Origin: Oscillospiraceae bacterium
GTDB taxonomy: Bacteria; Bacillota; Clostridia; Oscillospirales; CAG-272
Direction: 5' to 3'
NCBI GenBank assembly: GCA_015064545.1
Contig: SVSA01000001.1
Coordinates: 1 to 62,854, forward strand
Length of the DNA stretch: 62,854 nucleotides
Below the pieces are notes generated by a model. The model had not been told where the DNA came from. It saw only the letters and a list, made by a program, of their open reading frames with translations, and ran no database searches. This document shows positions 1 through 62,854 of the stretch, in pieces. The first letter of the stretch is position 1. Every line of letters starts with the position of its first letter. The translations under genes were made by a program, and so were the position numbers.

Positions 1-1356
1 GAAAACGATCAGCGCATCATGATCTTTGACCTCGGTGGCGGTACCTTCGATGTTTCGATTCTGGAAATCTCGGATGGCGTGTTTGAAGTGCTTTCTACCA
101 ATGGTGATACCCACCTCGGCGGTGATGATTTCGACCAGCGCATTATCGACTGGATGGCCGATCGCTTCAAGGCAGAAAACGGCATCGATCTCCGCAACGA
201 CAAGATGGTTCTGCAAAGACTGAAGGATGCCGCAGAAAAGGCAAAGATCGAGCTCTCCGGCATGACCAGCACCAATATCAACCTGCCCTTTATCACGGCA
301 ACTGCCGCCGGCCCGCTTCACTTCGATGCTACCTTGACCCGTGCCGAATTCGACCGCATTACGGCCGATCTTGTCGACCGTTCGATGACACCCACCAAGA
401 AGGCGCTTGCCGATGCCGGCATCAGCGTTTCGCAGATCGACAAGGTTCTGCTTGTCGGCGGATCGACCCGTATTCCCGCTGTACAGGATGCCGTTAAGAA
501 GTTCATCGGCAAGGAGCCCTTCAAGGGTATCAATCCCGACGAATGTGTCGCTGTCGGTGCCGCCATCCAGGCCGGCGTTCTCGGCGGCGATGTTAAGGAT
601 CTGCTGCTGCTCGACGTTACCCCTCTGTCTCTCGGTATCGAGACGCTCGGTGGTGTTTGCACCAAGATCATCGAGCGTAACACAACGATTCCCGTAAAGA
701 GAAGCCAGGTCTTCTCGACGGCTGCCGACGGTCAGACCTCGGTTGAAATTCACATTCTTCAGGGCGAAAGAGAAATGGCCGCCGGTAACACCACCCTCGG
801 TCGCTTCCACCTTGACGGCATCCCCTCCGCGCCCCGCGGTGTGCCGCAGATCGAGGTTACCTTCGATATCGATGCTAATGGCATTGTCAATGTTTCGGCA
901 CTGGATAAGGGTACCGGTAAGGAACAGCACATTACGATTACCTCCTCGACCAATATGAGCAAGGAGGATATCGACCGCGCTGTCCGTGAGGCAGAGAAAT
1001 TTGCCGACGAGGATAAGAAGCTCAAGGAAGCCGTCGAAATCAAGAACCGCGCCGACAGCCTGATCTTCCAGACCGAGAAGACACTCGGCGAGGTTGGCGA
1101 TAAGCTTTCGGATGCCGATAAGGCCGATGTCAAACTGGCGCTCGAAAAGCTGAAGGAAACGGTGAAGACTGAAAATACCGAGGCAATCAAGGCCGACAGC
1201 GAGGCACTGGAGCAGGCATTCTACAAGCTGTCCGAGAAGCTGTATCAGCAGCAGGGCGGTCAGAATGGTACCAATCCGAACGGAGCGGACAATGCCAACG
1301 GTCCCGATAGCCAGGGCTACTACAACGCCGATTACGAGGACAAAACCGGCGAATAA
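1..1356 (+). CDS. dnaK: Molecular chaperone DnaK (Hsp70), C-terminal ~450 aa; the 5' end lies upstream of the window
   Basis: Frame 1 is open from base 1. Hsp70 hallmark segments are present: [49 protein letters not shown]. It is followed by dnaJ. Confidence 0.97.
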
Positions 1357-1365
1357 ACAAAAACA

Positions 1366-1397
1366 CAAGGTGCAGGGGATGCTCCCCCTGCACCTTG
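1366..1397 (+). terminator. Hairpin terminator after dnaK
   Basis: 13-bp perfect stem caaggtgcagggg / cccctgcaccttg with a 6-nt loop, 10 nt after the dnaK stop. The T-run (atattttt) follows only after a short spacer. Confidence 0.6.
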
Positions 1398-1535
1398 TCG
1401 GGAATATTTTTAAACGCATTTACTCTCGAATACTGCTATGAGCTGAAAACAGCGGCAATGATCGCCTGCCGTTTTCGGCCGATACCGGTATTTGAATGAC
1501 AATATGGGAACTGAATTTCCCGCGGAGGCTCTTAC

Positions 1536-2660
1536 ATGGCGGATAAACGCGATTATTATGAGGTGCTCGGCGTTGATAAAAGCGCCGGAGATGACGAAAT
1601 AAAAAAGGCGTATCGGAAGCTTGCCAAAAAATATCATCCCGATATGAATCCCGGGGATAAAACGGCCGAGGAAAAATTCAAGGAAGTCAATGAGGCTTAT
1701 GCCGTTCTCTCGGATGCCGATAAAAAGGCCAAATACGACCAGTTCGGCCATGCCGCCTTTGATCCGTCCATGGGCGGAGGCGGAGCCGGCTTCGGTGATT
1801 TTGGCGGATTTGATTTCGGCGATATTTTCAGCTCCATGTTTGGCGGTGGGTTTGGCGGCGGTAGCTCACGCCGTAACGGCCCAATGCGCGGCGAGGATCT
1901 GCAGTATCGTTTGACATTGACCTTTGAGGAGGCGGCCTTCGGCTGCAAAAAGGATATCTCCTATGGCCGTGTTGAGCGATGCAGTGAATGCGGCGGCAGC
2001 GGTGCCGCTAAGGGAACCTCGCCCGAAACCTGTCCGACCTGTAACGGCGCAGGACAAGTCCGCACAGCTCAGCGTACGGCGTTCGGCGTCTTCCAGTCGA
2101 CGCATGCCTGCGATACCTGCCGCGGTACCGGTAAGATTGTGAAAACGCCTTGCCGTAACTGTAATGCCAAGGGATACGTCAAGATTCAAAAGAAGATTAC
2201 GGTTACTATCCCCGCCGGTATCGATACCGGTGAAGGAATGCGCGTTGCGGGGCAGGGAAATGAAGGACGAAACGGCGGCCCGGCCGGCGATTTGATTGTT
2301 GCGGTATCGGTTCGTTCGCATTCGCTTTTCGAGCGCGACGGAACAACGCTGTTCTGCGAGATTCCGATTACCTTTGTGGAGGCAACCCTCGGCGCCGAGA
2401 TTGAGGTTCCGACCTTGACCGAGCCGGTTAAGTTTAACATTCCCGAAGGAACACAAACCGGCACCGAATTTACGGTGCGCGGAGAGGGTATTGTTTCGAC
2501 ACGAAGCGGCCGCAAGGGTGATCTTGTTTTTCGCGTCAATGTTGAGGTGCCCAAAAATCTGAGTGAAAAGCAGAAGCAGCTGTTGCGTGATTTTGCTGAG
2601 GAATGCGGGCAGAAAAATTATACCAAGCGCCAATCCTTCTTTAAGAAATTCAAAAAATAA
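1536..2660 (+). CDS. dnaJ: Co-chaperone DnaJ (Hsp40)
   Basis: J-domain HPD motif ([11 protein letters not shown]), a G/F-rich linker, and four CxxCxGxG zinc-finger repeats ([32 protein letters not shown]). A GGAGG RBS lies upstream of the ATG. Confidence 0.97.
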
Positions 2661-2722
2661 TTCCGAGTGAGCCGCAGGTGAAGGCCTGCGGCTATCGCTC
2701 TGTGAAAATAAGGAGAATACAC

Positions 2723-3643
2723 GTGGGAAATTGGACACAAATTCGTTGTGCCTGTTCGATTCAGGATCTTGACAGCGTAGCGGCTGTGATGAGCATGATT
2801 GATAACGGTCTGATGATCGAGGACGCCAATGATATCGATCGGATGGATACGATTTACGGTGAGCTGCTTGATGAAAGCATGGTGAATGCCGACCGAACGG
2901 TCGGAGCTGTCAGCATTTATATACCCGAGGAGCGAAATCCGTTAGAATGCGCGGCCTTTATCAAGGAGCGCCTGACAGCTCTCGGTGTATCGCATGAGGT
3001 GACGCTGTCCGGCATGAAGGAGGAGGATTGGGCCAATTCCTGGAAGCAATACTATAAGCCGGTTCGAATCGGTAAACGCCTGATTGTTGTGCCGTCATGG
3101 GAGGATTACGAAGCGGCGCCCGATGATATTGTGCTTTCGATGGATCCCGGTATGGCCTTCGGTACCGGCACCCATGAAACGACACGGCTTTGCTCGGGCC
3201 TGCTGGAACAATATATGAAGCCGGGGGACCGCGTGCTCGATATTGGTACGGGAAGCGGCATTTTGGCCATTGCCGCGGCCAAGCTCGGCGCCGGTGAGGT
3301 CTTCGCCTACGATATCGATCCGGTTGCCATCCGCGTGGCTGAGGAAAACGGCAGCATCAATGGCTGTACAAGTATTACCTTCGGTTTATCCGATTTGCTT
3401 GCCGGTGTAGATACCGCTGGCGGCGGCTATGACTTTATTTGTGCGAATATTGTGGCGGATATTATTGTCCGCATGGCAGGTGATATTGTGCGGTATCTCA
3501 AGCCGGGCGCCTTGCTTGCGGTTTCGGGCGTGATCGATACGCAGGCCGAGCGCGTTATGACGGCCCTGACCGAGGGCGGCTTGACACCGGTTTTGACCAC
3601 AGCCGAGAATGACTGGAACGCGATGCTCTTTACCAGACGCTGA
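2723..3643 (+). CDS. prmA: Ribosomal protein L11 methyltransferase
   Basis: MDPGMAFGTGTHETT and the SAM motif LDIGTGSGILAIAA. The GTG at 2723 sits 6 nt after AAGGAGA and is preferred to the ORF-track GTG at 2678. Position after dnaJ is conserved in Firmicutes. Confidence 0.85.
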   Translation: MGNWTQIRCACSIQDLDSVAAVMSMIDNGLMIEDANDIDRMDTIYGELLDESMVNADRTVGAVSIYIPEERNPLECAAFIKERLTALGVSHEVTLSGMKEEDWANSWKQYYKPVRIGKRLIVVPSWEDYEAAPDDIVLSMDPGMAFGTGTHETTRLCSGLLEQYMKPGDRVLDIGTGSGILAIAAAKLGAGEVFAYDIDPVAIRVAEENGSINGCTSITFGLSDLLAGVDTAGGGYDFICANIVADIIVRMAGDIVRYLKPGALLAVSGVIDTQAERVMTALTEGGLTPVLTTAENDWNAMLFTRR

Positions 3644-3645
3644 TC

Positions 3646-3678
3646 ACAGTCCCTCTTCCCGAATGGAAGAGGGACTGT
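3646..3678 (+). terminator. Hairpin terminator after prmA
   Basis: 14-bp perfect stem acagtccctcttcc / ggaagagggactgt with a 5-nt loop, 2 nt after the stop. It is followed by ttaaattt. Confidence 0.7.
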
Positions 3679-3709
3679 TAAATTTCCTGATCAAATTCTT
3701 GATCAAGCC

Positions 3710-3738
3710 TTGCATTGACGGCGTTTTTGTGGTATACT
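3710..3738 (+). promoter_or_regulatory. Sigma-A-type promoter of the murE-like operon
   Basis: TTGCAT (3710-3715), 17-nt spacer, TATACT (3733-3738), 60 nt upstream of the ATG at 3798. Confidence 0.55.
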
Positions 3739-3797
3739 ATGTAAGATAGTGTAAACTGCTACCATTCTGCCCGCCGATTGCGGGAGGAGGATTTGAT

Positions 3798-5330
3798 ATG
3801 ATGCATCCCGGCGCCTCGCGTTACTGCCATAACCTGTCTGCGTTTCTCTCGCTCTTTGAAGCGGAGGGCTTGCTATGCGCACAGGATCCTTCGGATCAGG
3901 TGATCATTCGCCACCTGTCCTTTGATACCCGCGATTTGATGGACAAGACCTTGTTTTTTTGCAAGGGCGCACATTTCAAGCCCGAGTATCTTCGGATGGC
4001 GGCTGAGAATGGCGCGGTCGCTTATGTAAGCGAAGTGCGCTATGAAGATGTTTCGATTCCTGCGGTTTTGGTGTCGGATATTCGCCGCGCCATGAGCGTT
4101 GCGGCATTATTTCATTATGAACAGCCGGCCGAAAAGCTCAAAACCGTCGGTATTACCGGAACGAAGGGAAAAAGCACTACAGCCTATTATGTCAAGGCCA
4201 TCCTGGATGCGGCCTTGTCCTCCGAATGTGCCATCCTGTCCTCGATCGATAATTTTGATGGCGTTATACGCGAAGAGGCACATCTGACAACGCCGGAGGC
4301 CATTCCGCTGCAGCAGCATTTTGTCAATGCTTACGAGAGCGGTCTTACGCATCTGGTTATGGAGGTCTCCAGTCAAGCGCTGAAATACGGCCGCGTTGAC
4401 GGAGTGTGCTTTGATGTTGCTTGCTTTCATAACATCGGAACGGATCATATCAGCCCGGTTGAGCATCCTGATTTTGAGGACTATTTTGCTTCCAAGCTCA
4501 AAATATTTAATGCCTGCCGTGTCGGCTGTGTCAATACCGATGTGGCATATGCCGATCGTGCGCTCCAATATGCTAAAACAGCCGGTTGCCGTGTTCTGAC
4601 CTATGGCTCGCACCCCGAAGACGACATTTATTGCTCGTCTGTGAAAAAGGACGGGGAAGCGATTCGGTTTACGGTGACCACGGCCTCCTTTGCCGAGGAG
4701 TTTGCCATTACCATGCCGGGGCTGTTCAATGTTCAGAACGCGCTTTGCGCGATTGCCGTTTGCACCGCTCTCGGTATCCCGCCCCAAGCGATTCGAGAGG
4801 GACTCGCTATCGCTCGTGCCGCCGGACGAATGGAGGTCTTTACCTCGCGTGACAGCCGCGTGATTGCCTTGGTGGATTATGCGCATAACCGCATGAGCTT
4901 CGGCGCGCTTTATGATTCGGTGGCAAAGGAGTATCCCGATAAAACCGTGATTACTGTTTTTGGCTGTCCGGGTGGAAAAGCGTATTTGCGCCGTAAGGAC
5001 TTGGGTGAGCTTTCGGGAAGACATTCGTCCTTGGTAATCGTTACCGAGGAGGATTCGGGTGAGGAGCCGTTTTCTCAGATTGCCGCCGATATTGCCGCCA
5101 GCATTGAGGCGGAGGGAGGACGGTATTTCATCTGCGAGGATCGCGGCGAAGCCATCCGACGCGCCATCTGCGAGAACGGTTCGGATAAGATTATTCTGAT
5201 CACCGGTAAAGGCCGAGAAACCCGCCAGAAGCGCGGAACCTTGTATATGGATACCCCTTCGGATGTCGACTATGTCGAACGCTATTTAGCTGAATACGAT
5301 GACTCGACGGTGGGCGTCGTGTTAGGATAA
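3798..5330 (+). CDS. murE: Mur ligase family, MurE-like UDP-MurNAc-L-Ala-D-Glu:diamino-acid ligase (streptococcal/enterococcal type); the added amino acid is not assignable
   Basis: 510 aa. N-terminal domain FDTRDLMDKTLFFCKGAHF, P-loop GITGTKGKSTT, MEVSSQA, TDHISPVEH, GRMEV, VDYAHN. The DAP-type DNPR motif is absent (TEEDSGEEP in its place). Confidence 0.75.
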   Translation: MMHPGASRYCHNLSAFLSLFEAEGLLCAQDPSDQVIIRHLSFDTRDLMDKTLFFCKGAHFKPEYLRMAAENGAVAYVSEVRYEDVSIPAVLVSDIRRAMSVAALFHYEQPAEKLKTVGITGTKGKSTTAYYVKAILDAALSSECAILSSIDNFDGVIREEAHLTTPEAIPLQQHFVNAYESGLTHLVMEVSSQALKYGRVDGVCFDVACFHNIGTDHISPVEHPDFEDYFASKLKIFNACRVGCVNTDVAYADRALQYAKTAGCRVLTYGSHPEDDIYCSSVKKDGEAIRFTVTTASFAEEFAITMPGLFNVQNALCAIAVCTALGIPPQAIREGLAIARAAGRMEVFTSRDSRVIALVDYAHNRMSFGALYDSVAKEYPDKTVITVFGCPGGKAYLRRKDLGELSGRHSSLVIVTEEDSGEEPFSQIAADIAASIEAEGGRYFICEDRGEAIRRAICENGSDKIILITGKGRETRQKRGTLYMDTPSDVDYVERYLAEYDDSTVGVVLG

Positions 5331-5348
5331 CGAAAGGACGGACAAGCC

Positions 5349-7178
5349 ATGTGTGGTTTTGCCGGTTTTTATGGCGGTGAACTGGAGAATCGCCGCGAGA
5401 TCGTCAGTCGCATGGGTGCCGCGATCGCACATCGCGGTCCCGATGATGACGGCGTATTTGTTGATGATACCGCTGCGCTTGGTTTTCGCCGCTTGTCAAT
5501 TATAGATCTTGGCGGCGGTGTCCAGCCGATGGCCAGTGCCGATGGCCGTTATGTCATGGTATTTAACGGCGAAATCTATAATTACCGGGAGTTGCGCGCG
5601 GATCTTGAGAAAGAAGGCGCGGTCTTTGTAACCGATTCGGATACGGAGGTCATTTTGCAGACCTTTCTTCGTCACGGAAAAGCGACGGCCGAACGCTTGC
5701 GGGGAATGTTTGCCTTCGTAATTTACGATACTGTTGAAAAGACACTTTACGGTGCCCGTGACTGGTTCGGCATCAAGCCCTTTTACTATACCATGCTCGA
5801 CGGTGCATTTTTGTTCGGCTCGGAGATCAAGAGCTTTTTGGAGTATCCCTCCTTCCGCAAGGAGATCAACCGCGATGCATTAAAGCTCTATTTGACCTTC
5901 CAGTATTCACCGTTGGAGGAAACGATTTTCAAGGGCGTATTCCGTTTGCTTCCCGGTACGTATTTTGTCTTTGACGGTAAGAGCTTCACGACCGAGCGCT
6001 ATTTTGAGATTACCTATGATCCTGAGCGCCGTTCCTTCGGCGAGGCGGTTAAGCAGATTGACGAGGCCGTGCTCTCCTCGGTGGAATATCATCAGATTGC
6101 CGATGTTGAGGTGGGCTCCTTTTTGTCGGGCGGTGTGGATTCCAGCTATGTGGCCTCCACGGTCAAGCCGATGAAAACCTATTCGGTCGGCTTTGAGGTC
6201 GGAGGCTTTGATGAGACGGCGTTGGCACGGGATTTGAGTCAAACGCTGGGTATGCCTAATCGCGCCAAGGAAATCTCGGCCGATGAATTTTTCGACGCTC
6301 TGCCTGCTGTGCAGTATCATTCCGATGAGCCTCATGCCAATTTGTCAGCGGTACCGCTCTACTATTTAGCGGCGCTGGCGGCCGAGGATGTCAAGGTGGT
6401 TTTATCGGGAGAAGGGGCCGACGAGCTTTTCGGCGGCTATGATTGGTATATGCAAAGCGATGCAGCGAAAGCCTATCACGCACTTCCCAAGGGATGCCGT
6501 CGCTTCTTTTTCGCCACGCTCGGTAAGCTGCCGATTGCGAGCTTGAAGCGCTTCTTGGCCGCCGGCCTTGAGGAGGTCGAGCAGAGCTATATCGGACAGG
6601 CCTTTATCATGAACGACGAAGAGGCCAATGCGCTTTTGACCGAGCCGTATCGCTCGGAGATTTCCTACCGCGATGTGACAGCACCTTATTACGAGAAGGT
6701 CAAGGGCTGCGATGATCTGACCAAAAAGCTCTATCTCGATATGCATCTCTGGCTTCCGAACGACATTTTGCTGAAGGCCGATAAAATGACAATGGCACAC
6801 TCGCTGGAGTTGCGTGTGCCGTATCTTGACCGCGAGGTCTTCCGCGTGGCAAGAACCTTGACCTCAGGGCAAAAAATGAAGGGGCGCCACACCAAGCGTG
6901 CCTTCCGTACCGCAGCCTTGTCGCACATTCCGACCGAATGGGCCAACCGCAAAAAGGCAGGCTTTATGGTACCATTTCGGGTATGGCTGCGCGAGGATCG
7001 CTATTACGAGAAGGTTAAAGCCATGCTGATGCGAGAGTTCGCCGCCGAATTTTTTGATACAAAGGCTTTGCTTGCTATGCTCGATGAGCATAAAAACGGG
7101 ACAAAGAACAATGCACGGAAGCTTTATACCGTGTATGCCTTCCTTCTTTGGTACGAACAGTACTTTATTTTGCGTTGA
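5349..7178 (+). CDS. asnB: Asparagine synthase (glutamine-hydrolysing) family amidotransferase; possibly a peptidoglycan amidating enzyme
   Basis: 609 aa. Ntn-amidotransferase N-terminus MCGFAGF with RGPDD, and the synthetase PP-loop SFLSGGVDSS. Confidence 0.9.
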   Translation: MCGFAGFYGGELENRREIVSRMGAAIAHRGPDDDGVFVDDTAALGFRRLSIIDLGGGVQPMASADGRYVMVFNGEIYNYRELRADLEKEGAVFVTDSDTEVILQTFLRHGKATAERLRGMFAFVIYDTVEKTLYGARDWFGIKPFYYTMLDGAFLFGSEIKSFLEYPSFRKEINRDALKLYLTFQYSPLEETIFKGVFRLLPGTYFVFDGKSFTTERYFEITYDPERRSFGEAVKQIDEAVLSSVEYHQIADVEVGSFLSGGVDSSYVASTVKPMKTYSVGFEVGGFDETALARDLSQTLGMPNRAKEISADEFFDALPAVQYHSDEPHANLSAVPLYYLAALAAEDVKVVLSGEGADELFGGYDWYMQSDAAKAYHALPKGCRRFFFATLGKLPIASLKRFLAAGLEEVEQSYIGQAFIMNDEEANALLTEPYRSEISYRDVTAPYYEKVKGCDDLTKKLYLDMHLWLPNDILLKADKMTMAHSLELRVPYLDREVFRVARTLTSGQKMKGRHTKRAFRTAALSHIPTEWANRKKAGFMVPFRVWLREDRYYEKVKAMLMREFAAEFFDTKALLAMLDEHKNGTKNNARKLYTVYAFLLWYEQYFILR

Positions 7179-7203
7179 TGATTCTATGAAAGTGAGGTTT
7201 GTC

Positions 7204-8469
7204 ATGGACGAGCAAAAACGCTTTCTGCCGATTATTCTCGGCAGTGACGAGAATGCCTATGGAACCGTTCGCCTGTTTCGCGAGGCCTACGGTGTCCGTC
7301 CCCTGATTCTTTGTACCTCACGCTTGATTCCGACGATGGACAGCGTTTTGTTTGATCTGATTGCCATACCGGGCTTTGATGGCGATGAGGTGTTTGTTCG
7401 GGAGCTGACGCGGATTCTGGTCGAAAAGAAAACGGAAGCTGACGAGATTGTCGTGGTTGCCTGCTCGGATTACTATGCCCACATGATGTCGGTGCACCAC
7501 GAGGTCTTTGATCCCTTCATAGCCAATCGTTATGTAGCCCCCGATCTTCTGTCACGTCTTGATACCAAGGATACGTTTTATGCGCTTTGCGAGGAATACG
7601 GTCTTTCCTATCCCAAAACAAAAGTTGTTTTGCCCGAGCAGCGCCGTGCCGTGACCGAGGAATCGCTTGGATTTTCCTTTCCTCTGGTGCTGAAGCCCGA
7701 AAACAGTAATAGCTATGAGTACCGCCATTGCCATTTCGAGGGGTGGAAGAAGGTTTACTTCCTGAATACCCAAGAGGAATATGACGAGGTTGTTGGACAT
7801 CTGGATGCGGCCGGATATCAAGGTAAGATTGTTTTGCAGGAGTTTATCCCCGGTGGCGACGATGCGATGCGGGTACTGAACTGTTATTCGGATCGTAGCG
7901 GAAAGGTGCGGCTGATGTGTCTCGGACAGCCCGTGCTGGAGGAATATGCGCCCAATACCGTCGGAAACTATGCCGCGATTGTCTCGCGGTATGATGAAGC
8001 GCTGTATCGACAGATCGAACAGTTTTTGAATGCGATCGGATATGTCGGCTTTTCGAATTTTGATCTGAAATACGATTATCGTACCGGACGGTATCTGCTG
8101 TTTGAAATTAACGCCCGTCCCGGGCGGAGCAGTTATTTTGTGCGTGCTGCCGGGCATAACCTGATGCGGACGATGATTGAGGACGTGATCGGGAATCGTT
8201 CTGAAACGGATGTGGTGTACAGCGATGCCGTGTCGCTGTGGACGGCGGTACCGAAGGGGGTACTGAAGCGGTATGTCAAAAATCCATCCTTGCGGCAGGA
8301 GGTACTGTCTCTGTGGCGCCGAGGTTCGGTGGCAAGAACCCTCTTTGCGAAGGAGGAGACGCGGCTTGTCCGCAAGCTTCGCGTTTTGCGGTATTATCTC
8401 AGCTATTACAAGAATTTCCGCAGGTATTATTTCGATAAGGAGGCCGAGGTTCTGCGCCAGCATAAGTGA
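7204..8469 (+). CDS. ATP-grasp carboxylate-amine ligase (COG3919-like); candidate peptidoglycan D-aspartate ligase
   Basis: The ATG at 7204 with a GTGAGG RBS is preferred, because the ORF-track start 7054 would overlap asnB by 125 nt. Motifs: PIILGSDENAYGTVRLFREAYG, LVLKPENS, VLQEFIPGGD, LFEINARPGRS. Confidence 0.7.
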   Translation: MDEQKRFLPIILGSDENAYGTVRLFREAYGVRPLILCTSRLIPTMDSVLFDLIAIPGFDGDEVFVRELTRILVEKKTEADEIVVVACSDYYAHMMSVHHEVFDPFIANRYVAPDLLSRLDTKDTFYALCEEYGLSYPKTKVVLPEQRRAVTEESLGFSFPLVLKPENSNSYEYRHCHFEGWKKVYFLNTQEEYDEVVGHLDAAGYQGKIVLQEFIPGGDDAMRVLNCYSDRSGKVRLMCLGQPVLEEYAPNTVGNYAAIVSRYDEALYRQIEQFLNAIGYVGFSNFDLKYDYRTGRYLLFEINARPGRSSYFVRAAGHNLMRTMIEDVIGNRSETDVVYSDAVSLWTAVPKGVLKRYVKNPSLRQEVLSLWRRGSVARTLFAKEETRLVRKLRVLRYYLSYYKNFRRYYFDKEAEVLRQHK

Positions 8470-8485
8470 CAGACCTTGATCGGAT

Positions 8486-9352
8486 ATGAAGTTAACCTTT
8501 CTCGAGGCACCGATCTGTAAGGGCTCTCCGACAGACGGCTCCCAGTTTGCCTTCGGCGCGCTGTGTGAGAATGGGCTTGCGGCTCACTTTGACGGTGCCG
8601 CGCTTTGGCGCATGGAGCCCCCCGCTGTGGACGAGGAGGCGTATCATCCCTCTCGTAAGGACTGCACGGCGGTGATGACGGTTTCGCGTCTGCTTGCCGA
8701 GCGTGTTGCATATGTGAGGCGCGAAGGCTCGATGCCGATTGTAATCGGCGGTGATCATTCGGTGGCCATCGGTTCGATTGCCGGCATCTCGGCCGTGTAC
8801 GGAGCCGAGGCCTTGACGGTCATTTATATTGACGGTCATACCGATATCAACACCGAGCAAACAACCGAAACCGGCTTTATTCACGGCATGCCCCTCGCGG
8901 CAGCCATGGGGCTTTGCCACGAAAGCTTAACTGTCGGCCGCAAACGCAATCTCTACGGTAAAAACACGGTGATTCTCGGTGCCCGCAGTATCGATCCCGG
9001 AGAATACGGAATTATTGAAGCACAGGGCGTTACCCTCTATACTGCGGATCAAATACGGGCCCGCGGAATGGAAGCGGTCATGCATGAGGTTCTGGCGCGG
9101 ATTCAAACGCCGGTTGTGCACGTATCCTTTGATGTGGATGTCATGGATGAAACGGAGTTTTCCTCAACCGGCTATCGGATGCCGAACGGTCTTACGCTTG
9201 ATGAGGCCGAGGCCATGCTGACTGCCGTACTGGCGACAGGTGCCGTTGCTTCTCTTGATTTTGTGGAATATAATCCGCTGTTGGATCAAAGCGGCAAGGA
9301 TCGCGAAACCGTTTTCCGTTTACTCTCTCATCTGAAAACCTACTACGAATAA
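8486..9352 (+). CDS. Arginase/agmatinase/formimidoylglutamase family ureohydrolase (arginase-like)
   Basis: 288 aa with the three Mn-binding motifs GGDHSVAIGS, IDGHTDINT and SFDVDVMD. Confidence 0.8.
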   Translation: MKLTFLEAPICKGSPTDGSQFAFGALCENGLAAHFDGAALWRMEPPAVDEEAYHPSRKDCTAVMTVSRLLAERVAYVRREGSMPIVIGGDHSVAIGSIAGISAVYGAEALTVIYIDGHTDINTEQTTETGFIHGMPLAAAMGLCHESLTVGRKRNLYGKNTVILGARSIDPGEYGIIEAQGVTLYTADQIRARGMEAVMHEVLARIQTPVVHVSFDVDVMDETEFSSTGYRMPNGLTLDEAEAMLTAVLATGAVASLDFVEYNPLLDQSGKDRETVFRLLSHLKTYYE

Positions 9353-9364
9353 GAGGAGAATTGT

Positions 9365-10309
9365 ATGAATACCCAGCATTTTCGTTATGCGCTCGAGGTG
9401 GAAAAGACGGGCTCAATCACACAGGCCGCCGAAAACCTGTTTATGGGCCAGCCGAATCTCAGCAAGTCCATCAAGGAGCTGGAGGATACCCTCGGTATTG
9501 TCATTTTCAAGCGAACCTCGCGCGGCGTGGTGCCGACCGAAAAGGGAAAAGCCTTTCTCCGTTATGCGAAGCACATTCTGAATCAGATCGATGAGATGTG
9601 CTCGGTCTGTCGCGATGATGATTCCGATCGCCAGCGCTTCAATGTCTGTGTGCCGCGCGGCAGCTATGTCTCGCATGCAGTGATGCAATTTGTCTCCTCG
9701 CTGAGTGACGGCGATGATCGCCCGTTTGATATTCATTTGGGCGAAACTACCTCCATTGACGGGATCAATATGGTGGCCGACGGCATTTTTACGGTTGGTG
9801 TGATTCGCTATCAGACCGCTTATGAAAATTATTTCCGTGACTATTGCCGGGATAAGGGATTGATGAGTGAAACCGTGTGGGAATTCGAAAGCCTTGCGCT
9901 GATGTCGGAAAACCATCCGTTAGCTGCCAGAGATAAGCTCTCGCTTTCGGATTTTGCTCCTTACGTCGAGGTTACACACGGTGACTGTAATGTCCCTTAC
10001 ATCAATGTGGCGCAAAGCGAAAATATGTCGCTGACGCTGTCGGGTAAAAAGGTTGTGAACCTCTACCAAGGAACCAGCCAATATACCCTCCTGTCCACCA
10101 TGACAACCGCCTTCATGTGGGTGTCGCCCACGCCGGATGAGATTCTGAAGCGATTTTCGCTGGTTCAGCGCAAGTGTGATGCGCCGGCCCATAAGTATAA
10201 GGATGTTCTGATTTGCCGCGAGGGCTACCGCTTCAGTGAGATCGAACGGCGATTCTTGGATAAGCTTTACGAAATTAAAAACCGTGTTGCGTTCAGCGAC
10301 CGATATTGA
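9365..10309 (+). CDS. LysR-family transcriptional regulator
   Basis: N-terminal wHTH FRYALEVEKTGSITQAAENLFMGQPNLSKSIKELEDTLGIVIFKRTSRGVVPTEKG plus a ~200-aa effector domain. GAGGAG RBS. Confidence 0.9.
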   Translation: MNTQHFRYALEVEKTGSITQAAENLFMGQPNLSKSIKELEDTLGIVIFKRTSRGVVPTEKGKAFLRYAKHILNQIDEMCSVCRDDDSDRQRFNVCVPRGSYVSHAVMQFVSSLSDGDDRPFDIHLGETTSIDGINMVADGIFTVGVIRYQTAYENYFRDYCRDKGLMSETVWEFESLALMSENHPLAARDKLSLSDFAPYVEVTHGDCNVPYINVAQSENMSLTLSGKKVVNLYQGTSQYTLLSTMTTAFMWVSPTPDEILKRFSLVQRKCDAPAHKYKDVLICREGYRFSEIERRFLDKLYEIKNRVAFSDRY

Positions 10310-10327
10310 GCGATACTGCCAAGTTAT

Positions 10328-10369
10328 AACCGCAGTTTTTGTCAGATTTGTGACAAGGCTGCGGTTTTT
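10328..10369 (+). terminator. Compound hairpin terminator after the lysR-family gene
   Basis: Outer stem aaccgcag / ctgcggtt and inner stem ttgtca / tgacaa, followed by ttttt. It starts 19 nt after the stop. Confidence 0.7.
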
Positions 10370-10370
10370 A

Positions 10371-10409
10371 CATTCCGAAATTGAATGTCGACATTCCGAA
10401 AATGGAATG
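10371..10409. promoter_or_regulatory. Two adjacent inverted repeats (LTTR-box-like), candidate operator
   Basis: CATTC-N7-GAATG (10371-10387) and CATTCC-N6-GGAATG (10392-10409). The 11-mer ACATTCCGAAA is repeated with 21-bp phasing. Confidence 0.35.
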
Positions 10410-10588
10410 GAAAGAGAGCCGAAAGGTATCAATCTTTTGAATAATCGGGCAAAATGAGCCGAAAAAAATAGAATTCGTGAAAGGATTTTTGTGAAATCGA
10501 AGAAAGGAATTTGCGGCAAATCGGGAAAAATTAATCGATAAAAATATATCGATATGCAATATTTGCATTTCCCATTCGACCTTGTTTT

Positions 10589-10597
10589 TGTTATAAT
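10589..10597 (+). promoter_or_regulatory. Extended -10 element (TGtTATAAT) upstream of the LDH/MDH-family gene
   Basis: TGTTATAAT lies 67 nt upstream of the ATG at 10664. No good -35 at 17 nt. Confidence 0.4.
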
Positions 10598-10663
10598 AGG
10601 GATGAAAGAATAGGGAAAAGTACCGCGTTCTGCGTACTTCCGAATGCCGAAAGGAGCCTGAGC

Positions 10664-11608
10664 ATGGGAAGAAAAGTTGCCATTATCGGTGCCGGTTATG
10701 TTGGCGCTACCGTTGCGTATACACTGGCTGTCAGCGGTAATGCCTCTGAGGTGGTTTTGATTGATATCAAAGAGGACAAAGCCTTTGGCGAAGCCATGGA
10801 TATTCGTCAGGGAGCACCGTATATTGCGCCGCTTCAGATTTACTCGGGAAGCTATGAGGATGCCAAAGGTGCCGATATTGTGATTTTAACATCCGGTGTG
10901 GCCCGCCGTCCCGGTCAGTCGCGGTTGGATCTGGCACAAATCAATGTCAATATTACCAAGAGTATTATTCCCGATATTACCCGCGTTGCTCCGAACGCCG
11001 TTTATATTATCGTCAGTAATCCGGTGGATATCCTGACTTATGTTTTCTGTAAATATAGTGGCTTGCCTGAAAAGCAGATTATCGGATCGGGCACCATTCT
11101 CGATACCGCACGCTTGCGTTCGCGTTTAGCCGAGAATTTCTCAATCAGTATGCAGAATGTTCACGCCAGTGTCTTTGGAGAGCACGGTGACTCTGCCTTC
11201 GTGCCTTGGTCGCTGGCCACCATCTCGGGCACGCCGGTTGATACCTATGCCCATGCCATCGGACTGGATGTTGACGGTAGCGGCTTCCGCCATGCGGAGA
11301 TCGAAGAATATGTCAGAACCTCCGGCTCCACCATTATCGCTGCCAAGGGTGCCACGTATTATGCCGTTTCGCTGTCGGTCAATCATATCTGCGGCTGTAT
11401 TTTCCGCGGTATCGATACCGCGCTCCCCGTTTCCACGATGATGAATGGCGAGTATGGCATCAGCGATGTTTGTCTCAGTACGCTGTCCGTCATTGGAAAG
11501 GGCGGTGTAAACGGAAAGATCATCTCGCCTTTGACCGATGACGAAATTGCCAAGCTGCAGTTCAGCGCCGGCAAGCTGAAGGAAGTTATTCAAAGTCTTG
11601 TGATCTGA
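10664..11608 (+). CDS. L-lactate/malate dehydrogenase family enzyme (LDH-type backbone); Arg at the Gln102-equivalent position suggests oxaloacetate/malate specificity
   Basis: 314 aa. Rossmann motif VAIIGAGYVG, SNPVDILT, GSGTILDTARLR, GEHGDS. The substrate loop is GVARRPGQSRLDL where LDHs have Q-K-P-G. AAGGAG RBS. Confidence 0.85.
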   Translation: MGRKVAIIGAGYVGATVAYTLAVSGNASEVVLIDIKEDKAFGEAMDIRQGAPYIAPLQIYSGSYEDAKGADIVILTSGVARRPGQSRLDLAQINVNITKSIIPDITRVAPNAVYIIVSNPVDILTYVFCKYSGLPEKQIIGSGTILDTARLRSRLAENFSISMQNVHASVFGEHGDSAFVPWSLATISGTPVDTYAHAIGLDVDGSGFRHAEIEEYVRTSGSTIIAAKGATYYAVSLSVNHICGCIFRGIDTALPVSTMMNGEYGISDVCLSTLSVIGKGGVNGKIISPLTDDEIAKLQFSAGKLKEVIQSLVI

Positions 11609-11663
11609 GCGTTTTCAAATTTGAAAGAGTAAGCCGGCGTGTCCGGTGATAAAGGAGTATATC

Positions 11664-13040
11664 ATGGAGTACCGTATCGAACACGATTCTATGGGTGAGG
11701 TTAAGGTTCCCGCCGACCGTTATTGGGCCGCGCAGACACAGCGCAGTTCTGAGAATTTCAGAATCGGCGTTGGCATCGAGGTTATGCCTCGCGAAATCAC
11801 GCATGCGTTCGGCGTATTAAAAAAGGCCGCGGCTATGGCAAATGCTACGCTTAAGCCCGAAAAAATGACAGCCGAAAAGCTGGCCGTTATTGCCAAAGCC
11901 TGCGATGAGGTGATGAGCGGATCGCTGAACGATCATTTTCCCCTTGTTGTTTGGCAGACCGGATCGGGTACGCAGTCGAATATGAATGCCAATGAAGTCA
12001 TCGCCAACCGTGCCAACGAAATTGCCGGTGCCAAGCTTTGCCATCCCAACGATGATATCAATATGAGCCAGTCCTCCAACGATACCTTTCCCACCGCCAT
12101 GCATATTGCCGCGGTGCTTGGCATCGAGGATAAGCTCCTTCCTGCTATCGACCGCCTGATTGCGACCTTCAAGCGTCTGGAGGCCGAACACGAGGGTATT
12201 GTCAAGAGTGGTCGTACCCATCTTCAGGATGCTACTCCCATTACCTTCTCGCAGGAGATCTCGGGCTGGCGCTCGAGTCTTGAGCGTGACCGTCAGCTTC
12301 TCGTGCTGGCTTTGGCTCCGCTTCATGAGCTGGCGCTCGGCGGTACGGCTGTCGGCACCGGTTTAAATGCTCCCAAGGGCTTCGACGTAGCGGTTGCCAA
12401 TGCGGTTTCGGAAATTACCGGTAAGCAGTTTGTTACGGCTGAGAATAAATTCCACGCCCTCACCTCCAAGGATGAGCTGGTCTTTGCTCACGGTGCGCTA
12501 AAGGCTTTGGCCGCTGATTTGATGAAGATTGCCAACGATGTTCGTTGGCTTGCTTCCGGTCCCCGAGACGGACTCGGTGAAATCGTGATTCCCGAGAATG
12601 AGCCCGGCTCCTCCATCATGCCCGGCAAGGTTAATCCGACGCAGTGTGAGGCGGTAACGATGGTAGCCGTTCAGGTCATGGGGAACGACGTTGCTGTCGG
12701 CATGGCCGCATCGCAGGGTAATTTTGAGCTGAATGTTTTCATGCCTGTCTGCATCTATAATTTCCTGCAGTCGGTTCGCCTTTTGGCCGATGTTATCGTT
12801 TCCTTCAATGATAACTGCGCGGTCGGCATTCAGGCAAACCGCGAAAAAATGCATCATAATCTTCACAATTCGCTGATGCTTGTCACGGCGCTGAATCCCT
12901 ATATCGGATACGAGAATGCCGCCAAGACGGCCAAAAAAGCATTCAAGGATAATATCTCGTTGAAAGAAGCCTGCGTGGCGCTTGGCTTCCTGACCGCAGA
13001 GCGGTTCGACGAGGTCTTCCATCCTGAGCAGATGGTCTGA
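11664..13040 (+). CDS. fumC: Class II fumarate hydratase
   Basis: [28 protein letters not shown], and signature [15 protein letters not shown]. The ATG at 11664 sits 6 nt after AAGGAG and is preferred to the ORF-track start at 11646. Confidence 0.95.
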
Positions 13041-13064
13041 TCACCGACCTGTGAAACTTGATAC

Positions 13065-13090
13065 GGGGCTGCCGTTTTTTCGGCAGCTCC
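13065..13090. other. GC-rich hairpin between fumC and hdrB with no U-tract
   Basis: ggggctgccg / cggcagctcc (10 bp, one G-U pair) around a tttttt loop. No downstream T-run on either strand. Confidence 0.35.
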
Positions 13091-13124
13091 GAAAGCCGTT
13101 TATAAGAGAAAGGAATTTTCCGGA

Positions 13125-13919
13125 ATGAAGTACAGTTATTACCCCGGATGCACGCTGAAAAATAAGGCCAAGGCCCTTGACCGCTATGCCCGTCTTTCGG
13201 CCGAGGCGCTTGGTATCACGCTGGAGGAAATTGCCGAATGGCAGTGTTGCGGCGGTGCTTATACGGCCGCAGGCGATGAGATTGCCACCAAGCTCCCGTC
13301 GGTACGCGCGCTCAAGGCTGCCGAAGCCGAGGGGCAGGATCTTGTCACCCTTTGCTCGGCTTGTCACAATGTGATCAAGCGTGTCCGAAATGATCTTATG
13401 ACAAATGAGGAATTTGCCGCTAAGGTGAATCGCTACATGGCAGACGAGGCGCCTTTTGCCGGTCAGACCAAGGTCGTACATTTTCTTGAGCTGCTCCGTG
13501 ATACGGTTGGCTTTGATACGCTGAAGGCCAGGGTGGTCCATCCGTATACCGGGAAAAAGATTGCAGCCTACTATGGTTGTCTGCTTCTTCGTCCCGGCAA
13601 GGTTTTGGCAATGGACGATCCCGAAAACCCCAAGATCATGGAGGATTTCATCCGTGCAATCGGCGGTGAGCCGGTGATTTATCCGTATCGTAACGAATGC
13701 TGCGGTGCTTACATCACCCTTGAGGATAAGGCCTCGGCGCTGCAGAAGAGCGCAGAGATTATGGCTTCGGCGTCAGGCTTCGGTGCTGATTATGTTATTA
13801 CGGCCTGTCCGCTTTGTCTGTATAATTTGAATGCCGCCTCCTGCGAATCGGCAGGTGTTCTCTATTTTACCGAGCTCTTGGCGAAGGCGCTCGGCGTTGA
13901 CGAGAAGGGGGAGGAATAA
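13125..13919 (+). CDS. hdrB: Heterodisulfide reductase subunit B-like protein (two CCG domains)
   Basis: Two cysteine-rich CCG repeats: YPGC...WQCCGG...LCSACH and YYGC...NECCGA...ACPLC. Confidence 0.85.
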   Translation: MKYSYYPGCTLKNKAKALDRYARLSAEALGITLEEIAEWQCCGGAYTAAGDEIATKLPSVRALKAAEAEGQDLVTLCSACHNVIKRVRNDLMTNEEFAAKVNRYMADEAPFAGQTKVVHFLELLRDTVGFDTLKARVVHPYTGKKIAAYYGCLLLRPGKVLAMDDPENPKIMEDFIRAIGGEPVIYPYRNECCGAYITLEDKASALQKSAEIMASASGFGADYVITACPLCLYNLNAASCESAGVLYFTELLAKALGVDEKGEE

Positions 13920-13922
13920 CTC

Positions 13923-14303
13923 ATGGATGCCCGTAAAGAAGAAATACTGCGCCGTTCCGGCGTGAATGTACGTAAATGCATGAAATGCGGCAAATGTTCG
14001 GGTACCTGTCCTGCCTATGATGAGATGGAGTACCATCCCCACGAGTTTGTGGCGATGGTGGAAAAGGGCGAGATTGATGCGTTGATGCAGTCACCCTCCC
14101 TGTTCAAATGCCTGAGCTGTATGGCTTGCATCGAGCGATGCCCCCGCGATGTTGCGCCCGGCAAGCTTGTTGAGGCCATCCGCCTTGAGGTAATCCGTCA
14201 GCAAGGCATGAATCACCTGAAGGCGGATGCCATTCCGGCCTTGCTTGACGACGATTTGCCACAGCAAGCGCTGATGACTGCTTTCCGAAAGTATAGCAAA
14301 TGA
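13923..14303 (+). CDS. hdrC: Heterodisulfide reductase subunit C-like 2x[4Fe-4S] protein
   Basis: 126 aa with CMKCGKCSGTCP and CLSCMACIERCP. It lies 3 nt after hdrB and has a GGGGAGG RBS. Confidence 0.85.
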   Translation: MDARKEEILRRSGVNVRKCMKCGKCSGTCPAYDEMEYHPHEFVAMVEKGEIDALMQSPSLFKCLSCMACIERCPRDVAPGKLVEAIRLEVIRQQGMNHLKADAIPALLDDDLPQQALMTAFRKYSK

Positions 14304-14325
14304 TCGTTCGAGAGGAGATAGGATA

Positions 14326-16317
14326 ATGCAGAGAATCGGAGTATTTGTCTGTCACTGCGGTACCAATATTGCGGCAACCGTTGATGTGCGTGCCGTGGCA
14401 GAAGCCTTACAGCATGAGCCCGGTGTCGTGATTTCCACCGAGTATCAATATATGTGTTCCGAGGCTGGACAGAACCTTATCAAGGATGCGATTCGCGATC
14501 ATGCTCTGACCGGTATCGTGATCTGCTCGTGCTCCCCCCGCATGCACGAGGCAACCTTCCGCAAAACGGCTGCAGCCGCAGGGCTGAATCCGTACATGGT
14601 TGAAATTGCCAATATTCGCGAGCAGGTTTCGTGGATTCACAAGGATATCCCGGCGGCAACCGAGAAGGCGATTGTTCTCGGACGTGCCGCTATTGCAAAG
14701 GTTCACCTGAATGCCCCGCTTAAGGCCGGTGAAAGCCCGGTCGTCAAGCGTGCGCTTGTCATCGGCGGCGGTATTGCCGGCATTCAGACGGCGCTGGATA
14801 TTGCCGATGCCGGCTTTGAGGTCGATATTGTCGAAAAGGAGCCGACAATCGGCGGTAAAATGACGCAGCTCGACAAGACCTTCCCGACCCTTGACTGTGC
14901 GGCTTGTATCCTCACGCCGAAAATGGTAGACTGCGCACAGCACGAAAAGATCAATATCTATTCGTATAGCGAGGTTTCTGAGGTCAAGGGCTTTGTCGGT
15001 AATTTCCGTGTGACGATCAAGAAAAAAGCGCGTTATGTGGATGAGCTGAAATGCACCGGATGCGGCCTTTGTACCGAAAAATGCCCGCAGAAAAAGGTGC
15101 CGAATGCGTTTAACCTCGGATTGGATAACCGTCGTGCCGTTTACATCCCCTTTGCGCAGGCAGTGCCGAAGGTCGCTACCATTGATGCCGATTACTGCAC
15201 CATGCTCAAGACCGGAAAGTGCGGCGTTTGTGCGAAGGTTTGTACAGCCGGTGCCATTGATTATCAGCAAAAGGATACCTTTGTGGAACGGGAGTACGGC
15301 GCTATTGTCGTAGCTACCGGCTTCAATCCCATTAAGCTGGATGCTTATGAGGAATATGCCTATTCGCAGAGCAAGGATGTCATTACCTCGTTAGAGCTTG
15401 AACGTTTGATGAATGCCGCAGGACCCAACGGCGGCACGCTTTTGCGTCCTTCGGATAAAACCCATCCGCATACCATTGTTTTTGTACAGTGCGTCGGCTC
15501 TCGTTGCGATGACAGCAAGGGTAAGAGCTATTGCTCCAAAATCTGCTGTATGTATACGGCGAAGCACGCGATGCTGATTCGCGAAAAGTATCCCGATACC
15601 GAGGTCTATGTCTTCTATATCGACGTACGTACGCCCGGTAAAAATTTTGATGAATTCTATCGTCGCGCTGTCGAGGAATACGGCGTGCATTACATCAAGG
15701 GCATGGTCGGCAAGGTTCTCCCCGAGCCGGACGGAACGTTGACGGTTCGTGCTTCGGATCTCCTTTCCAATGAACAGCTCAGAATCAAGGCGGATCTCGT
15801 GGTCTTGGCCGCCGCTATTGAGCCCGATAAGAGTGCCCGTCCGCTGGCGACGATGCTGACCGCCAGTATGGATACCAACGACTTCTTTACCGAAGCACAT
15901 CCCAAGCTTCGTCCCGTCGAAAGCCCGACGGCAGGCATTTTCCTGTCCGGTGCTTGTCAGGGACCGAAGGATATCCCCGAAACCGTTTCGCAGGCCGGCG
16001 CCGCCGCCGCGAAGGTGATCGGTCTGCTTGCCAAGGATAAGCTGACTTGTAATCCCTGTGTGGCGAAATCGGATGAGCTGCTTTGCAACGGTTGCTCGTC
16101 CTGTGAAAAGGTGTGCCCCTACGGTGCGATTACTTATGTCGATAAGGAGTTCCGCGGCCCGAATCGCACGACGCTCCTTCGCCGTGTGGCTTCGGTGAAT
16201 GAGGCAGTTTGTCAGGGATGCGGTGCCTGTACCGTGGCATGTCCGTCGGGAGCAATGGATCTCAAGGGCTTTACCAACAGTCAGATCATGGCGGAGGTTG
16301 ACGCAATATGCAAGTAA
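14326..16317 (+). CDS. hdrA: Heterodisulfide reductase subunit A-like FAD/FeS flavoprotein
   Basis: 663 aa. N-terminal GVFVCHCG, FAD motif LVIGGGIAGIQTALDIADAG, and ferredoxin motifs CTGCGLCTEKCP, CGVCAKVC, CNGCSSCEKVCP, CQGCGACTVACP. Confidence 0.9.
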   Translation: MQRIGVFVCHCGTNIAATVDVRAVAEALQHEPGVVISTEYQYMCSEAGQNLIKDAIRDHALTGIVICSCSPRMHEATFRKTAAAAGLNPYMVEIANIREQVSWIHKDIPAATEKAIVLGRAAIAKVHLNAPLKAGESPVVKRALVIGGGIAGIQTALDIADAGFEVDIVEKEPTIGGKMTQLDKTFPTLDCAACILTPKMVDCAQHEKINIYSYSEVSEVKGFVGNFRVTIKKKARYVDELKCTGCGLCTEKCPQKKVPNAFNLGLDNRRAVYIPFAQAVPKVATIDADYCTMLKTGKCGVCAKVCTAGAIDYQQKDTFVEREYGAIVVATGFNPIKLDAYEEYAYSQSKDVITSLELERLMNAAGPNGGTLLRPSDKTHPHTIVFVQCVGSRCDDSKGKSYCSKICCMYTAKHAMLIREKYPDTEVYVFYIDVRTPGKNFDEFYRRAVEEYGVHYIKGMVGKVLPEPDGTLTVRASDLLSNEQLRIKADLVVLAAAIEPDKSARPLATMLTASMDTNDFFTEAHPKLRPVESPTAGIFLSGACQGPKDIPETVSQAGAAAAKVIGLLAKDKLTCNPCVAKSDELLCNGCSSCEKVCPYGAITYVDKEFRGPNRTTLLRRVASVNEAVCQGCGACTVACPSGAMDLKGFTNSQIMAEVDAICK

Positions 16318-16748
16318 ATACCGAATTCAGACCCAAAATCGTGGCGTTCTGCTGTAACTGGTGCTCCTATGCGGGTGCCGATCTGGCAGGTACCAATCGT
16401 TTGCAGTATCCGGCCGATGTCAAGATCATCCGTGTTCCGTGCTCCTGCCGTGTCAATCCGCTTTTCATTCTCCGCGCGTTTCAGCGAGGGGCGGATGGCG
16501 TGATCCTTTGCGGCTGTCATCCCGGCGACTGTCATTATACCACCGGTAACTATTACGCCAGACGGAGAATGACGCTCCTCTTCTCGATGCTCGATTTCTT
16601 GGGTATCGAAAAGGAACGCACCCGTGTTGAATGGGTTTCGGCTGCCGAGGGCGCCAAGTTCGCCGCCACCATGAATGAGTTCGTCGAAACAGTTACCAAG
16701 CTCGGCGAAAACAAGAGACTGGAGGATCTGCGATGCAAGAAATCATGA
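16308..16748 (+). CDS. mvhD: MvhD/FlxD-like [2Fe-2S] electron-transfer protein
   Basis: 146 aa. KIVAFCCNWCSYAGADLAG...RVPCSCRV...ILCGCHPGDCHY. It overlaps the hdrA stop by 10 nt. Confidence 0.9.
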   Translation: MQVNTEFRPKIVAFCCNWCSYAGADLAGTNRLQYPADVKIIRVPCSCRVNPLFILRAFQRGADGVILCGCHPGDCHYTTGNYYARRRMTLLFSMLDFLGIEKERTRVEWVSAAEGAKFAATMNEFVETVTKLGENKRLEDLRCKKS

Positions 16749-17722
16749 AAAAGAAGGCACTTACGCTTCTTGCCGACGGCACGGTTACCCGTGTGCTCGG
16801 CTGGAAACGAGGTGACTTTGTATACGATATCACCCCGGCGGTTTTTGAAACGGCTGAGGAGGTAGAAACGGCGTTTGTCTATAACGCATTTTGCGGCAGT
16901 AATCTTTCCAAATATTTGGTGAAGGAAAGCCGCAAAGAGGGGAAAACTCTTGTTTTTCTTAAGCCCTGTGATTCCTACAGCCTTGCACAGCTTCTGAAAG
17001 AGCATCGCGTGAACCGCGAAAAGGTGTATGTTGTCGGCATCGAATGCTACGGCAAGGCCGACGTGGAGAAGATCCGCGACAAGAAGGGAGCTTCGATAAT
17101 TCGCTCTGTTCGCGAGGAAAACGGTATGCTCTCCGTTCGCGGCCTTGTCGATGCCGATGCCTCCATTCCCCTGTACGAAGTGCTGTTGGAAAAATGCGAG
17201 TCCTGCAAGAGCAAGAAGCATCCGATTTACGATGAGCTTCTCGGCGATGAGGGGGAGGTTGTCGAGGACTGTAATCGCTTTGATTTGGTTGCTCGGTTAG
17301 AGGCGATGACGCCCGATGAGCGGTATGAATTCTGGCGCGGTGAGTTGTCCCGTTGCATCCGTTGCAACGCTTGCCGCAATGTCTGCCCGGCTTGCACCTG
17401 CGAAAAATGCATTTTCGACAACGATGTTTCGGGCGTGGCGCAAAAGGCCGCCGCCGACAGCTTTGAAGAGAATATGTTCCATATTATCCGTGCCTTCCAC
17501 GTGGTTGGCCGTTGCACCGACTGCGGCGAATGCAGCCGAGTCTGCCCGCAGCACATTCCGCTTCATCTGCTGAATCGAAAGTTTATCAAGGATATCAATG
17601 AGCTATACGGCGAATATCAAGCTGGTGCCGATCCCGATACTCGTCCGCCGCTGGTTAACTACACCTTAAGTGATGCCGAGCCGAGTATTGTCCATACGAG
17701 AGGAGGAAAAGACAATGGTTAA
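16733..17722 (+). CDS. flxC: FlxC-like 2x[4Fe-4S] iron-sulfur protein
   Basis: 329 aa with CIRCNACRNVCPACTC and CTDCGECSRVCP. GGAGGA RBS. It overlaps mvhD by 16 nt. The name is assigned by position in the flxDCBA order. Confidence 0.6.
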   Translation: MQEIMKKKALTLLADGTVTRVLGWKRGDFVYDITPAVFETAEEVETAFVYNAFCGSNLSKYLVKESRKEGKTLVFLKPCDSYSLAQLLKEHRVNREKVYVVGIECYGKADVEKIRDKKGASIIRSVREENGMLSVRGLVDADASIPLYEVLLEKCESCKSKKHPIYDELLGDEGEVVEDCNRFDLVARLEAMTPDERYEFWRGELSRCIRCNACRNVCPACTCEKCIFDNDVSGVAQKAAADSFEENMFHIIRAFHVVGRCTDCGECSRVCPQHIPLHLLNRKFIKDINELYGEYQAGADPDTRPPLVNYTLSDAEPSIVHTRGGKDNG

Positions 17723-18746
17723 GGTTTCTCCGATCGATCTTTTCCCCGCGATTGCCAAGACGCAAAAGCTTTATGTGCCGGATGGCAGTCAGTGCTCGGG
17801 CATGGAGCTTCACAAGCCCTTCAAGGAATGGAAGGCCGATAAAAACGCGCCTTGCGAAAAGGTCAGAACACCGAAGGACTTTTTCTTCCCCCAAACCGAA
17901 AATCTGATGGCGTTCAAGCGGGAAGGGAAGACCATTGAGGTTATCGATACCCGTGAGGAAAAGGAAGATTTTGTGATCTTCGGTGTCCGCGCCTGCGATG
18001 TCCGTTCCTTTGCCATTCTGGATAAGGTTTTCCTTGCAGATCCTGTGGACACGTATTACAAAAACCGCCGCGAGCACGCTACGGTCATTTCGTGGGCCTG
18101 CTCTCCCGAATGGATGCGTGAGACCTGCTTCTGCCAGACCTTCGGTATCGACTGTGCCGATCCCGAGGGCGATGTGGCGGCTTGGTTTGACGGCAGCTTC
18201 TTTTACCTCGAGGCCAAAACCGAAAAGGGTGAGATGCTTCTGGATCGCATAAAGGATGTACTGATCGCGTGTGATGAGGAGCCTGTGTGGGATCTGAAAA
18301 CGGCAATTTACACCGCGAAGAAGGAGCTTCCCCTGGCCGGTCTGACCACCGACGGATTCACGCCCGAAAAGATGATGGAATATTTTAATTCCGAAAAATG
18401 GGGTGAGCTATCCGAGGCTTGTCTTGGCTGCGGCAGCTGTACCTTCGTGTGCCCGACCTGCCAGTGCTACGATATTCGCGACTTTGATACCGGCCATGGG
18501 ATCAAGCGCTTCCGCTGCTGGGATTCGTGTATGTATTCCGACTTTACCAAGATGGCTCATGGCAATCCCCGCGTCAGCCAGTTAGAGCGCTTCCGTCAGC
18601 GCTTTATGCATAAGCTGGTGTATTTCCCCGCCAATAATGAGGGGGAATTCGGTTGCGTGGGATGCGGACGCTGTCTTTCCAAATGCCCGATCTCCATGAA
18701 CATCGTTAAGGTTATGAAAGCATTAAAGGAAGGTGATAACCGATGA
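17715..18746 (+). CDS. flxB: FlxB-like iron-sulfur protein (AsrA / sulfhydrogenase beta-subunit-like)
   Basis: ATG at 17715 after AGGAGGA. Motifs: FGVRACDVRSFAILD, CLGCGSCTFVCPTCQC, CVGCGRCLSKCP. It overlaps flxC by 8 nt. Confidence 0.65.
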   Translation: MVKVSPIDLFPAIAKTQKLYVPDGSQCSGMELHKPFKEWKADKNAPCEKVRTPKDFFFPQTENLMAFKREGKTIEVIDTREEKEDFVIFGVRACDVRSFAILDKVFLADPVDTYYKNRREHATVISWACSPEWMRETCFCQTFGIDCADPEGDVAAWFDGSFFYLEAKTEKGEMLLDRIKDVLIACDEEPVWDLKTAIYTAKKELPLAGLTTDGFTPEKMMEYFNSEKWGELSEACLGCGSCTFVCPTCQCYDIRDFDTGHGIKRFRCWDSCMYSDFTKMAHGNPRVSQLERFRQRFMHKLVYFPANNEGEFGCVGCGRCLSKCPISMNIVKVMKALKEGDNR

Positions 18747-19567
18747 AGGAAACATTGATTCCCGTCGTAGGCGTGGTAACCGATATTCGTATCGATACCC
18801 CCGATGTCAAAACCTTCCGCGTGGTCACACCGGAGGGCAAAAAGCCCTTTGAGCATATGCCCGGACAGTGTGCCATGGTCTCGATTCCCGGTGTCGGTGA
18901 GGCGATGTTCTCGATCACCTCGTCGCCCACCAATCGCGAGTTTATGGAATTCAGTATTAAAAAATGCGGCTGTCTGACCGAATGGCTTCATGTGATGGAG
19001 GTTGGTCAGCAGGTCACAGTTCGCGGCCCTTACGGAAACGCTTTTCCGGTGGAAACCGAGCTGAAGGGCAAGAATCTTCTCTTTGTGGCGGGCGGTATCG
19101 GCCTGGCGCCGCTCCGCTCGGTCATTAACTACTGCCGTCATTATCGTGAGAACTATGGAACCATTGATATTGTGTACGGTTCACGCTCCAAGGATGATCT
19201 TGTGGACTATCAGGAGATTATCGACGAATGGATGACAACCGAGGGTGTCAATGTCCACCTCACGATCGACCGCGAGCAGGAGGGATGGGACGGTCATGTC
19301 GGCTTTGTCCCCAATTATGTCAAGGAGCTGAATCCCGATCTCAGCAAAACCGTTTTGGTTTGCGGCCCTCCGATCATGATCAAGTTTACGCTGGCCGGTC
19401 TCAAGGAGCTTGGTTTTACCGAAGAGCAGGTCTACACGACAATGGAGCTTCGTATGAAATGCGGTGTCGGCAAGTGCGGCCGTTGCAATATCGGAAATCG
19501 ATATGTTTGCAAGGATGGCCCCGTTTTCCGTTATGATAAGCTGGGCGAGCTTCCCGATGAATATTGA
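18743..19567 (+). CDS. flxA: FlxA-like FAD/NAD(P)-binding oxidoreductase with a C-terminal [2Fe-2S] (AsrB/PyrK/HydG-like)
   Basis: 274 aa. FNR-like fold (FSITSSP, LLFVAGGIGLAPLRS, VLVCGPPIM) and CGVGKCGRCNIGNRYVCKDGPVF. ATGA overlap with flxB. Confidence 0.75.
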   Translation: MKETLIPVVGVVTDIRIDTPDVKTFRVVTPEGKKPFEHMPGQCAMVSIPGVGEAMFSITSSPTNREFMEFSIKKCGCLTEWLHVMEVGQQVTVRGPYGNAFPVETELKGKNLLFVAGGIGLAPLRSVINYCRHYRENYGTIDIVYGSRSKDDLVDYQEIIDEWMTTEGVNVHLTIDREQEGWDGHVGFVPNYVKELNPDLSKTVLVCGPPIMIKFTLAGLKELGFTEEQVYTTMELRMKCGVGKCGRCNIGNRYVCKDGPVFRYDKLGELPDEY

Positions 19568-19621
19568 GAAGTGCTCCAGCACCGCAAGAAAATCTTTTGA
19601 ATATTTAGGAGAATGAATACC

Positions 19622-20296
19622 ATGGAGACAATGGTTAACATCTTTTTGTACGGAAAGAAGTACGAGGTGCCGTCCAACCTGACCATTATGGGTGCGATGG
19701 AATATGCCGGCTATCAGCTTGTCCGCGGCTGCGGCTGCCGAAACGGCTTCTGCGGTGCCTGCGCCACGATCTACCGCATTCACGGTGATCGTGAGCTCAA
19801 GGTTTGCCTTGCTTGCCAGACCAAGGTGGAAAACAATATGTATATTGCAACCTTGCCGTTCTTCCCGCTTGTCAAGCAGGTTTACGATATCAACGAGGTC
19901 AAAACCACCGAGCAGGTTATGATGCAGCTCTATCCCGAGATTTATGCCTGTATCGGCTGTAACGCCTGCACCAAATCCTGCACACAGGGCCTCAACGTTA
20001 TGCAGTATATTGCCTATGCACAGCGCGGTGACTTTGAAAAATGTGCCGAGGAATCTTTTGACTGCGTTATGTGTGGTGTCTGCTCCTCGCGTTGCCCCGC
20101 CGGTATTTCGCATCCGCAGGTGGCGCTTTTGGCAAGACGTATCAACGGAAAGTATCTGGCACCGGCTTGCGGTCATCTTGAGGACCGTGTCAAGGAAATC
20201 GAAAACGGCACCTTCGAGGAGCTGCTCGAAAGCCTGATGCAAAAGCCGATTGCCGAGATGAAAGAGCTCTACAATACCCGTGAGATCGAGAAATAA
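19622..20296 (+). CDS. Succinate dehydrogenase/fumarate reductase iron-sulfur subunit-like protein (FrdB/SdhB-like)
   Basis: N-terminal 2Fe-2S ferredoxin-like CGCRNGFCGACATIY...CLAC, then CIGCNACTKSC and CVMCGVCSSRCP. The ATG at 19622 is 9 nt after AGGAGA. The ORF-track ATG at 19613 abuts the RBS. Confidence 0.75.
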   Translation: METMVNIFLYGKKYEVPSNLTIMGAMEYAGYQLVRGCGCRNGFCGACATIYRIHGDRELKVCLACQTKVENNMYIATLPFFPLVKQVYDINEVKTTEQVMMQLYPEIYACIGCNACTKSCTQGLNVMQYIAYAQRGDFEKCAEESFDCVMCGVCSSRCPAGISHPQVALLARRINGKYLAPACGHLEDRVKEIENGTFEELLESLMQKPIAEMKELYNTREIEK

Positions 20297-20310
20297 GGAG
20301 GAGAGCGACG

Positions 20311-21909
20311 ATGTATCTGAATGAAATGCTGGAATCCATCCGCAAGGTCGAGGCCAAGCGCGCCGAAAATGCCGTTCTTGAGCCGCGCCGTATGACGGCT
20401 GAAGAAAAGGAAACTCTCCTTGCTACGTACCATCCGGATTATAAGCAGGAGGAATTTGCCGTATTGACCGTCGGTCCGAACAAGGGCGATAAGGTTCCGA
20501 CCGAGCTTGCCGCGCTTCTGCAGGCAAACAGCCGTGTGAAGCCGGAGGAGATCGATTTATCGAAAGTAGACTATGATGTCGATGTCCTGGTCATTGGTGG
20601 CGGCGGTGCCGGTTCTTCAGCGGCTATCGAGGCACATCAAAACGGGGCAAAGGTTATGATTGTGACCAAGCTTCGCATCGGTGATGCTAATACAATGATG
20701 GCCGAAGGCGGTATTCAGGCGGCCGATAAGCCCAACGATTCGCCTGCGATTCACTATCTGGATGCCTTTGGTGGCGGTCACTTTGCCGCCAAGCCGGAGC
20801 TTCTTTATAGGCTCGTAAGCGAAGCGCCCGATGCGATCAAGTGGCTCTCTGAGCTGGGCGTGGAGTTTGATAAAATGCCCGATGGCACCATGGTTACCAC
20901 CCATGGCGGCGGCACCTCCCGTAAGAGAATGCACGCGGCCAAGGACTACTCGGGTGCAGAAATTATGCGTACGCTACGCGACGAAGTGCTGAATCGTGAG
21001 ATTCCGGTTGTCGACTTTACGGCCGCGATTGAGCTGATTCTGGACGAAAACGGCAGAGCCGCCGGCGCGGTACTGCTGAATATGGAGACCAAGGAAATTT
21101 TGGTTGCCCGTGCCAAGACGGTCGTTATCGCTACCGGCGGCGCCGGACGTTTGCACTACCAAGGCTTCCCGACCTCCAATCACTACGGGGCGACGGCGGA
21201 TGGTCTGGTGCTTGGCTACCGTGCCGGCGCTAAGCTTCTCTATGCCGACACGCTGCAGTATCATCCGACCGGTGCGGCCTATCCCGAGCAGATTTTCGGC
21301 GCACTGGTTACCGAGAAGGTTCGTTCGCTTGGTGCTAAGCTGATTAACTGCGACGGCGAGGCCTTCATGCATCCGCTGGAAACTCGTGATGTTTCGGCCG
21401 CTTCGATCATCCGCGAATGTTCAACGCACGGCAAGGGCGTCAAGACCCCTGACGGCATTGGTGTTTGGCTTGACACACCGATGATCGAGCTGAAAAACGG
21501 TGAAGGAACCATCGAAAAGAGAATCCCCGCCATGATGCGTATGTTCGGTAAGTATGGTATCGATATTCGCAAAGAGCCGATTTTGGTATATCCGACGCTG
21601 CATTATCAGAACGGCGGCCTTGACATCGGCCCCGACTGTATGACAACTTGTGTGGAGAACCTTTTTGTTGCCGGCGAGGCAGTGGGCGGCATTCATGGCA
21701 GAAACCGTCTCATGGGTAACTCACTTCTGGATATCATTGTTTTCGGCCGCGATGCCGGTAAGAGTGCTTCTGCTCGTGCAAAGGACGTTACGGTCGGTGC
21801 CTTGACGCTGGATCATGTGACAAAATTTGCTTCGGAGATGAAGGATGCCGGTATCGAAACCGATGTTGTCTCTCCCAAGCTTCTTCCCAACTATACGCGT
21901 AAGGTTTAA
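20311..21909 (+). CDS. FrdA/SdhA/NadB-superfamily FAD flavoprotein (soluble fumarate reductase-like) with a ~90-aa N-terminal extension
   Basis: 532 aa. DVLVIGGGGAGSSAA starts at residue ~91. Other motifs: MMAEGGIQAA, QYHPTG, TEKVRSLGA, HGRNRLMGNSLLD. AAGGAGGAG RBS. Confidence 0.8.
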   Translation: MYLNEMLESIRKVEAKRAENAVLEPRRMTAEEKETLLATYHPDYKQEEFAVLTVGPNKGDKVPTELAALLQANSRVKPEEIDLSKVDYDVDVLVIGGGGAGSSAAIEAHQNGAKVMIVTKLRIGDANTMMAEGGIQAADKPNDSPAIHYLDAFGGGHFAAKPELLYRLVSEAPDAIKWLSELGVEFDKMPDGTMVTTHGGGTSRKRMHAAKDYSGAEIMRTLRDEVLNREIPVVDFTAAIELILDENGRAAGAVLLNMETKEILVARAKTVVIATGGAGRLHYQGFPTSNHYGATADGLVLGYRAGAKLLYADTLQYHPTGAAYPEQIFGALVTEKVRSLGAKLINCDGEAFMHPLETRDVSAASIIRECSTHGKGVKTPDGIGVWLDTPMIELKNGEGTIEKRIPAMMRMFGKYGIDIRKEPILVYPTLHYQNGGLDIGPDCMTTCVENLFVAGEAVGGIHGRNRLMGNSLLDIIVFGRDAGKSASARAKDVTVGALTLDHVTKFASEMKDAGIETDVVSPKLLPNYTRKV

Positions 21910-21931
21910 GTGATAAGGAGGAACAATCCCA

Positions 21932-23191
21932 ATGACAATATTTGGTGGTGTTATCACGATCAGCAATATTTCCACCCTGCTTTTCGTGGTGTTCGCCGTT
22001 TTGACGGTTGGTTATGCGCTGGGAAGAATTACGATTAAAGGCGTTTCGCTCGGCGATGCCGGTGTGTTTATTATCGCACTTTTGTTCGGTGCGCTGTTCT
22101 TCCATGTAGATGCGACAGGGCTTATCTTCAGCGGCTCTGCCAAGCCTTACGACTTTTCCGCGGGACTTTCTCTCGTTGAGAGCCTTGGTCTTGTGCTGTT
22201 TGTGACCTCGGTCGGTTTTATCGCCGGGCCGAAGTTCTTTGGCAATTTCAAGCGGAATTTTAAATCGTATGTTCTGATCGGGCTTGTCATTATCCTGGCC
22301 GGCGGCCTCTCTGCTGCCGGATGTATCGGCTTGGGTGAGGTCGTCGGCTATGGCGGCACAATTACCGAGCAGGACGGCTTTGTGGCTATGATTGTCGGTC
22401 TTCTTTCCGGCTCCCTGACCTCAACACCCGCCTTCTCGGCGGCGAAAGCGTCGGTGGCGGAGGAGTATCAGTCTCTTGTTTCAGTGGGACACGGTATTGC
22501 TTACATCTTCGGCGTCATTGGCGTTGTGCTTTTCGTGCAGTTGATTCCCAAGCTTTCACGGGCCAATATGGCAGAGGAAAGAGCCAAGCTTATCGTCAAG
22601 GAAGAGGACACAAAAGAATCCCCGGTGAGAAAGCTCTTTGAGATCGACCATATGGGTATCGCCGCCTTTTCGTTGGCCGCGATTCTGGGTACCGTTATCG
22701 GACAGATCAAAATCCCGCTGTCTGCCCAGGGTCTCAGCGGTACCTGCTTCTCGTTGACGACGACGGGCGGCTGTCTCTTGGTCAGCCTTATTATGGGACA
22801 TTTCGGACGTATCGGAAAGGTCAGCATGATGCCGGCGGCCGGTACGCTGAAGCTTTTCCGCGAGCTCGGACTGGTGTTCTTCCTTGTCGGTGCCGGTATT
22901 CCCGGCGGTGCCGAATTTGTGGAAAACTTTGATGCCATGTATTTTGTCTACGGTATCCTTATGACAATCGTTCCGATGATCGTCGGTTTCCTGTTTGCCA
23001 AATATGTCCTGAAGCTCAGCCTTCTGAATAATCTTGGCTCCATTACGGGCGGTATGACCTCCACGCCGGCGCTCGGAACGCTGATCGGTGTTTCCGGTAC
23101 CGAGGATGTGGCCGCCGCCTATGCGGCAACCTATCCGATCGCTCTGATTGCGGTGGTATTGGTATCTCAATTTCTGATTGTCTTGTTCTGA
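21932..23191 (+). CDS. AAE (aspartate:alanine exchanger / YidE / YbjL / SucE) family transporter, short form
   Basis: 419 aa polytopic membrane protein. Two homologous hydrophobic halves are joined by a ~35-aa charged loop (ANMAEERAKLIVKEEDTKESPVRK). AAGGAGG RBS. Confidence 0.7.
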   Translation: MTIFGGVITISNISTLLFVVFAVLTVGYALGRITIKGVSLGDAGVFIIALLFGALFFHVDATGLIFSGSAKPYDFSAGLSLVESLGLVLFVTSVGFIAGPKFFGNFKRNFKSYVLIGLVIILAGGLSAAGCIGLGEVVGYGGTITEQDGFVAMIVGLLSGSLTSTPAFSAAKASVAEEYQSLVSVGHGIAYIFGVIGVVLFVQLIPKLSRANMAEERAKLIVKEEDTKESPVRKLFEIDHMGIAAFSLAAILGTVIGQIKIPLSAQGLSGTCFSLTTTGGCLLVSLIMGHFGRIGKVSMMPAAGTLKLFRELGLVFFLVGAGIPGGAEFVENFDAMYFVYGILMTIVPMIVGFLFAKYVLKLSLLNNLGSITGGMTSTPALGTLIGVSGTEDVAAAYAATYPIALIAVVLVSQFLIVLF

Positions 23192-23199
23192 TATATTTT

Positions 23200-23233
23200 A
23201 TAGGGGCTGCCGCATTTTTGCGGCAGCCCCTAT
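23200..23233 (+). terminator. Hairpin terminator closing the hdr-flx-frd-transporter array
   Basis: 15-bp perfect stem ataggggctgccgca / tgcggcagcccctat with a 4-nt loop, 9 nt after the stop. No strong T-run. Confidence 0.6.
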
Positions 23234-23261
23234 TGACAAAAAGGGAAGAATCGTATATAAT
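23233..23261 (+). promoter_or_regulatory. Consensus sigma-A promoter of rex
   Basis: TTGACA (23233-23238), 17-nt spacer, TATAAT (23256-23261). Confidence 0.65.
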
Positions 23262-23262
23262 A

Positions 23263-23300
23263 ATAAAATGCAAGTCTTGATTTCTGAACTTGCATTTTAT
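23263..23300. promoter_or_regulatory. Perfect 13-bp inverted repeat spanning the predicted rex transcription start / leader
   Basis: ATAAAATGCAAGT-N12-ACTTGCATTTTAT, directly after the -10 and 12 nt before the rex ATG. Confidence 0.45.
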
Positions 23301-23311
23301 AGGAGGACGAT

Positions 23312-23959
23312 ATGGAGGTTTCCCAACAGGTATCAATCAATACTCTGCAGCGCTTACCACGTTACCTCAATTACTTGAAAACAATTGAAGATAAAGACAA
23401 TATTTCGTCGACCGAGATTGCGAAGGCGCTTGGTCTGAACGATGTACAGGTTCGCAAGGATCTTTCGGCCGTCAGCTCGGGCGGACGCCCCAAGGTAGGC
23501 TACAACATTTGTGCCTTGGTTGCGGATTTGAAGGAATTTCTCGGCTATAATGCGCAAAACGATGCGGTGCTTGTCGGCGCCGGTAATCTTGGCCGTGCGC
23601 TGATGTCCTATCGCGGCTTCAGCGAATACGGTCTTCGTATTGTGGCAGGCTTCGATCCTTCCAAAGAGCTGATTGGCAAGGAAAGCGGCGGCAAGCCGAT
23701 TTTCGACCTTGCCGGGCTTCCTGCATATTGCCGTGACAACGGCATTAAGATTGGTGTTATCACGACACCGGCAAGTGCGGCGCAAAGCGCTTGCGATCTT
23801 TTGATTGAAGGCGGAATCAAGGCAATCTGGAATTTCGCACCGGCGCACCTTACCGTTCCGGAAGAGGTTCTCGTGCAAAACGAAAACATGGCTTGCTCGC
23901 TGGCGCTGCTTTCCAAGCACCTGCATGAAATGCTGGATGGTCGCAACGGTGATTCCTGA
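23312..23959 (+). CDS. rex: Redox-sensing transcriptional repressor Rex
   Basis: 215 aa. TLQRLPRYLNYL, SSTEIAKALGLNDVQVRKDLS, and NAD(H) Rossmann motif VLVGAGNLGRAL. Confidence 0.93.
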   Translation: MEVSQQVSINTLQRLPRYLNYLKTIEDKDNISSTEIAKALGLNDVQVRKDLSAVSSGGRPKVGYNICALVADLKEFLGYNAQNDAVLVGAGNLGRALMSYRGFSEYGLRIVAGFDPSKELIGKESGGKPIFDLAGLPAYCRDNGIKIGVITTPASAAQSACDLLIEGGIKAIWNFAPAHLTVPEEVLVQNENMACSLALLSKHLHEMLDGRNGDS

Positions 23960-23989
23960 AGGCAAACAATATCGAGAAAGGCAACGACA

Positions 23990-25282
23990 ATGATCTCTTA
24001 CAAAAACACATCAACCGAAGAGCTCAAAGAGCATCTGGCATCGCTGAAGGCGGTGTACAAGGAATATCAAGGCATGGATTTGCGCCTGAATATGGCGCGC
24101 GGAAAGCCCTCCAATGATCAGCTTGATCTTTCGATGGGCATGATGGATATTCTCAGCTCACAGGATGACCTCACGTGTGAAGACGGTACCGACTGCCGGA
24201 ATTACGGTGTTTTAGACGGTATCGGAGAAGCCAAGCAGCTTCTTGGCGATATGATGGAGGTACCAGCGGAGAACATCATTATTTACGGCAATTCCAGCTT
24301 GAATGTCATGTATGACACGGTTTCTCGCTCCATGACACACGGGGTTATGGGCAATACACCGTGGTGCAAGCTCGATCGGGTGAAGTTCCTTTGTCCGGTG
24401 CCCGGGTATGACCGTCACTTTGCCATTACGGAATACTTTGGCATCGAAATGATTCCGATTCCCATGACCGAATTCGGCCCCGATATGGATCTTGTCGAAA
24501 AGTATGTCAGCGAGGATGAGAGCATTAAAGGTATTTGGTGTGTGCCGAAGTACAGCAATCCACAGGGATATTCGTATTCCGATGAAACGGTTCGCCGCTT
24601 TGCCGCCCTTGAGCCGAAGGCGAAGGATTTCCGAATTTATTGGGATAATGCCTATACCATTCACCATCTTTACGATGAGGATAGGGATTACATTCTTGAG
24701 ATTTTAGAGGAATGCCGTAAGGCAGGCCATCCCGATATGGTCTATAAATTCGCATCAACCTCTAAAATCAGCTTCCCCGGCTCCGGTATTGCCGCCATCG
24801 CCGCCTCGCACAATAACCTCGATGACATCCGCGATCAGCTGACCATTCAAACCATCGGGCACGATAAGGTGAATCAGCTGCGTCATGTACGCTTCTTTGG
24901 CGATATCGATGGCATGAACGCGCATATGCGTAAGCACGCCGATATTCTTCGCCCCAAGTTTGAGACAGTCCTTGAAATTCTCGAGCGAGAGCTTGGCGGT
25001 CTTGGTATTGGTAGCTGGACTAAGCCCAAGGGCGGTTACTTTATCTCGTTTGACTCGCTCGACGGCTGTGCCAAGGCGATTGTATCACGGTGTAAGAAGG
25101 CCGGTGTTGTTATGACCGGTGCCGGCGCTACCTATCCCTACGGACGTGACCCGCAGGATGCCAATATCCGTATTGCACCGTCTTATCCTCCGTTGGCCGA
25201 TCTCAAGCTGGCGACCGAGCTCTTTACGCTTTGTGTTAAGATCGTTAGCATCGAAAAGATCTTGAGCGAACGCGGTGCTTGA
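23990..25282 (+). CDS. Class I/II PLP-dependent aminotransferase (substrate unassigned; aspartate aminotransferase-like)
   Basis: 430 aa. Motifs: NMARGKPS, CVPKYSNPQG, and PLP-lysine context FASTSKISFPGSG. Confidence 0.75.
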   Translation: MISYKNTSTEELKEHLASLKAVYKEYQGMDLRLNMARGKPSNDQLDLSMGMMDILSSQDDLTCEDGTDCRNYGVLDGIGEAKQLLGDMMEVPAENIIIYGNSSLNVMYDTVSRSMTHGVMGNTPWCKLDRVKFLCPVPGYDRHFAITEYFGIEMIPIPMTEFGPDMDLVEKYVSEDESIKGIWCVPKYSNPQGYSYSDETVRRFAALEPKAKDFRIYWDNAYTIHHLYDEDRDYILEILEECRKAGHPDMVYKFASTSKISFPGSGIAAIAASHNNLDDIRDQLTIQTIGHDKVNQLRHVRFFGDIDGMNAHMRKHADILRPKFETVLEILERELGGLGIGSWTKPKGGYFISFDSLDGCAKAIVSRCKKAGVVMTGAGATYPYGRDPQDANIRIAPSYPPLADLKLATELFTLCVKIVSIEKILSERGA

Positions 25283-25307
25283 TGTTACATGTATTCTGAT
25301 TGAAAAA

Positions 25308-25336
25308 ACGAACCCCGACATACCGTCGGGGTTCGT
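25308..25336. terminator. Bidirectional hairpin terminator between convergent genes
   Basis: 12-bp stem acgaaccccgac / gtcggggttcgt, flanked by aaaaa upstream and gtttt downstream. Confidence 0.7.
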
Positions 25337-25393
25337 CTGCGTTTTGGAGCCATAGTAGACGTTTTGGGCTCGGAGTGCTCGCAACGAGGGGCA

Positions 25394-26221
25394 TTATCGG
25401 TGCAAACACCGGCCGATCAGCGAAAAAATCAGGAATAGCACCAGGCTGACACAAACAACACTGGCACCGGGCGGAGTAGAGATAACATACGACAGGATAA
25501 GCCCCAAAACAAAGCTGACAATCGGCAAAATGGCAGAAAGAATGACCACACCCTTAAAGCTTTTCATCACCCGCATCGCAGTTAACGGCGGAAAAACAAT
25601 CAGAGCCGATATCAAAAGGGTTCCCATAAAGCGCATACCCAAGACGATTGTGAGTGCTGTCAGCACCGCAATGACCGTGTCATAGAGCGCGGTACGGATG
25701 CCGGTGGCTCTGGCAAAGCTTCCGTCAAAGGTAATGGCAAAAATCCGATGATACAAAACGACATAGGTGGGGATCACAAGAACCGCAAGACCCACGCTGA
25801 GGAGCACATCGGTTTTGCTTAGTGTGAGGATACTGCCGAACATATAGTTGTAAATATCAATATTCATGCCGGTGGAGAGTGAAACGGCCATGACGCCGAT
25901 GGCCAGCGCCCCGGTTGAAATCATGGCTGTGAGGGCATCTCCTTTGAGTTTGCCCTTTTCGCTCAGACGTAGCAGCAGGAAGGCCGAAACGATGACGATC
26001 GGTATGGAGACGGGCAGGGGAGCAAAGCCGCAGGCCGTGGCGACCGCCAGCGAGCCGAAAGCAACGTGTGACAGGCCGTCGCCGATCATGGAATAGCGCT
26101 TTAATACCAACGTTACGCCAAGCAGCGAGGCACAAAGGGAAACCAGCACGCCGGCAATCAAGGCATAAACCATGAAGGTCAGCGAGAACATTTCACCCAG
26201 AGCAGAAAAGAAGGAGGTCAT
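25394..26221 (-). CDS. Metal (Zn/Mn-type) ABC transporter permease
   Basis: Start at MTSFFSALGEMF (26221), in an ATGA overlap with the upstream ATPase gene. The ORF-track start at 26308 would add 29 non-homologous residues. It is a polytopic ZnuB/MntB-like protein. Confidence 0.8.
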   Translation of the reverse strand: MTSFFSALGEMFSLTFMVYALIAGVLVSLCASLLGVTLVLKRYSMIGDGLSHVAFGSLAVATACGFAPLPVSIPIVIVSAFLLLRLSEKGKLKGDALTAMISTGALAIGVMAVSLSTGMNIDIYNYMFGSILTLSKTDVLLSVGLAVLVIPTYVVLYHRIFAITFDGSFARATGIRTALYDTVIAVLTALTIVLGMRFMGTLLISALIVFPPLTAMRVMKSFKGVVILSAILPIVSFVLGLILSYVISTPPGASVVCVSLVLFLIFSLIGRCLHR

Positions 26222-26919
26222 CGCACGCCACCTCCTCGCAGAGCCGTCGGAATCTGCGCCGAAAACTCTTCGGGAGACAGCAGGGCATAGCTGTCGTGGC
26301 GAAGCCACAGTACCCGTGTTGCGGTTCCCAAGGAGGACAGCAGATCATGGGATACCATCAGAATGGTCATACCTTCGCGATGAAGTCCCTCCAAAATGGC
26401 ATAAAACTCAGCCGTGGCCACCGGATCCAAGCCGGCAACCGGCTCGTCGAGCAATAACAGCTCACTTGCCGCACACAGGGCCCGCGCCAACAGTACGCGC
26501 TGTTGCTGTCCTCCCGAAAGCTCGGAAAAGGAACGGTTTTTTAGATGACCAATGCCGAGACGAAGCAGCTGATGCTCGGCAACCGCACGATCGTTCATGG
26601 AGTAAAAGGAGAAAATGCCGTGACGATTCATCCGTCCTGAAAGCACAACCTCCCACACCGAGGCGGGAAAGTCCTTTTGTGCATCGGTTTTTTGAGGCAA
26701 ATAGCCGATCTGCTTGGCCGTCAGTCCCTCACCGTAGGTAATGGTTCCTTCGGTTGGTGCTTTCAGTCCGAGAAGTGCCCGCATCAAGGTGCTTTTCCCG
26801 GTACCGTTTTCGCCGGCAATACAAAGGCAGTCGCCTTTTTCCACCGTAAAGGAAAGTCCGTGCAATACGGTGCGGTTGTCATAGGAAAGTGTCAGATTGT
26901 CGCACAGAATCTGTGACAT
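26218..26919 (-). CDS. Metal ABC transporter ATP-binding protein (ZnuC/MntA-like)
   Basis: Walker A GENGTGKST, signature LSGGQQQR, Walker B LLLLDEP. Confidence 0.88.
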   Translation of the reverse strand: MSQILCDNLTLSYDNRTVLHGLSFTVEKGDCLCIAGENGTGKSTLMRALLGLKAPTEGTITYGEGLTAKQIGYLPQKTDAQKDFPASVWEVVLSGRMNRHGIFSFYSMNDRAVAEHQLLRLGIGHLKNRSFSELSGGQQQRVLLARALCAASELLLLDEPVAGLDPVATAEFYAILEGLHREGMTILMVSHDLLSSLGTATRVLWLRHDSYALLSPEEFSAQIPTALRGGGVR

Positions 26920-26953
26920 AGGTTTCCTCGCTTCGCTTGTAATATCTACTCAA

Positions 26954-26982
26954 ATTATAGCACGGTTTGCGAATCTTGACAA
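26954..26982 (-). promoter_or_regulatory. Sigma-A-type promoter for the metal ABC operon (minus strand)
   Basis: The reverse complement reads TTGTCA-N17-TATAAT, with -35 at 26982-26977 and -10 at 26959-26954. Confidence 0.55.
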
Positions 26983-27032
26983 GTTGTTTTGAAAAATATC
27001 CGCGGCAAAATTGTTACTTTTTTCTTCATCGA

Positions 27033-27061
27033 TTGACAAGGCCGGTGTTTCATAGTATAAT
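27033..27061 (+). promoter_or_regulatory. Consensus sigma-A promoter upstream of the lipoprotein gene
   Basis: TTGACA (27033-27038), 17-nt spacer, TATAAT (27056-27061). Confidence 0.65.
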
Positions 27062-27094
27062 GGTAAAATAACAATACCTTTCGGAGTGAATAAC

Positions 27095-27739
27095 ATGAAA
27101 AAGTATCTTTCCTTCGCGCTTGCCATCGTGTTTTGTCTTCTGCTTCTTGCCTCCTGCGGCAAGGACAGCTTTGTACCGAATGGCTTTCAGCGCATTTCCA
27201 ACGACAGTGCCGATTATCGCTTCTACGTACCGAACGGCTGGATTTCCGATCTGTCAACCGGTGTAACCGCCGCCTACATTTCAGAAGAAGACCGTTCGTC
27301 GGTCAGCTTTATGGGCTTTGAATTTGACGATGCCTTGATTCAGGCAACCTTCGGCAGCGAGGCTCCGGACTCGGAGGTGCCCTCAGACAGCGAAGCGGTG
27401 ACAACCGAAAAGGTAACCGCCGATACCAACGATAACGACGGTTCGCTTCCTTCCATTACCTCGATTGATGAGTATTGGGCCTATTATGAGAAGAATTTTG
27501 CCAAGACCTTCTCGGATATGACATATACCGAGAAGGGCGAGAATATGCTTCTTTCGGGACTCAAGGCCAAAAAGTATGTCTATACGGCGACCGTGACCGG
27601 CGATTCCTATCAGTTCATGCAGGTGGTTACCATCAAAAACGGATATGTTTATATCTTTACCTATACCTCCACGAAGGACCTCTTTGAATCGCACCTTGAC
27701 GATGTGAACGCCATTCTCGGTTATATCGAGATCAAATAA
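27095..27739 (+). CDS. Hypothetical lipoprotein
   Basis: ATG at 27095, 8 nt after GGAG. Signal peptide with lipobox MKKYLSFALAIVFCLLLLASCGKD. No recognisable catalytic motifs. Confidence 0.65.
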   Translation: MKKYLSFALAIVFCLLLLASCGKDSFVPNGFQRISNDSADYRFYVPNGWISDLSTGVTAAYISEEDRSSVSFMGFEFDDALIQATFGSEAPDSEVPSDSEAVTTEKVTADTNDNDGSLPSITSIDEYWAYYEKNFAKTFSDMTYTEKGENMLLSGLKAKKYVYTATVTGDSYQFMQVVTIKNGYVYIFTYTSTKDLFESHLDDVNAILGYIEIK

Positions 27740-28911
27740 TGCGGAGCATGAACGATATTTATTTTGACAATAGTGCAACCACAAGGGTGACCGACCGTGC
27801 GGCGGCCAAAGCTGCTTGGGCCATGTCGCAGGTGTGGGGAAATCCCTCGTCGGTACATGGGAAGGGTGTCGAGGCCGAACGGCTGATTAGCGAGGCACGG
27901 ACACAGCTTCTTCGCACACTCGGGATTCGCCACGCCGGTATCGGACAGCTGTTTTTCACCGGAAGCGGAACCGAGGCCGATAATATGGCGGTAAGCGGCG
28001 TGCTGTACAGCAAGGCAAGACGCGGGACACCGCGTATCATTACGACCGATAGCGAGCATCCGGCTGTGGCAAATCCGATACGAGAGGCCGAAGCCAAGGG
28101 CTTTGAGGTCGTACGCCTTTCCACGGTGGGCGGTGTCATTGATCCGGCGGAGCTTGAGGCGGCGCTAACGCGGGATACCGTTCTGGTTTCGATTATGCGA
28201 GTGAATAATGAGACCGGTGCTGTTTATGATGTGCCGTCGCTCTTTTCGTTGGTTAAGGAGCGGGTTCCCGAGGCGGTTACGCATTGTGATGCCGTCCAGG
28301 GCTTTCTCAAGATCGGATGCGAGCCGCAAAAGCTCAAAGCAGATCTTCTGACGATCAGCGGCCATAAGATTGGCGCACCCAAGGGGATTGGGGCGTTATA
28401 CTGTGTCAACAGTCTTTTAACCAAAAAGATTCTGCGCCCTATCGTGTATGGCGGCGGGCAGGAAAACGGATACCGATCCGGAACTGAAAATGTGCCGGGG
28501 ATTGTTGCCTTTGCCGAGGCGGCAAACGAGCATTACCCGGTTATGCAGGATACCTTGGCGCATATTACTGCTGTCCGCGAGGCATTCATCGCGCATCTTC
28601 CCGAGGGAGTTATCGTGAATCAGCCGCGCGGAGACTATCTATCGCATTTGATCAGTCTGCAGGTGCCCGGTATAAAAAGCGAGGTTTTGGTTCGTCATCT
28701 TTCCTCGGAGGGCATCTATCTTTCGGCAGGCTCTGCCTGCTCCTCCAAAAAGCTTAAAACCAGCGCGGTGCTCACCGCCTTCGGCTTGACGCCCGCGCAG
28801 GCAGATACCACTGTTCGCATCAGCCTTGGTCGTGACAATACGGTTGAGGAGGCGATTGCGGTTGCCGATGCGATTGCGCTTGCGAGAAAAAGCTTAGCAA
28901 GAATACGATAA
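27739..28911 (+). CDS. Cysteine desulfurase (NifS/IscS family)
   Basis: IYFDNSATT, PLP-lysine SGHKIGAPKGIGALY, and active-site SAGSACSS. An alternative ATG lies at 27748. Confidence 0.88.
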   Translation: MRSMNDIYFDNSATTRVTDRAAAKAAWAMSQVWGNPSSVHGKGVEAERLISEARTQLLRTLGIRHAGIGQLFFTGSGTEADNMAVSGVLYSKARRGTPRIITTDSEHPAVANPIREAEAKGFEVVRLSTVGGVIDPAELEAALTRDTVLVSIMRVNNETGAVYDVPSLFSLVKERVPEAVTHCDAVQGFLKIGCEPQKLKADLLTISGHKIGAPKGIGALYCVNSLLTKKILRPIVYGGGQENGYRSGTENVPGIVAFAEAANEHYPVMQDTLAHITAVREAFIAHLPEGVIVNQPRGDYLSHLISLQVPGIKSEVLVRHLSSEGIYLSAGSACSSKKLKTSAVLTAFGLTPAQADTTVRISLGRDNTVEEAIAVADAIALARKSLARIR

Positions 28912-28945
28912 GAATCGTATCATAGAATTGACGGAGACAAGAACT

Positions 28946-30295
28946 ATGTGTGATTTTCAGGGAAAAACCGTTTCGGTCATCGGTCTTGGTATTTCCAATA
29001 CACCGCTGATTGGTTGGTTGCTCGACCACGGAGCAACCGTAACGGCCAGAGACAAGAAGAACTTTGAAGCCTTACCCGAGGCAGTGCGTGCGTATGCCGC
29101 GCGCGGTGTCCGCTTTGTGTGCGGCGAGGGATATCTTGCGAACATTGAGGAGGATATTCTTTTTAAGGCTCCCGGCCTCCGATACGATCTGCCTCCTCTT
29201 GTCAAAGCGGTGGAACGAGGTGCTGTGCTGACCTCCGAAATGGAGCTGTTTTTTTCGCTTTGTCCCTGTCGGATCATCGGCGTGACCGGCTCCGATGGTA
29301 AAACTACCTCAACCACGTTGATATATCGCTGTCTTGCCGCCGAATACGGCGAGGATAAGGTTTTTGTCGGCGGTAATATCGGAAAGCCCTTGTTGCCTGA
29401 GTTGTCGAAAATGGACGAGAGCTGCTTTGCGGTGGTTGAGCTTTCGAGCTTCCAGTTGCATACCATGCATCATTCTCCCGATATTTCCTTGATCACAAAT
29501 CTTTCGCCGAATCATCTCGATTATCACATCGATATGGAGGAGTATATCTCGGCGAAAACCAATATTTACCGCCATGCCAAGCCGGGCTCTGTCGTTGTGT
29601 TGAACGGACAGAATCCCGTAACCGCTTCGCTGGGATCGGATGCCCCTGAGGGCGTAACGGTGCGTCATTTTTTAAGCGGCGAGGCGTTTGTTCGTGACGA
29701 ATGGATTTGGTACGAGGATGAACCGATTCTGAAGCTTTCGGATATTTTGATTCCGGGATGGCATAATGTCGAAAATTATTGTGGCATCCTCTGTGCGCTT
29801 CATGGCTTGGTTTCTAAGGAAACGATCGTTTCGGTGGCCCAAAGCTTTGGCGGTGTCGAGCATCGCATTGAGCTGGTCCGTGTCAAAGACGGTGTTTCGT
29901 ACTATAATAGCTCCATTGACTCCAGCCCGACGCGTACCACAGCGGCACTGGCTGCGTTTGACCGCCGGGTAATCGTGATTGTGGGCGGTTATGACAAGCA
30001 GATTCCGTTTGAGCCCTTGGCGAAGCCGCTTTGTGAGAGGGCGAAAACCGTTGTTCTTACCGGCGCGACAGCGCCGAAAATCAAGGCGGCGTTGCTTTCA
30101 TCGCCGTATTATCGGGAGGGCGCACCGCATATGATCGAGGAACCCGAGTTCCGTGCGGCGGTGTTGGCGGCCTCGCAAGCGGCAGAGAAGGGGGATGTTG
30201 TGCTTTTGTCTCCTGCCTGTGCCAGCTTCGATGCCTTTCCCAATTTTGAGGTGAGAGGCAATACCTTTAAGGAGATTGTTCATGCTTTACCGTAA
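28946..30295 (+). CDS. murD: UDP-N-acetylmuramoylalanine--D-glutamate ligase
   Basis: GKTVSVIGLGISN, P-loop GVTGSDGKTTSTT, GGVEHR. The ATG at 28946 is preferred to the ORF-track TTG at 28928. Confidence 0.9.
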   Translation: MCDFQGKTVSVIGLGISNTPLIGWLLDHGATVTARDKKNFEALPEAVRAYAARGVRFVCGEGYLANIEEDILFKAPGLRYDLPPLVKAVERGAVLTSEMELFFSLCPCRIIGVTGSDGKTTSTTLIYRCLAAEYGEDKVFVGGNIGKPLLPELSKMDESCFAVVELSSFQLHTMHHSPDISLITNLSPNHLDYHIDMEEYISAKTNIYRHAKPGSVVVLNGQNPVTASLGSDAPEGVTVRHFLSGEAFVRDEWIWYEDEPILKLSDILIPGWHNVENYCGILCALHGLVSKETIVSVAQSFGGVEHRIELVRVKDGVSYYNSSIDSSPTRTTAALAAFDRRVIVIVGGYDKQIPFEPLAKPLCERAKTVVLTGATAPKIKAALLSSPYYREGAPHMIEEPEFRAAVLAASQAAEKGDVVLLSPACASFDAFPNFEVRGNTFKEIVHALP

Positions 30296-31178
30296 ACCCG
30301 ATGCTTATTCGGTGCTGTCCTCGCTTCTTCGTCCGCGCAAGGAGCGCTCCCATAAAGGCACCTATGGCACGTTGACCGTGATTGCAGGATCGGCCAACTA
30401 TCGCGGGGCTGCCTCGCTTGCCGTTTCGGCTGCGCTTCGTTGCGGCGTCGGTCTGGTTCGGTTGGCCTCGACCGAGAGGGTTATTGCCTCGGTGTCGGCC
30501 AAGCAGGACGAGCCGATCTATCTTCCGCTTGCCGAAACCGAAACGGGCAGTATTTCGGCAGAGGATCTTCGCCGACACATGCCGCAACTGTCCTCTTCGG
30601 GCGCGATTCTTGTCGGCTGCGGTATGACCGACTGTCCCGATACTGCCAAAATTGTAGCCACGGTGCTTCGCCGTGCCGAGCATACCGTGATTTTGGATGC
30701 GGATGCATTGAACGCACTTTCTCACGATCTATCTCTTTTGTCAGAAGCAAAACAGCCTCCGATACTCACGCCGCATATCGGTGAAATGGCGAGGTTGACC
30801 GGATTGTCTGTGGAAGAAATTCAAAAGAATCGCGAAACAGTAGCAAGAGAGTTCGCACAAGAGCATAATGTTCTCTTAATCTTGAAGGATTCCCTGACGC
30901 TGGTGGTTTCTCCGAGTGGTGAAATGAGAAGCTACGATTTTCCCAATTCGGGCTTGGCAAAGGGAGGAAGCGGCGATGTGCTTGCCGGTATTCTCGGTTC
31001 GCTTGCCGCCCAAGGATTCTATAAAATAACAGTGGCCTCGGATCTTGCCGTCATCCTTCATGTTCTGGCCGCGCAAGAGGCGGCGGAGCATCTGAGCGAG
31101 ACGGCTATGTTGCCAAGTGATGTGGTGTCGGCGCTGCCGGCTGTATTTTCGGAAGTTCAAAGGAGGAATGAATCATGA
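30282..31178 (+). CDS. nnrD: ADP-dependent NAD(P)H-hydrate dehydratase (YjeF C-terminal type)
   Basis: HKGTYGTLTVIAGSANYRGAASLA, TPHIGEMARL, GSGDVLAG. The ATG at 30282 is 7 nt after AAGGAG. Confidence 0.85.
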   Translation: MLYRKPDAYSVLSSLLRPRKERSHKGTYGTLTVIAGSANYRGAASLAVSAALRCGVGLVRLASTERVIASVSAKQDEPIYLPLAETETGSISAEDLRRHMPQLSSSGAILVGCGMTDCPDTAKIVATVLRRAEHTVILDADALNALSHDLSLLSEAKQPPILTPHIGEMARLTGLSVEEIQKNRETVAREFAQEHNVLLILKDSLTLVVSPSGEMRSYDFPNSGLAKGGSGDVLAGILGSLAAQGFYKITVASDLAVILHVLAAQEAAEHLSETAMLPSDVVSALPAVFSEVQRRNES

Positions 31179-31693
31179 AGCTTTTGATAGCGTCGGATAT
31201 TCATGGATCCGCTTACTATTGTCGCAAGCTCCTCGGTATTTTTAACGCCGTACAGCCAGACCGTATGCTGCTTCTTGGGGATCTGTTGTATCATGGCCCT
31301 CGCAACGATCTGCCGCGCGAGTACAATCCCAAGGACGTGATCACAATGCTGAACGCGATAGCAGACAAGCTTCTTTGCGTACGAGGAAACTGCGAGGCTG
31401 AGGTGGATCAGATGGTGCTGGCTTTTCCGATTATGGCAGAATATGCAGTGCTGTATGACGGCGACCGCGAGTTGTTCGCTTCTCACGGACACCATATAAC
31501 GCCGGAGAATCCGCCGGCATTACCGTCAGGCGCTGTTCTTCTCGGTGGTCACACGCATGTTGCCGAGGACAGAGATTGCGGACATTTCCGTTATTTGAAT
31601 CCAGGCTCGGTCTCGATTCCCAAGGGGGGAACCGAGCGCGGCTGTCTTCTCTATGAAAACGGACAGTTTACCTCAATTTCTTTGGAGGACTGA
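31175..31693 (+). CDS. yfcE: YfcE/MJ0936-family metallophosphodiesterase
   Basis: MKLLIASDIHGS, LGDLLYHGPRN, VRGNCE, GHTH. Confidence 0.85.
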   Translation: MKLLIASDIHGSAYYCRKLLGIFNAVQPDRMLLLGDLLYHGPRNDLPREYNPKDVITMLNAIADKLLCVRGNCEAEVDQMVLAFPIMAEYAVLYDGDRELFASHGHHITPENPPALPSGAVLLGGHTHVAEDRDCGHFRYLNPGSVSIPKGGTERGCLLYENGQFTSISLED

Positions 31694-31707
31694 GAAGGAG
31701 ATTTGTG

Positions 31708-32232
31708 ATGTCACAAGATATGATTGAGCTTTTAAAAAGCCGCCGCAGTATCCGTTCGTTTGAGGATCGACCGATTCCCGAGGATATATTGCGTACCATC
31801 ACCGAAACGGCTCTGTATGCTCCCTCGGCGATGAATCGTCAGAGCTGGCATTTTGTCGTGATGACCGATCGCACCGAGCTGGATACCTTGGCCGGGCTGG
31901 TCAAAGATCGCCTGAAGCTTGACGATCGTTATCGCTTTTACCACTGTCAGGCCTTGATTCTGGCATCTAACGATCCGGTCGAAAACCCAATGGCGGTTGA
32001 CGACTGCGCTTGTGCGCTTCAAAACATTTTTCTGGCGGCACATGCTCTCGGTGTCGGCTCGGTGTGGATCAACCAGCTTCGCCATGTTTGCGATGATCCC
32101 GAGATCCGTGCCATGCTGACAGCGATAGGAGTTCCGCCGCATCATGCGGTGTACGGCGCCGCAGCACTGGGATATCCACGCAAGCCGCCGCAAGAAAAAA
32201 CGATCCGTTCGGATCGCATTATCTATCGCTGA
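31708..32232 (+). CDS. Nitroreductase family protein
   Basis: LLKSRRSIRSF and SAMNRQSWHF motifs. The ATG is 7 nt after AAGGAG. Confidence 0.85.
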   Translation: MSQDMIELLKSRRSIRSFEDRPIPEDILRTITETALYAPSAMNRQSWHFVVMTDRTELDTLAGLVKDRLKLDDRYRFYHCQALILASNDPVENPMAVDDCACALQNIFLAAHALGVGSVWINQLRHVCDDPEIRAMLTAIGVPPHHAVYGAAALGYPRKPPQEKTIRSDRIIYR

Positions 32233-32290
32233 TTCTCAAAAAATATTTGCTGATCGGAAACAGACGCTGGCGCGTCATGCTTGAATCAAA

Positions 32291-32324
32291 CCGGGTACCT
32301 GCGGCAGATGCCACAGGTACCCGG
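32291..32324. terminator. Hairpin terminator between convergent genes
   Basis: 11-bp stem ccgggtacctg / caggtacccgg with a 12-nt loop, followed by ctgtttta. Confidence 0.65.
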
Positions 32325-32348
32325 CTGTTTTATGCTCGCATGGTAAAA

Positions 32349-33008
32349 TTATCTTGCCATCGCACGTAAAAATGAGAGGACATCCGCTTCTGTTTTGATA
32401 AAATAACGGCAGATACGCCGAAGCTCGTCCTCTGCCTCGGCATTTTCAGCGTCATACATCCCGACAACCGTCAGGCCGCCTTGATAAGCGGAGGTAGCAG
32501 CATGAACCATATCCTCAAAAACCAAAGTGTCGCTCGGTTTCGTGTCAAGACGCTTGGCACAGGTAAGGAAAAAATCGGGAGTGGATTTCGTTAACCCAAG
32601 CGTTTTACAGGAGTGGATTTCGCAAAAATACGGGAGGATACCGAGACGCGCCAACAGCGGCTCGACCACTTCCTTATCCGAGGCTGTTCCGACAGCCATA
32701 CGAATACCGTATGCCGAGAGGGCAGAGAGTATTTCGGGAATAAAGGGCTTGAGAACGGCTTCGTTCATGAAGTAATCGTAGGCGATAGCGTTAAGACCGT
32801 CGGTTATGGCCTCGGGAGAGTCCGAAAGAGGATAGTGCTTCTTAATAAAGTGGCCGCTTTCGTGGATCGGAAGAATCTTCATGACTTCGGCGAGATTGGG
32901 CTCTGCTTCGATGCCTCGCGCGGCCAAATACCGTTCGCCGCAATGATTCCACATTCCCATTGTATCGACAAGGGTTCCGTCAACATCAAAGATTGCACCG
33001 TGTATCAT
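32349..33008 (-). CDS. HAD-superfamily hydrolase (beta-phosphoglucomutase-like subfamily IA)
   Basis: Motif I IFDVDGTLVDT, motif II GTAS, and a C-terminal acidic motif FEDMVH. Confidence 0.85.
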   Translation of the reverse strand: MIHGAIFDVDGTLVDTMGMWNHCGERYLAARGIEAEPNLAEVMKILPIHESGHFIKKHYPLSDSPEAITDGLNAIAYDYFMNEAVLKPFIPEILSALSAYGIRMAVGTASDKEVVEPLLARLGILPYFCEIHSCKTLGLTKSTPDFFLTCAKRLDTKPSDTLVFEDMVHAATSAYQGGLTVVGMYDAENAEAEDELRRICRYFIKTEADVLSFLRAMAR

Positions 33009-33658
33009 ATGGTCCCTCCGGTGATGTCTTTCAGATCCTCGGGTGTTCCTTCCCAGATTAAAAGCAGCGTGCCGTGAGAAACCGAAATCACGGTCTCGGT
33101 ATCTTCAACAAAGGCATTGCTGACACCGAGCGGAAAACGGTTGGTCAACGAAATGGCGTCGGTGGGATATTTGGCGCCCGATAGGGTAATCCCTTCCGCC
33201 GTATCACCGAAGGAAAAGACCGAAAAGATACCACGGCAATGGCGGTGAAAAACAGCGGTGCCATCGGTCAGAAGGGTAGCGGTTTGGCTGTCACCGACCA
33301 AAAAAGCCCGCGCACCGTTCGCTTCGGCATAGCCAAGCGCCTGAAGATTGGCAATCGTATGATCGAGGCGCCCGCCAAGACCGCCCGACAGATACAGCCG
33401 GCGATAACCGCGGGCAAGAGCCTCCTTGATCGCCAGCATGGTGTCAGTGTCATCCTTTTCGACCGGAAAGGTGAGGGTTTCGATGCCCTCTCGGTGCGGC
33501 GATGAAGGAAGCGAATCAAAATCGCCGAGAATCAGGTTCGGCGTGACACCAATGGCCTCAAGCTTGGCCAGGCCGCCGTCGGCGGCAATCAAAAAGGCAT
33601 CGTTGCGGTAATAGATGCCGGTGGGGCCGGCGGCAACAATGCAACATTCGTTTTTCAT
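33005..33658 (-). CDS. thiN: Thiamine diphosphokinase
   Basis: Start at MKNECCIVAAG (33658) after AAGGAG. Motifs: ILGDFDS, KDDTDTMLA, GGLGGRLDHT. The ORF-track start at 33826 would add 56 unrelated residues. Confidence 0.85.
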   Translation of the reverse strand: MKNECCIVAAGPTGIYYRNDAFLIAADGGLAKLEAIGVTPNLILGDFDSLPSSPHREGIETLTFPVEKDDTDTMLAIKEALARGYRRLYLSGGLGGRLDHTIANLQALGYAEANGARAFLVGDSQTATLLTDGTAVFHRHCRGIFSVFSFGDTAEGITLSGAKYPTDAISLTNRFPLGVSNAFVEDTETVISVSHGTLLLIWEGTPEDLKDITGGTI

Positions 33659-33762
33659 GGCGGGAACTCCTTTCATAAGCAGGAAACATGAATCAGTATA
33701 GCATGAAGCCGTAAAAAAAACAAGTCCCAAGGGATCATTTTTTGAATGAATCGGAATTTCTC

Positions 33763-33791
33763 TTGCTATCTTACGAAAAATATGATATGAT
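33763..33791 (+). promoter_or_regulatory. Sigma-A-type promoter of pepT
   Basis: TTGCTA-N17-TATGAT with TGa directly upstream of the -10. This places the transcription start downstream of the ORF-track ATG at 33795. Confidence 0.5.
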
Positions 33792-33824
33792 AGTATGAGT
33801 TCCGAAAAAGAAAGGATAATTTTC

Positions 33825-35051
33825 ATGCGTGCTTTTGAGCGTTTCCTAACGTATATTACCTATCACACAACCTCATCCGAAGCCAACGGCACCACCCCCA
33901 GTACCGACATCCAAAAGGTATTGGGACAAGCGCTGGCAGAAGAACTGATCGCGCTCGGGTGCGAAAATGCCGTCCTCGATCCCTTAGGGTATGTGTATGC
34001 TTCACTTCCGGCAACCCCCGGCTGCGAGACGGTACCACCGATCGGCTTTATTGCTCATATCGATACTTCTCCCGAATGCGAGGGCTGCGGTGTTAAGCCT
34101 CAGATCATTGAGCATTACGACGGAGGCGATGTTGTCCTCGGCGAGAGCGGTCGTGTTCTACGCGTTGTCGATTTTCCCCATCTGCCGTCACTTGCCGGAC
34201 GTACGCTGATTACTACCGACGGTACCACGTTGCTTGGCGCCGACGATAAGGCAGGCATTGCCGCGATCATGACATTGGTAGAGCGTTTGATGTCCGATCA
34301 GCTGCCGCACGGCAAAATCTGTATTGCCTTTACCCCCGACGAAGAAATCGGTGAAGGAGCCGATCATTTTGATGTGGAGCGCTTTGGCGCAGTCTACGGC
34401 TATACGGTGGATGGCGGCGTTGAGGGTAGCGTAGAATATGAAAACTTTAATGCCGCAGGGGCCGATATTACGATTCGCGGCTTCTCGGTGCATCCCGGCT
34501 CCTCCAAGGATACAATGATCAATGCCGCTTTGGTGGCAATGGCCTTTAATGCCATGCTGCCCTCAGCCGATATTCCCCGTCATACCGATGGCTACGAAGG
34601 CTTTTTCCATTTGACGGCAATGGAGGGTTGCGTCTCGGAGGCAAAGCTGCATTACATTATCCGCGATCACGATGCCGATGCCTTTCTTTGCCGCGAAAAG
34701 CTTCTTCGCCATGCCGCTGCCGTGCTGAACGAGCAATACGGTGCGGGGACCGTTACGGTGGAATGGAAGGAGCAGTATCGCAATATGGCAGAAAAGGTTC
34801 TTCCGCACCGCCATATCGTCGACCGTGCGCTCCGGGCCTCGGAGGCCGCTGGTGCGGTTCCGACGGTGTGTCCGATTCGCGGCGGCACCGACGGCGCGCG
34901 TCTCAGCTTTATGGGCCTGCCTTGTCCGAACCTCGGCACAGCGGGCTATGCCTTCCATGGGCCGTATGAGCATATAACGGTTGAGGGCATGGATACCGTT
35001 ACCGAAATTCTTCTTGCTCTCGTCAAGGAATATGTTGACTCAAATGCGTGA
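33825..35051 (+). CDS. pepT: Peptidase T (tripeptide aminopeptidase, M20B)
   Basis: MRAFERFLTYITYHTTS, FIAHIDTSPE, GADDKAGIAAIM, TPDEEIGEGA. Confidence 0.92.
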   Translation: MRAFERFLTYITYHTTSSEANGTTPSTDIQKVLGQALAEELIALGCENAVLDPLGYVYASLPATPGCETVPPIGFIAHIDTSPECEGCGVKPQIIEHYDGGDVVLGESGRVLRVVDFPHLPSLAGRTLITTDGTTLLGADDKAGIAAIMTLVERLMSDQLPHGKICIAFTPDEEIGEGADHFDVERFGAVYGYTVDGGVEGSVEYENFNAAGADITIRGFSVHPGSSKDTMINAALVAMAFNAMLPSADIPRHTDGYEGFFHLTAMEGCVSEAKLHYIIRDHDADAFLCREKLLRHAAAVLNEQYGAGTVTVEWKEQYRNMAEKVLPHRHIVDRALRASEAAGAVPTVCPIRGGTDGARLSFMGLPCPNLGTAGYAFHGPYEHITVEGMDTVTEILLALVKEYVDSNA

Positions 35052-35144
35052 TGATCTTGTCTGCCGGATGTGAGCGGAGGCTCCCCGACGGACATTACAT
35101 CCGTTTTTCCCGAACCCGATTATCAATTTGAAAGAAGAAGTTAT

Positions 35145-35618
35145 ATGTCTATCGAAAAAGCAAAAGCGTATCTGGCGGCCTATGGTATGGCCGATAAGGT
35201 CATCGAATTTGAACAGTCCTCGGCAACGGTTGAGCTGGCGGCACAGGCCCTCGGCTGTGAGCCTTCGCATATTGCCAAATCCATTCTGCTGCAACAGCCG
35301 GAGGGGGTTGTCATGATTCTCGCCGCCGGCGATGGGCGGATCGATAACCGAAAATTTAAGGACCATTTTGGCGTCAAGCCCAAAATGATGCCCTTTGATC
35401 TCGTGGAAGAAGCAGTCGGCCATGCGCCCGGCGGTGTTTGTCCGTTCGGAATTCATGACGGTGTTGCCGTTTATCTTGATGAATCCCTCCGCCGTTTTGA
35501 TGTTGTATATCCGGCGGCAGGAAGCGGAAACAGCGCGATTCCGATGACAACGGAGGAGCTCGAGCGTGTTTCGCAGGCCATTGGCTGGGTGGATGTTTGT
35601 AAGTCGGTGACTGTATGA
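35145..35618 (+). CDS. ybaK: YbaK/EbsC-type aminoacyl-tRNA editing (deacylase) domain protein
   Basis: HIAKSILLQ and GHAPGGVCPFG. The start at MSIEKAKAYL is chosen. The ORF-track start at 35070 is possible. Confidence 0.75.
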   Translation: MSIEKAKAYLAAYGMADKVIEFEQSSATVELAAQALGCEPSHIAKSILLQQPEGVVMILAAGDGRIDNRKFKDHFGVKPKMMPFDLVEEAVGHAPGGVCPFGIHDGVAVYLDESLRRFDVVYPAAGSGNSAIPMTTEELERVSQAIGWVDVCKSVTV

Positions 35619-36457
35619 ATCGCCCCGAAACGACAGCATTACTCATGGGATTGGCGCTGGCATCGGCCGGTGTTGCGCTCAGCGCGGTGTCTGAGCGCAT
35701 AACGGTTCGCCCCTATGTTTTCTGTGACAGACGAATCCGAAACCCTATCCGTCTTCTTCATGTGTCGGATCTTCACGCCTCTGTTTACGGCCGTAATCAG
35801 CAAGAGCTGGTGAGCTTGACCGATGCCTTGAAGCCGGACGCCATGGTATTGACCGGTGATATTTGTGATAACCGTGTTTCCAATCGTCCGGCGTATGCCT
35901 ATCTCTCTCAAGTGGCCGGTCGATACCCCTGTTTTTATGTCAGCGGTAATCATGAGGTTTATACCGGACAGCTTCCGACAATCAAACGTCGGCTGACTTC
36001 CTACGGTGTTCGTGTATTGGAGGGGAGCGGAGAAGCCGTGTTGCTGAACGATACCGAGCTCTTGCTTTGCGGTATCGACGATCCGTATGCCTTTCCCGAT
36101 CACAAGGGGCGGCTTTGGGAGGATCAGCTCGCCGATGTTCATGCGATGATTGGCAAAAGCTATTCAATTTTGCTGACACACCGTCCCGAACGGGTGACCG
36201 ATTATGCCGAAACCTCCTTTGATCTTGTGTTATCGGGTCATGCTCACGGCGGTCAGGTCATTCTTCCCGGCCTTGTTAACGGGCTCTATGCCCCGCATCA
36301 GGGCTTCTTTCCCAAGGTTGCCGGAGGGCGCTTTCGGCTATCTGCAACGCAAACCATGATTGTCAGCCGTGGGCTCTCGACCTATGTGCGCCCCCGTGTC
36401 TGGAATCGTCCCGAATTGGGGCTGATTACCCTTCTTCCGGGAGGGGACCGTATATGA
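35615..36457 (+). CDS. Membrane-anchored calcineurin-like metallophosphoesterase
   Basis: N-terminal TM helix, then LLHVSDLHA, LTGDICD, SGNHE, LTHRP, SGHAHGGQ. ATGA overlap with ybaK. Confidence 0.85.
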   Translation: MNRPETTALLMGLALASAGVALSAVSERITVRPYVFCDRRIRNPIRLLHVSDLHASVYGRNQQELVSLTDALKPDAMVLTGDICDNRVSNRPAYAYLSQVAGRYPCFYVSGNHEVYTGQLPTIKRRLTSYGVRVLEGSGEAVLLNDTELLLCGIDDPYAFPDHKGRLWEDQLADVHAMIGKSYSILLTHRPERVTDYAETSFDLVLSGHAHGGQVILPGLVNGLYAPHQGFFPKVAGGRFRLSATQTMIVSRGLSTYVRPRVWNRPELGLITLLPGGDRI

Positions 36458-36957
36458 AACGATGGCTATTTTTTCTCTTGGCTTCACTTCTTCTTTTTGC
36501 TTCCTGTCAACGTGTACCCGATTACTTGTTTGTTGTGTCTGAGGAAGAGAACAGCCGGCAGGAGGAGGCTGCGGAAACCGAGGTTGAAGTGACCGTTACA
36601 GAAACGAATACGTTTGAGACAGATCCGCCCGTTTCGATTACCGATCCGGAGGAAACCGAAACGCCCTCCGAAACACAGCCGAACGGTATCACGCTGCTTT
36701 CCCTGACCGAAACCGTTAAGCGAGGCAATCAAGCAACCGTAACCGTGAAGGGCACACCGGGAATGACCTATACCATTACGGTTCATTACGCCACAACCAT
36801 TAGTCAGGCGAGCGGCCTCGAACCGAAGATGGCGGGCGAGGACGGCACGGTCAGCTGGACCTGGCGTGTCGGATCGCGTACCAAAGAGGGAACTCATAAA
36901 ATTGAAATTGCGGGCGGCGACTATACGCTGACTCTGACCTTTACTACAACTGCCTGA
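36454..36957 (+). CDS. Hypothetical secreted lipoprotein with an acidic Thr/Glu-rich linker
   Basis: Signal peptide/lipobox MKRWLFFLLASLLLFASCQ, a low-complexity E/T linker, and a ~90-aa beta-rich C-terminal domain. Confidence 0.6.
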   Translation: MKRWLFFLLASLLLFASCQRVPDYLFVVSEEENSRQEEAAETEVEVTVTETNTFETDPPVSITDPEETETPSETQPNGITLLSLTETVKRGNQATVTVKGTPGMTYTITVHYATTISQASGLEPKMAGEDGTVSWTWRVGSRTKEGTHKIEIAGGDYTLTLTFTTTA

Positions 36958-36962
36958 ATCCC

Positions 36963-36992
36963 GTCATATTTCTTTTTTCTTCTGCATATGCT
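36963..36992 (+). promoter_or_regulatory. Sigma-E-type sporulation promoter upstream of spoIIID
   Basis: GTCATATT-N14-CATATGCT, compared with the B. subtilis sigma-E consensus (approximately kcATATT-N13-15-CATACAnT). It lies 50 nt before the ATG at 37043. Confidence 0.55.
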
Positions 36993-37042
36993 GTAGCAAA
37001 TACCGTGCCACGCGGACGCGGTTGCAGGAGGGAAAGACACCT

Positions 37043-37336
37043 ATGAGATCCGAGGATGCTTACGGCAGGGAGCGATGCGAGCTTTTGGCGATGTATATGA
37101 TCGAAACGGGCGACACGGTGCGTGCCGCGGCCGCCAGATTCGGAATCAGTAAATCCACAGTACATAAAGATATTACCGAAAAGCTTGCACGAAAAAATCC
37201 TGCTATGTATAAGGATGTCAAATCGGTTTTGGATCGTAATAAATCGGAACGCCATCTGCGCGGCGGCGAAGCAACCAAGCAAAAGTATCAGCAGCTTCGC
37301 GATATGGCCAATGTCCCGCCCATGCGTTCCTCATAA
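37043..37336 (+). CDS. spoIIID: Stage III sporulation transcriptional regulator SpoIIID
   Basis: 97 aa. MYMIETGDTVRAAAARFGISKSTVHKDITEKL and NKSERHLRGGEATKQKY match the SpoIIID HTH and basic tail. The ATG at 37043 is preferred to the TTG at 37022. Confidence 0.9.
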   Translation: MRSEDAYGRERCELLAMYMIETGDTVRAAAARFGISKSTVHKDITEKLARKNPAMYKDVKSVLDRNKSERHLRGGEATKQKYQQLRDMANVPPMRSS

Positions 37337-37412
37337 ATCCAATCGGAAGGTTTTTCGCTACGGCGGGAGACCTTTTGCTTTTGCCAAAGCAAAGCACGGT
37401 TTCCCAAAGATG

Positions 37413-37441
37413 TTGATTTGTTCATGAAATTGCGTTATAAT
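37413..37441 (+). promoter_or_regulatory. Sigma-A-type promoter of dxs
   Basis: TTGATT-N17-TATAAT, 42 nt upstream of the ATG at 37483. Confidence 0.6.
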
Positions 37442-37482
37442 AAGAGAAAACAGTAGGCGAATTCGTAACGAAAGGAGCTCTT

Positions 37483-39408
37483 ATGGGCGATTACCGTCTT
37501 CTTGATGCCATTCGGAACCCTGCTGATCTGAAGAAAATGGATGCCGAAGCGCTTCCCACACTCTGTCAGGAAATCCGGGGCTATCTCTGTGATACCGTTT
37601 TGCAGACCGGCGGTCACCTGGCTTCCAATCTCGGCGTGGTGGAGCTTACGGTTGCCCTTCACCGCGTCTTTAATTTTCCGAAGGATCATCTCATCTTTGA
37701 TGTAGGGCATCAATGCTATACACACAAGCTGTTGACCGGCCGTAAGGATCGCTTTGCCACTCTGCGGCAGCGGGGCGGACTGTCCGGCTTTACCAAGCGG
37801 GCCGAAAGCGAATACGATTGCTTCGGCGCCGGCCATAGCAGTACGTCGGTGTCGGCTGCGATCGGCTTTGCCGAGGCCGAGCGTTTGAAGGGATCGGATG
37901 CCTATACCGTTGCCGTGCTTGGCGACGGTGCCTTTACCGGCGGCATGATTCACGAAGCGCTGAATAACTGCCGGAAGGACTTAAGGCTGATCCTTGTACT
38001 GAACGAAAACGAGATGTCGATCTCCAAAAATACCGGAGCCTTTGCCGGCATGATCGCAAAGGTTCGTGCTTCCAAGGGCTACTATCGCACCAAGCGCCGC
38101 ACCGTTAAGGTGATTCGAAAAATCCCGCTGCTTGGTGAACCCCTATTTCGCTTGATTCGTCACATGAAGCAAAGCATCAAGGACAAGCTGTATAAGAGCA
38201 ATTATTTTGAGGATCTCGGGTTATATTATCTCGGTCCTGCCGACGGTAATGATTTAGAAAAGACCGAACGGTTGCTACGTGAGGCGATTCAGTCCGGGCA
38301 GAGCACGGTCGTGCATCTTCGTACCGTAAAGGGCAAGGGGTATGCACCGGCTGAGCAGGATCCGGGTGCCTATCATGGGATAGCACCGGCAGGCACAGAG
38401 AAAAAGCGCAACTTTTCGGCCGAAGCCGGTGAAATTCTGACCGAGCTTGCCGAGCGAGATCCCCGTGTTTGTGCGGTTACGGCGGCAATGGCGGCAGGGA
38501 CCGGTCTTTCGGTGTTTGCCGAGGCCATTCCGTCTCGCTTTTTCGATGTTGGCATTGCGGAGGAGCACGCACTGACCTTCTCGGCAGGCTTGGCGGCTGA
38601 CGGCTACAAGCCGTATTTTGCCGTCTATTCCTCGTTCCTACAGCGTGGCTATGACAATTTAATTCACGATATTGCCCTGCAGCGCTTGCCGGTGACGGTG
38701 CTGGTTGATCGCGCGGGTATCAGCGGCGGGGACGGCCCGACGCATCACGGGATTTTCGATGTGGCTTTTCTGTCGCAAATTCCCGGTATGACGATCGAAA
38801 CACCATCTACCTTCTCCTCGTTGCGCCGTGCGCTGGAGGATTCGCTTTCGGCCGGGCATCCGGTTGCCATCCGATATCCCAATGCTCCCGATTCGCCGCT
38901 TTGTGAAGAACGTTTTTGCTACGGAAGCCGAACTGTTCGCGCCGATTTTTCCCCATCCGAGACGCCTCGAGCGGTGATTTTGACCTATGGACGTATTGTT
39001 ACCGAGGCCATAGCCGCGGCCGATTCTTGCCGCCGTGAAGGCGATACGGTCGGTATTCTGTTGTTAGAGCGCTTAAAGCCGTATGCACTCACTGCCGAAG
39101 GCATCGCCGCGCTGATACCGCCCTCGGTGAAAACGGTGGTGTTTTTGGAGGAAGGCATCAAAAACGGCGGAGCCGGCATGATTCTGCGAGAATATCTTGC
39201 GCTTCCGCAGGGTTGTACCTACGAACATCTGGCCATCGATGATGTGTTTGACACCCCGAAGGCGAGCGGAAATTTGTATGCCGATTTCGGAATCGGACGC
39301 GAGGATCTGCTAAGTGCTTTGCATTTTTCCGCACCTGCCATCGATCTTCACGATACCTTACACAAAACAAAAACAGCCGTGCCTTGTGGCGGCACGGCAG
39401 AAGAATAA
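37483..39408 (+). CDS. dxs: 1-deoxy-D-xylulose-5-phosphate synthase
   Basis: 641 aa. FDVGHQCYTHKLLTGR, GHSSTSVSAAIG, and ThDP motif LGDGAFTGGMIHEALN. Confidence 0.95.
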   Translation: MGDYRLLDAIRNPADLKKMDAEALPTLCQEIRGYLCDTVLQTGGHLASNLGVVELTVALHRVFNFPKDHLIFDVGHQCYTHKLLTGRKDRFATLRQRGGLSGFTKRAESEYDCFGAGHSSTSVSAAIGFAEAERLKGSDAYTVAVLGDGAFTGGMIHEALNNCRKDLRLILVLNENEMSISKNTGAFAGMIAKVRASKGYYRTKRRTVKVIRKIPLLGEPLFRLIRHMKQSIKDKLYKSNYFEDLGLYYLGPADGNDLEKTERLLREAIQSGQSTVVHLRTVKGKGYAPAEQDPGAYHGIAPAGTEKKRNFSAEAGEILTELAERDPRVCAVTAAMAAGTGLSVFAEAIPSRFFDVGIAEEHALTFSAGLAADGYKPYFAVYSSFLQRGYDNLIHDIALQRLPVTVLVDRAGISGGDGPTHHGIFDVAFLSQIPGMTIETPSTFSSLRRALEDSLSAGHPVAIRYPNAPDSPLCEERFCYGSRTVRADFSPSETPRAVILTYGRIVTEAIAAADSCRREGDTVGILLLERLKPYALTAEGIAALIPPSVKTVVFLEEGIKNGGAGMILREYLALPQGCTYEHLAIDDVFDTPKASGNLYADFGIGREDLLSALHFSAPAIDLHDTLHKTKTAVPCGGTAEE

Positions 39409-39431
39409 CTGGATTGTAAAAGGAGAAACCG

Positions 39432-39992
39432 ATGAGAAAAGATTTTGGAGCAAAACCAATTCTCTATCCACAGCCGGTCTTTATTCTGGCTACCTACGAT
39501 GAGGCAGGAATTCCCAACGCGATGAATGCTGCTTGGGGAGGATTGAGTGAGGAAACGGAAATCACCCTCTGTATCAGCGCTGAGCACAAAACGGCCGCCA
39601 ATCTTTTAGCGCGCCGCGCTTTTACGGTCAGTATGGCCGATGCCGCTCATGTCAGCGCTTGCGATTATGTCGGCATCGTTTCGGGAAACGAGGTGCCCGA
39701 TAAGCTGATGCGTGCCGGCTTCCATACCAGTCCGAGCGCCCATGTGGATGCTCCTTTGATTGAGGAATTGCCGATGGCACTCGAATGCAAGGTGATCTCC
39801 TACGACCCCGATACCTGCCGTCTTGTCGGGGAAATCGTGAATGTTACAGCCGATACGTGTGTTCTTGATGCCGATGGGAAGATTGATCCTGCCAAGCTCC
39901 GACCGATTACCTTCGATCCGGTTCATCATACCTATCGTGTACTCGGAGAGGTCGTCGGACAGGCATTCTGCGACGGTCTGCGGTTGAAATAA
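39432..39992 (+). CDS. Flavin reductase-like (flavoredoxin) domain protein
   Basis: 186 aa split-barrel FMN-binding pattern (PVFILATYDEAGIPNAMNAAWGG). Confidence 0.75.
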   Translation: MRKDFGAKPILYPQPVFILATYDEAGIPNAMNAAWGGLSEETEITLCISAEHKTAANLLARRAFTVSMADAAHVSACDYVGIVSGNEVPDKLMRAGFHTSPSAHVDAPLIEELPMALECKVISYDPDTCRLVGEIVNVTADTCVLDADGKIDPAKLRPITFDPVHHTYRVLGEVVGQAFCDGLRLK

Positions 39993-39995
39993 GGG

Positions 39996-40448
39996 ATGAT
40001 GTTCGATTATTCCGCCCTGTATCAACGTGCTTCTGCCCTGATTTCCGGTGTGCCGCACCGGATTGCGAATCTGGCCAATACCGCGGCGTTACTTGGCATG
40101 ACATTGCCACAGATCAATTGGGCAGGCTTTTATTTGCTTGAGCATGAGATTTTGGTGCTTGGCCCATTTTGGGGCAAGCCGGCTTGCATAGAAATTCCGA
40201 TCGGATGTGGTGTTTGCGGCACAGCGGTTGCTGAAAACCGAACACAGCTGGTTCCGGATGTGCACCTCTTTCCCGGGCATATTGCGTGCGATGCGGACTC
40301 GCGCTCTGAACTTGTGATTCCCCTTCGCGTGGCGGGGCAGATTGTCGGTGTTCTGGATTTGGATAGTCCGATCGCTTCCCGTTTTACCGAGGATGACCGC
40401 ATCGGTCTTGAGGCGATCGCCTCTCTCTTGGAAACGCAATGGCAGTAA
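39996..40448 (+). CDS. msrC: GAF-domain free methionine-(R)-sulfoxide reductase-like protein
   Basis: 150 aa. WAGFYL, GCGVCGTAV, FPGHIACDADSRSELVIPL. Confidence 0.75.
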   Translation: MMFDYSALYQRASALISGVPHRIANLANTAALLGMTLPQINWAGFYLLEHEILVLGPFWGKPACIEIPIGCGVCGTAVAENRTQLVPDVHLFPGHIACDADSRSELVIPLRVAGQIVGVLDLDSPIASRFTEDDRIGLEAIASLLETQWQ

Positions 40449-40467
40449 GGAAAACACAGAATCAAAA

Positions 40468-40496
40468 AGATCATTCGTCAAGGAATGATCTTTTTT
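40468..40496. terminator. Bidirectional terminator between msrC and mntP
   Basis: Stem agatcattc / gaatgatct flanked by aaaaa and tttttt. Confidence 0.7.
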
Positions 40497-40499
40497 GTG

Positions 40500-41066
40500 T
40501 TATCCGAGAATGCCAAGCCCTTCGAGCAATATTTTGACACCCATCAAAATCAAGACGCTGCCGCCAACGATGGTGGCTATCTTACGGAAGCGTAAGCCGA
40601 TGATATGGCCAAGGCCCACACCGAAGGCAGACAAGACAAAGGTTGTCAGTCCGATCAGTGTAACAGAGGGCAGAATGGCCGTGTCGAGCAGGGCAAAGGA
40701 AACACCGACGGCGAGCGCATCGATGCTGGTGGCTACTGCCAAGGGGAGCATGGCCTTAAAGGAAAGGGAACAGCAGCCGCAGTCCTCCTCGTCCTCCTTG
40801 ATGGCCTCACGAATCATGTTGATACCGATCAGAAGCAAAAGTGCAAAGGCAATATAAGGAGCAAATTCGGCGGTCTTAGCCGCAAAGGTGCTGGCAATCA
40901 GATACCCGATCAGCGGCATCAATGCCTGAAAGACTCCAAAATAGAGACCAACGGTGATGCAATGCCGCAGGGTTGTTTTCTTGAGGGAAAGACCTTTGCA
41001 GACAGCAACGGCAAAGGCATCCATCGAAAGCGAAACCGCTATCAGAAACAGCTCCCAAAGACTCAT
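40500..41066 (-). CDS. mntP: Manganese efflux pump MntP
   Basis: Start at MSLWELFLIAVSLSMDAFAVAV (41066). There are two DUF204-type repeats (SMDAFAV, SIDALAV). The ORF-track start at 41249 runs into the upstream gene. Confidence 0.85.
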   Translation of the reverse strand: MSLWELFLIAVSLSMDAFAVAVCKGLSLKKTTLRHCITVGLYFGVFQALMPLIGYLIASTFAAKTAEFAPYIAFALLLLIGINMIREAIKEDEEDCGCCSLSFKAMLPLAVATSIDALAVGVSFALLDTAILPSVTLIGLTTFVLSAFGVGLGHIIGLRFRKIATIVGGSVLILMGVKILLEGLGILG

Positions 41067-41163
41067 AAGAATAACCTTTCGTTTCGGTATAATCGGATAA
41101 TAGGAGAGCCCGCTCGCAAAGCGAGCAGTATATCGAGCAGGATATTTTTCGGAAAACGAAGCA

Positions 41164-41856
41164 TCAGTTCGTTTCTTCTTCCACCATATCCAAAATCGTT
41201 TTCTTTCCGTAAACGCTTTCCCAGTCGGCACTGAAGTCGTCGATGGCATACATGGTCAGCGGATGGTAAAGCAGGGCATCCAGAATCTCGGGATTGACCG
41301 TGACAGCGTGTCCGCCGACCATGCTGATCTTGTGCACCTGCTCTGCCGTTTTGAAGGAGGCAGCAAGCACCTTGGTGGAAAGTTGATACTGACGGAACAT
41401 CGTAACGATCTCGGAGACAACATTGACACCGTCACTGATGATGTTATCGAGACGATTGACATAAGGGGCCACAAAATCCGCACCGGCCATAGCGGCCATG
41501 AGTGCCTGCTGTTGGGTAAAGATCGCGGTTTCAGTAATGTGGAAGCCCTCTTTGTGGAGCGCCATGGTTGCCTTCAGTCCCTCCTCACCGATGGGAATCT
41601 TGACATACAGATTGTCCCCGACGATGTTGCGAAGGGCATGGGCCTCGCGCACCATTTTGTCAGCAGTCTGGCCGGTGACCTGGATATGAAACATTCGCTC
41701 GGGACCGATAATGGCCTTTATCTCGGTAATGAGCGAAAGAAAGTCGGTGCGCTCCTTTGAGATGATGGTAGGATTGGTTGTGATGCCGGCAACCGGGAAG
41801 AATTCGATGCAATGCCGGATTTTTTCGATGTTGGCAGTATCCACAATGTATAGCAT
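41164..41856 (-). CDS. fsa: Fructose-6-phosphate aldolase / transaldolase (TalC/Fsa family)
   Basis: 230 aa. MLYIVDTANIEKI, GITTNPTI, LYVKIP. AAGGAG RBS. Confidence 0.88.
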   Translation of the reverse strand: MLYIVDTANIEKIRHCIEFFPVAGITTNPTIISKERTDFLSLITEIKAIIGPERMFHIQVTGQTADKMVREAHALRNIVGDNLYVKIPIGEEGLKATMALHKEGFHITETAIFTQQQALMAAMAGADFVAPYVNRLDNIISDGVNVVSEIVTMFRQYQLSTKVLAASFKTAEQVHKISMVGGHAVTVNPEILDALLYHPLTMYAIDDFSADWESVYGKKTILDMVEEETN

Positions 41857-41895
41857 ATCGGAAGCTCCTTAGCAAAAGGTTTTTAATAATAAAAA

Positions 41896-41924
41896 ATTAT
41901 AGCACATTTTTTTCTTTTTGTCAA
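41896..41924 (-). promoter_or_regulatory. Consensus sigma-A promoter for fsa (minus strand)
   Basis: The reverse complement reads TTGACA-N17-TATAAT, with -35 at 41924-41919 and -10 at 41901-41896. Confidence 0.6.
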
Positions 41925-41936
41925 TGCAGTGATGGA

Positions 41937-41965
41937 TTGACAGAACCCGTTTTTTGCGATATAAT
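41937..41965 (+). promoter_or_regulatory. Consensus sigma-A promoter for miaB-mutS-mutL
   Basis: TTGACA (41937-41942), 17-nt spacer, TATAAT (41960-41965). Confidence 0.65.
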
Positions 41966-42018
41966 AGATTGAATAACTATGTCGAATCTCGCAAAATGCA
42001 TGGGAAGGAACCCGAATC

Positions 42019-43440
42019 ATGATCTATCGTACCCAAGCGAATCTGAACGATGTCAGCTGTGATACCGTCCGCCGTTTTACCGCCGCCTTTGCCGAGGCCA
42101 AAGGACACCGCCCCGGTGTCTATGTGCGTACCTTTGGCTGTCAGCAAAATGAGGCCGACAGCGAGCGCTATGTCGGTATGGCAGAGGCACTTGGCTATGA
42201 GTGGGTTCCCGAGCCGGAGCAGGCGGATTTAATTCTATATAATACCTGTGCTGTGCGGGAGCACGCCGAGCTGAAGGCGCTTTCGCTCACCGGTCAGCTA
42301 AAGCATCTTAAGGCGCAAAATCCGAATCGGATTCTTGCCATCTGCGGTTGCATGGTCGCGCAGGAGCATCGTCTGAACGACATCAAGAACCGCTATCCGT
42401 ATGTTGATTTTCTCTTTGGCACCGGTTCCCCCGAAAAGTTTCCCGCATATCTTGCTCGTGCCCTGACCAAGAAGGGAAGGGGCTTTTACCCGGATCTGTC
42501 CTACGGCATTACCGAGGGGCTTCCGATACGCCGCGAAAGCCGCTTTAAAGCATGGGTCAGTATTATGTACGGTTGTAATAATTTTTGCACCTACTGTGTG
42601 GTTCCCTATGTCCGCGGACGTGAGCGCAGCCGCGAGCGTGAAGCGATTCTCGACGAGATTCGGGCGCTGGTTGCCGATGGTTGCCGCGAGATTACGCTGC
42701 TCGGACAGAATGTCAATTCTTACGGTAAGGGCTTATATGAGGATTACGGCTTTGCCGAGCTGCTCTTGGATATCTGTCGGATTGAGGGTGATTATTGGAT
42801 CCGCTTCATGACCAGCCACCCCAAGGATGCCTCACACAAATTGATTGATGTGATTGCCGCACACAGCGGCGATGATTGCCGTCCCAAGATTGTCAAGCAG
42901 TTCCATCTTCCGCTTCAATCGGGCTCTGACCGCATTTTAAAGACCATGAATCGCCATTATGACAGTGCTTCGTATCTTTCGCTGATCGAATATATGAAAA
43001 AGGCGATTCCCGATATCGCGCTGTCAACCGACATTATTGTTGGCTTTCCGACCGAAACCGAAGCGGAGTTTGAGGATACGCTCCGCATGCTGGAGACGGT
43101 GCGCTACGATGCTTTCTTTTCCTTTATCTATTCCATTCGCCGCGGCACACCGGCAGAAAGCATGGAGCAGGTGCCCGAGGACATAAAGCGAGCACGCTTT
43201 GCCCGTTTGCTTGAAACGCAGAACCGTATCTCACGCGAAAAGAACGAGGATTACCTCGGAAAAACCGAGCGCGTTCTGGTTGAGGGACGGAGTAAAACCG
43301 ATCCGAATATGCTGACCGGCCGCAATGAAAAAAATCGATTGGTTCACTTTGTCGGAGAGGATGCGCTGATCGGTTGCTTTGCCTCGGTTCGAATTCTTGC
43401 CGCCGACACCTATTGCCTGACCGGAGAGCTTGTTCGGTAA
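42019..43440 (+). CDS. miaB: tRNA-2-methylthio-N6-dimethylallyladenosine synthase
   Basis: UPF0004 N-domain (TFGCQQNEADSE), radical-SAM CNNFCTYCVVPYVRGRERS, and a C-terminal TRAM domain. Confidence 0.93.
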   Translation: MIYRTQANLNDVSCDTVRRFTAAFAEAKGHRPGVYVRTFGCQQNEADSERYVGMAEALGYEWVPEPEQADLILYNTCAVREHAELKALSLTGQLKHLKAQNPNRILAICGCMVAQEHRLNDIKNRYPYVDFLFGTGSPEKFPAYLARALTKKGRGFYPDLSYGITEGLPIRRESRFKAWVSIMYGCNNFCTYCVVPYVRGRERSREREAILDEIRALVADGCREITLLGQNVNSYGKGLYEDYGFAELLLDICRIEGDYWIRFMTSHPKDASHKLIDVIAAHSGDDCRPKIVKQFHLPLQSGSDRILKTMNRHYDSASYLSLIEYMKKAIPDIALSTDIIVGFPTETEAEFEDTLRMLETVRYDAFFSFIYSIRRGTPAESMEQVPEDIKRARFARLLETQNRISREKNEDYLGKTERVLVEGRSKTDPNMLTGRNEKNRLVHFVGEDALIGCFASVRILAADTYCLTGELVR

Positions 43441-43497
43441 GAGGGTTCGCCGATCGATCGGCCCAACTAAGATTATGTTCAAAAAGGAGTCACCGCT

Positions 43498-46080
43498 ATG
43501 TCTATGACACCGATGATGCAACAATACCTCGAAATAAAAAACCGATACCGTGATGCCATCCTGTTTTACCGTCTCGGCGATTTCTACGAGATGTTTTTTG
43601 ACGATGCCAAAACCGCATCCAAGGAGCTGGAGCTGACGCTGACCGGTCGCGCCTGCGGCGACGGTGAGCGCGCTCCGATGTGCGGTGTTCCCTTCCATAG
43701 CGCCGATACCTATATCGGACGCCTGGTTGCCAAGGGGTATAAGGTGGTTGTCTGTGAGCAGATGGAGGATCCCGCCAAGGCAAAGGGCTTGGTAAAGCGC
43801 GATATCGTGCGCGTTGTCACCCCCGGAACGGTTATCGATAATACGCAGCTCGATGAAACGCAGAATAATTATCTCTGCGCCCTTTGCTTTGAGGATGAGA
43901 CGGTTGGTGTAGCCTTCATCGATGTTTCGACCGGCGAAATGTCTGCTACTCGCTTCGACGGGAAGGATCGCATTGATCGTGTGTTGAATGAGCTCGGTAC
44001 CTATTTGCCGCGTGAGCTGATGGTCAATGTGCCGCTTGAGGAAATCCCGACCATTTGCGAATATGCCAAGCAGCGTCTCCATGCCTTTATTACCGATCGC
44101 AGTATCGATCGGTTTGCGTACGGAAAGGCGTTGGCTGTTCTCAGTCGGCAGTTTGGCCAAGAGGCAAACGAGGCTAAGGAAAAGGGAACACCGGTGGTTT
44201 CTGCCTTGGGCGCGCTTCTAACCTATGCCTGTGAGACGCAAATGACCGATATGGCCAATGTTTCGGGCCTGCGCTTATACGATGACGGACAGTATCTCGA
44301 GCTAGATCTGGCAACGAGACGCAATCTGGAGCTCTGCGAAACGATGCGAGCGAAGGAGAAGAAGGGTACCCTTCTTTGGGTGCTGGATCGGACAAAAACC
44401 TCGGCGGGCGCCCGACTGCTTCGTCGTTGGGTGGAGCAGCCGCTCGTCAATGCCTATCAGATCGGACGGCGTCAGCGTGCGGTTGCGGAGCTTTGCTCCG
44501 CCTTTATGGCACGCGAGGAGCTGGCAGAGCAGCTGCGTCACGTATTGGATCTTGATCGCTTGATGACCAAGCTGGTTTACGGAACGGCGACGGCACGCGA
44601 TCTGCGCGCCATTGCCGCAACCGCCGCGCTGATTCCCGAAATCAAGGAGCTGACCGCCGATTTCGTCAGCGAGGAGCTGGCCGATATTCATTTGCATCTT
44701 GACACGCTCAGCGATATCCGTTCGCTGATTGAGAGTGCCATTGTGGAGGAGCCGCCCTTCTCGCTTCGCGAGGGTGGATTTATTCGCCGCGGTTATCATG
44801 CGGAGGCCGATGACCTGTATCTCATTGTTCACGACGGCAAAAGCTATATTGAAAAGATTGCCGAGGAAGAGCGTGAGAAGACAGGAATTAAAAATCTCAA
44901 GGTTGCCTATAACCGCGTGTTCGGCTACTATATCGAGGTAACCAAGTCGAATCTTTCTGAGGTGCCGGATCGGTATATTCGAAAGCAAACGCTGGTGAAT
45001 GCCGAGCGCTTCATTACCGAGGAGCTGAAGGAAAAGGAAACCTTGATTCTTGGCGCCTCCGATCGTTTGAATGCGCTGGAATATGAGCTCTTTACCAAGA
45101 TCCGCGAGGCGATAGCGGGAGAGGTGAAGCGCGTACAGAAAACCGCCGCGCTGTTAGCCAAGCTCGATTGCTACATCAGTCTTGCCGATGCCGCCGTCCG
45201 TTATGGCTATACCTGTCCCGAGATCGAATACGGCTCCTCGATTGTGATCAAAGAGGGCCGCCATCCGGTGGTTGAGCAGTTTGCCAAGGATGGGTATTTT
45301 GTGCCGAACGATACGCTTCTGGATACCAATCACAACCGCCTGATGCTGATTACCGGGCCGAATATGGCAGGTAAATCGACCTATATGCGCCAGGTTGCTC
45401 TTATTACGCTGATGGCTCAGATCGGGTCTTTCGTGCCGGCCAAGGAGGCGCGGATCGGCATCGTGGATAAGATTTTCACCCGTGTCGGCGCTTCGGACGA
45501 CTTGGCTTCGGGAACCTCCACCTTTATGCTGGAGATGAACGAAGTGGCCTATATTCTCAAGAATGCCACCCGCCGCAGTTTGATCATCTATGATGAAATC
45601 GGTCGCGGCACCAGTACCTTCGACGGTATGAGCATCGCCCGTGCGGTGGCTGAATACACGGCAGGCAAGAAGATTGGTGCCAAAACCATGTTTGCCACCC
45701 ACTATCATGAGCTTACCGTGCTTGACAAAGAGATAGAGGGCGTGGTGAATTATAACATTGCCGCTAAGAAAAAGGGAGACGATATTACCTTCCTTCGCAA
45801 GATTGTCAAAGGGGCAACCGATGACAGCTACGGTATTGAAGTAGCCAAGCTGGCTGGCGTTCCCAACGATGTCATTCGCCGCGCCAAGGAGGTGCTCCGT
45901 CTTCTGACCGAGCAGCAGGTCAAGCCCCAGCGGACAGCGCCCGAAATCAACAGTAATATTACTTTTGACGATTTTAAGGCCGATGAGGTCCGAGAAAAAC
46001 TCTTACATACCGATGTCAATCTTCTGACGCCGGTTGAGGCGCTGAATCTTTTGGTTGAGCTGAAGCGCCTTGCCGAATAA
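43498..46080 (+). CDS. mutS: DNA mismatch repair protein MutS
   Basis: 860 aa. TPMMQQYLEIK, FYRLGDFYEMF, Walker A GPNMAGKSTYMRQ, DEIGRGTSTFDG. Confidence 0.97.
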   Translation: MSMTPMMQQYLEIKNRYRDAILFYRLGDFYEMFFDDAKTASKELELTLTGRACGDGERAPMCGVPFHSADTYIGRLVAKGYKVVVCEQMEDPAKAKGLVKRDIVRVVTPGTVIDNTQLDETQNNYLCALCFEDETVGVAFIDVSTGEMSATRFDGKDRIDRVLNELGTYLPRELMVNVPLEEIPTICEYAKQRLHAFITDRSIDRFAYGKALAVLSRQFGQEANEAKEKGTPVVSALGALLTYACETQMTDMANVSGLRLYDDGQYLELDLATRRNLELCETMRAKEKKGTLLWVLDRTKTSAGARLLRRWVEQPLVNAYQIGRRQRAVAELCSAFMAREELAEQLRHVLDLDRLMTKLVYGTATARDLRAIAATAALIPEIKELTADFVSEELADIHLHLDTLSDIRSLIESAIVEEPPFSLREGGFIRRGYHAEADDLYLIVHDGKSYIEKIAEEEREKTGIKNLKVAYNRVFGYYIEVTKSNLSEVPDRYIRKQTLVNAERFITEELKEKETLILGASDRLNALEYELFTKIREAIAGEVKRVQKTAALLAKLDCYISLADAAVRYGYTCPEIEYGSSIVIKEGRHPVVEQFAKDGYFVPNDTLLDTNHNRLMLITGPNMAGKSTYMRQVALITLMAQIGSFVPAKEARIGIVDKIFTRVGASDDLASGTSTFMLEMNEVAYILKNATRRSLIIYDEIGRGTSTFDGMSIARAVAEYTAGKKIGAKTMFATHYHELTVLDKEIEGVVNYNIAAKKKGDDITFLRKIVKGATDDSYGIEVAKLAGVPNDVIRRAKEVLRLLTEQQVKPQRTAPEINSNITFDDFKADEVREKLLHTDVNLLTPVEALNLLVELKRLAE

Positions 46081-46107
46081 ATAACGAACGAAGCAAGTAT
46101 CAAGTAT

Positions 46108-48129
46108 ATGGGAAAGATTAATCTTCTTGAAACACAGGTGGCCAACCTGATTGCTGCCGGCGAGGTTGTTGAACGCCCTGCCTCGGCCATCAAGGAGCTG
46201 ATGGAAAATGCCATCGATGCCGGCGCCACACGCATTACGGCCGAGATCAAAAACGGCGGTGTCTCGCTCATGCGCATTACCGATAATGGGTGCGGTATGA
46301 CGCGAGAGGATGCGCTGCTCTGCATCCGCCGCCATGCAACCAGTAAAATCAAAACAGCGTCGGATCTTGACGGGATCGTGACGCTTGGCTTCCGCGGTGA
46401 AGCCTTGGCCGCGATTGCCTCGGTTTCCAAACTGCGGATTATGACGCGAACTGCCGATCAAGAGCTTGGCGCAATCGTAACCTGCGAGGCGGGTGCGGTG
46501 GTTTCGGTCGAGGAAAGCGGCTGTCCCCTTGGGACAACCATCCTGGTTGAAGAGCTGTTTGCCAATGTACCGGCACGGCGCAAGTTTTTGAAGCGTGATG
46601 CCTCCGAAACGGCGGCGGTAGCGGCCGTGCTGGAAAAAATCGCGCTGTCGCGTCCCGATATTGCCATCAAATTTATCGCTGACGGTACCCTGCGTTTTCA
46701 AACAGCCGGCGATGGCCATTTGCAAAACGTGGTCTATGCGGTTCTTGGCCGTGATTTTGCCAAAAAAATGGTCAAGGTTCACGATATGACCGAGGGTGTT
46801 GAGGTAGAGGGCTTTATCGGAACGCCGGATAACTGTCGCGGCAACCGAGCGGCCGAGAATTTCTTTATCAACGGCCGTTATGTTCGCTGCGGTACCGCCT
46901 CGGCGGCCTTGGAACAGGCCTTTTCCTCCTACATTCCTTCGGACAAGTTTCCGGCCTGTGTTTTGTCCATTACGATCAATCCCGCTTTCGTGGATGTCAA
47001 TGTTCATCCGCAGAAGATGGAGGTCAAGTTTTCAAACGACAAGCCGATCTTCAATGCGGTTTACTGTGCGGTTCGCAATACCCTGATGCACCGTATTGAC
47101 CGTCCTCAGGCACCGGACACAACAAAGCTCAGTGCAGACAGCTACCGCTTGTATAATGATATTCTCACCATGAAAACGGCAACCGATGCCGAGGCGGATA
47201 CCATTGCCGACGAAAAAGAGCGTCTTTCGCGCCGCTATGAGCAGCTGACGGTTCCTGCCGATATCAAGGCGACAACACCTGCCTTTGCCGGTGAGCCCCC
47301 CGTAACCGAGTCGCAGCCGCTTCCCCCTTCAGCAACACCGACTCCTGTTTCAGATCCGGTATTGAGAAAAGAAAATCACTCGTTTTCCGTTTCGCTTGCG
47401 GCGCCGCCCTCCATTACGGTAGAACCGCTTTCGTCGGATACGATTCCGACCGTTACCATCTCCTCGCCAACCGGCGCGGAGATTTCACCGATTCCGTCTG
47501 AGGAGGCTTCCCCCACAGTGACAGCGGAGGCTCCGGCTGTTCCTTGGTTCCGCATTGCCGGTGTGGCTTTTCACTGTTACATTTTCGTCGAGATGGAAAA
47601 TGCCATGCTGATTATTGATAAGCATGCCGCCCATGAACGTGTGCTGTTCGAGCAGATGCGCGAGAATCTCAAGCGCCTGGCACCTCCCGCCTCCCAGCTT
47701 CTCCTGTTGCCGCTTGAGCTCCAACTGAACGGCTCTGAGATCGCGGCGGTTGAGGAATATCGTGACGAACTGGAAAAAATCGGCTTCGCCTTTACGGGTG
47801 GGGAGGAAAATGGACAGACAGCCATTCTTCGCTATCCCTCAGGGTTGACCGAGTCACAGGCAACCGCGATGTTTGCCGAGCTGGCGTCGCGTCTTGCCGA
47901 CGGTAGTGGGGACATATCGGTGACAAGAGAGATCTTTTATGAGAAGGCGCTCTATCAGGCCTCCTGTAAGGCAGCAGTCAAGGCCGGACAGCTGGATACA
48001 CCGGAGACTCTGTCATGGATTGCAGAGCAGGTGATCGTCAATCCGAGAGTGCGCTTCTGTCCTCACGGCCGCCCCGTGGCCTTTGAAATGACCAAAAGCC
48101 AGTTTGAAAAGCAATTCGAGCGGCTGTAA
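46108..48129 (+). CDS. mutL: DNA mismatch repair protein MutL
   Basis: GHKL ATPase N-terminus (IAAGEVVERPASAIKELMENAIDAG, DNGCGM, GFRGEAL), a Pro/Thr-rich linker, and a C-terminal dimerisation/endonuclease domain. Confidence 0.96.
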   Translation: MGKINLLETQVANLIAAGEVVERPASAIKELMENAIDAGATRITAEIKNGGVSLMRITDNGCGMTREDALLCIRRHATSKIKTASDLDGIVTLGFRGEALAAIASVSKLRIMTRTADQELGAIVTCEAGAVVSVEESGCPLGTTILVEELFANVPARRKFLKRDASETAAVAAVLEKIALSRPDIAIKFIADGTLRFQTAGDGHLQNVVYAVLGRDFAKKMVKVHDMTEGVEVEGFIGTPDNCRGNRAAENFFINGRYVRCGTASAALEQAFSSYIPSDKFPACVLSITINPAFVDVNVHPQKMEVKFSNDKPIFNAVYCAVRNTLMHRIDRPQAPDTTKLSADSYRLYNDILTMKTATDAEADTIADEKERLSRRYEQLTVPADIKATTPAFAGEPPVTESQPLPPSATPTPVSDPVLRKENHSFSVSLAAPPSITVEPLSSDTIPTVTISSPTGAEISPIPSEEASPTVTAEAPAVPWFRIAGVAFHCYIFVEMENAMLIIDKHAAHERVLFEQMRENLKRLAPPASQLLLLPLELQLNGSEIAAVEEYRDELEKIGFAFTGGEENGQTAILRYPSGLTESQATAMFAELASRLADGSGDISVTREIFYEKALYQASCKAAVKAGQLDTPETLSWIAEQVIVNPRVRFCPHGRPVAFEMTKSQFEKQFERL

Positions 48130-48195
48130 GAAAGCAAGCGTTTTTCCGAAAGAATACGAACGTCGGACTGTTCTTCCGACAGAAAAGAGAAGAGT

Positions 48196-49332
48196 ATGGC
48201 AAAATTTACCCTGTTAAAAACCGAAGGCGCCGCACGACGCGGCACCTTTGAAACGGTACATGGTATCATTCAAACCCCTGTTTTTATGAATGTCGGCACC
48301 TGCGCGGCGATTCGCGGCGGCGTGTCAACCGACGATTTGCGCGAGATCGGCTGTCAGGTCGAGCTTTCCAATACCTATCACCTGCATATCCGTCCGGGCG
48401 ATCGCTTGATTTATGAGATGGGCGGTATCCATAAATTTTTCAACTGGGATCGTCCGGTGTTGACCGATTCGGGTGGATTTCAGGTGTTTTCGCTGGCTAA
48501 GCTTCGTCGCATAAAGGAGGAAGGTGTTACCTTTCACTCACATATCGACGGAAAAAAGATCTTTATGGGCCCGGAGGAATCCATGCGGATTCAGTCCAAT
48601 CTTGCCTCAACCATTGCGATGGCCTTTGATGAGTGCGTTGAAAATCCGGCCGAATACAAATATGCCAAGAATTCCTGCGACCGCACCTTCCGCTGGCTTC
48701 AGCGCTGTATGGCGGAAATGAAGCGGCTAAACGAACAGCCTGAGACGATCAATAAACATCAGCTTCTGTTCGGCATCAATCAGGGCTGTACGTATGAGGA
48801 TCTGCGCATCAATCATATGAAGCGTATTGCCGAGCTGAATTGTGACGGTTACGCCATCGGCGGTCTTGCGGTAGGTGAAACGGCGGAAGAAATGTATCGC
48901 GTGATTGAGGCGGTTGAGCCGCATATGCCCAAGGATCGTCCGCGGTATCTGATGGGTGTCGGTACGCCGCAGAACATCCTGGAGGCGGTACGCCGCGGTG
49001 TGGATTTCTTTGATTGTGTCATGCCGAGCCGCAATGCTCGCCACGGGAATCTGTTTACGTGGGAAGGAAAGCTGACTATTTTGAATGAAAAATTCAAAAC
49101 CGATCCCCGTCCGCTTTCGGAAAGCTGTGGCTGTCCCGCCTGCCGCAGTTATTCGCGCGCCTATATCCGTCATCTGCTCAAGGTAGATGAAATGCTGGGT
49201 ATGCGCCTGTGCGTTCTGCATAATCTGTATTTTTATAACGATCTGATGCAAAAAATCCGCGATGCGCTTGATCGCGGTGAATTTGAAATGTTCTACCGTC
49301 AGTACATCGATCGCTTGGGAGAACGGGTCTGA
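48196..49332 (+). CDS. tgt: Queuine tRNA-ribosyltransferase
   Basis: TPVFMNVGT, LTDSGGFQVFSL, and zinc site CGCPACRSYSRAYIRHL. Confidence 0.96.
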   Translation: MAKFTLLKTEGAARRGTFETVHGIIQTPVFMNVGTCAAIRGGVSTDDLREIGCQVELSNTYHLHIRPGDRLIYEMGGIHKFFNWDRPVLTDSGGFQVFSLAKLRRIKEEGVTFHSHIDGKKIFMGPEESMRIQSNLASTIAMAFDECVENPAEYKYAKNSCDRTFRWLQRCMAEMKRLNEQPETINKHQLLFGINQGCTYEDLRINHMKRIAELNCDGYAIGGLAVGETAEEMYRVIEAVEPHMPKDRPRYLMGVGTPQNILEAVRRGVDFFDCVMPSRNARHGNLFTWEGKLTILNEKFKTDPRPLSESCGCPACRSYSRAYIRHLLKVDEMLGMRLCVLHNLYFYNDLMQKIRDALDRGEFEMFYRQYIDRLGERV

Positions 49333-49994
49333 TGTCCCTTTCGGTTCTCTATCGTGATCGTGATATGGCAGTCATTGTGAAGCCGGTCGGCGTCTTGTCG
49401 GAGGATCATCCGACCGAGCCATGCGTTCCGGCCATGCTTCGTGACGCAATCGGGAATCCGCAGGCTTATGTCGGTACGGTTCATCGTCTGGATAAGCAGG
49501 TTGGCGGACTGATGGTGTATGCGCTTACGCCGACAATGACGGGAAGGCTCTCCAACGCACTCTCGGAGGAGGGGGCCGGTAAGGAGTATCTTGCCGTACT
49601 GCAGGTGCTTCTTCCTGACGAGGAGGGAACTCTTTGCGACCTGCTGTATCATGACAAACAAAAGAATAAAACCTATGTGGTCAAGCGCAAGCGCAGTGGT
49701 GTCAAGGAGGCATCCCTCTCTTACCGTGTTCTGAAGAGGCAAGAGGGGAAAACGCTTGTGCGCGTACAGCTTCATACCGGCCGCACGCATCAGATTCGGG
49801 TGCAGTTTGCTTCGCGCCGAAGCCCCCTTGTGGGGGACGGTCGTTACGGCGGGGGCGGGGGAATCCCGGCGCTCTTTGCATTTCGCCTGAGCTTCCGTCA
49901 TCCGCGGACAGGAGAAATGGTATGTTATGTCCGGCTACCCGAGGACAATCGACTGGGCGGTCTTTCGCTTGACGATTTAGAGGAGATTATATGA
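49332..49994 (+). CDS. RluA-family pseudouridine synthase (short form, no S4 domain)
   Basis: Catalytic motif HRLDKQVGGLMVYA and HTGRTHQIRVQF. The start overlaps the tgt stop (TGATG). Confidence 0.8.
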   Translation: MSLSVLYRDRDMAVIVKPVGVLSEDHPTEPCVPAMLRDAIGNPQAYVGTVHRLDKQVGGLMVYALTPTMTGRLSNALSEEGAGKEYLAVLQVLLPDEEGTLCDLLYHDKQKNKTYVVKRKRSGVKEASLSYRVLKRQEGKTLVRVQLHTGRTHQIRVQFASRRSPLVGDGRYGGGGGIPALFAFRLSFRHPRTGEMVCYVRLPEDNRLGGLSLDDLEEII

Positions 49995-50875
49995 ACGAAA
50001 CCAATAAAGCACGGATCGGCTTGATTTCGGCGATGCTGATCTTTGGTACTATCGGTATATTCCGTCGCTATATTCTGCTGTCCTCCGGGATGATTGCGCT
50101 TGCTCGCGGCCTTGTGGGAACGCTGTTTCTTCTTGGCGTGCTTGCCGCCAAGCGTCAAAAGCCTGACGGTACGGCGATCAAAAAAAATGCGGCTCTCCTT
50201 TTGCTTTCGGGGATGCTGATCGGCTTAAACTGGGCGCTTCTCTTTGAGGCCTACAATTATACAACAGTGGCAACGGCTACACTCTGTTACTATATGTCGC
50301 CGGTGTTTGTTGTGCTGCTATCTCCCCTTCTTTTGAAGGAGCGTATCACAGGGAAGAAGCTACTCTGCGTGATTGTCTCGCTTTTCGGTATGCTTCTGGT
50401 TTCGGGAATCCTTACCGATACGGGGGAAGCCCGTGACTTCCGCGGAATCCTGTTCGGCTTGGGTGCCGCCCTGTTATATGCCTCGGTGGTGCTGTTGAAT
50501 AAGAAAATTACCGCGATTTCAACCTATGACAAAACGATGGTGCAGCTTGCCGCGGCCGCTGCTGTGATGATTCCGTATTTGTGTTTGACCGAGGATTTCA
50601 GTATCATGGTGTGGCAACCGGTTTCCGTAATCCTGCTGCTGGTGGTGGGTATTCTCCATACGGGAATTGCCTATGCTCTTTACTTTGGGTCCTTTGAGAG
50701 GCTGTCTGCGCAAACAGTAGCAATCTTCGGTTATATTGATCCGGTTGTAGCGGTACTGCTATCGGCTCTTTTCTTGCGTGAGCCGATGAGTCTGACGGCA
50801 GGGATCGGCGCCGTGTTCATTCTGCTGTCGGCCGTGGTCAGTGAACTGCCTTCTGGCAAACCGAAATCCGAATAA
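49991..50875 (+). CDS. EamA/DMT-family transporter
   Basis: 294 aa, ~10 TM segments in two EamA-like halves. ATGA overlap with the upstream gene. Confidence 0.8.
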   Translation: MNETNKARIGLISAMLIFGTIGIFRRYILLSSGMIALARGLVGTLFLLGVLAAKRQKPDGTAIKKNAALLLLSGMLIGLNWALLFEAYNYTTVATATLCYYMSPVFVVLLSPLLLKERITGKKLLCVIVSLFGMLLVSGILTDTGEARDFRGILFGLGAALLYASVVLLNKKITAISTYDKTMVQLAAAAAVMIPYLCLTEDFSIMVWQPVSVILLLVVGILHTGIAYALYFGSFERLSAQTVAIFGYIDPVVAVLLSALFLREPMSLTAGIGAVFILLSAVVSELPSGKPKSE

Positions 50876-50898
50876 GTAGTGGGTCTTTCACAATAAAG

Positions 50899-50926
50899 AA
50901 GGTCCTCGCGATTGTGCGAGGACCTT
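50899..50926. terminator. Bidirectional terminator between EamA and the AraC-family gene
   Basis: 11-bp stem aaggtcctcgc / gcgaggacctt with a 6-nt loop, followed by ttaaaaaaa. Confidence 0.7.
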
Positions 50927-50972
50927 TTAAAAAAATTCTATCTTTCTGAAGATAAGAAGAATAAAACCTTCC

Positions 50973-51947
50973 TTACTGCTTTTGCTTGCGCCAAGCGGTC
51001 GGCGACATGCCGTATTGCTCGCGGAAACGACGATGAAAAAAGCTGTTGTTTTCATATCCGATCGTTTCGGCAATGACAGAAACCGAGAGATCGCTGTGAA
51101 GCAAGAGCTGCTCAGCCTCGGAAAAGCGCTTGTCCTTGACAAGATCACTGAAGGAGGCGCCAAAAATCTCTTTCACTCTGCGGCTGACATATGGAGCAGA
51201 GAGTCCCAGGCGATCGGAAAGCTCAGAAAGTGTAGCCGAGCGGTAGGTGGTTTGAATATAATCCTCGATCCGTTGGCGCAGGAGATCGGATTCCCTTGCG
51301 CCGGTTGTGTGAAGCAGTGTGTCGGGATACATTTCTAAGTAGCGAAAGAGAAGGGAAAGGGTATCGGTGAGAAGGATCTGAGGTGTTTGCTTTTCGAATA
51401 GACTGGCCTCAATCAGATTTTCCATCAGGTTTGCGACGGCAGGCAGACCGATGGTGCGAAAGATTAAAAACCTTGATTTCCCGTCAGTACGTCGATCCTC
51501 GTCGCTGAAATCCCGCAAAGCGGGATGATGACGGAAGCGCGCCGAGGAGAGGGCGGGAAAATCGGGGGAAACAATAAGGTTGACCGCCAGATCATAAGCG
51601 CCGGCCGCGGCAACCGAATGCTTGGCATGACGGTTGAGAACCAGAAGATCGCCTTCTTCCAGCACATAGGTTTGTCCCTCGATGAAATGAATGATGGAGC
51701 CGCGACAGACATACATCATTTCCAAATAATTGTGTGCATGAAGCGGAATGCCGACAAAGCGCGTATGAGGACGCGCCCCGACCATTTGCTGCCCCGAGCC
51801 AATGACATTAAAGAGATAGTCGCGACGGCGCAGAGACATATTGGCAAAAGCGGGCTCGGCATCCGAAAGCAGGCTGTAATTGTCTGCCATGACCGATTTT
51901 TCTACCTCAGAAATGCGCGATAGCTTTTCAAGAAGCTCAGACTTCAC
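50973..51947 (-). CDS. AraC-family regulator (cupin sensor plus HTH), likely the L-rhamnose regulator
   Basis: Cupin-like N-domain (HAHNYLEMMYVCRGS) and C-terminal AraC HTH (IAETIGYENNSFFHRRFREQYGMSPTAWR). The GTG at 51947 after AAAGGA is preferred. The ORF-track start is 52067. It is divergent from rhaB. Confidence 0.8.
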   Translation of the reverse strand: MKSELLEKLSRISEVEKSVMADNYSLLSDAEPAFANMSLRRRDYLFNVIGSGQQMVGARPHTRFVGIPLHAHNYLEMMYVCRGSIIHFIEGQTYVLEEGDLLVLNRHAKHSVAAAGAYDLAVNLIVSPDFPALSSARFRHHPALRDFSDEDRRTDGKSRFLIFRTIGLPAVANLMENLIEASLFEKQTPQILLTDTLSLLFRYLEMYPDTLLHTTGARESDLLRQRIEDYIQTTYRSATLSELSDRLGLSAPYVSRRVKEIFGASFSDLVKDKRFSEAEQLLLHSDLSVSVIAETIGYENNSFFHRRFREQYGMSPTAWRKQKQ

Positions 51948-52095
51948 GGGAATTCCTTTCTGCCGGTAATAACGACGAAGTGAGGATGAGGCTATTTTAT
52001 CACATTTTTGTGCAATTTTCAAGCGTTTCCAAAAAAATATCTTAAAAAAGGACGCAATTATTGGCAAAATACGCTCTTTTATATTCCGTGAAATA

Positions 52096-52104
52096 TGCTA
52101 TAAT
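52096..52104 (+). promoter_or_regulatory. Extended -10 (TGcTATAAT) of the rhaBA operon promoter
   Basis: TGCTATAAT lies 32 nt upstream of the rhaB ATG. The -35 is weak, as expected for an activator-dependent promoter. Confidence 0.4.
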
Positions 52105-52135
52105 GATAATATAAATATGTATGCGGAGGATCAAC

Positions 52136-53521
52136 ATGTATTACTTAGCAATTGATATCGGTGCATCCAGCGGACGTCACATCTTGGGTTCGGTTGTGGA
52201 TGGCAAGCTTGTGATTGAAGAGATGTATCGTTTCCCTAACGGAATGCAAAAAAATGAGGCCGGCACGCTGGTGTGGGATACCGAGGCGCTGTTTGGTCAT
52301 TTGAAGGCGGGACTTGCCGCCTGTGCAAAGGCCGGAAAAATCCCGACATATGTTGGTATCGATACGTGGGGCGTTGACTTTGTTTTGCTTGATGCTGAGG
52401 GCAATCGCATCGGTGAGGCGGTCGGCTATCGCGACAGCCGTACGGAGGGTATGGATGCTAAGGTTTACGAGCAGATTCCGGAGGCAGAGCTGTACGCCCG
52501 TACCGGTATTCAGAAGGCGATTTTCAATACGATTTATCAGCTGGAAGCCGTGAAGCAGACTCATCCCGAATATTTGGAGCAGGCAGAAACGCTGCTGATG
52601 ATGCCTGATTATCTCGGTTACTGTCTGACCGGTGTTGCTTGCTCGGAGTATACCGAAGCGACCACGGGTCAGCTGGTGAAGGCCGGAGAGTGCGAGTGGG
52701 ATTATGAGCTGATCGATCGTCTCGGACTTCCTCGCCGTATCTTCAAGCCCCTGCAGATGCCCGGCTATATTGTCGGCGAGCTTTCGGCAGCTGTGGCGGC
52801 AGAAACCGGCTGCTTCGGCACCAAGGTGATTCTGCCTCCGACACACGATACCGGCTCAGCGGTTGTTGCCGTACCGACCAATGAGGAGGATGTTATCTAC
52901 ATCAGCTCGGGCACCTGGTCGCTGATCGGTGTCGAACGTCTTGTTCCGGATACTACACCGGCAAGCCAGGCGCATAACTTTACCAACGAGGGCGGCTTCA
53001 ACCGTCGTTACCGTTATCTCAAAAATATCACCGGACTGTGGATGGTTCAGTCGATGAAAAAGGAGCTTGGCGGTGATTATACCTTTGATATGCTTTGCAA
53101 TATGGCGAAGGAATACGACGATATTGCATTGCGCATCGATCCGAATGATAACCGTTTCCTTGCGCCCGAAAGCATGATTGCCGAGGTCAAGGCCGCTGTC
53201 GGCCGTCCCGATCTTACGATTGGCGAAATGTTTTCCATTGTATATCACAGCCTGGCCGAGTGCTATCGGATCAGTGTTGCTGAGATTGAAGAGATGCTCG
53301 GCCGCCCGATGAAGGCAATTCATATTGTCGGCGGTGGCTGTAAGGATGATTATCTTTGTGCACTCACGGCCATGGCAACCGGCAAGCCGGTGTATGCCGG
53401 TCCTGTCGAAGCGACCGCAATCGGTAATCTGGTGTCGCAAATGATTACGACCGGTGTCTTTGCCGATCTCGGCGAGGCACGCAATGTAATCTTTAACAGC
53501 TTTGCTGTCAAACGTGTATAA
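52136..53521 (+). CDS. rhaB: Rhamnulokinase
   Basis: FGGY kinase. MYYLAIDIGASSGRHILG, GIDTWGVDFVLLD, HIVGGG. The ATG at 52136 is 5 nt after GGAGGA. Confidence 0.9.
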   Translation: MYYLAIDIGASSGRHILGSVVDGKLVIEEMYRFPNGMQKNEAGTLVWDTEALFGHLKAGLAACAKAGKIPTYVGIDTWGVDFVLLDAEGNRIGEAVGYRDSRTEGMDAKVYEQIPEAELYARTGIQKAIFNTIYQLEAVKQTHPEYLEQAETLLMMPDYLGYCLTGVACSEYTEATTGQLVKAGECEWDYELIDRLGLPRRIFKPLQMPGYIVGELSAAVAAETGCFGTKVILPPTHDTGSAVVAVPTNEEDVIYISSGTWSLIGVERLVPDTTPASQAHNFTNEGGFNRRYRYLKNITGLWMVQSMKKELGGDYTFDMLCNMAKEYDDIALRIDPNDNRFLAPESMIAEVKAAVGRPDLTIGEMFSIVYHSLAECYRISVAEIEEMLGRPMKAIHIVGGGCKDDYLCALTAMATGKPVYAGPVEATAIGNLVSQMITTGVFADLGEARNVIFNSFAVKRV

Positions 53522-53552
53522 TCCAAGATATCACATATAAAGGAGTATGAGT

Positions 53553-54800
53553 ATGAACTGCATTTACGAAGCTGCAAAAAAACGCTATGCCGAAATCGGT
53601 ATTGATACCGAGGCGGTGTTGGCTAAGCTGGCCAAGGCCGAGGTCTCTGTCCACTGCTGGCAGGGTGATGATGTTCTCGGATACGATTCGGTCGGCGGAC
53701 TGTCCGGCGGTATCCAGACGACCGGTAACTATCCCGGCCGCGCCAGAACTCCCGAAGAGCTGATGGCTGACCTTGATAAGGCACTTTCGCTTGTTCCCGG
53801 TGCCCACAAGCTCAACCTTCATGCCAGCTATGCCATTTTCGAGAATGGTGAACACGTGGATCGCGATGCCATCGAGCCGAAGCACTTTGCTAAGTGGGTA
53901 GCTTATGCCAAGGAAAGAGGCATGGGTATCGATTTTAACCCGACCTGCTTCTCGCATCCTAAGGCAAAGACGCTCACCCTTTCCTCGCCCGATGAGGAGA
54001 TCCGTACCTTCTGGGTCAACCATGTGAAGGCCTGTATCCGCATTTCGGAGTATTTTGCTAACGAAACCGGTAAGCCCTGCGTCATGAATATTTGGATTCC
54101 CGATGGCTTTAAGGATACGCCTGCCGACCGCGTTGGCCCGCGTGCCCGTTTCAAGAAATCGCTTGACGAAATTCTGACGCAGCCTTATGATCGGGAAAAG
54201 GTCTATGTTACCCTCGAATCGAAGGTTTTCGGTATCGGGGTGGAATCCTATACCGTCGGCTCGGCTGAATTTACCCTCGGCTATGCCGCCGCCAACGGCC
54301 TTGTTCCGCTGATGGATAACGGTCACTACCATCCCACTGAGGTGGTTTCGGATAAGATCTCGGCGCTTCTTGTTTTGAATAAGAAGCTGGCCCTCCATGT
54401 CACCCGCGGTGTTCGTTGGGACTCGGACCATGTGGTTCGCCTTGATGACGAGACGAAGGAAATTGCCAAGGAAATCGTGGCTTCCGGTCGCATGGACGAT
54501 ATCGCTATGGCCCTCGACTTCTTCGATGCCTCGATTAACCGTGTCGCTGCATGGGTTGTCGGTCTGCGTAGCTTCCGTAAGGCTCTGCTTTCGGCGCTTC
54601 TGACGCCTCATGCCGATCTTGCCAAGCTGCAGGATGCCGAGGAGTTCACCAAGCTGATGGTTCTCCAGGAAGAGCTCAAGACCATGCCGATGGGTGCTGT
54701 TTGGGATGAGTTCTGTGCCCGCGAAGGTGTTATTGCGAATGAAGGCTATTTTGACGTAATCGACGCCTATGAAAAGGATGTTCTTTTAAAGAGAGTCTGA
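53553..54800 (+). CDS. rhaA: L-rhamnose isomerase
   Basis: ~415 aa. YAEIGIDTEAVLAKLAKAEVSVHCWQGDDV and MDNGHYHPTE. The ATG at 53553 is 7 nt after AAGGAG. The ORF-track ATG at 53547 lies too close to the RBS. Confidence 0.92.
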   Translation: MNCIYEAAKKRYAEIGIDTEAVLAKLAKAEVSVHCWQGDDVLGYDSVGGLSGGIQTTGNYPGRARTPEELMADLDKALSLVPGAHKLNLHASYAIFENGEHVDRDAIEPKHFAKWVAYAKERGMGIDFNPTCFSHPKAKTLTLSSPDEEIRTFWVNHVKACIRISEYFANETGKPCVMNIWIPDGFKDTPADRVGPRARFKKSLDEILTQPYDREKVYVTLESKVFGIGVESYTVGSAEFTLGYAAANGLVPLMDNGHYHPTEVVSDKISALLVLNKKLALHVTRGVRWDSDHVVRLDDETKEIAKEIVASGRMDDIAMALDFFDASINRVAAWVVGLRSFRKALLSALLTPHADLAKLQDAEEFTKLMVLQEELKTMPMGAVWDEFCAREGVIANEGYFDVIDAYEKDVLLKRV

Positions 54801-54867
54801 TGGTAATAACGGGAAGTACGGGAGAAAGTCTCCCGTACTTCCGAAATTTTGTGAAAGGATTTGTTTT

Positions 54868-56016
54868 ATGAAGCTGAATGACCTGAAAGCGATCGCGGAC
54901 AGCCTGCCTCCCGTCAGCCGCAGTCCCTACATCAATAACCATATTCATACCGCGCATAGCTTTTCGCCATATACACCGACAGCGGCCGTCTATATGGCCC
55001 ATAAGAGCGGACTGGCTACCGCCGGTATCGTTGACCACGATACGACGGCCGGTGCCAGAGAGTTCTTGGCGGCCGGCGAGCTGATCGGCATGCCGGTTAC
55101 GGTTGGTGCCGAATGCCGTATCGATATGTCGGCTACCCGTCTGAACGGACGCCGTCTCAATAATCCCGATCAGAAATCGGTTGCCTATGTCGTTATGCAT
55201 GGGATTCCCCATTCCAATATTGAAAAGGTGGATGCCTTTTTGGCACCGTACCGTGCCCACCGCAATGTGCGCAATCGCGGAATGATTGAGAATATCAATC
55301 GCCTGACAGCAGATTTTGGGATTGTCGTGGATTTTGAGCGCGATGTGCTTCCGCTTTCCACGACGGCAGTGACCGAGCGCCACCTTCTGTATGCGTTGGC
55401 TAAGAAGATTACGGCCAAGTATACCAAGCCAGCCGATGTTGTTTCCTACATGAAGGATGTTATGGGACTTCCCGTCAGCGGTAAGAATGAGGCCAATATT
55501 CTCGCCGGAGAAGAAACTCCCGCCTTCTATGAATACGATATTCTCGGTGTGCTGAAGAGCAATCTGGTGGAAAAGATTTATATTCCCGCCACCGCCGAGC
55601 TCCCCTCGGTGATGGAGTATACCGATATGGTGCGCCGTTACGGTGGCATCGCGGCGTATGCGTATCTGGGCGATGTCGGTAATTCGGTGACAGGCGATAA
55701 GAAGACGCAGAAATTTGAGGACGATTATCTCGACGAGGTATTCGATGTGCTGGAGGAATATGGTTTCGATGCCGTTACCTTTATGCCGACGCGTAATACC
55801 GAGGCTCAGCTGGATCGTGTGATGGAGCTTTGCCGTACCCGTCATTTCTTCCAGATCAGCGGCGAGGATATTAACTCACCTCGTCAGAACTTTGTCTGCC
55901 CCGCTTATGAGAATCCGAAATTCGCTCATCTTGTCGAGGCGGCCTATACGCTGATTCGCTATGAAAATCTGGCGGACACCGACTATCAAGCGGCCCGCGA
56001 ATTGATCCGTGTTTGA
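54868..56016 (+). CDS. PHP-domain (polymerase/histidinol-phosphatase-like) metal-dependent phosphoesterase, function unknown
   Basis: 382 aa. N-terminal NNHIHTAHSFSPY and GIVDHDT motifs, and C-terminal ISGEDINSP. Confidence 0.65.
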   Translation: MKLNDLKAIADSLPPVSRSPYINNHIHTAHSFSPYTPTAAVYMAHKSGLATAGIVDHDTTAGAREFLAAGELIGMPVTVGAECRIDMSATRLNGRRLNNPDQKSVAYVVMHGIPHSNIEKVDAFLAPYRAHRNVRNRGMIENINRLTADFGIVVDFERDVLPLSTTAVTERHLLYALAKKITAKYTKPADVVSYMKDVMGLPVSGKNEANILAGEETPAFYEYDILGVLKSNLVEKIYIPATAELPSVMEYTDMVRRYGGIAAYAYLGDVGNSVTGDKKTQKFEDDYLDEVFDVLEEYGFDAVTFMPTRNTEAQLDRVMELCRTRHFFQISGEDINSPRQNFVCPAYENPKFAHLVEAAYTLIRYENLADTDYQAARELIRV

Positions 56017-56029
56017 AAAGGAGAATAGT

Positions 56030-57103
56030 ATGAATTCTTGTCTTTTGAAGTTGCAAACGATGTCGAATGCCTACGGTTCGAATCCGAACTACGTGCTGGC
56101 AGGCGGCGGCAATACCTCGTATAAGAACGCCGATACCCTCTATGTCAAGGGCTCCGGCACCTCACTCGCTACCATCAAGGCAGAGGATTTTGTGCGTTTG
56201 GAGCGCGCAAAGCTGAATGCCATGTGGGAAAACACCTATTCGGCCGACGAAGCTAAGCGCGAGAGCGAGGTTCTGGCTGATATGATGGCCGCTCGCTGTG
56301 AAGGCGAAACCCGCCGTCCGAGCGTTGAGACGCTGTTACACAACCTCTTTCCTCAAACCTATGTCCTTCACGTTCATCCCGCACTTGTCAATGGAATGAC
56401 CTGCGGCAAGAACGGTAAGACGATTGCCGCTAAGCTGTTTCCGGAATCGGTGTGGGTTGATGCTTGCCGTCCCGGGTATATTCTCGCTGCGATTTGCCGC
56501 GACGAATTGTCGGCTTACCGTGCCGCTCACGGCAAGGACGCCACATTGCTGTTTTTACAGAACCACGGTGTCTTTTTTGCCGGCGATACGGTGGAGGAGA
56601 TCGACGCTTTGGTGCAGTCGATGATGACGTCGCTGTCCTCCTATGCCGAGAAGGCTACTGCCGAGCGTCGTGCCGCGCTTTGCGATGTACTGGGCGAGCT
56701 GACCGGTGCCTCTTTCACAACGGTTCTTGTCGGTCATGAGGTTGCCTCCTTCGATCCTTCCTTCAATAGCCCCACGCCTGACCATATTGTCTATTGTAAG
56801 GCCAACTATCTGACGATCGATTTCAATGCGTCCAAGGAAGAGCTTGCGCAGCAGGTGGCGGACTTTAAGGCCGCTAACAACTATCCTCCACGCGTTGTAA
56901 TTGTCAAGGGCGATAGTGCCATCATCCTTGGTACCGATGAAAAGCAACTGAATACGGTCAAGGACGTTTTCCTCGATCAGGTTAAGGTTTTCCACACCTC
57001 TCGCAGCTTCGGCGGCTACTCCGGCATGAGCGATGATCTGGTGGATTTTATTGTGAACTGGGAAGTTGAAAGCTACCGTTCCAAGGTTAATGCTAACGGT
57101 TAA
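56030..57103 (+). CDS. Class II aldolase/adducin-domain protein, candidate rhamnulose-1-phosphate aldolase (aldolase half of RhaEW/YuxG type)
   Basis: 357 aa. AYGSNPNYVLAGGGNTSYKNADTLYVKGSGTSLATI and LHVHP. No SDR domain is attached. The ATG is 6 nt after AAGGAG. Confidence 0.7.
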   Translation: MNSCLLKLQTMSNAYGSNPNYVLAGGGNTSYKNADTLYVKGSGTSLATIKAEDFVRLERAKLNAMWENTYSADEAKRESEVLADMMAARCEGETRRPSVETLLHNLFPQTYVLHVHPALVNGMTCGKNGKTIAAKLFPESVWVDACRPGYILAAICRDELSAYRAAHGKDATLLFLQNHGVFFAGDTVEEIDALVQSMMTSLSSYAEKATAERRAALCDVLGELTGASFTTVLVGHEVASFDPSFNSPTPDHIVYCKANYLTIDFNASKEELAQQVADFKAANNYPPRVVIVKGDSAIILGTDEKQLNTVKDVFLDQVKVFHTSRSFGGYSGMSDDLVDFIVNWEVESYRSKVNANG

Positions 57104-57115
57104 GGAGTTGATAGC

Positions 57116-57430
57116 ATGATTCGTAAGGCCTTTACCATGCATCTGTACGATGGCATGGCAGAAGAATATGAAAAGCGTCATAACGAGCTGTGGCCCGAAA
57201 TGAAGGATATGATCCATCAGTACGGCGGCCATAACTATTCCATTCATCTGGATCCTGCAACCGGCACGCTCTTTGGCTACATCGAGCTGGAAGATGAAGC
57301 ACTTTGGGCAAAAAGCGCCGATACCGAGATTTGCCGTAAATGGTGGGACTATATGGCGGATATCATGGATACCAATCCGGATAACAGCCCGGTTGAGATT
57401 TCCCTCCGTAAGGTGTTTGAATTGGATTAA
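57116..57430 (+). CDS. rhaM: L-rhamnose mutarotase
   Basis: 104 aa. MIRKAFTMHLYDGMAEEYEKRHNELWPEM and HNYSIHLD. Confidence 0.92.
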   Translation: MIRKAFTMHLYDGMAEEYEKRHNELWPEMKDMIHQYGGHNYSIHLDPATGTLFGYIELEDEALWAKSADTEICRKWWDYMADIMDTNPDNSPVEISLRKVFELD

Positions 57431-57446
57431 GAGAGCATCTCCTGAT

Positions 57447-57500
57447 GCGCAAGCGGCCCCGACGGTACGACTTGTACCGTCGGGGCCGCTTGCGGTTTTC
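57447..57500 (+). terminator. Strong intrinsic terminator after rhaM
   Basis: ~20-bp GC-rich perfect stem (gcaagcggccccgacggtac / gtaccgtcggggccgcttgc) followed by ggttttc. Confidence 0.85.
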
Positions 57501-57536
57501 GAAAAAATTCTTACAACTATAATTCATTTTCTGTAC

Positions 57537-57565
57537 TTGAAACATTCATATTTTCGTAGTATAAT
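57537..57565 (+). promoter_or_regulatory. Consensus-like sigma-A promoter ~160 nt upstream of the acyltransferase gene
   Basis: TTGAAA (57537-57542), 17-nt spacer, TATAAT (57560-57565). Confidence 0.6.
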
Positions 57566-57725
57566 GTGGGTAATACAAGCTTTTGATGCTTTCGGGTTAT
57601 CAAAAGAAATCATTTTTGGTTTTGAAAGGATAACGCAAAGACGCTCCCTTTGACTTAGAACACGCCGCTACGTTATCTCTCCAATTCGGGCAATAACCAT
57701 ATAGGAAGCGAAAGGAGATTATTCG

Positions 57726-58493
57726 ATGTCGAATCGAAGCAAGAAAAAAGCGCCGCTCCTCTATCGCTGTATCAAGTGGCTGGTGTGGCTGTTCTATCCG
57801 AAAATGAAGGTGTTTGGGCGAGAGAATCTGCCTGACGGACCGGCTGTGATTGTTGGTAATCACGCGAAGATGAACGGCCCGATTGCGTGCGAGCTGTACC
57901 TGCCCGATAACCGCTATACCTGGTGTGCCGGGCAGATGATGGCGTGCAAGGATGTTCCGGCTTATGCTTATGCCGATTTCTGGTCGCAAAAGCCGGTACT
58001 GCTTCGTCCCTTTTACAAGCTGCTCTCGTATTTGATTGCGGTGCCGTCGGCCTACTTATTTAACTGTGCCAATACCATTGCGGTCTATCGTGATGCACGG
58101 ATTCTCGGTACCTTTCGGGAAACACTTGTCAAGCTGCAGGAAGGGGCGCAGATCGTAATTTTTCCGGAGCATAATGTCAAATACAATACGATTGTATATG
58201 AGTTTCAGGATAAATTCATCGAGCTGGGAAAGCGGTATTATAAGCGAACCGGTGAGGCTCTGCCTTTTGTGCCGATGTATATCGCTCCCCGTTTAAAGGC
58301 AATTTATCTGGGGAAACCGATTATGTTTTCACCGGAGGCGCCGATCGAAGAGGAGCGCCGCCGCATTTGTCACTATCTGATGCAAGAGATTACCGCGATA
58401 GCGAAAAGCTTACCGGAGCATACGGTGATCCCGTATCCCAATATACCCAAACGAAAGTATCCTACAAATCGTAGCGAGGAGGAATCGCTGTGA
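57726..58493 (+). CDS. Lysophospholipid (1-acyl-sn-glycerol-3-phosphate-type) acyltransferase family protein
   Basis: 255 aa. N-terminal TM helix, an HX4-type block VGNHAKMNGP, and IFPEH. AAAGGAG RBS. Confidence 0.7.
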   Translation: MSNRSKKKAPLLYRCIKWLVWLFYPKMKVFGRENLPDGPAVIVGNHAKMNGPIACELYLPDNRYTWCAGQMMACKDVPAYAYADFWSQKPVLLRPFYKLLSYLIAVPSAYLFNCANTIAVYRDARILGTFRETLVKLQEGAQIVIFPEHNVKYNTIVYEFQDKFIELGKRYYKRTGEALPFVPMYIAPRLKAIYLGKPIMFSPEAPIEEERRRICHYLMQEITAIAKSLPEHTVIPYPNIPKRKYPTNRSEEESL

Positions 58494-59179
58494 GAAAACC
58501 GGTCGTTGATTACCGTCAGTTCCGTCTTTCCAAATGGAACGATCCGACCTTTTCCCATGTTAAGCTCTTGCTTGGCTGGGTAGGGTATTTTGTCATGTAT
58601 ATACTGACCGAAAATCTGATACCGGCCGAGCGCTGTACACCGGTTCATTGTGCGCTTGATGACAAGATCCCCTTTTGTGAAATCTTTCTGATTCCCTATG
58701 TGGGGTGGTATCTTTTTGTCATAGGATCGCTTTTGTATTTCTTCCTGTATCATGTGGAGAATTTCAAGCGTCTTCAGATTTTTATTATCGTGACACAGGT
58801 TGTGGCTATGGCGATTTATGTCATCTTTCCGAATCGGCAGGATCTTCGCCCCCTTGATCTTCCGCGAGATAACTTTCTGACGCAGGGTGTAGCGTTTTTG
58901 TATTCGTTTGACACCAATACCGGTGTCTGTCCCTCGCTACATTGCGCTTATTCCATTGGCATTACCTCGATTTTTTTGAAGGAAAAGCAGGTTGGCTGGT
59001 GGGTAAAAACAGGCGTGATTGTCTTTACGGTGTTGGTTTGCCTTTCCACAATGTTCATCAAGCAACACTCGTTCCTCGATTTTCTGGCAGCGTTGCCGGT
59101 GTGCCTGCTTGCCGAAATCATTGCCTGTGGCGGCTATTGGAAAACGTATCGAACCAAGCGGCAGTCTGCTGCCGGATGA
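58490..59179 (+). CDS. PAP2-superfamily membrane protein (PAP2_C / sphingomyelin-synthase-like motifs)
   Basis: 229 aa, ~6 TM. CPSLHCAYS and FIKQHSFLDFLAA correspond to PAP2 motifs C2/C3. GTG start in a GTGA overlap after GAGGAGG. Confidence 0.6.
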   Translation: MRKPVVDYRQFRLSKWNDPTFSHVKLLLGWVGYFVMYILTENLIPAERCTPVHCALDDKIPFCEIFLIPYVGWYLFVIGSLLYFFLYHVENFKRLQIFIIVTQVVAMAIYVIFPNRQDLRPLDLPRDNFLTQGVAFLYSFDTNTGVCPSLHCAYSIGITSIFLKEKQVGWWVKTGVIVFTVLVCLSTMFIKQHSFLDFLAALPVCLLAEIIACGGYWKTYRTKRQSAAG

Positions 59180-59184
59180 TAAAC

Positions 59185-59224
59185 AGACCTCCGACGCGCT
59201 CAAACGCCCGGGGGTCTTTTCTTT
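59185..59224 (+). terminator. Hairpin terminator after the PAP2-like gene
   Basis: 9-bp stem agacctccg / cgggggtct (one G-U pair) with an internal gcg/cgc extension, followed by ttttcttt. Confidence 0.6.
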
Positions 59225-59295
59225 GCCAAACGGGAAAAGGAATCGCAATCGCAGGGGAAAGAAATATGATCAAGCGAATGGAATGGAAATCCCCC

Positions 59296-59324
59296 TTGCA
59301 ATTCCTCTGTTTCTGTGCTATAAT
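59296..59324 (+). promoter_or_regulatory. Sigma-A promoter with an extended -10 upstream of prsW
   Basis: TTGCAA-N17 (ending in TGc)-TATAAT, 47 nt before the ATG at 59371. Confidence 0.6.
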
Positions 59325-59370
59325 GAAGATCCTAAAGACAACTTGATTGGAAATCGGAAAGGATAGGATA

Positions 59371-60258
59371 ATGAATTACGCGTCACTTGATATCTCGCTT
59401 GCCGCGGTGATTCCGGCAATTCTCTTAGCGGTGTTTGTGTTTTTAAAGGACAAGACCGAGAAGGAGCCGTTACCGCTGTTACTGCTTTTATTTGGTTTGG
59501 GAGCGGTTGCCTTCTTTCCGGCGCATTATGCCGAAAATGCACTGATATCACTCTTCGATACCGCATTTGCCGATTTTTTTGAGTTTACCACCGAAGGTGG
59601 CATGACGGTTCTTTCGGAGGCAGCCTATTATTGTCATCGTGCACTCTGTTATTTTGTCGGTGTCGGCTTGGTGGAGGAATCGATCAAGTGGATTCTTCTG
59701 TTTTTGATTACCAGAAAATCGGTACACTTCAACTACTTGTTCGATGGTATTGTCTATGCTGTTTTTCTTTCGATGGGCTTTTCTGCGGTAGAGAACGTCT
59801 GGTATGCTTGGCTGAACGGCTGGGATACGCTCCTGCTTCGTTCGTTGTCCTCGGTGCCCGGTCACCTGTTTTTCGGCATTATGATGGGGTGCTTTTATTC
59901 CATTTGGCATACCCGTTATGCTGCTAAGTGTGAAGAACGTCGATTCGCCGGGGCCGGGCTTTTAACCGTGAAAAAGCCGTTTTCTTCCGGTGGCTGGTTG
60001 GCGGCGGCTTTCATTGTTCCGATTCTGCTGCATGGCGGCTACTGCTTCGTCGGCTATTTTTCGTCATCATCGATTACCCTCGGCTTTTATCTTGTGACCA
60101 CGATTCTGTATTTGCTCTGCTTCTATTTCATCAATCGGATGTCAGATGCCGATGTTGCCACAAACCGTTCGGTGGTTGCTTTGCTCAAGAAAAAGTATCC
60201 GGACTATGAAACGGCAGCAGAGGTTCAGGCAAACGAGGGGGTGTCCGGCAATGAGTAA
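59371..60258 (+). CDS. prsW: PrsW-family intramembrane glutamic/metallo-protease
   Basis: Polytopic. Motifs: LVEESIKW, FSAVENVWY, PGHLFFGIMMG. The start at MNYASLD is chosen. The ORF-track start is 59347. Confidence 0.8.
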   Translation: MNYASLDISLAAVIPAILLAVFVFLKDKTEKEPLPLLLLLFGLGAVAFFPAHYAENALISLFDTAFADFFEFTTEGGMTVLSEAAYYCHRALCYFVGVGLVEESIKWILLFLITRKSVHFNYLFDGIVYAVFLSMGFSAVENVWYAWLNGWDTLLLRSLSSVPGHLFFGIMMGCFYSIWHTRYAAKCEERRFAGAGLLTVKKPFSSGGWLAAAFIVPILLHGGYCFVGYFSSSSITLGFYLVTTILYLLCFYFINRMSDADVATNRSVVALLKKKYPDYETAAEVQANEGVSGNE

Positions 60259-61465
60259 GAAGCGCAGCGACGGTTTTTCACGTTTACTTCTCATCGCGAT
60301 TGTGTTCTTGTCTTGCTTCTACATCGGCTATTTGCTGGGGTCTCCCGATTTCTCGGACGGTGTAACGATTGTCAAGGAAAAAGAGATTGATTTTTCCGGT
60401 ATGACCATCGCCAATCGCGGTTGGTTTTATCAGCAGCTGGATGCCGATGGCAGAACTGTTTATAATGCCTTGGTGGAAGGGTTACCGCAGGGGGTACTAA
60501 CATTTTCGTTTTCTTCGGTCAAGAGCACTACCTTTCCGGATTCTATGTCGCATGCGATTGCGGCGATTACCTACGAGCATCCCGAATTTTTCTGGATCAG
60601 CGGCAGTTACCGATATTGGGAGAGCGTAAAAAAGGAGCTCGTATCGGATTTTCGCGTTGAGCTGATGTGCTATGATTACTGGTCCTATACCGCAACCCCG
60701 CAGGAATACATCGATCGTCTGGACCGTGCTGTCGAGCGCATTGCCTCCGAAGCCAGACAGTTTGAGAGTGAGTATGAGCGAGCTCGCTATGTTCACGACT
60801 ATATCGTCAGCCGCGTTGATTATAATTATGTCGCGGCCGATGAGACAACCAGTACGGTCAGAAAGGCAACCAGCGAGCAAGCCTATTCGGCTTATGGCTG
60901 TCTTGTCGATGACAACGCCATTTGCGGCGGATATTCCAAAGGCTTTCAGCTGGTCATGATCGAGCTCGGCATCGACTGCCTGTATGCCAGAGGTATGACC
61001 GAGGGTGGGCACCATGCTTGGAATTGCGTGTCACTTGCCGAATCGTATTACTTTTTCGATTTGGCATGGGATGATCCCGGTCTCACCAACGAGGACGGTT
61101 CGTACCGCTATCCGCATGGTGTTGTCTACACCTATTTTGGATTGACAACCGAGGGATTGAGCTTGACACACACCTTATCAGACCAATTCCAATATCCCTA
61201 TTGCGAAGCAACCGACTACCATTATTTCCGCAAGGAAGGGCTGTTTTTGGAAACCTTTTCGCTTGCCGGTGTCGATGCGGTCCTGACCGCGCAGAAAGGA
61301 CAGGATATTGCCGCCGTGGCGTTTTCGACGAAGCAAGAGCTCGAACGAGCGGTCAATGCGCTGTTTGACAACAGTCAGTATCGTGAGCTCAACGCTTTTG
61401 CCGACATCAAGCGCTTCTCCTATACGGTCGACTATGATCATGCCGTCATTACCTTCTATTTGTAA
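60251..61465 (+). CDS. Membrane-anchored transglutaminase-like cysteine protease-fold protein
   Basis: Start MSKKRSDGFSRLLLIAIVFLSCF (signal anchor), overlapping the prsW stop (ATGAGTAA). Cys-His-Asp core: AICGGYSKGF, GGHHAWNCV, FFDLAWDD. Confidence 0.75.
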   Translation: MSKKRSDGFSRLLLIAIVFLSCFYIGYLLGSPDFSDGVTIVKEKEIDFSGMTIANRGWFYQQLDADGRTVYNALVEGLPQGVLTFSFSSVKSTTFPDSMSHAIAAITYEHPEFFWISGSYRYWESVKKELVSDFRVELMCYDYWSYTATPQEYIDRLDRAVERIASEARQFESEYERARYVHDYIVSRVDYNYVAADETTSTVRKATSEQAYSAYGCLVDDNAICGGYSKGFQLVMIELGIDCLYARGMTEGGHHAWNCVSLAESYYFFDLAWDDPGLTNEDGSYRYPHGVVYTYFGLTTEGLSLTHTLSDQFQYPYCEATDYHYFRKEGLFLETFSLAGVDAVLTAQKGQDIAAVAFSTKQELERAVNALFDNSQYRELNAFADIKRFSYTVDYDHAVITFYL

Positions 61466-61474
61466 TTCAGTTGC

Positions 61475-61514
61475 GCCGCCGTTCGCTCATAGAGCGAACG
61501 GCGGCTTTGTTGTT
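61475..61514 (+). terminator. Intrinsic terminator after the transglutaminase-like gene
   Basis: 14-bp perfect stem gccgccgttcgctc / gagcgaacggcggc with a 3-nt loop, then tttgttgtt. Confidence 0.85.
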
Positions 61515-61642
61515 GAGGAAAAAGACAAAATGGCCATATGGAAAGGATATGAGCGGTGGGAATTATCAAGAAATTTGTTGAAAATAGACAAAAAATGTCA
61601 AGGTATTTTTACCTTCTGAAAGCAATAATTTTATCAAGACTA

Positions 61643-61671
61643 TTGAAAATTACCAAAAAATGCGATATAAT
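61643..61671 (+). promoter_or_regulatory. Consensus-like sigma-A promoter of the EF-G-like gene
   Basis: TTGAAA-N17-TATAAT, 83 nt upstream of the ATG at 61754. Confidence 0.6.
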
Positions 61672-61753
61672 AAATATAATGTGATGTCAGAAGACATTTA
61701 ATCGAAAAGGTTTGCGGCAATCGCCGTGAAAATATTCCAAGGAGATTCATAGT

Positions 61754-62854
61754 ATGAACAAGTATGTAACCGCGCAGATCCGTAATGTATGTTTGCTTGG
61801 CCACGGTGGCTCGGGCAAAACCTCGCTTGCTGAGGCAATGCTCTATTTGTCTAAGGGTACCGACCGTCTCGGTAAGACCCCGGAGGGAAATACCGTATGC
61901 GATTTCGATCCCGAAGAAATCAAACGTGGCTTTTCAATACAGTCCTCGCTTGCTCCCGTTTTTTGGAAGGATGTTAAGATCAACCTGCTCGACACCCCCG
62001 GCTACCTTGACTTTGTCGGTGAAGTGAAGCAGTCAATCCGTGTTGCCGATGCCGCACTGATTGTGATCGACGGTAAGGCCGGCGTAGAGGTCGGCGCCGA
62101 GCTGGCGTGGGAATATGCCGGTGAAGCCGGACTTCCTCGTTCCATCTTTGTCAATAAGTTTGATGATCCCGAATGCCGTTTCTATAAGGTGTTTGACCAG
62201 CTCCGTGAGCACTTTGGTAAGGACGTATGTCCGCTTCTTATTCCGATGATTGAGAACGGTGCGGTTGTCGGCTTCCTTAACCTGATTGATCTCAAGACCT
62301 ATGTGTACAATAAGCAGGGTACCCACGAAGAGGGTGCTATCCCCGCTGAATTTACCGAGGTTGCCGCAAAGTATCGCGATATGCTGTTAGAATCGATTGC
62401 TGAAACCAGCGACGATCTGATGGAAAAATACTTTGCCGGCATAGAAATCACGCGTGAGGAAGCGGTTGAGGCGATTCATCAGGGTATTATCAACGGTTCG
62501 ATCTGTCCTGTTGTTTGCGGCTCTGCCGGTAAGATGTGGGGTGTTGAGGCGCTTCTTGATATCATTCAGGAATCCTATCCGCGTCATACAGCCAAGAAGG
62601 TTGAAACGAATGTCGACGGCGAAGAGGTTGCCATTGATAAGGAAGCGGCCGAGCCTGCGGTATTTGTTTTCAAGACGGTTGCCGATTCCTTTGGCAAGCA
62701 GACCTTCTTCAAGGTTATGAGCGGTACGCTGACCAATGCCATGTCGCTGAAGAACCTTCGTTCGGGCGCGGTCGAAAAATTCGGCCATATTTATGAGGTA
62801 AAGGGTAAGAAAATTACTGAGGTCGATTCGCTGTCGTGCGGCGATATCGGTATG
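61754..62854 (+). CDS. Elongation factor G-like translational GTPase (paralogue outside the str operon), 3' end beyond the window
   Basis: It is not in the ORF track because it has no stop in the window, and I translated it by hand. AAGGAG RBS. G1 LLGHGGSGKTS, G3 DTPGYLDF, G4 VNKFDD. The frame is open for 367 codons to the window end. Confidence 0.88.
   Translation, partial: MNKYVTAQIRNVCLLGHGGSGKTSLAEAMLYLSKGTDRLGKTPEGNTVCDFDPEEIKRGFSIQSSLAPVFWKDVKINLLDTPGYLDFVGEVKQSIRVADAALIVIDGKAGVEVGAELAWEYAGEAGLPRSIFVNKFDDPECRFYKVFDQLREHFGKDVCPLLIPMIENGAVVGFLNLIDLKTYVYNKQGTHEEGAIPAEFTEVAAKYRDMLLESIAETSDDLMEKYFAGIEITREEAVEAIHQGIINGSICPVVCGSAGKMWGVEALLDIIQESYPRHTAKKVETNVDGEEVAIDKEAAEPAVFVFKTVADSFGKQTFFKVMSGTLTNAMSLKNLRSGAVEKFGHIYEVKGKKITEVDSLSCGDIGM

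Follow-up and report, generated by a model that had tools for sequence, protein, structure and literature searches.

A conserved succinate operon of gut Clostridia encoding a candidate electron-bifurcating Flx-Hdr-FrdBA fumarate reductase

Our analysis concerns a 62,854-nt stretch of DNA (the window) containing 12 genes, mdh-fumC-hdrBCA-mvhD-flxCBA-frdBA-transporter, which are best explained as a single "succinate operon". This operon is a real gene cluster and is very widely conserved in gut Clostridia. For the locus as a whole we lean towards an electron-bifurcating Flx-Hdr-FrdBA system, in which oxidation of NADH would be coupled to the reduction of both ferredoxin and fumarate.

Gene content, conservation and regulatory context

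By family assignment the cluster encodes a path from oxaloacetate through malate and fumarate to succinate, together with a probable exporter:

10664..11608, +, LDH-like malate dehydrogenase, oxaloacetate to malate (Ldh_1_N and Ldh_1_C domains)
11664..13040, +, class II fumarase FumC, malate to fumarate (TIGR00979 fumC_II, 716.8 bits, cut-off 664.75)
13125..13919, +, HdrB-like protein with two CCG domains (PF02754 twice)
13923..14303, +, HdrC-like protein, 2 x [4Fe-4S] (TIGR03290, E 6.8e-18; two CxxCxxCxxxCP)
14326..16317, +, HdrA with FAD and multiple [4Fe-4S] clusters (HdrA2 model, 808 bits)
16308..16748, +, MvhD/FlxD [2Fe-2S] connector (PF02662 FlpD, E 5.9e-57; FCCNWC...PCSC...CGCHPGDCHY)
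16733..17722, +, FlxC-like FeS protein (two CxxCxxCxxxCP motifs)
17715..18746, +, FlxB-like FeS protein of AsrA/sulfhydrogenase-beta type (PF17179 Fer4_22, E 2.9e-30; 9nez_B, E 1e-35)
18743..19567, +, FlxA, FNR-type FAD/NAD(P)H module with C-terminal [2Fe-2S] (FAD_binding_6, NAD_binding_1, DHODB_Fe-S_bind; CGVGKCGRC)
19613..20296, +, FrdB-like FeS subunit, [2Fe-2S] and two CxxCxxCxxxC (alignment with E. coli FrdB)
20311..21909, +, FrdA-like flavoprotein (PF00890, E 1.2e-68)
21932..23191, +, AspT/YidE/YbjL (AAEx) family transporter (PF06826 twice, E 6.3e-51)

The original prediction described the nine genes from hdrB to frdA as one unit; these stand, and the unit proves larger, with mdh and fumC at its 5' side and the transporter at its 3' side. 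The junction lengths first given were reproduced on recomputation: hdrB-hdrC +3 nt, hdrC-hdrA +22, hdrA/mvhD -10, mvhD/flxC -16, flxC/flxB -8 from ATG 17715 (with its GAGGAGG ribosome-binding site; the longest flxB ORF has an alternative start at GTG 17670), flxB/flxA -4 and frdB-frdA +14, with a flxA-frdB gap of +45 nt from ATG 19613 or +54 nt from ATG 19622. The longest fumC ORF starts at GTG 11646. The discriminating position of the malate dehydrogenase is Arg (GVARRPGQSRLDL), a residue that marks MDH (Q102R). The transporter is a probable exporter of C4-dicarboxylates (succinate). With mdh and fumC on one side and this AAEx-family transporter on the other, the case for fumarate as the substrate is strengthened.

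A neighbourhood search across related genomes, as the original prediction had proposed, found the hdr/flx-frd linkage conserved across many genera. Of the 60 related genomes with enough flanking DNA, 59 keep the complete nine-gene core, and since the same order recurs in these loci the gene cluster is not a product of chance. Upstream, fumC is present in 54/58 loci and mdh in 45/57; the AAEx transporter follows directly in 42/69, and a scan places relatives in at least about 590 species-level genomes. The flanks hold further genes and candidate regulatory elements:

9365..10309, +, LysR-family regulator, context gene (PF00126 HTH_1, E 6.6e-18)
10371..10409, unstranded, two LysR-box-like inverted repeats, CATTCCGAAATTGAATG and CATTCCGAAAATGGAATG (read from sequence)
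10569..10597, +, promoter-like site 5' of mdh, TTCCCA-17-TATAAT with TG (consensus scan 10/12; a consensus match only)
13064..13091, +, 11-bp hairpin without T-tail between fumC and hdrB (folding)
23200..23233, +, 15-bp GC-rich hairpin with weak T-tail (folding)
23312..23959, +, Rex redox-sensing repressor, context gene (NF003994, 276.9 bits, cut-off 130)
23990..25282, +, type Ic aspartate aminotransferase, aspartate <-> oxaloacetate, context gene (NF053594, 668.9 bits, cut-off 435)

The hairpin at 23200-23233, in a 120-nt intergenic segment folding at -48.7 kcal/mol (z = -7.8), likely marks the end of the transcription unit; it is the first strong hairpin past the gene block, in agreement with the earlier claim of no hairpin terminator before 23200. 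It has an arm sequence in common with the hairpin at 13066-13087. Between fumC and hdrB, the 84-nt gap has a folding energy of -27.9 kcal/mol (z = -2.5) and holds a moderate hairpin that is not conserved: in 55 related loci the gap has a median of 28 nt and is mostly hairpin-free. A palindrome, ATGCAATATTTGCAT (10554-10568), abuts the promoter-like site of mdh, and the function of the LysR-box-like repeats is only inferred. The LysR gene is followed by its own terminator-like hairpin, and a homologue lies 5' of the cluster in only 2/80 loci. Rex could possibly regulate the operon; rex adjoins the cluster in about 16/80 loci and has its own consensus promoter (23233-23261, 12/12 matches), and a sequence scan found no Rex box near the operon. 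A strong terminator (25308-25336) comes after the aspartate aminotransferase gene, which adjoins the cluster in only 1/80 loci.

The FrdBA pair and the Hdr-Flx electron module

The nine genes and their cofactor motifs are as first described when ORFs, domains and motifs are rechecked, with one correction: HdrA carries the FAD GxGxxG motif as claimed, but three canonical CxxCxxCxxxCP motifs rather than four, along with further Cys clusters. The downstream pair is indeed of FrdB/FrdA type, as residues, fold and cluster ligands agree, and very probably forms a soluble fumarate reductase; FrdC/D or SdhC/D anchor genes are absent from the gene block, as had been stated. The seven residues that form the fumarate site in E. 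coli FrdA (H232, T244, E245, R248, R287, H355 and R390) are all kept in the FrdA-like flavoprotein as H318, T334, E335, R338, R359, H431 and R466. The covalent-FAD His44 of E. coli FrdA is replaced by Asn127, and the alignment shows the predicted FAD to be non-covalent; an enzyme with such a flavin is a one-way fumarate reducer. The flavoprotein has an 87-residue N-terminal extension and no match to PF02910, so that the C-terminal helical domain is absent. Its AF2 model (pLDDT 87.9) has an FrdA/SdhA-like fold with E. coli FrdA as the top match (TM 0.70). The FrdB-like subunit keeps every cluster ligand of E. coli FrdB in the alignment, with C42, C47, C50 and C68 for the [2Fe-2S] cluster and dicluster motifs at C113, C116, C119, C123 and C151, C154, C157, C161. 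C154 stands where E. coli has the Val responsible for its [3Fe-4S] cluster, and thus the distal, four-Cys cluster is [4Fe-4S].

Two CCG domains provide the ligands for two non-cubane [4Fe-4S] clusters, and all ten motif cysteines of the HdrB-like protein have aligned counterparts in the methanogen HdrB 8rvv_B. This complete disulfide-reductase cluster site would be unneeded for pure electron relay, an observation that counts against a relay role. HdrA is a candidate bifurcating flavoprotein: it matches 5odc_A over its full length (703 bits, residues 3-660), a likeness to the structurally characterised bifurcating HdrA about as close as that between methanogen HdrAs, and carries all ferredoxin-domain clusters of that protein. 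The C-terminal part of the FlxC-like protein resembles FdhB of Fdh-Hdr complexes (9t1s_M, 7bkb_E), the FlxB-like protein has two CxxCxxCxxxCP motifs, and FlxA, also AsrB/HydG-like in profile models, is the presumed entry point of NADH.

Proposed electron path and alternatives

Our data suggest a model in which NADH would be oxidised at FlxA and its electrons passed through FlxB, FlxC and FlxD (MvhD) to the HdrA FAD, which would split electron pairs. One electron would be driven uphill to ferredoxin by way of the ferredoxin domains of HdrA; its partner would run downhill through HdrC, the HdrB CCG clusters and the chain of three clusters in FrdB, reaching the FrdA flavin and then fumarate. The overall reaction would be 2 NADH + Fd(ox) + fumarate -> 2 NAD+ + Fd(red) + succinate, calculated to yield about -33 to -49 kJ/mol when E0' is taken as -320 mV for NADH, +33 mV for fumarate and -420 to -500 mV for ferredoxin. 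Rnf or a hydrogenase would re-oxidise the ferredoxin; within the window there are no ferredoxin, Rnf or hydrogenase genes, which counts against the model. If true, the model would provide quinone-free energy conservation out of fumarate reduction. Flx-Hdr probably feeds FrdBA from NAD(P)H, and bifurcation to ferredoxin is the outcome to which we incline; that Hdr and Frd are wired directly in one complex, as opposed to linked by a diffusible carrier, is proposed only tentatively. NADH to fumarate is strongly exergonic without coupling (about -58 kJ/mol by itself; table in PMC13147460), which counts against bifurcation.

That free energy would equally serve a non-bifurcating soluble NADH:fumarate reductase, with Flx-Hdr a mere NADH-oxidising wire to FrdBA and no ferredoxin reduced, similar to the characterised soluble five-subunit NADH-dependent enzyme of Hydrogenobacter thermophilus (PMC13147460). 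An FrdBA pair of 47% identity (L083) accompanied by a single NuoF-like NADH module fits such an enzyme. Since one NuoF-like gene would suffice, however, the retention of seven genes in 59/60 loci argues against it, as do the full-length HdrA with its ferredoxin-domain clusters and the H2-sensitive succinate formation of Pseudoclostridium thermosuccinogenes, which fits ferredoxin coupling (PMC7282089); we consider it unlikely. A thiol relay of two enzymes, in which Flx-Hdr uses HdrB to reduce the disulfide of a small thiol or a DsrC-like protein and the resulting thiol passes its electrons to fumarate, would mirror methanogen Mvh-Hdr and TfrAB. The intact cysteines of HdrB fit this, TfrA is the top-scoring named family for the flavoprotein, and symbiont homologues are called "thiol:fumarate reductase" in the literature (bioRxiv 10.1101/363564; PMC11636981). 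Yet the TfrA model gives the flavoprotein 342 bits, short of its cut-off of 718, domain search and alignment find no CCG domain, the thiol-oxidising module of TfrB, in the FrdB-like subunit, and neither this operon nor any of the 80 loci contains a DsrC/TusE-like or thiol-carrier gene; a relay is quite unlikely.

The two halves could also be independent neighbours, with FrdBA reduced by ferredoxin or flavodoxin from elsewhere, Flx-Hdr serving another acceptor, and the linkage reflecting co-regulated redox balancing only. The original prediction had named an FrdAB pair independent of Hdr/Flx as evidence against itself, and four loci touch on this in part: FrdBA stands alone in L085 and L086, beside a 5' CitMHS transporter and no adjacent hdr/flx in L074 (77% identity), and as a natural FrdB-FrdA fusion without adjacent hdr/flx in L090 (58%). 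These loci and the NuoF-like pairing imply that donors other than Hdr/Flx can supply the pair with electrons, and on gene content its coupling to Hdr is not obligatory; the distal [4Fe-4S] cluster is compatible with a low-potential soluble donor. Independence is nevertheless improbable for the full cluster, given its near-invariant order and overlapping or very short junctions in many genera, the lack of another high-potential Hdr acceptor encoded nearby, and the energy wasted by spending reduced ferredoxin on fumarate. Very improbable is a flavoprotein of L-aspartate-oxidase type, or one acting on another unsaturated acid, with neighbours pointing to aspartate metabolism. The nadB model does match (265 bits), an aminotransferase gene and an AspT-family transporter lie nearby, and the lyase just reaches the aspartase subfamily cut-off (510.5 against 510). 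But the nadB score is far under its cut-off of 452.75, NadB Glu121 corresponds to His198 at a position that varies across the family, the FrdB partner has all its cluster ligands, the lyase passes the fumC equivalog, the aminotransferase gene adjoins only 1/80 loci, and mdh is conserved 5'. The aspartate-oxidase identity, which the original prediction had named as evidence against itself, is rejected.

Comparison with known systems

The bifurcating reading is the best supported, yet it is not new, and the original prediction overstated its novelty: the kind of system is known but hypothetical. The "succinate operon" of P. thermosuccinogenes has the same gene list, ends in a putative succinate transporter and was published with the same bifurcation hypothesis (PMC7282089, 2020); as cited there, a 2019 preprint also covers it. 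That operon shows roughly 4-fold co-regulation, and H2 makes succinate production collapse (PMC7282089). The literature and PDB searched contain neither biochemical proof nor a solved structure of a Flx-Hdr-Frd complex, so the earlier statement that none has been characterised still holds. Tubeworm symbionts have a related Flx-Hdr/TfrAB cluster (2018-2024), with publications on Endoriftia and Thioflavicoccus; in Endoriftia the Hdr-Flx/tfrAB/kor cluster is co-expressed, in favour of the model, and tfrAB departs from the expression pattern of the remaining cluster, which counts against it (bioRxiv 10.1101/363564; PMC11636981; PMC13147460). Among our relatives, L082 places an FrdA of 57% identity within kor-hdrA-mvhD-hdrC-hdrB-frdB-frdA. 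In methanogens, TfrB is an FrdB module fused to CCG domains. Along the TfrB model, FrdB matches positions 17-148, HdrC 131-220 and HdrB 415-486, which are consecutive stretches, and the three proteins together resemble a methanogen TfrB taken apart.

Gene content and extent of the locus

The nine co-directional genes placed by the original prediction between positions 13125 and 21909 are borne out by the ORF positions, and the spacing recomputed at each junction agrees throughout with that first given; gene by gene, Pfam and NCBIfam matches uphold the family assignments as well. The unit is larger than was originally reported, and extends both upstream and downstream of the nine-gene block.

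Features of the locus. Junctions are given as the distance between adjacent genes; negative values are overlaps.
9365-10309, LysR regulator, upstream
10664-11608, LDH-family dehydrogenase (MDH), upstream
11664-13040, class II fumarase, upstream; fumC equivalog at 716.8 bits against a cut-off of 664.75
13125-21909, + strand, hdrBCA-mvhD(flxD)-flxCBA-frdBA
hdrB-hdrC junction, +3 nt
hdrC-hdrA junction, +22 nt
hdrA/mvhD junction, -10 nt
mvhD/flxC junction, -16 nt
flxC/flxB junction, -8 nt; flxB start at ATG 17715, preceded by GAGGAGG
flxB/flxA junction, -4 nt
flxA-frdB junction, +45 or +54 nt, depending on the choice of ATG
frdB-frdA junction, +14 nt
21932-23191, AspT/YidE/YbjL-family (AAEx) transporter, downstream
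23200-23233, 15-bp GC-rich hairpin, downstream of the transporter
23233-23959 (promoter included), rex, followed by a type Ic aspartate aminotransferase, downstream and behind a consensus promoter
25308-25336, strong terminator after the aspartate aminotransferase

The LDH-family dehydrogenase has an arginine at the position that discriminates malate from lactate (GVARRPGQSRLDL). An arginine at position 102 (the Q102R rule) separates malate from lactate dehydrogenases, and the enzyme is therefore assigned as a malate dehydrogenase (MDH). The locus thus encodes the conversion of oxaloacetate via malate and fumarate to succinate, together with a probable exporter; the presence of mdh, fumC and the exporter gene supports fumarate as the substrate much better than the FrdA-like domain could alone.

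The seven Hdr and Flx proteins have the parts expected of a FlxABCD-HdrABC module. HdrA matches the structurally characterised bifurcating HdrA (5odc_A) over its full length (residues 3-660, 703 bits) and the HdrA2 model at 808 bits, and has the GxGxxG motif and cysteine motifs. The motifs quoted in the original prediction are present, except that the canonical CxxCxxCxxxCP motif occurs three times in HdrA, not four, in addition to other HdrA cysteine clusters. HdrB contains the CCG domain (PF02754) twice, with all ten CCG cysteines aligning with those of 8rvv_B, and HdrC is a dicluster protein of the HdrC/QmoC type with ferredoxin motifs at residues 19 and 63. The genes for FlxD, FlxC, FlxB and FlxA are all co-directional with the hdr genes. 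MvhD/FlxD belongs to the FlpD family (PF02662, E 6e-57), and FlxC is similar to FdhB, which in Fdh-Hdr complexes feeds MvhD. FlxB is of the Fer4_22, AsrA/sulfhydrogenase-beta type, FlxA combines an FNR module (FAD_binding_6/NAD_binding_1) with a DHODB_Fe-S_bind 2Fe-2S domain, and the two together resemble the beta and gamma subunits of sulfhydrogenase and AsrAB.

Two hairpins with the same arms (GGGCTGCCG...CGGCAGC), at 13066-13087 and 23204-23227, flank the ten-gene block from hdrB to the transporter, and no further site of this kind occurs in the 62.8 kb (chance expectation 0). They could reflect a shared style of terminator or be a trace of the insertion of the block beside mdh-fumC. The upstream hairpin is not kept in relatives; a conserved attenuator or terminator between fumC and hdrB was rejected, as this gap is short and hairpin-free in most of 55 related loci, where it is typically 28 nt. 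Ahead of mdh, two LysR-box-like inverted repeats (CATTCCGAAATTGAATG and CATTCCGAAAATGGAATG, 10371-10409) lie just upstream of a promoter-like site, and a perfect palindrome (ATGCAATATTTGCAT) and promoter-like site occupy 10554-10597; these are candidate operators for the adjacent LysR gene or for another regulator. The rex gene has a perfect TTGACA-17-TATAAT promoter, and about 16 of 80 loci (the best 80 of at least 591 relatives) have it beside the operon. A search for the Rex operators TTGTGAAN4TTCACAA and TTGTTAAN4TTAACAA with up to three mismatches found none near the operon, with sites no commoner than chance, and the adjacent rex therefore provides no demonstrated regulatory link.

Elsewhere in the window, an L-rhamnose utilisation cluster unrelated to the operon (52121-57103) comprises an FGGY kinase, the RhaA isomerase, a PHP-like ORF without clear family and a RhaD-like aldolase. 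An ORF after an asparagine synthase gene (7180-8469) has a weak ATP-grasp/carbamoyl-phosphate-synthase-like match and no clear family, and a 217-residue ORF ahead of a cysteine desulfurase (27086-27739) gave no family match.

The FrdBA pair and its departures from complex II

The FrdA-like flavoprotein has the FAD_binding_2 fold (PF00890, E 1.2e-68), and its AlphaFold model (pLDDT 87.9, pTM 0.89) finds E. coli FrdA (5vpn_A) as the best Foldseek match, with a TM score of 0.70. When aligned with FrdA and the L-aspartate oxidase NadB, both from E. coli MG1655, it keeps the dicarboxylate-site residues: His232, Thr244, Glu245, Arg248, Arg287, His355 and Arg390 of FrdA correspond to His318, Thr334, Glu335, Arg338, Arg359, His431 and Arg466. 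All seven fumarate-site residues are conserved in family members down to 40% identity. The covalent-FAD histidine of E. coli FrdA, His44, is replaced by Asn127 (DANT versus SHT), which leaves the site without the residue of an 8-alpha-histidyl linkage. The protein lacks the C-terminal helical domain that FrdA, SdhA and NadB have: there is no PF02910 match, and the alignment stops some 100-170 residues short of the NadB and FrdA C-termini. At the other end of the protein is a conserved extension of 87 residues (20311-20571) with HPDY and GxNxG[DE] motifs, modelled by AlphaFold as a helical hairpin and short strands (pLDDT 79-96), for which residues 1-87 gave no Pfam match. This extension may stand in for the absent helical domain or serve as a docking surface.

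No curated family model claims this protein, and public records name it only 'FAD-dependent oxidoreductase'; its database relatives are proteins of gut Clostridia at 98-86% identity. Its possible identity as an L-aspartate oxidase was rejected, since it scores 265 bits against a cut-off of 452.75 for the nadB equivalog and has His198 in place of Glu121 of E. coli NadB, a residue diagnostic of NadB; the position is variable across the family. The best-scoring named family is TfrA (NF004900), the flavoprotein of the thiol:fumarate reductase of methanogens, at 341.6 bits over model positions 6-413 of 546. The cut-off is 718 bits, which a true TfrA representative (P0192) exceeds at 765 bits; over the core, P0192 and the FrdA-like protein are 45% identical.

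In the FrdB-like protein, which has 2Fe-2S and dicluster domains by Pfam and NCBIfam, every cluster ligand of E. coli FrdB is aligned, and the sole exception is an extra fourth cysteine (Cys154) in the motif of the distal cluster. This residue predicts a 4Fe-4S cluster where quinone-linked enzymes carry 3Fe-4S, and the predicted cluster fits a non-quinone partner. The original prediction had also described the pair as lacking a membrane anchor, and no FrdCD, SdhCD or SdhE gene was found at the locus. The FrdB-like protein has no CCG domain, these domains being on the separate HdrB. The TfrB model matches FrdB at positions 17-148, HdrC at 131-220 and HdrB at 415-486, and the three proteins together look like a disassembled TfrB. 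A C-terminal tail of FrdB, absent from the stand-alone pair at one related locus (L085), was considered as an Hdr-docking element and dropped, as a comparable segment is retained in P0122, an FrdB-FrdA fusion that also stands alone.

Conservation of the operon and exchange of its partners

A scan of one genome per species gave at least 600 pattern matches, 591 of which were confirmed as relatives. The best 80 of these at least 591 relatives are 76-88% identical and come from gut and rumen Clostridia, namely Oscillospiraceae, Acutalibacteraceae, Ruminococcus (including a MAG labelled R. flavefaciens), Christensenella tenuis, Yeguia hominis, Faecousia and Congzhengia. A few relatives are MAGs labelled Treponema, Bacteroides uniformis or Bacteroidaceae, labels that may reflect errors of binning or naming. 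A search for this FrdA clade beside hdrA/flxA in other Clostridia had been proposed along with the original prediction; among those of the best 80 loci with enough flanking DNA, hdrBCA-mvhD-flxCBA-frdBA is complete and collinear in 59 of 60. On the same basis fumC lies upstream in 54 of 58 loci, mdh upstream in 45 of 57, and the AAEx transporter directly downstream in 42 of 69. The Solibaculum mannosilyticum chromosome has the gene order of the window. The lone exception among the 60 is L074, a locus in a Congzhengia MAG (8079-11605), where a CitMHS-family transporter precedes a 77%-identical frdBA and neither hdr nor flx genes were found nearby.

More distant relatives have FrdBA in other company. 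On a metagenome contig (L082, 811-9771, 57% identity), korDABC, for a 2-oxoacid:ferredoxin oxidoreductase (Kor), precedes hdrA-mvhD-hdrC-hdrB-frdB-frdA, and flx genes are not seen on this contig, which is cut upstream. The L082 layout resembles the rTCA arrangement of Endoriftia. A proteobacterial-looking contig (L083, 9366-12891; also L084) has a three-gene cluster of frdB, frdA (47% identical) and a NuoF-like gene with Complex1_51K and NADH_4Fe-4S domains, which may be a minimal soluble NADH:fumarate reductase built on a different plan. Two loci (L085 and L086) have frdBA alone and three (L087, L091 and L092) the flavoprotein alone, while at L090 (5250-7433) the 727-residue fusion P0122, 58% identical to the window FrdA, is encoded by itself, with no hdr or flx gene within 5 kb upstream. 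This natural fusion supports FrdB and FrdA acting as one unit. Given the variety of partners (Hdr-Flx, Hdr beside Kor, NuoF-like or none), FrdBA is a portable terminal reductase that is plugged into several electron-input modules. Such modularity supports the role of FrdBA as a terminal reductase, yet cautions against assuming that it is bound in an obligatory complex.

Proposed electron path and comparison with known systems

The reading best supported by these data is that of the original prediction, an electron-bifurcating NADH:fumarate and ferredoxin oxidoreductase, which is plausible and has already been published as a hypothesis. The sequences show which parts are there, with their cofactor sites, and that the linkage between them is conserved; from this we infer each step of electron transfer, the complex itself and the bifurcation. 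Electrons from NAD(P)H would enter at FlxA and pass through FlxB/C and FlxD to the FAD of HdrA, where one electron would be sent to ferredoxin and the other, by way of HdrC and HdrB, on to FrdB, then FrdA and fumarate. The energy of the coupled reaction, calculated from standard potentials, is about -33 to -49 kJ per reaction, and the coupling is therefore feasible. The reverse reaction, oxidation of succinate by confurcation, was rejected as not feasible, since +33 mV and about -450 mV average to a value that still lies well above -320 mV; the non-covalent FAD also speaks against it. A DsrC-like gene was found neither in the operon nor in the 80 related loci (the best 80 of at least 591). Tentatively, and with somewhat less than even confidence, we consider that the nine proteins could form one soluble FlxABCD-HdrABC-FrdAB supercomplex, in which the non-cubane clusters of HdrB would relay electrons into FrdB and no longer reduce a disulfide.

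Were such a supercomplex to exist, it would be the first case in which flavin bifurcation based on HdrA uses a C=C bond, that of fumarate, as the high-potential acceptor. Hundreds of species of gut and rumen Clostridia, among them the classic Ruminococcus flavefaciens-type succinate producers, would then have a 'fumarate respiration' that is free of quinones and linked to Rnf or a hydrogenase. Succinate is a key cross-feeding metabolite in gut and rumen, and also an industrial product. The mechanism, if true, would explain how succinate is formed with conservation of energy in Clostridia that are free of quinones and cytochromes, and would place fumarate among the few high-potential acceptors by which flavin-based electron bifurcation is driven. 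What is new here is that gut and rumen bacteria of the Oscillospirales type carry the operon very widely and in strongly conserved form; that mdh and the transporter are part of the unit; that FrdBA departs from complex II in defined ways (its FAD is non-covalent, the C-terminal domain is missing, the N-terminus has a conserved extension, and a predicted 4Fe-4S cluster takes the place of 3Fe-4S); and that one FrdBA module is combined with Hdr-Flx, with Hdr beside Kor, with a NuoF-like protein or with no input module.

The literature searched contains no biochemical characterisation of a bifurcating fumarate reductase, and the PDB no structure of Flx-Hdr or of a member of the window's FrdA clade. 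The five-subunit fumarate reductase of Hydrogenobacter thermophilus (Miura et al. 2008) is described as a plain NADH:fumarate reductase, soluble and with an FrdAB pair and extra non-anchor subunits, some of which are reportedly Hdr-like; it is not known to have an HdrA/MvhD/Flx module. The seven subunit types of the Desulfovibrio vulgaris FlxABCD-HdrABC (Ramos et al. 2015), with their cofactor motifs, are all found in the window, where the order is hdrBCA-flxDCBA, a fumarate reductase is attached and no DsrC-type acceptor is in evidence. HdrA, HdrB, HdrC and MvhD of the MvhAGD-HdrABC and Fdh-Hdr complexes of methanogens (PDB 5odc, 7bkb, 8rvu) also have full-length homologues here, whereas an FNR-type NAD(P)H flavoprotein takes the place of the hydrogenase or formate dehydrogenase as input module, and fumarate, reached through FrdBA, is proposed as high-potential acceptor instead of CoM-S-S-CoB.

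The methanogen TfrAB is, like FrdBA, soluble and anchor-less, with a CCG module involved in both. TfrB carries [2Fe-2S] and two [4Fe-4S] clusters. It fuses the FrdB module to two CCG domains, whereas the CCG domains of the window are on the separate HdrB, and in comparison with TfrA the FrdA-like protein lacks the C-terminal domain and has the N-terminal extension. The donor here would be NADH by way of HdrA, in contrast to the free CoM-SH and CoB-SH of TfrAB. In tubeworm symbionts, flxABCD-hdrABC is interleaved with tfrAB and korABCD, and the same coupling has been proposed (Rubin-Blum 2018/2019, bioRxiv 10.1101/363564; Mitchell 2024, PMC11636981); a 2026 survey still calls it 'suggested' (PMC13147460). 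The cluster of Ca. Endoriftia persephone and Thioflavicoccus mobilis shares with the window an anchor-less FrdAB-type reductase among flxABCD-hdrABC and a proposed reduction of fumarate and ferredoxin by NADH. Its context is the autotrophic rTCA cycle, with 2-oxoglutarate:ferredoxin oxidoreductase and ATP-citrate lyase, whereas that of the window is fermentative (mdh, fumC and exporter), without kor and with a different gene order.

The closest counterpart is the 'succinate operon' of Pseudoclostridium thermosuccinogenes, which comprises fumarate hydratase, seven Flx-Hdr genes, two fumarate-reductase genes and a putative succinate transporter, and is about 4-fold upregulated at low CO2 (Koendjbiharie et al. 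2020, PMC7282089); that paper cites an earlier account in a preprint (Koendjbiharie & van Kranenburg 2019). Compared by published description, the two have the same gene list in one co-directional unit and the same proposed function, NADH-driven reduction of fumarate coupled to that of ferredoxin. The window differs in the LDH-like mdh ahead of fumC and in its host, a gut organism of the Oscillospirales type. It is a further example of this known, still hypothetical type of system, from a lineage of gut Clostridia in which the operon is extremely common.
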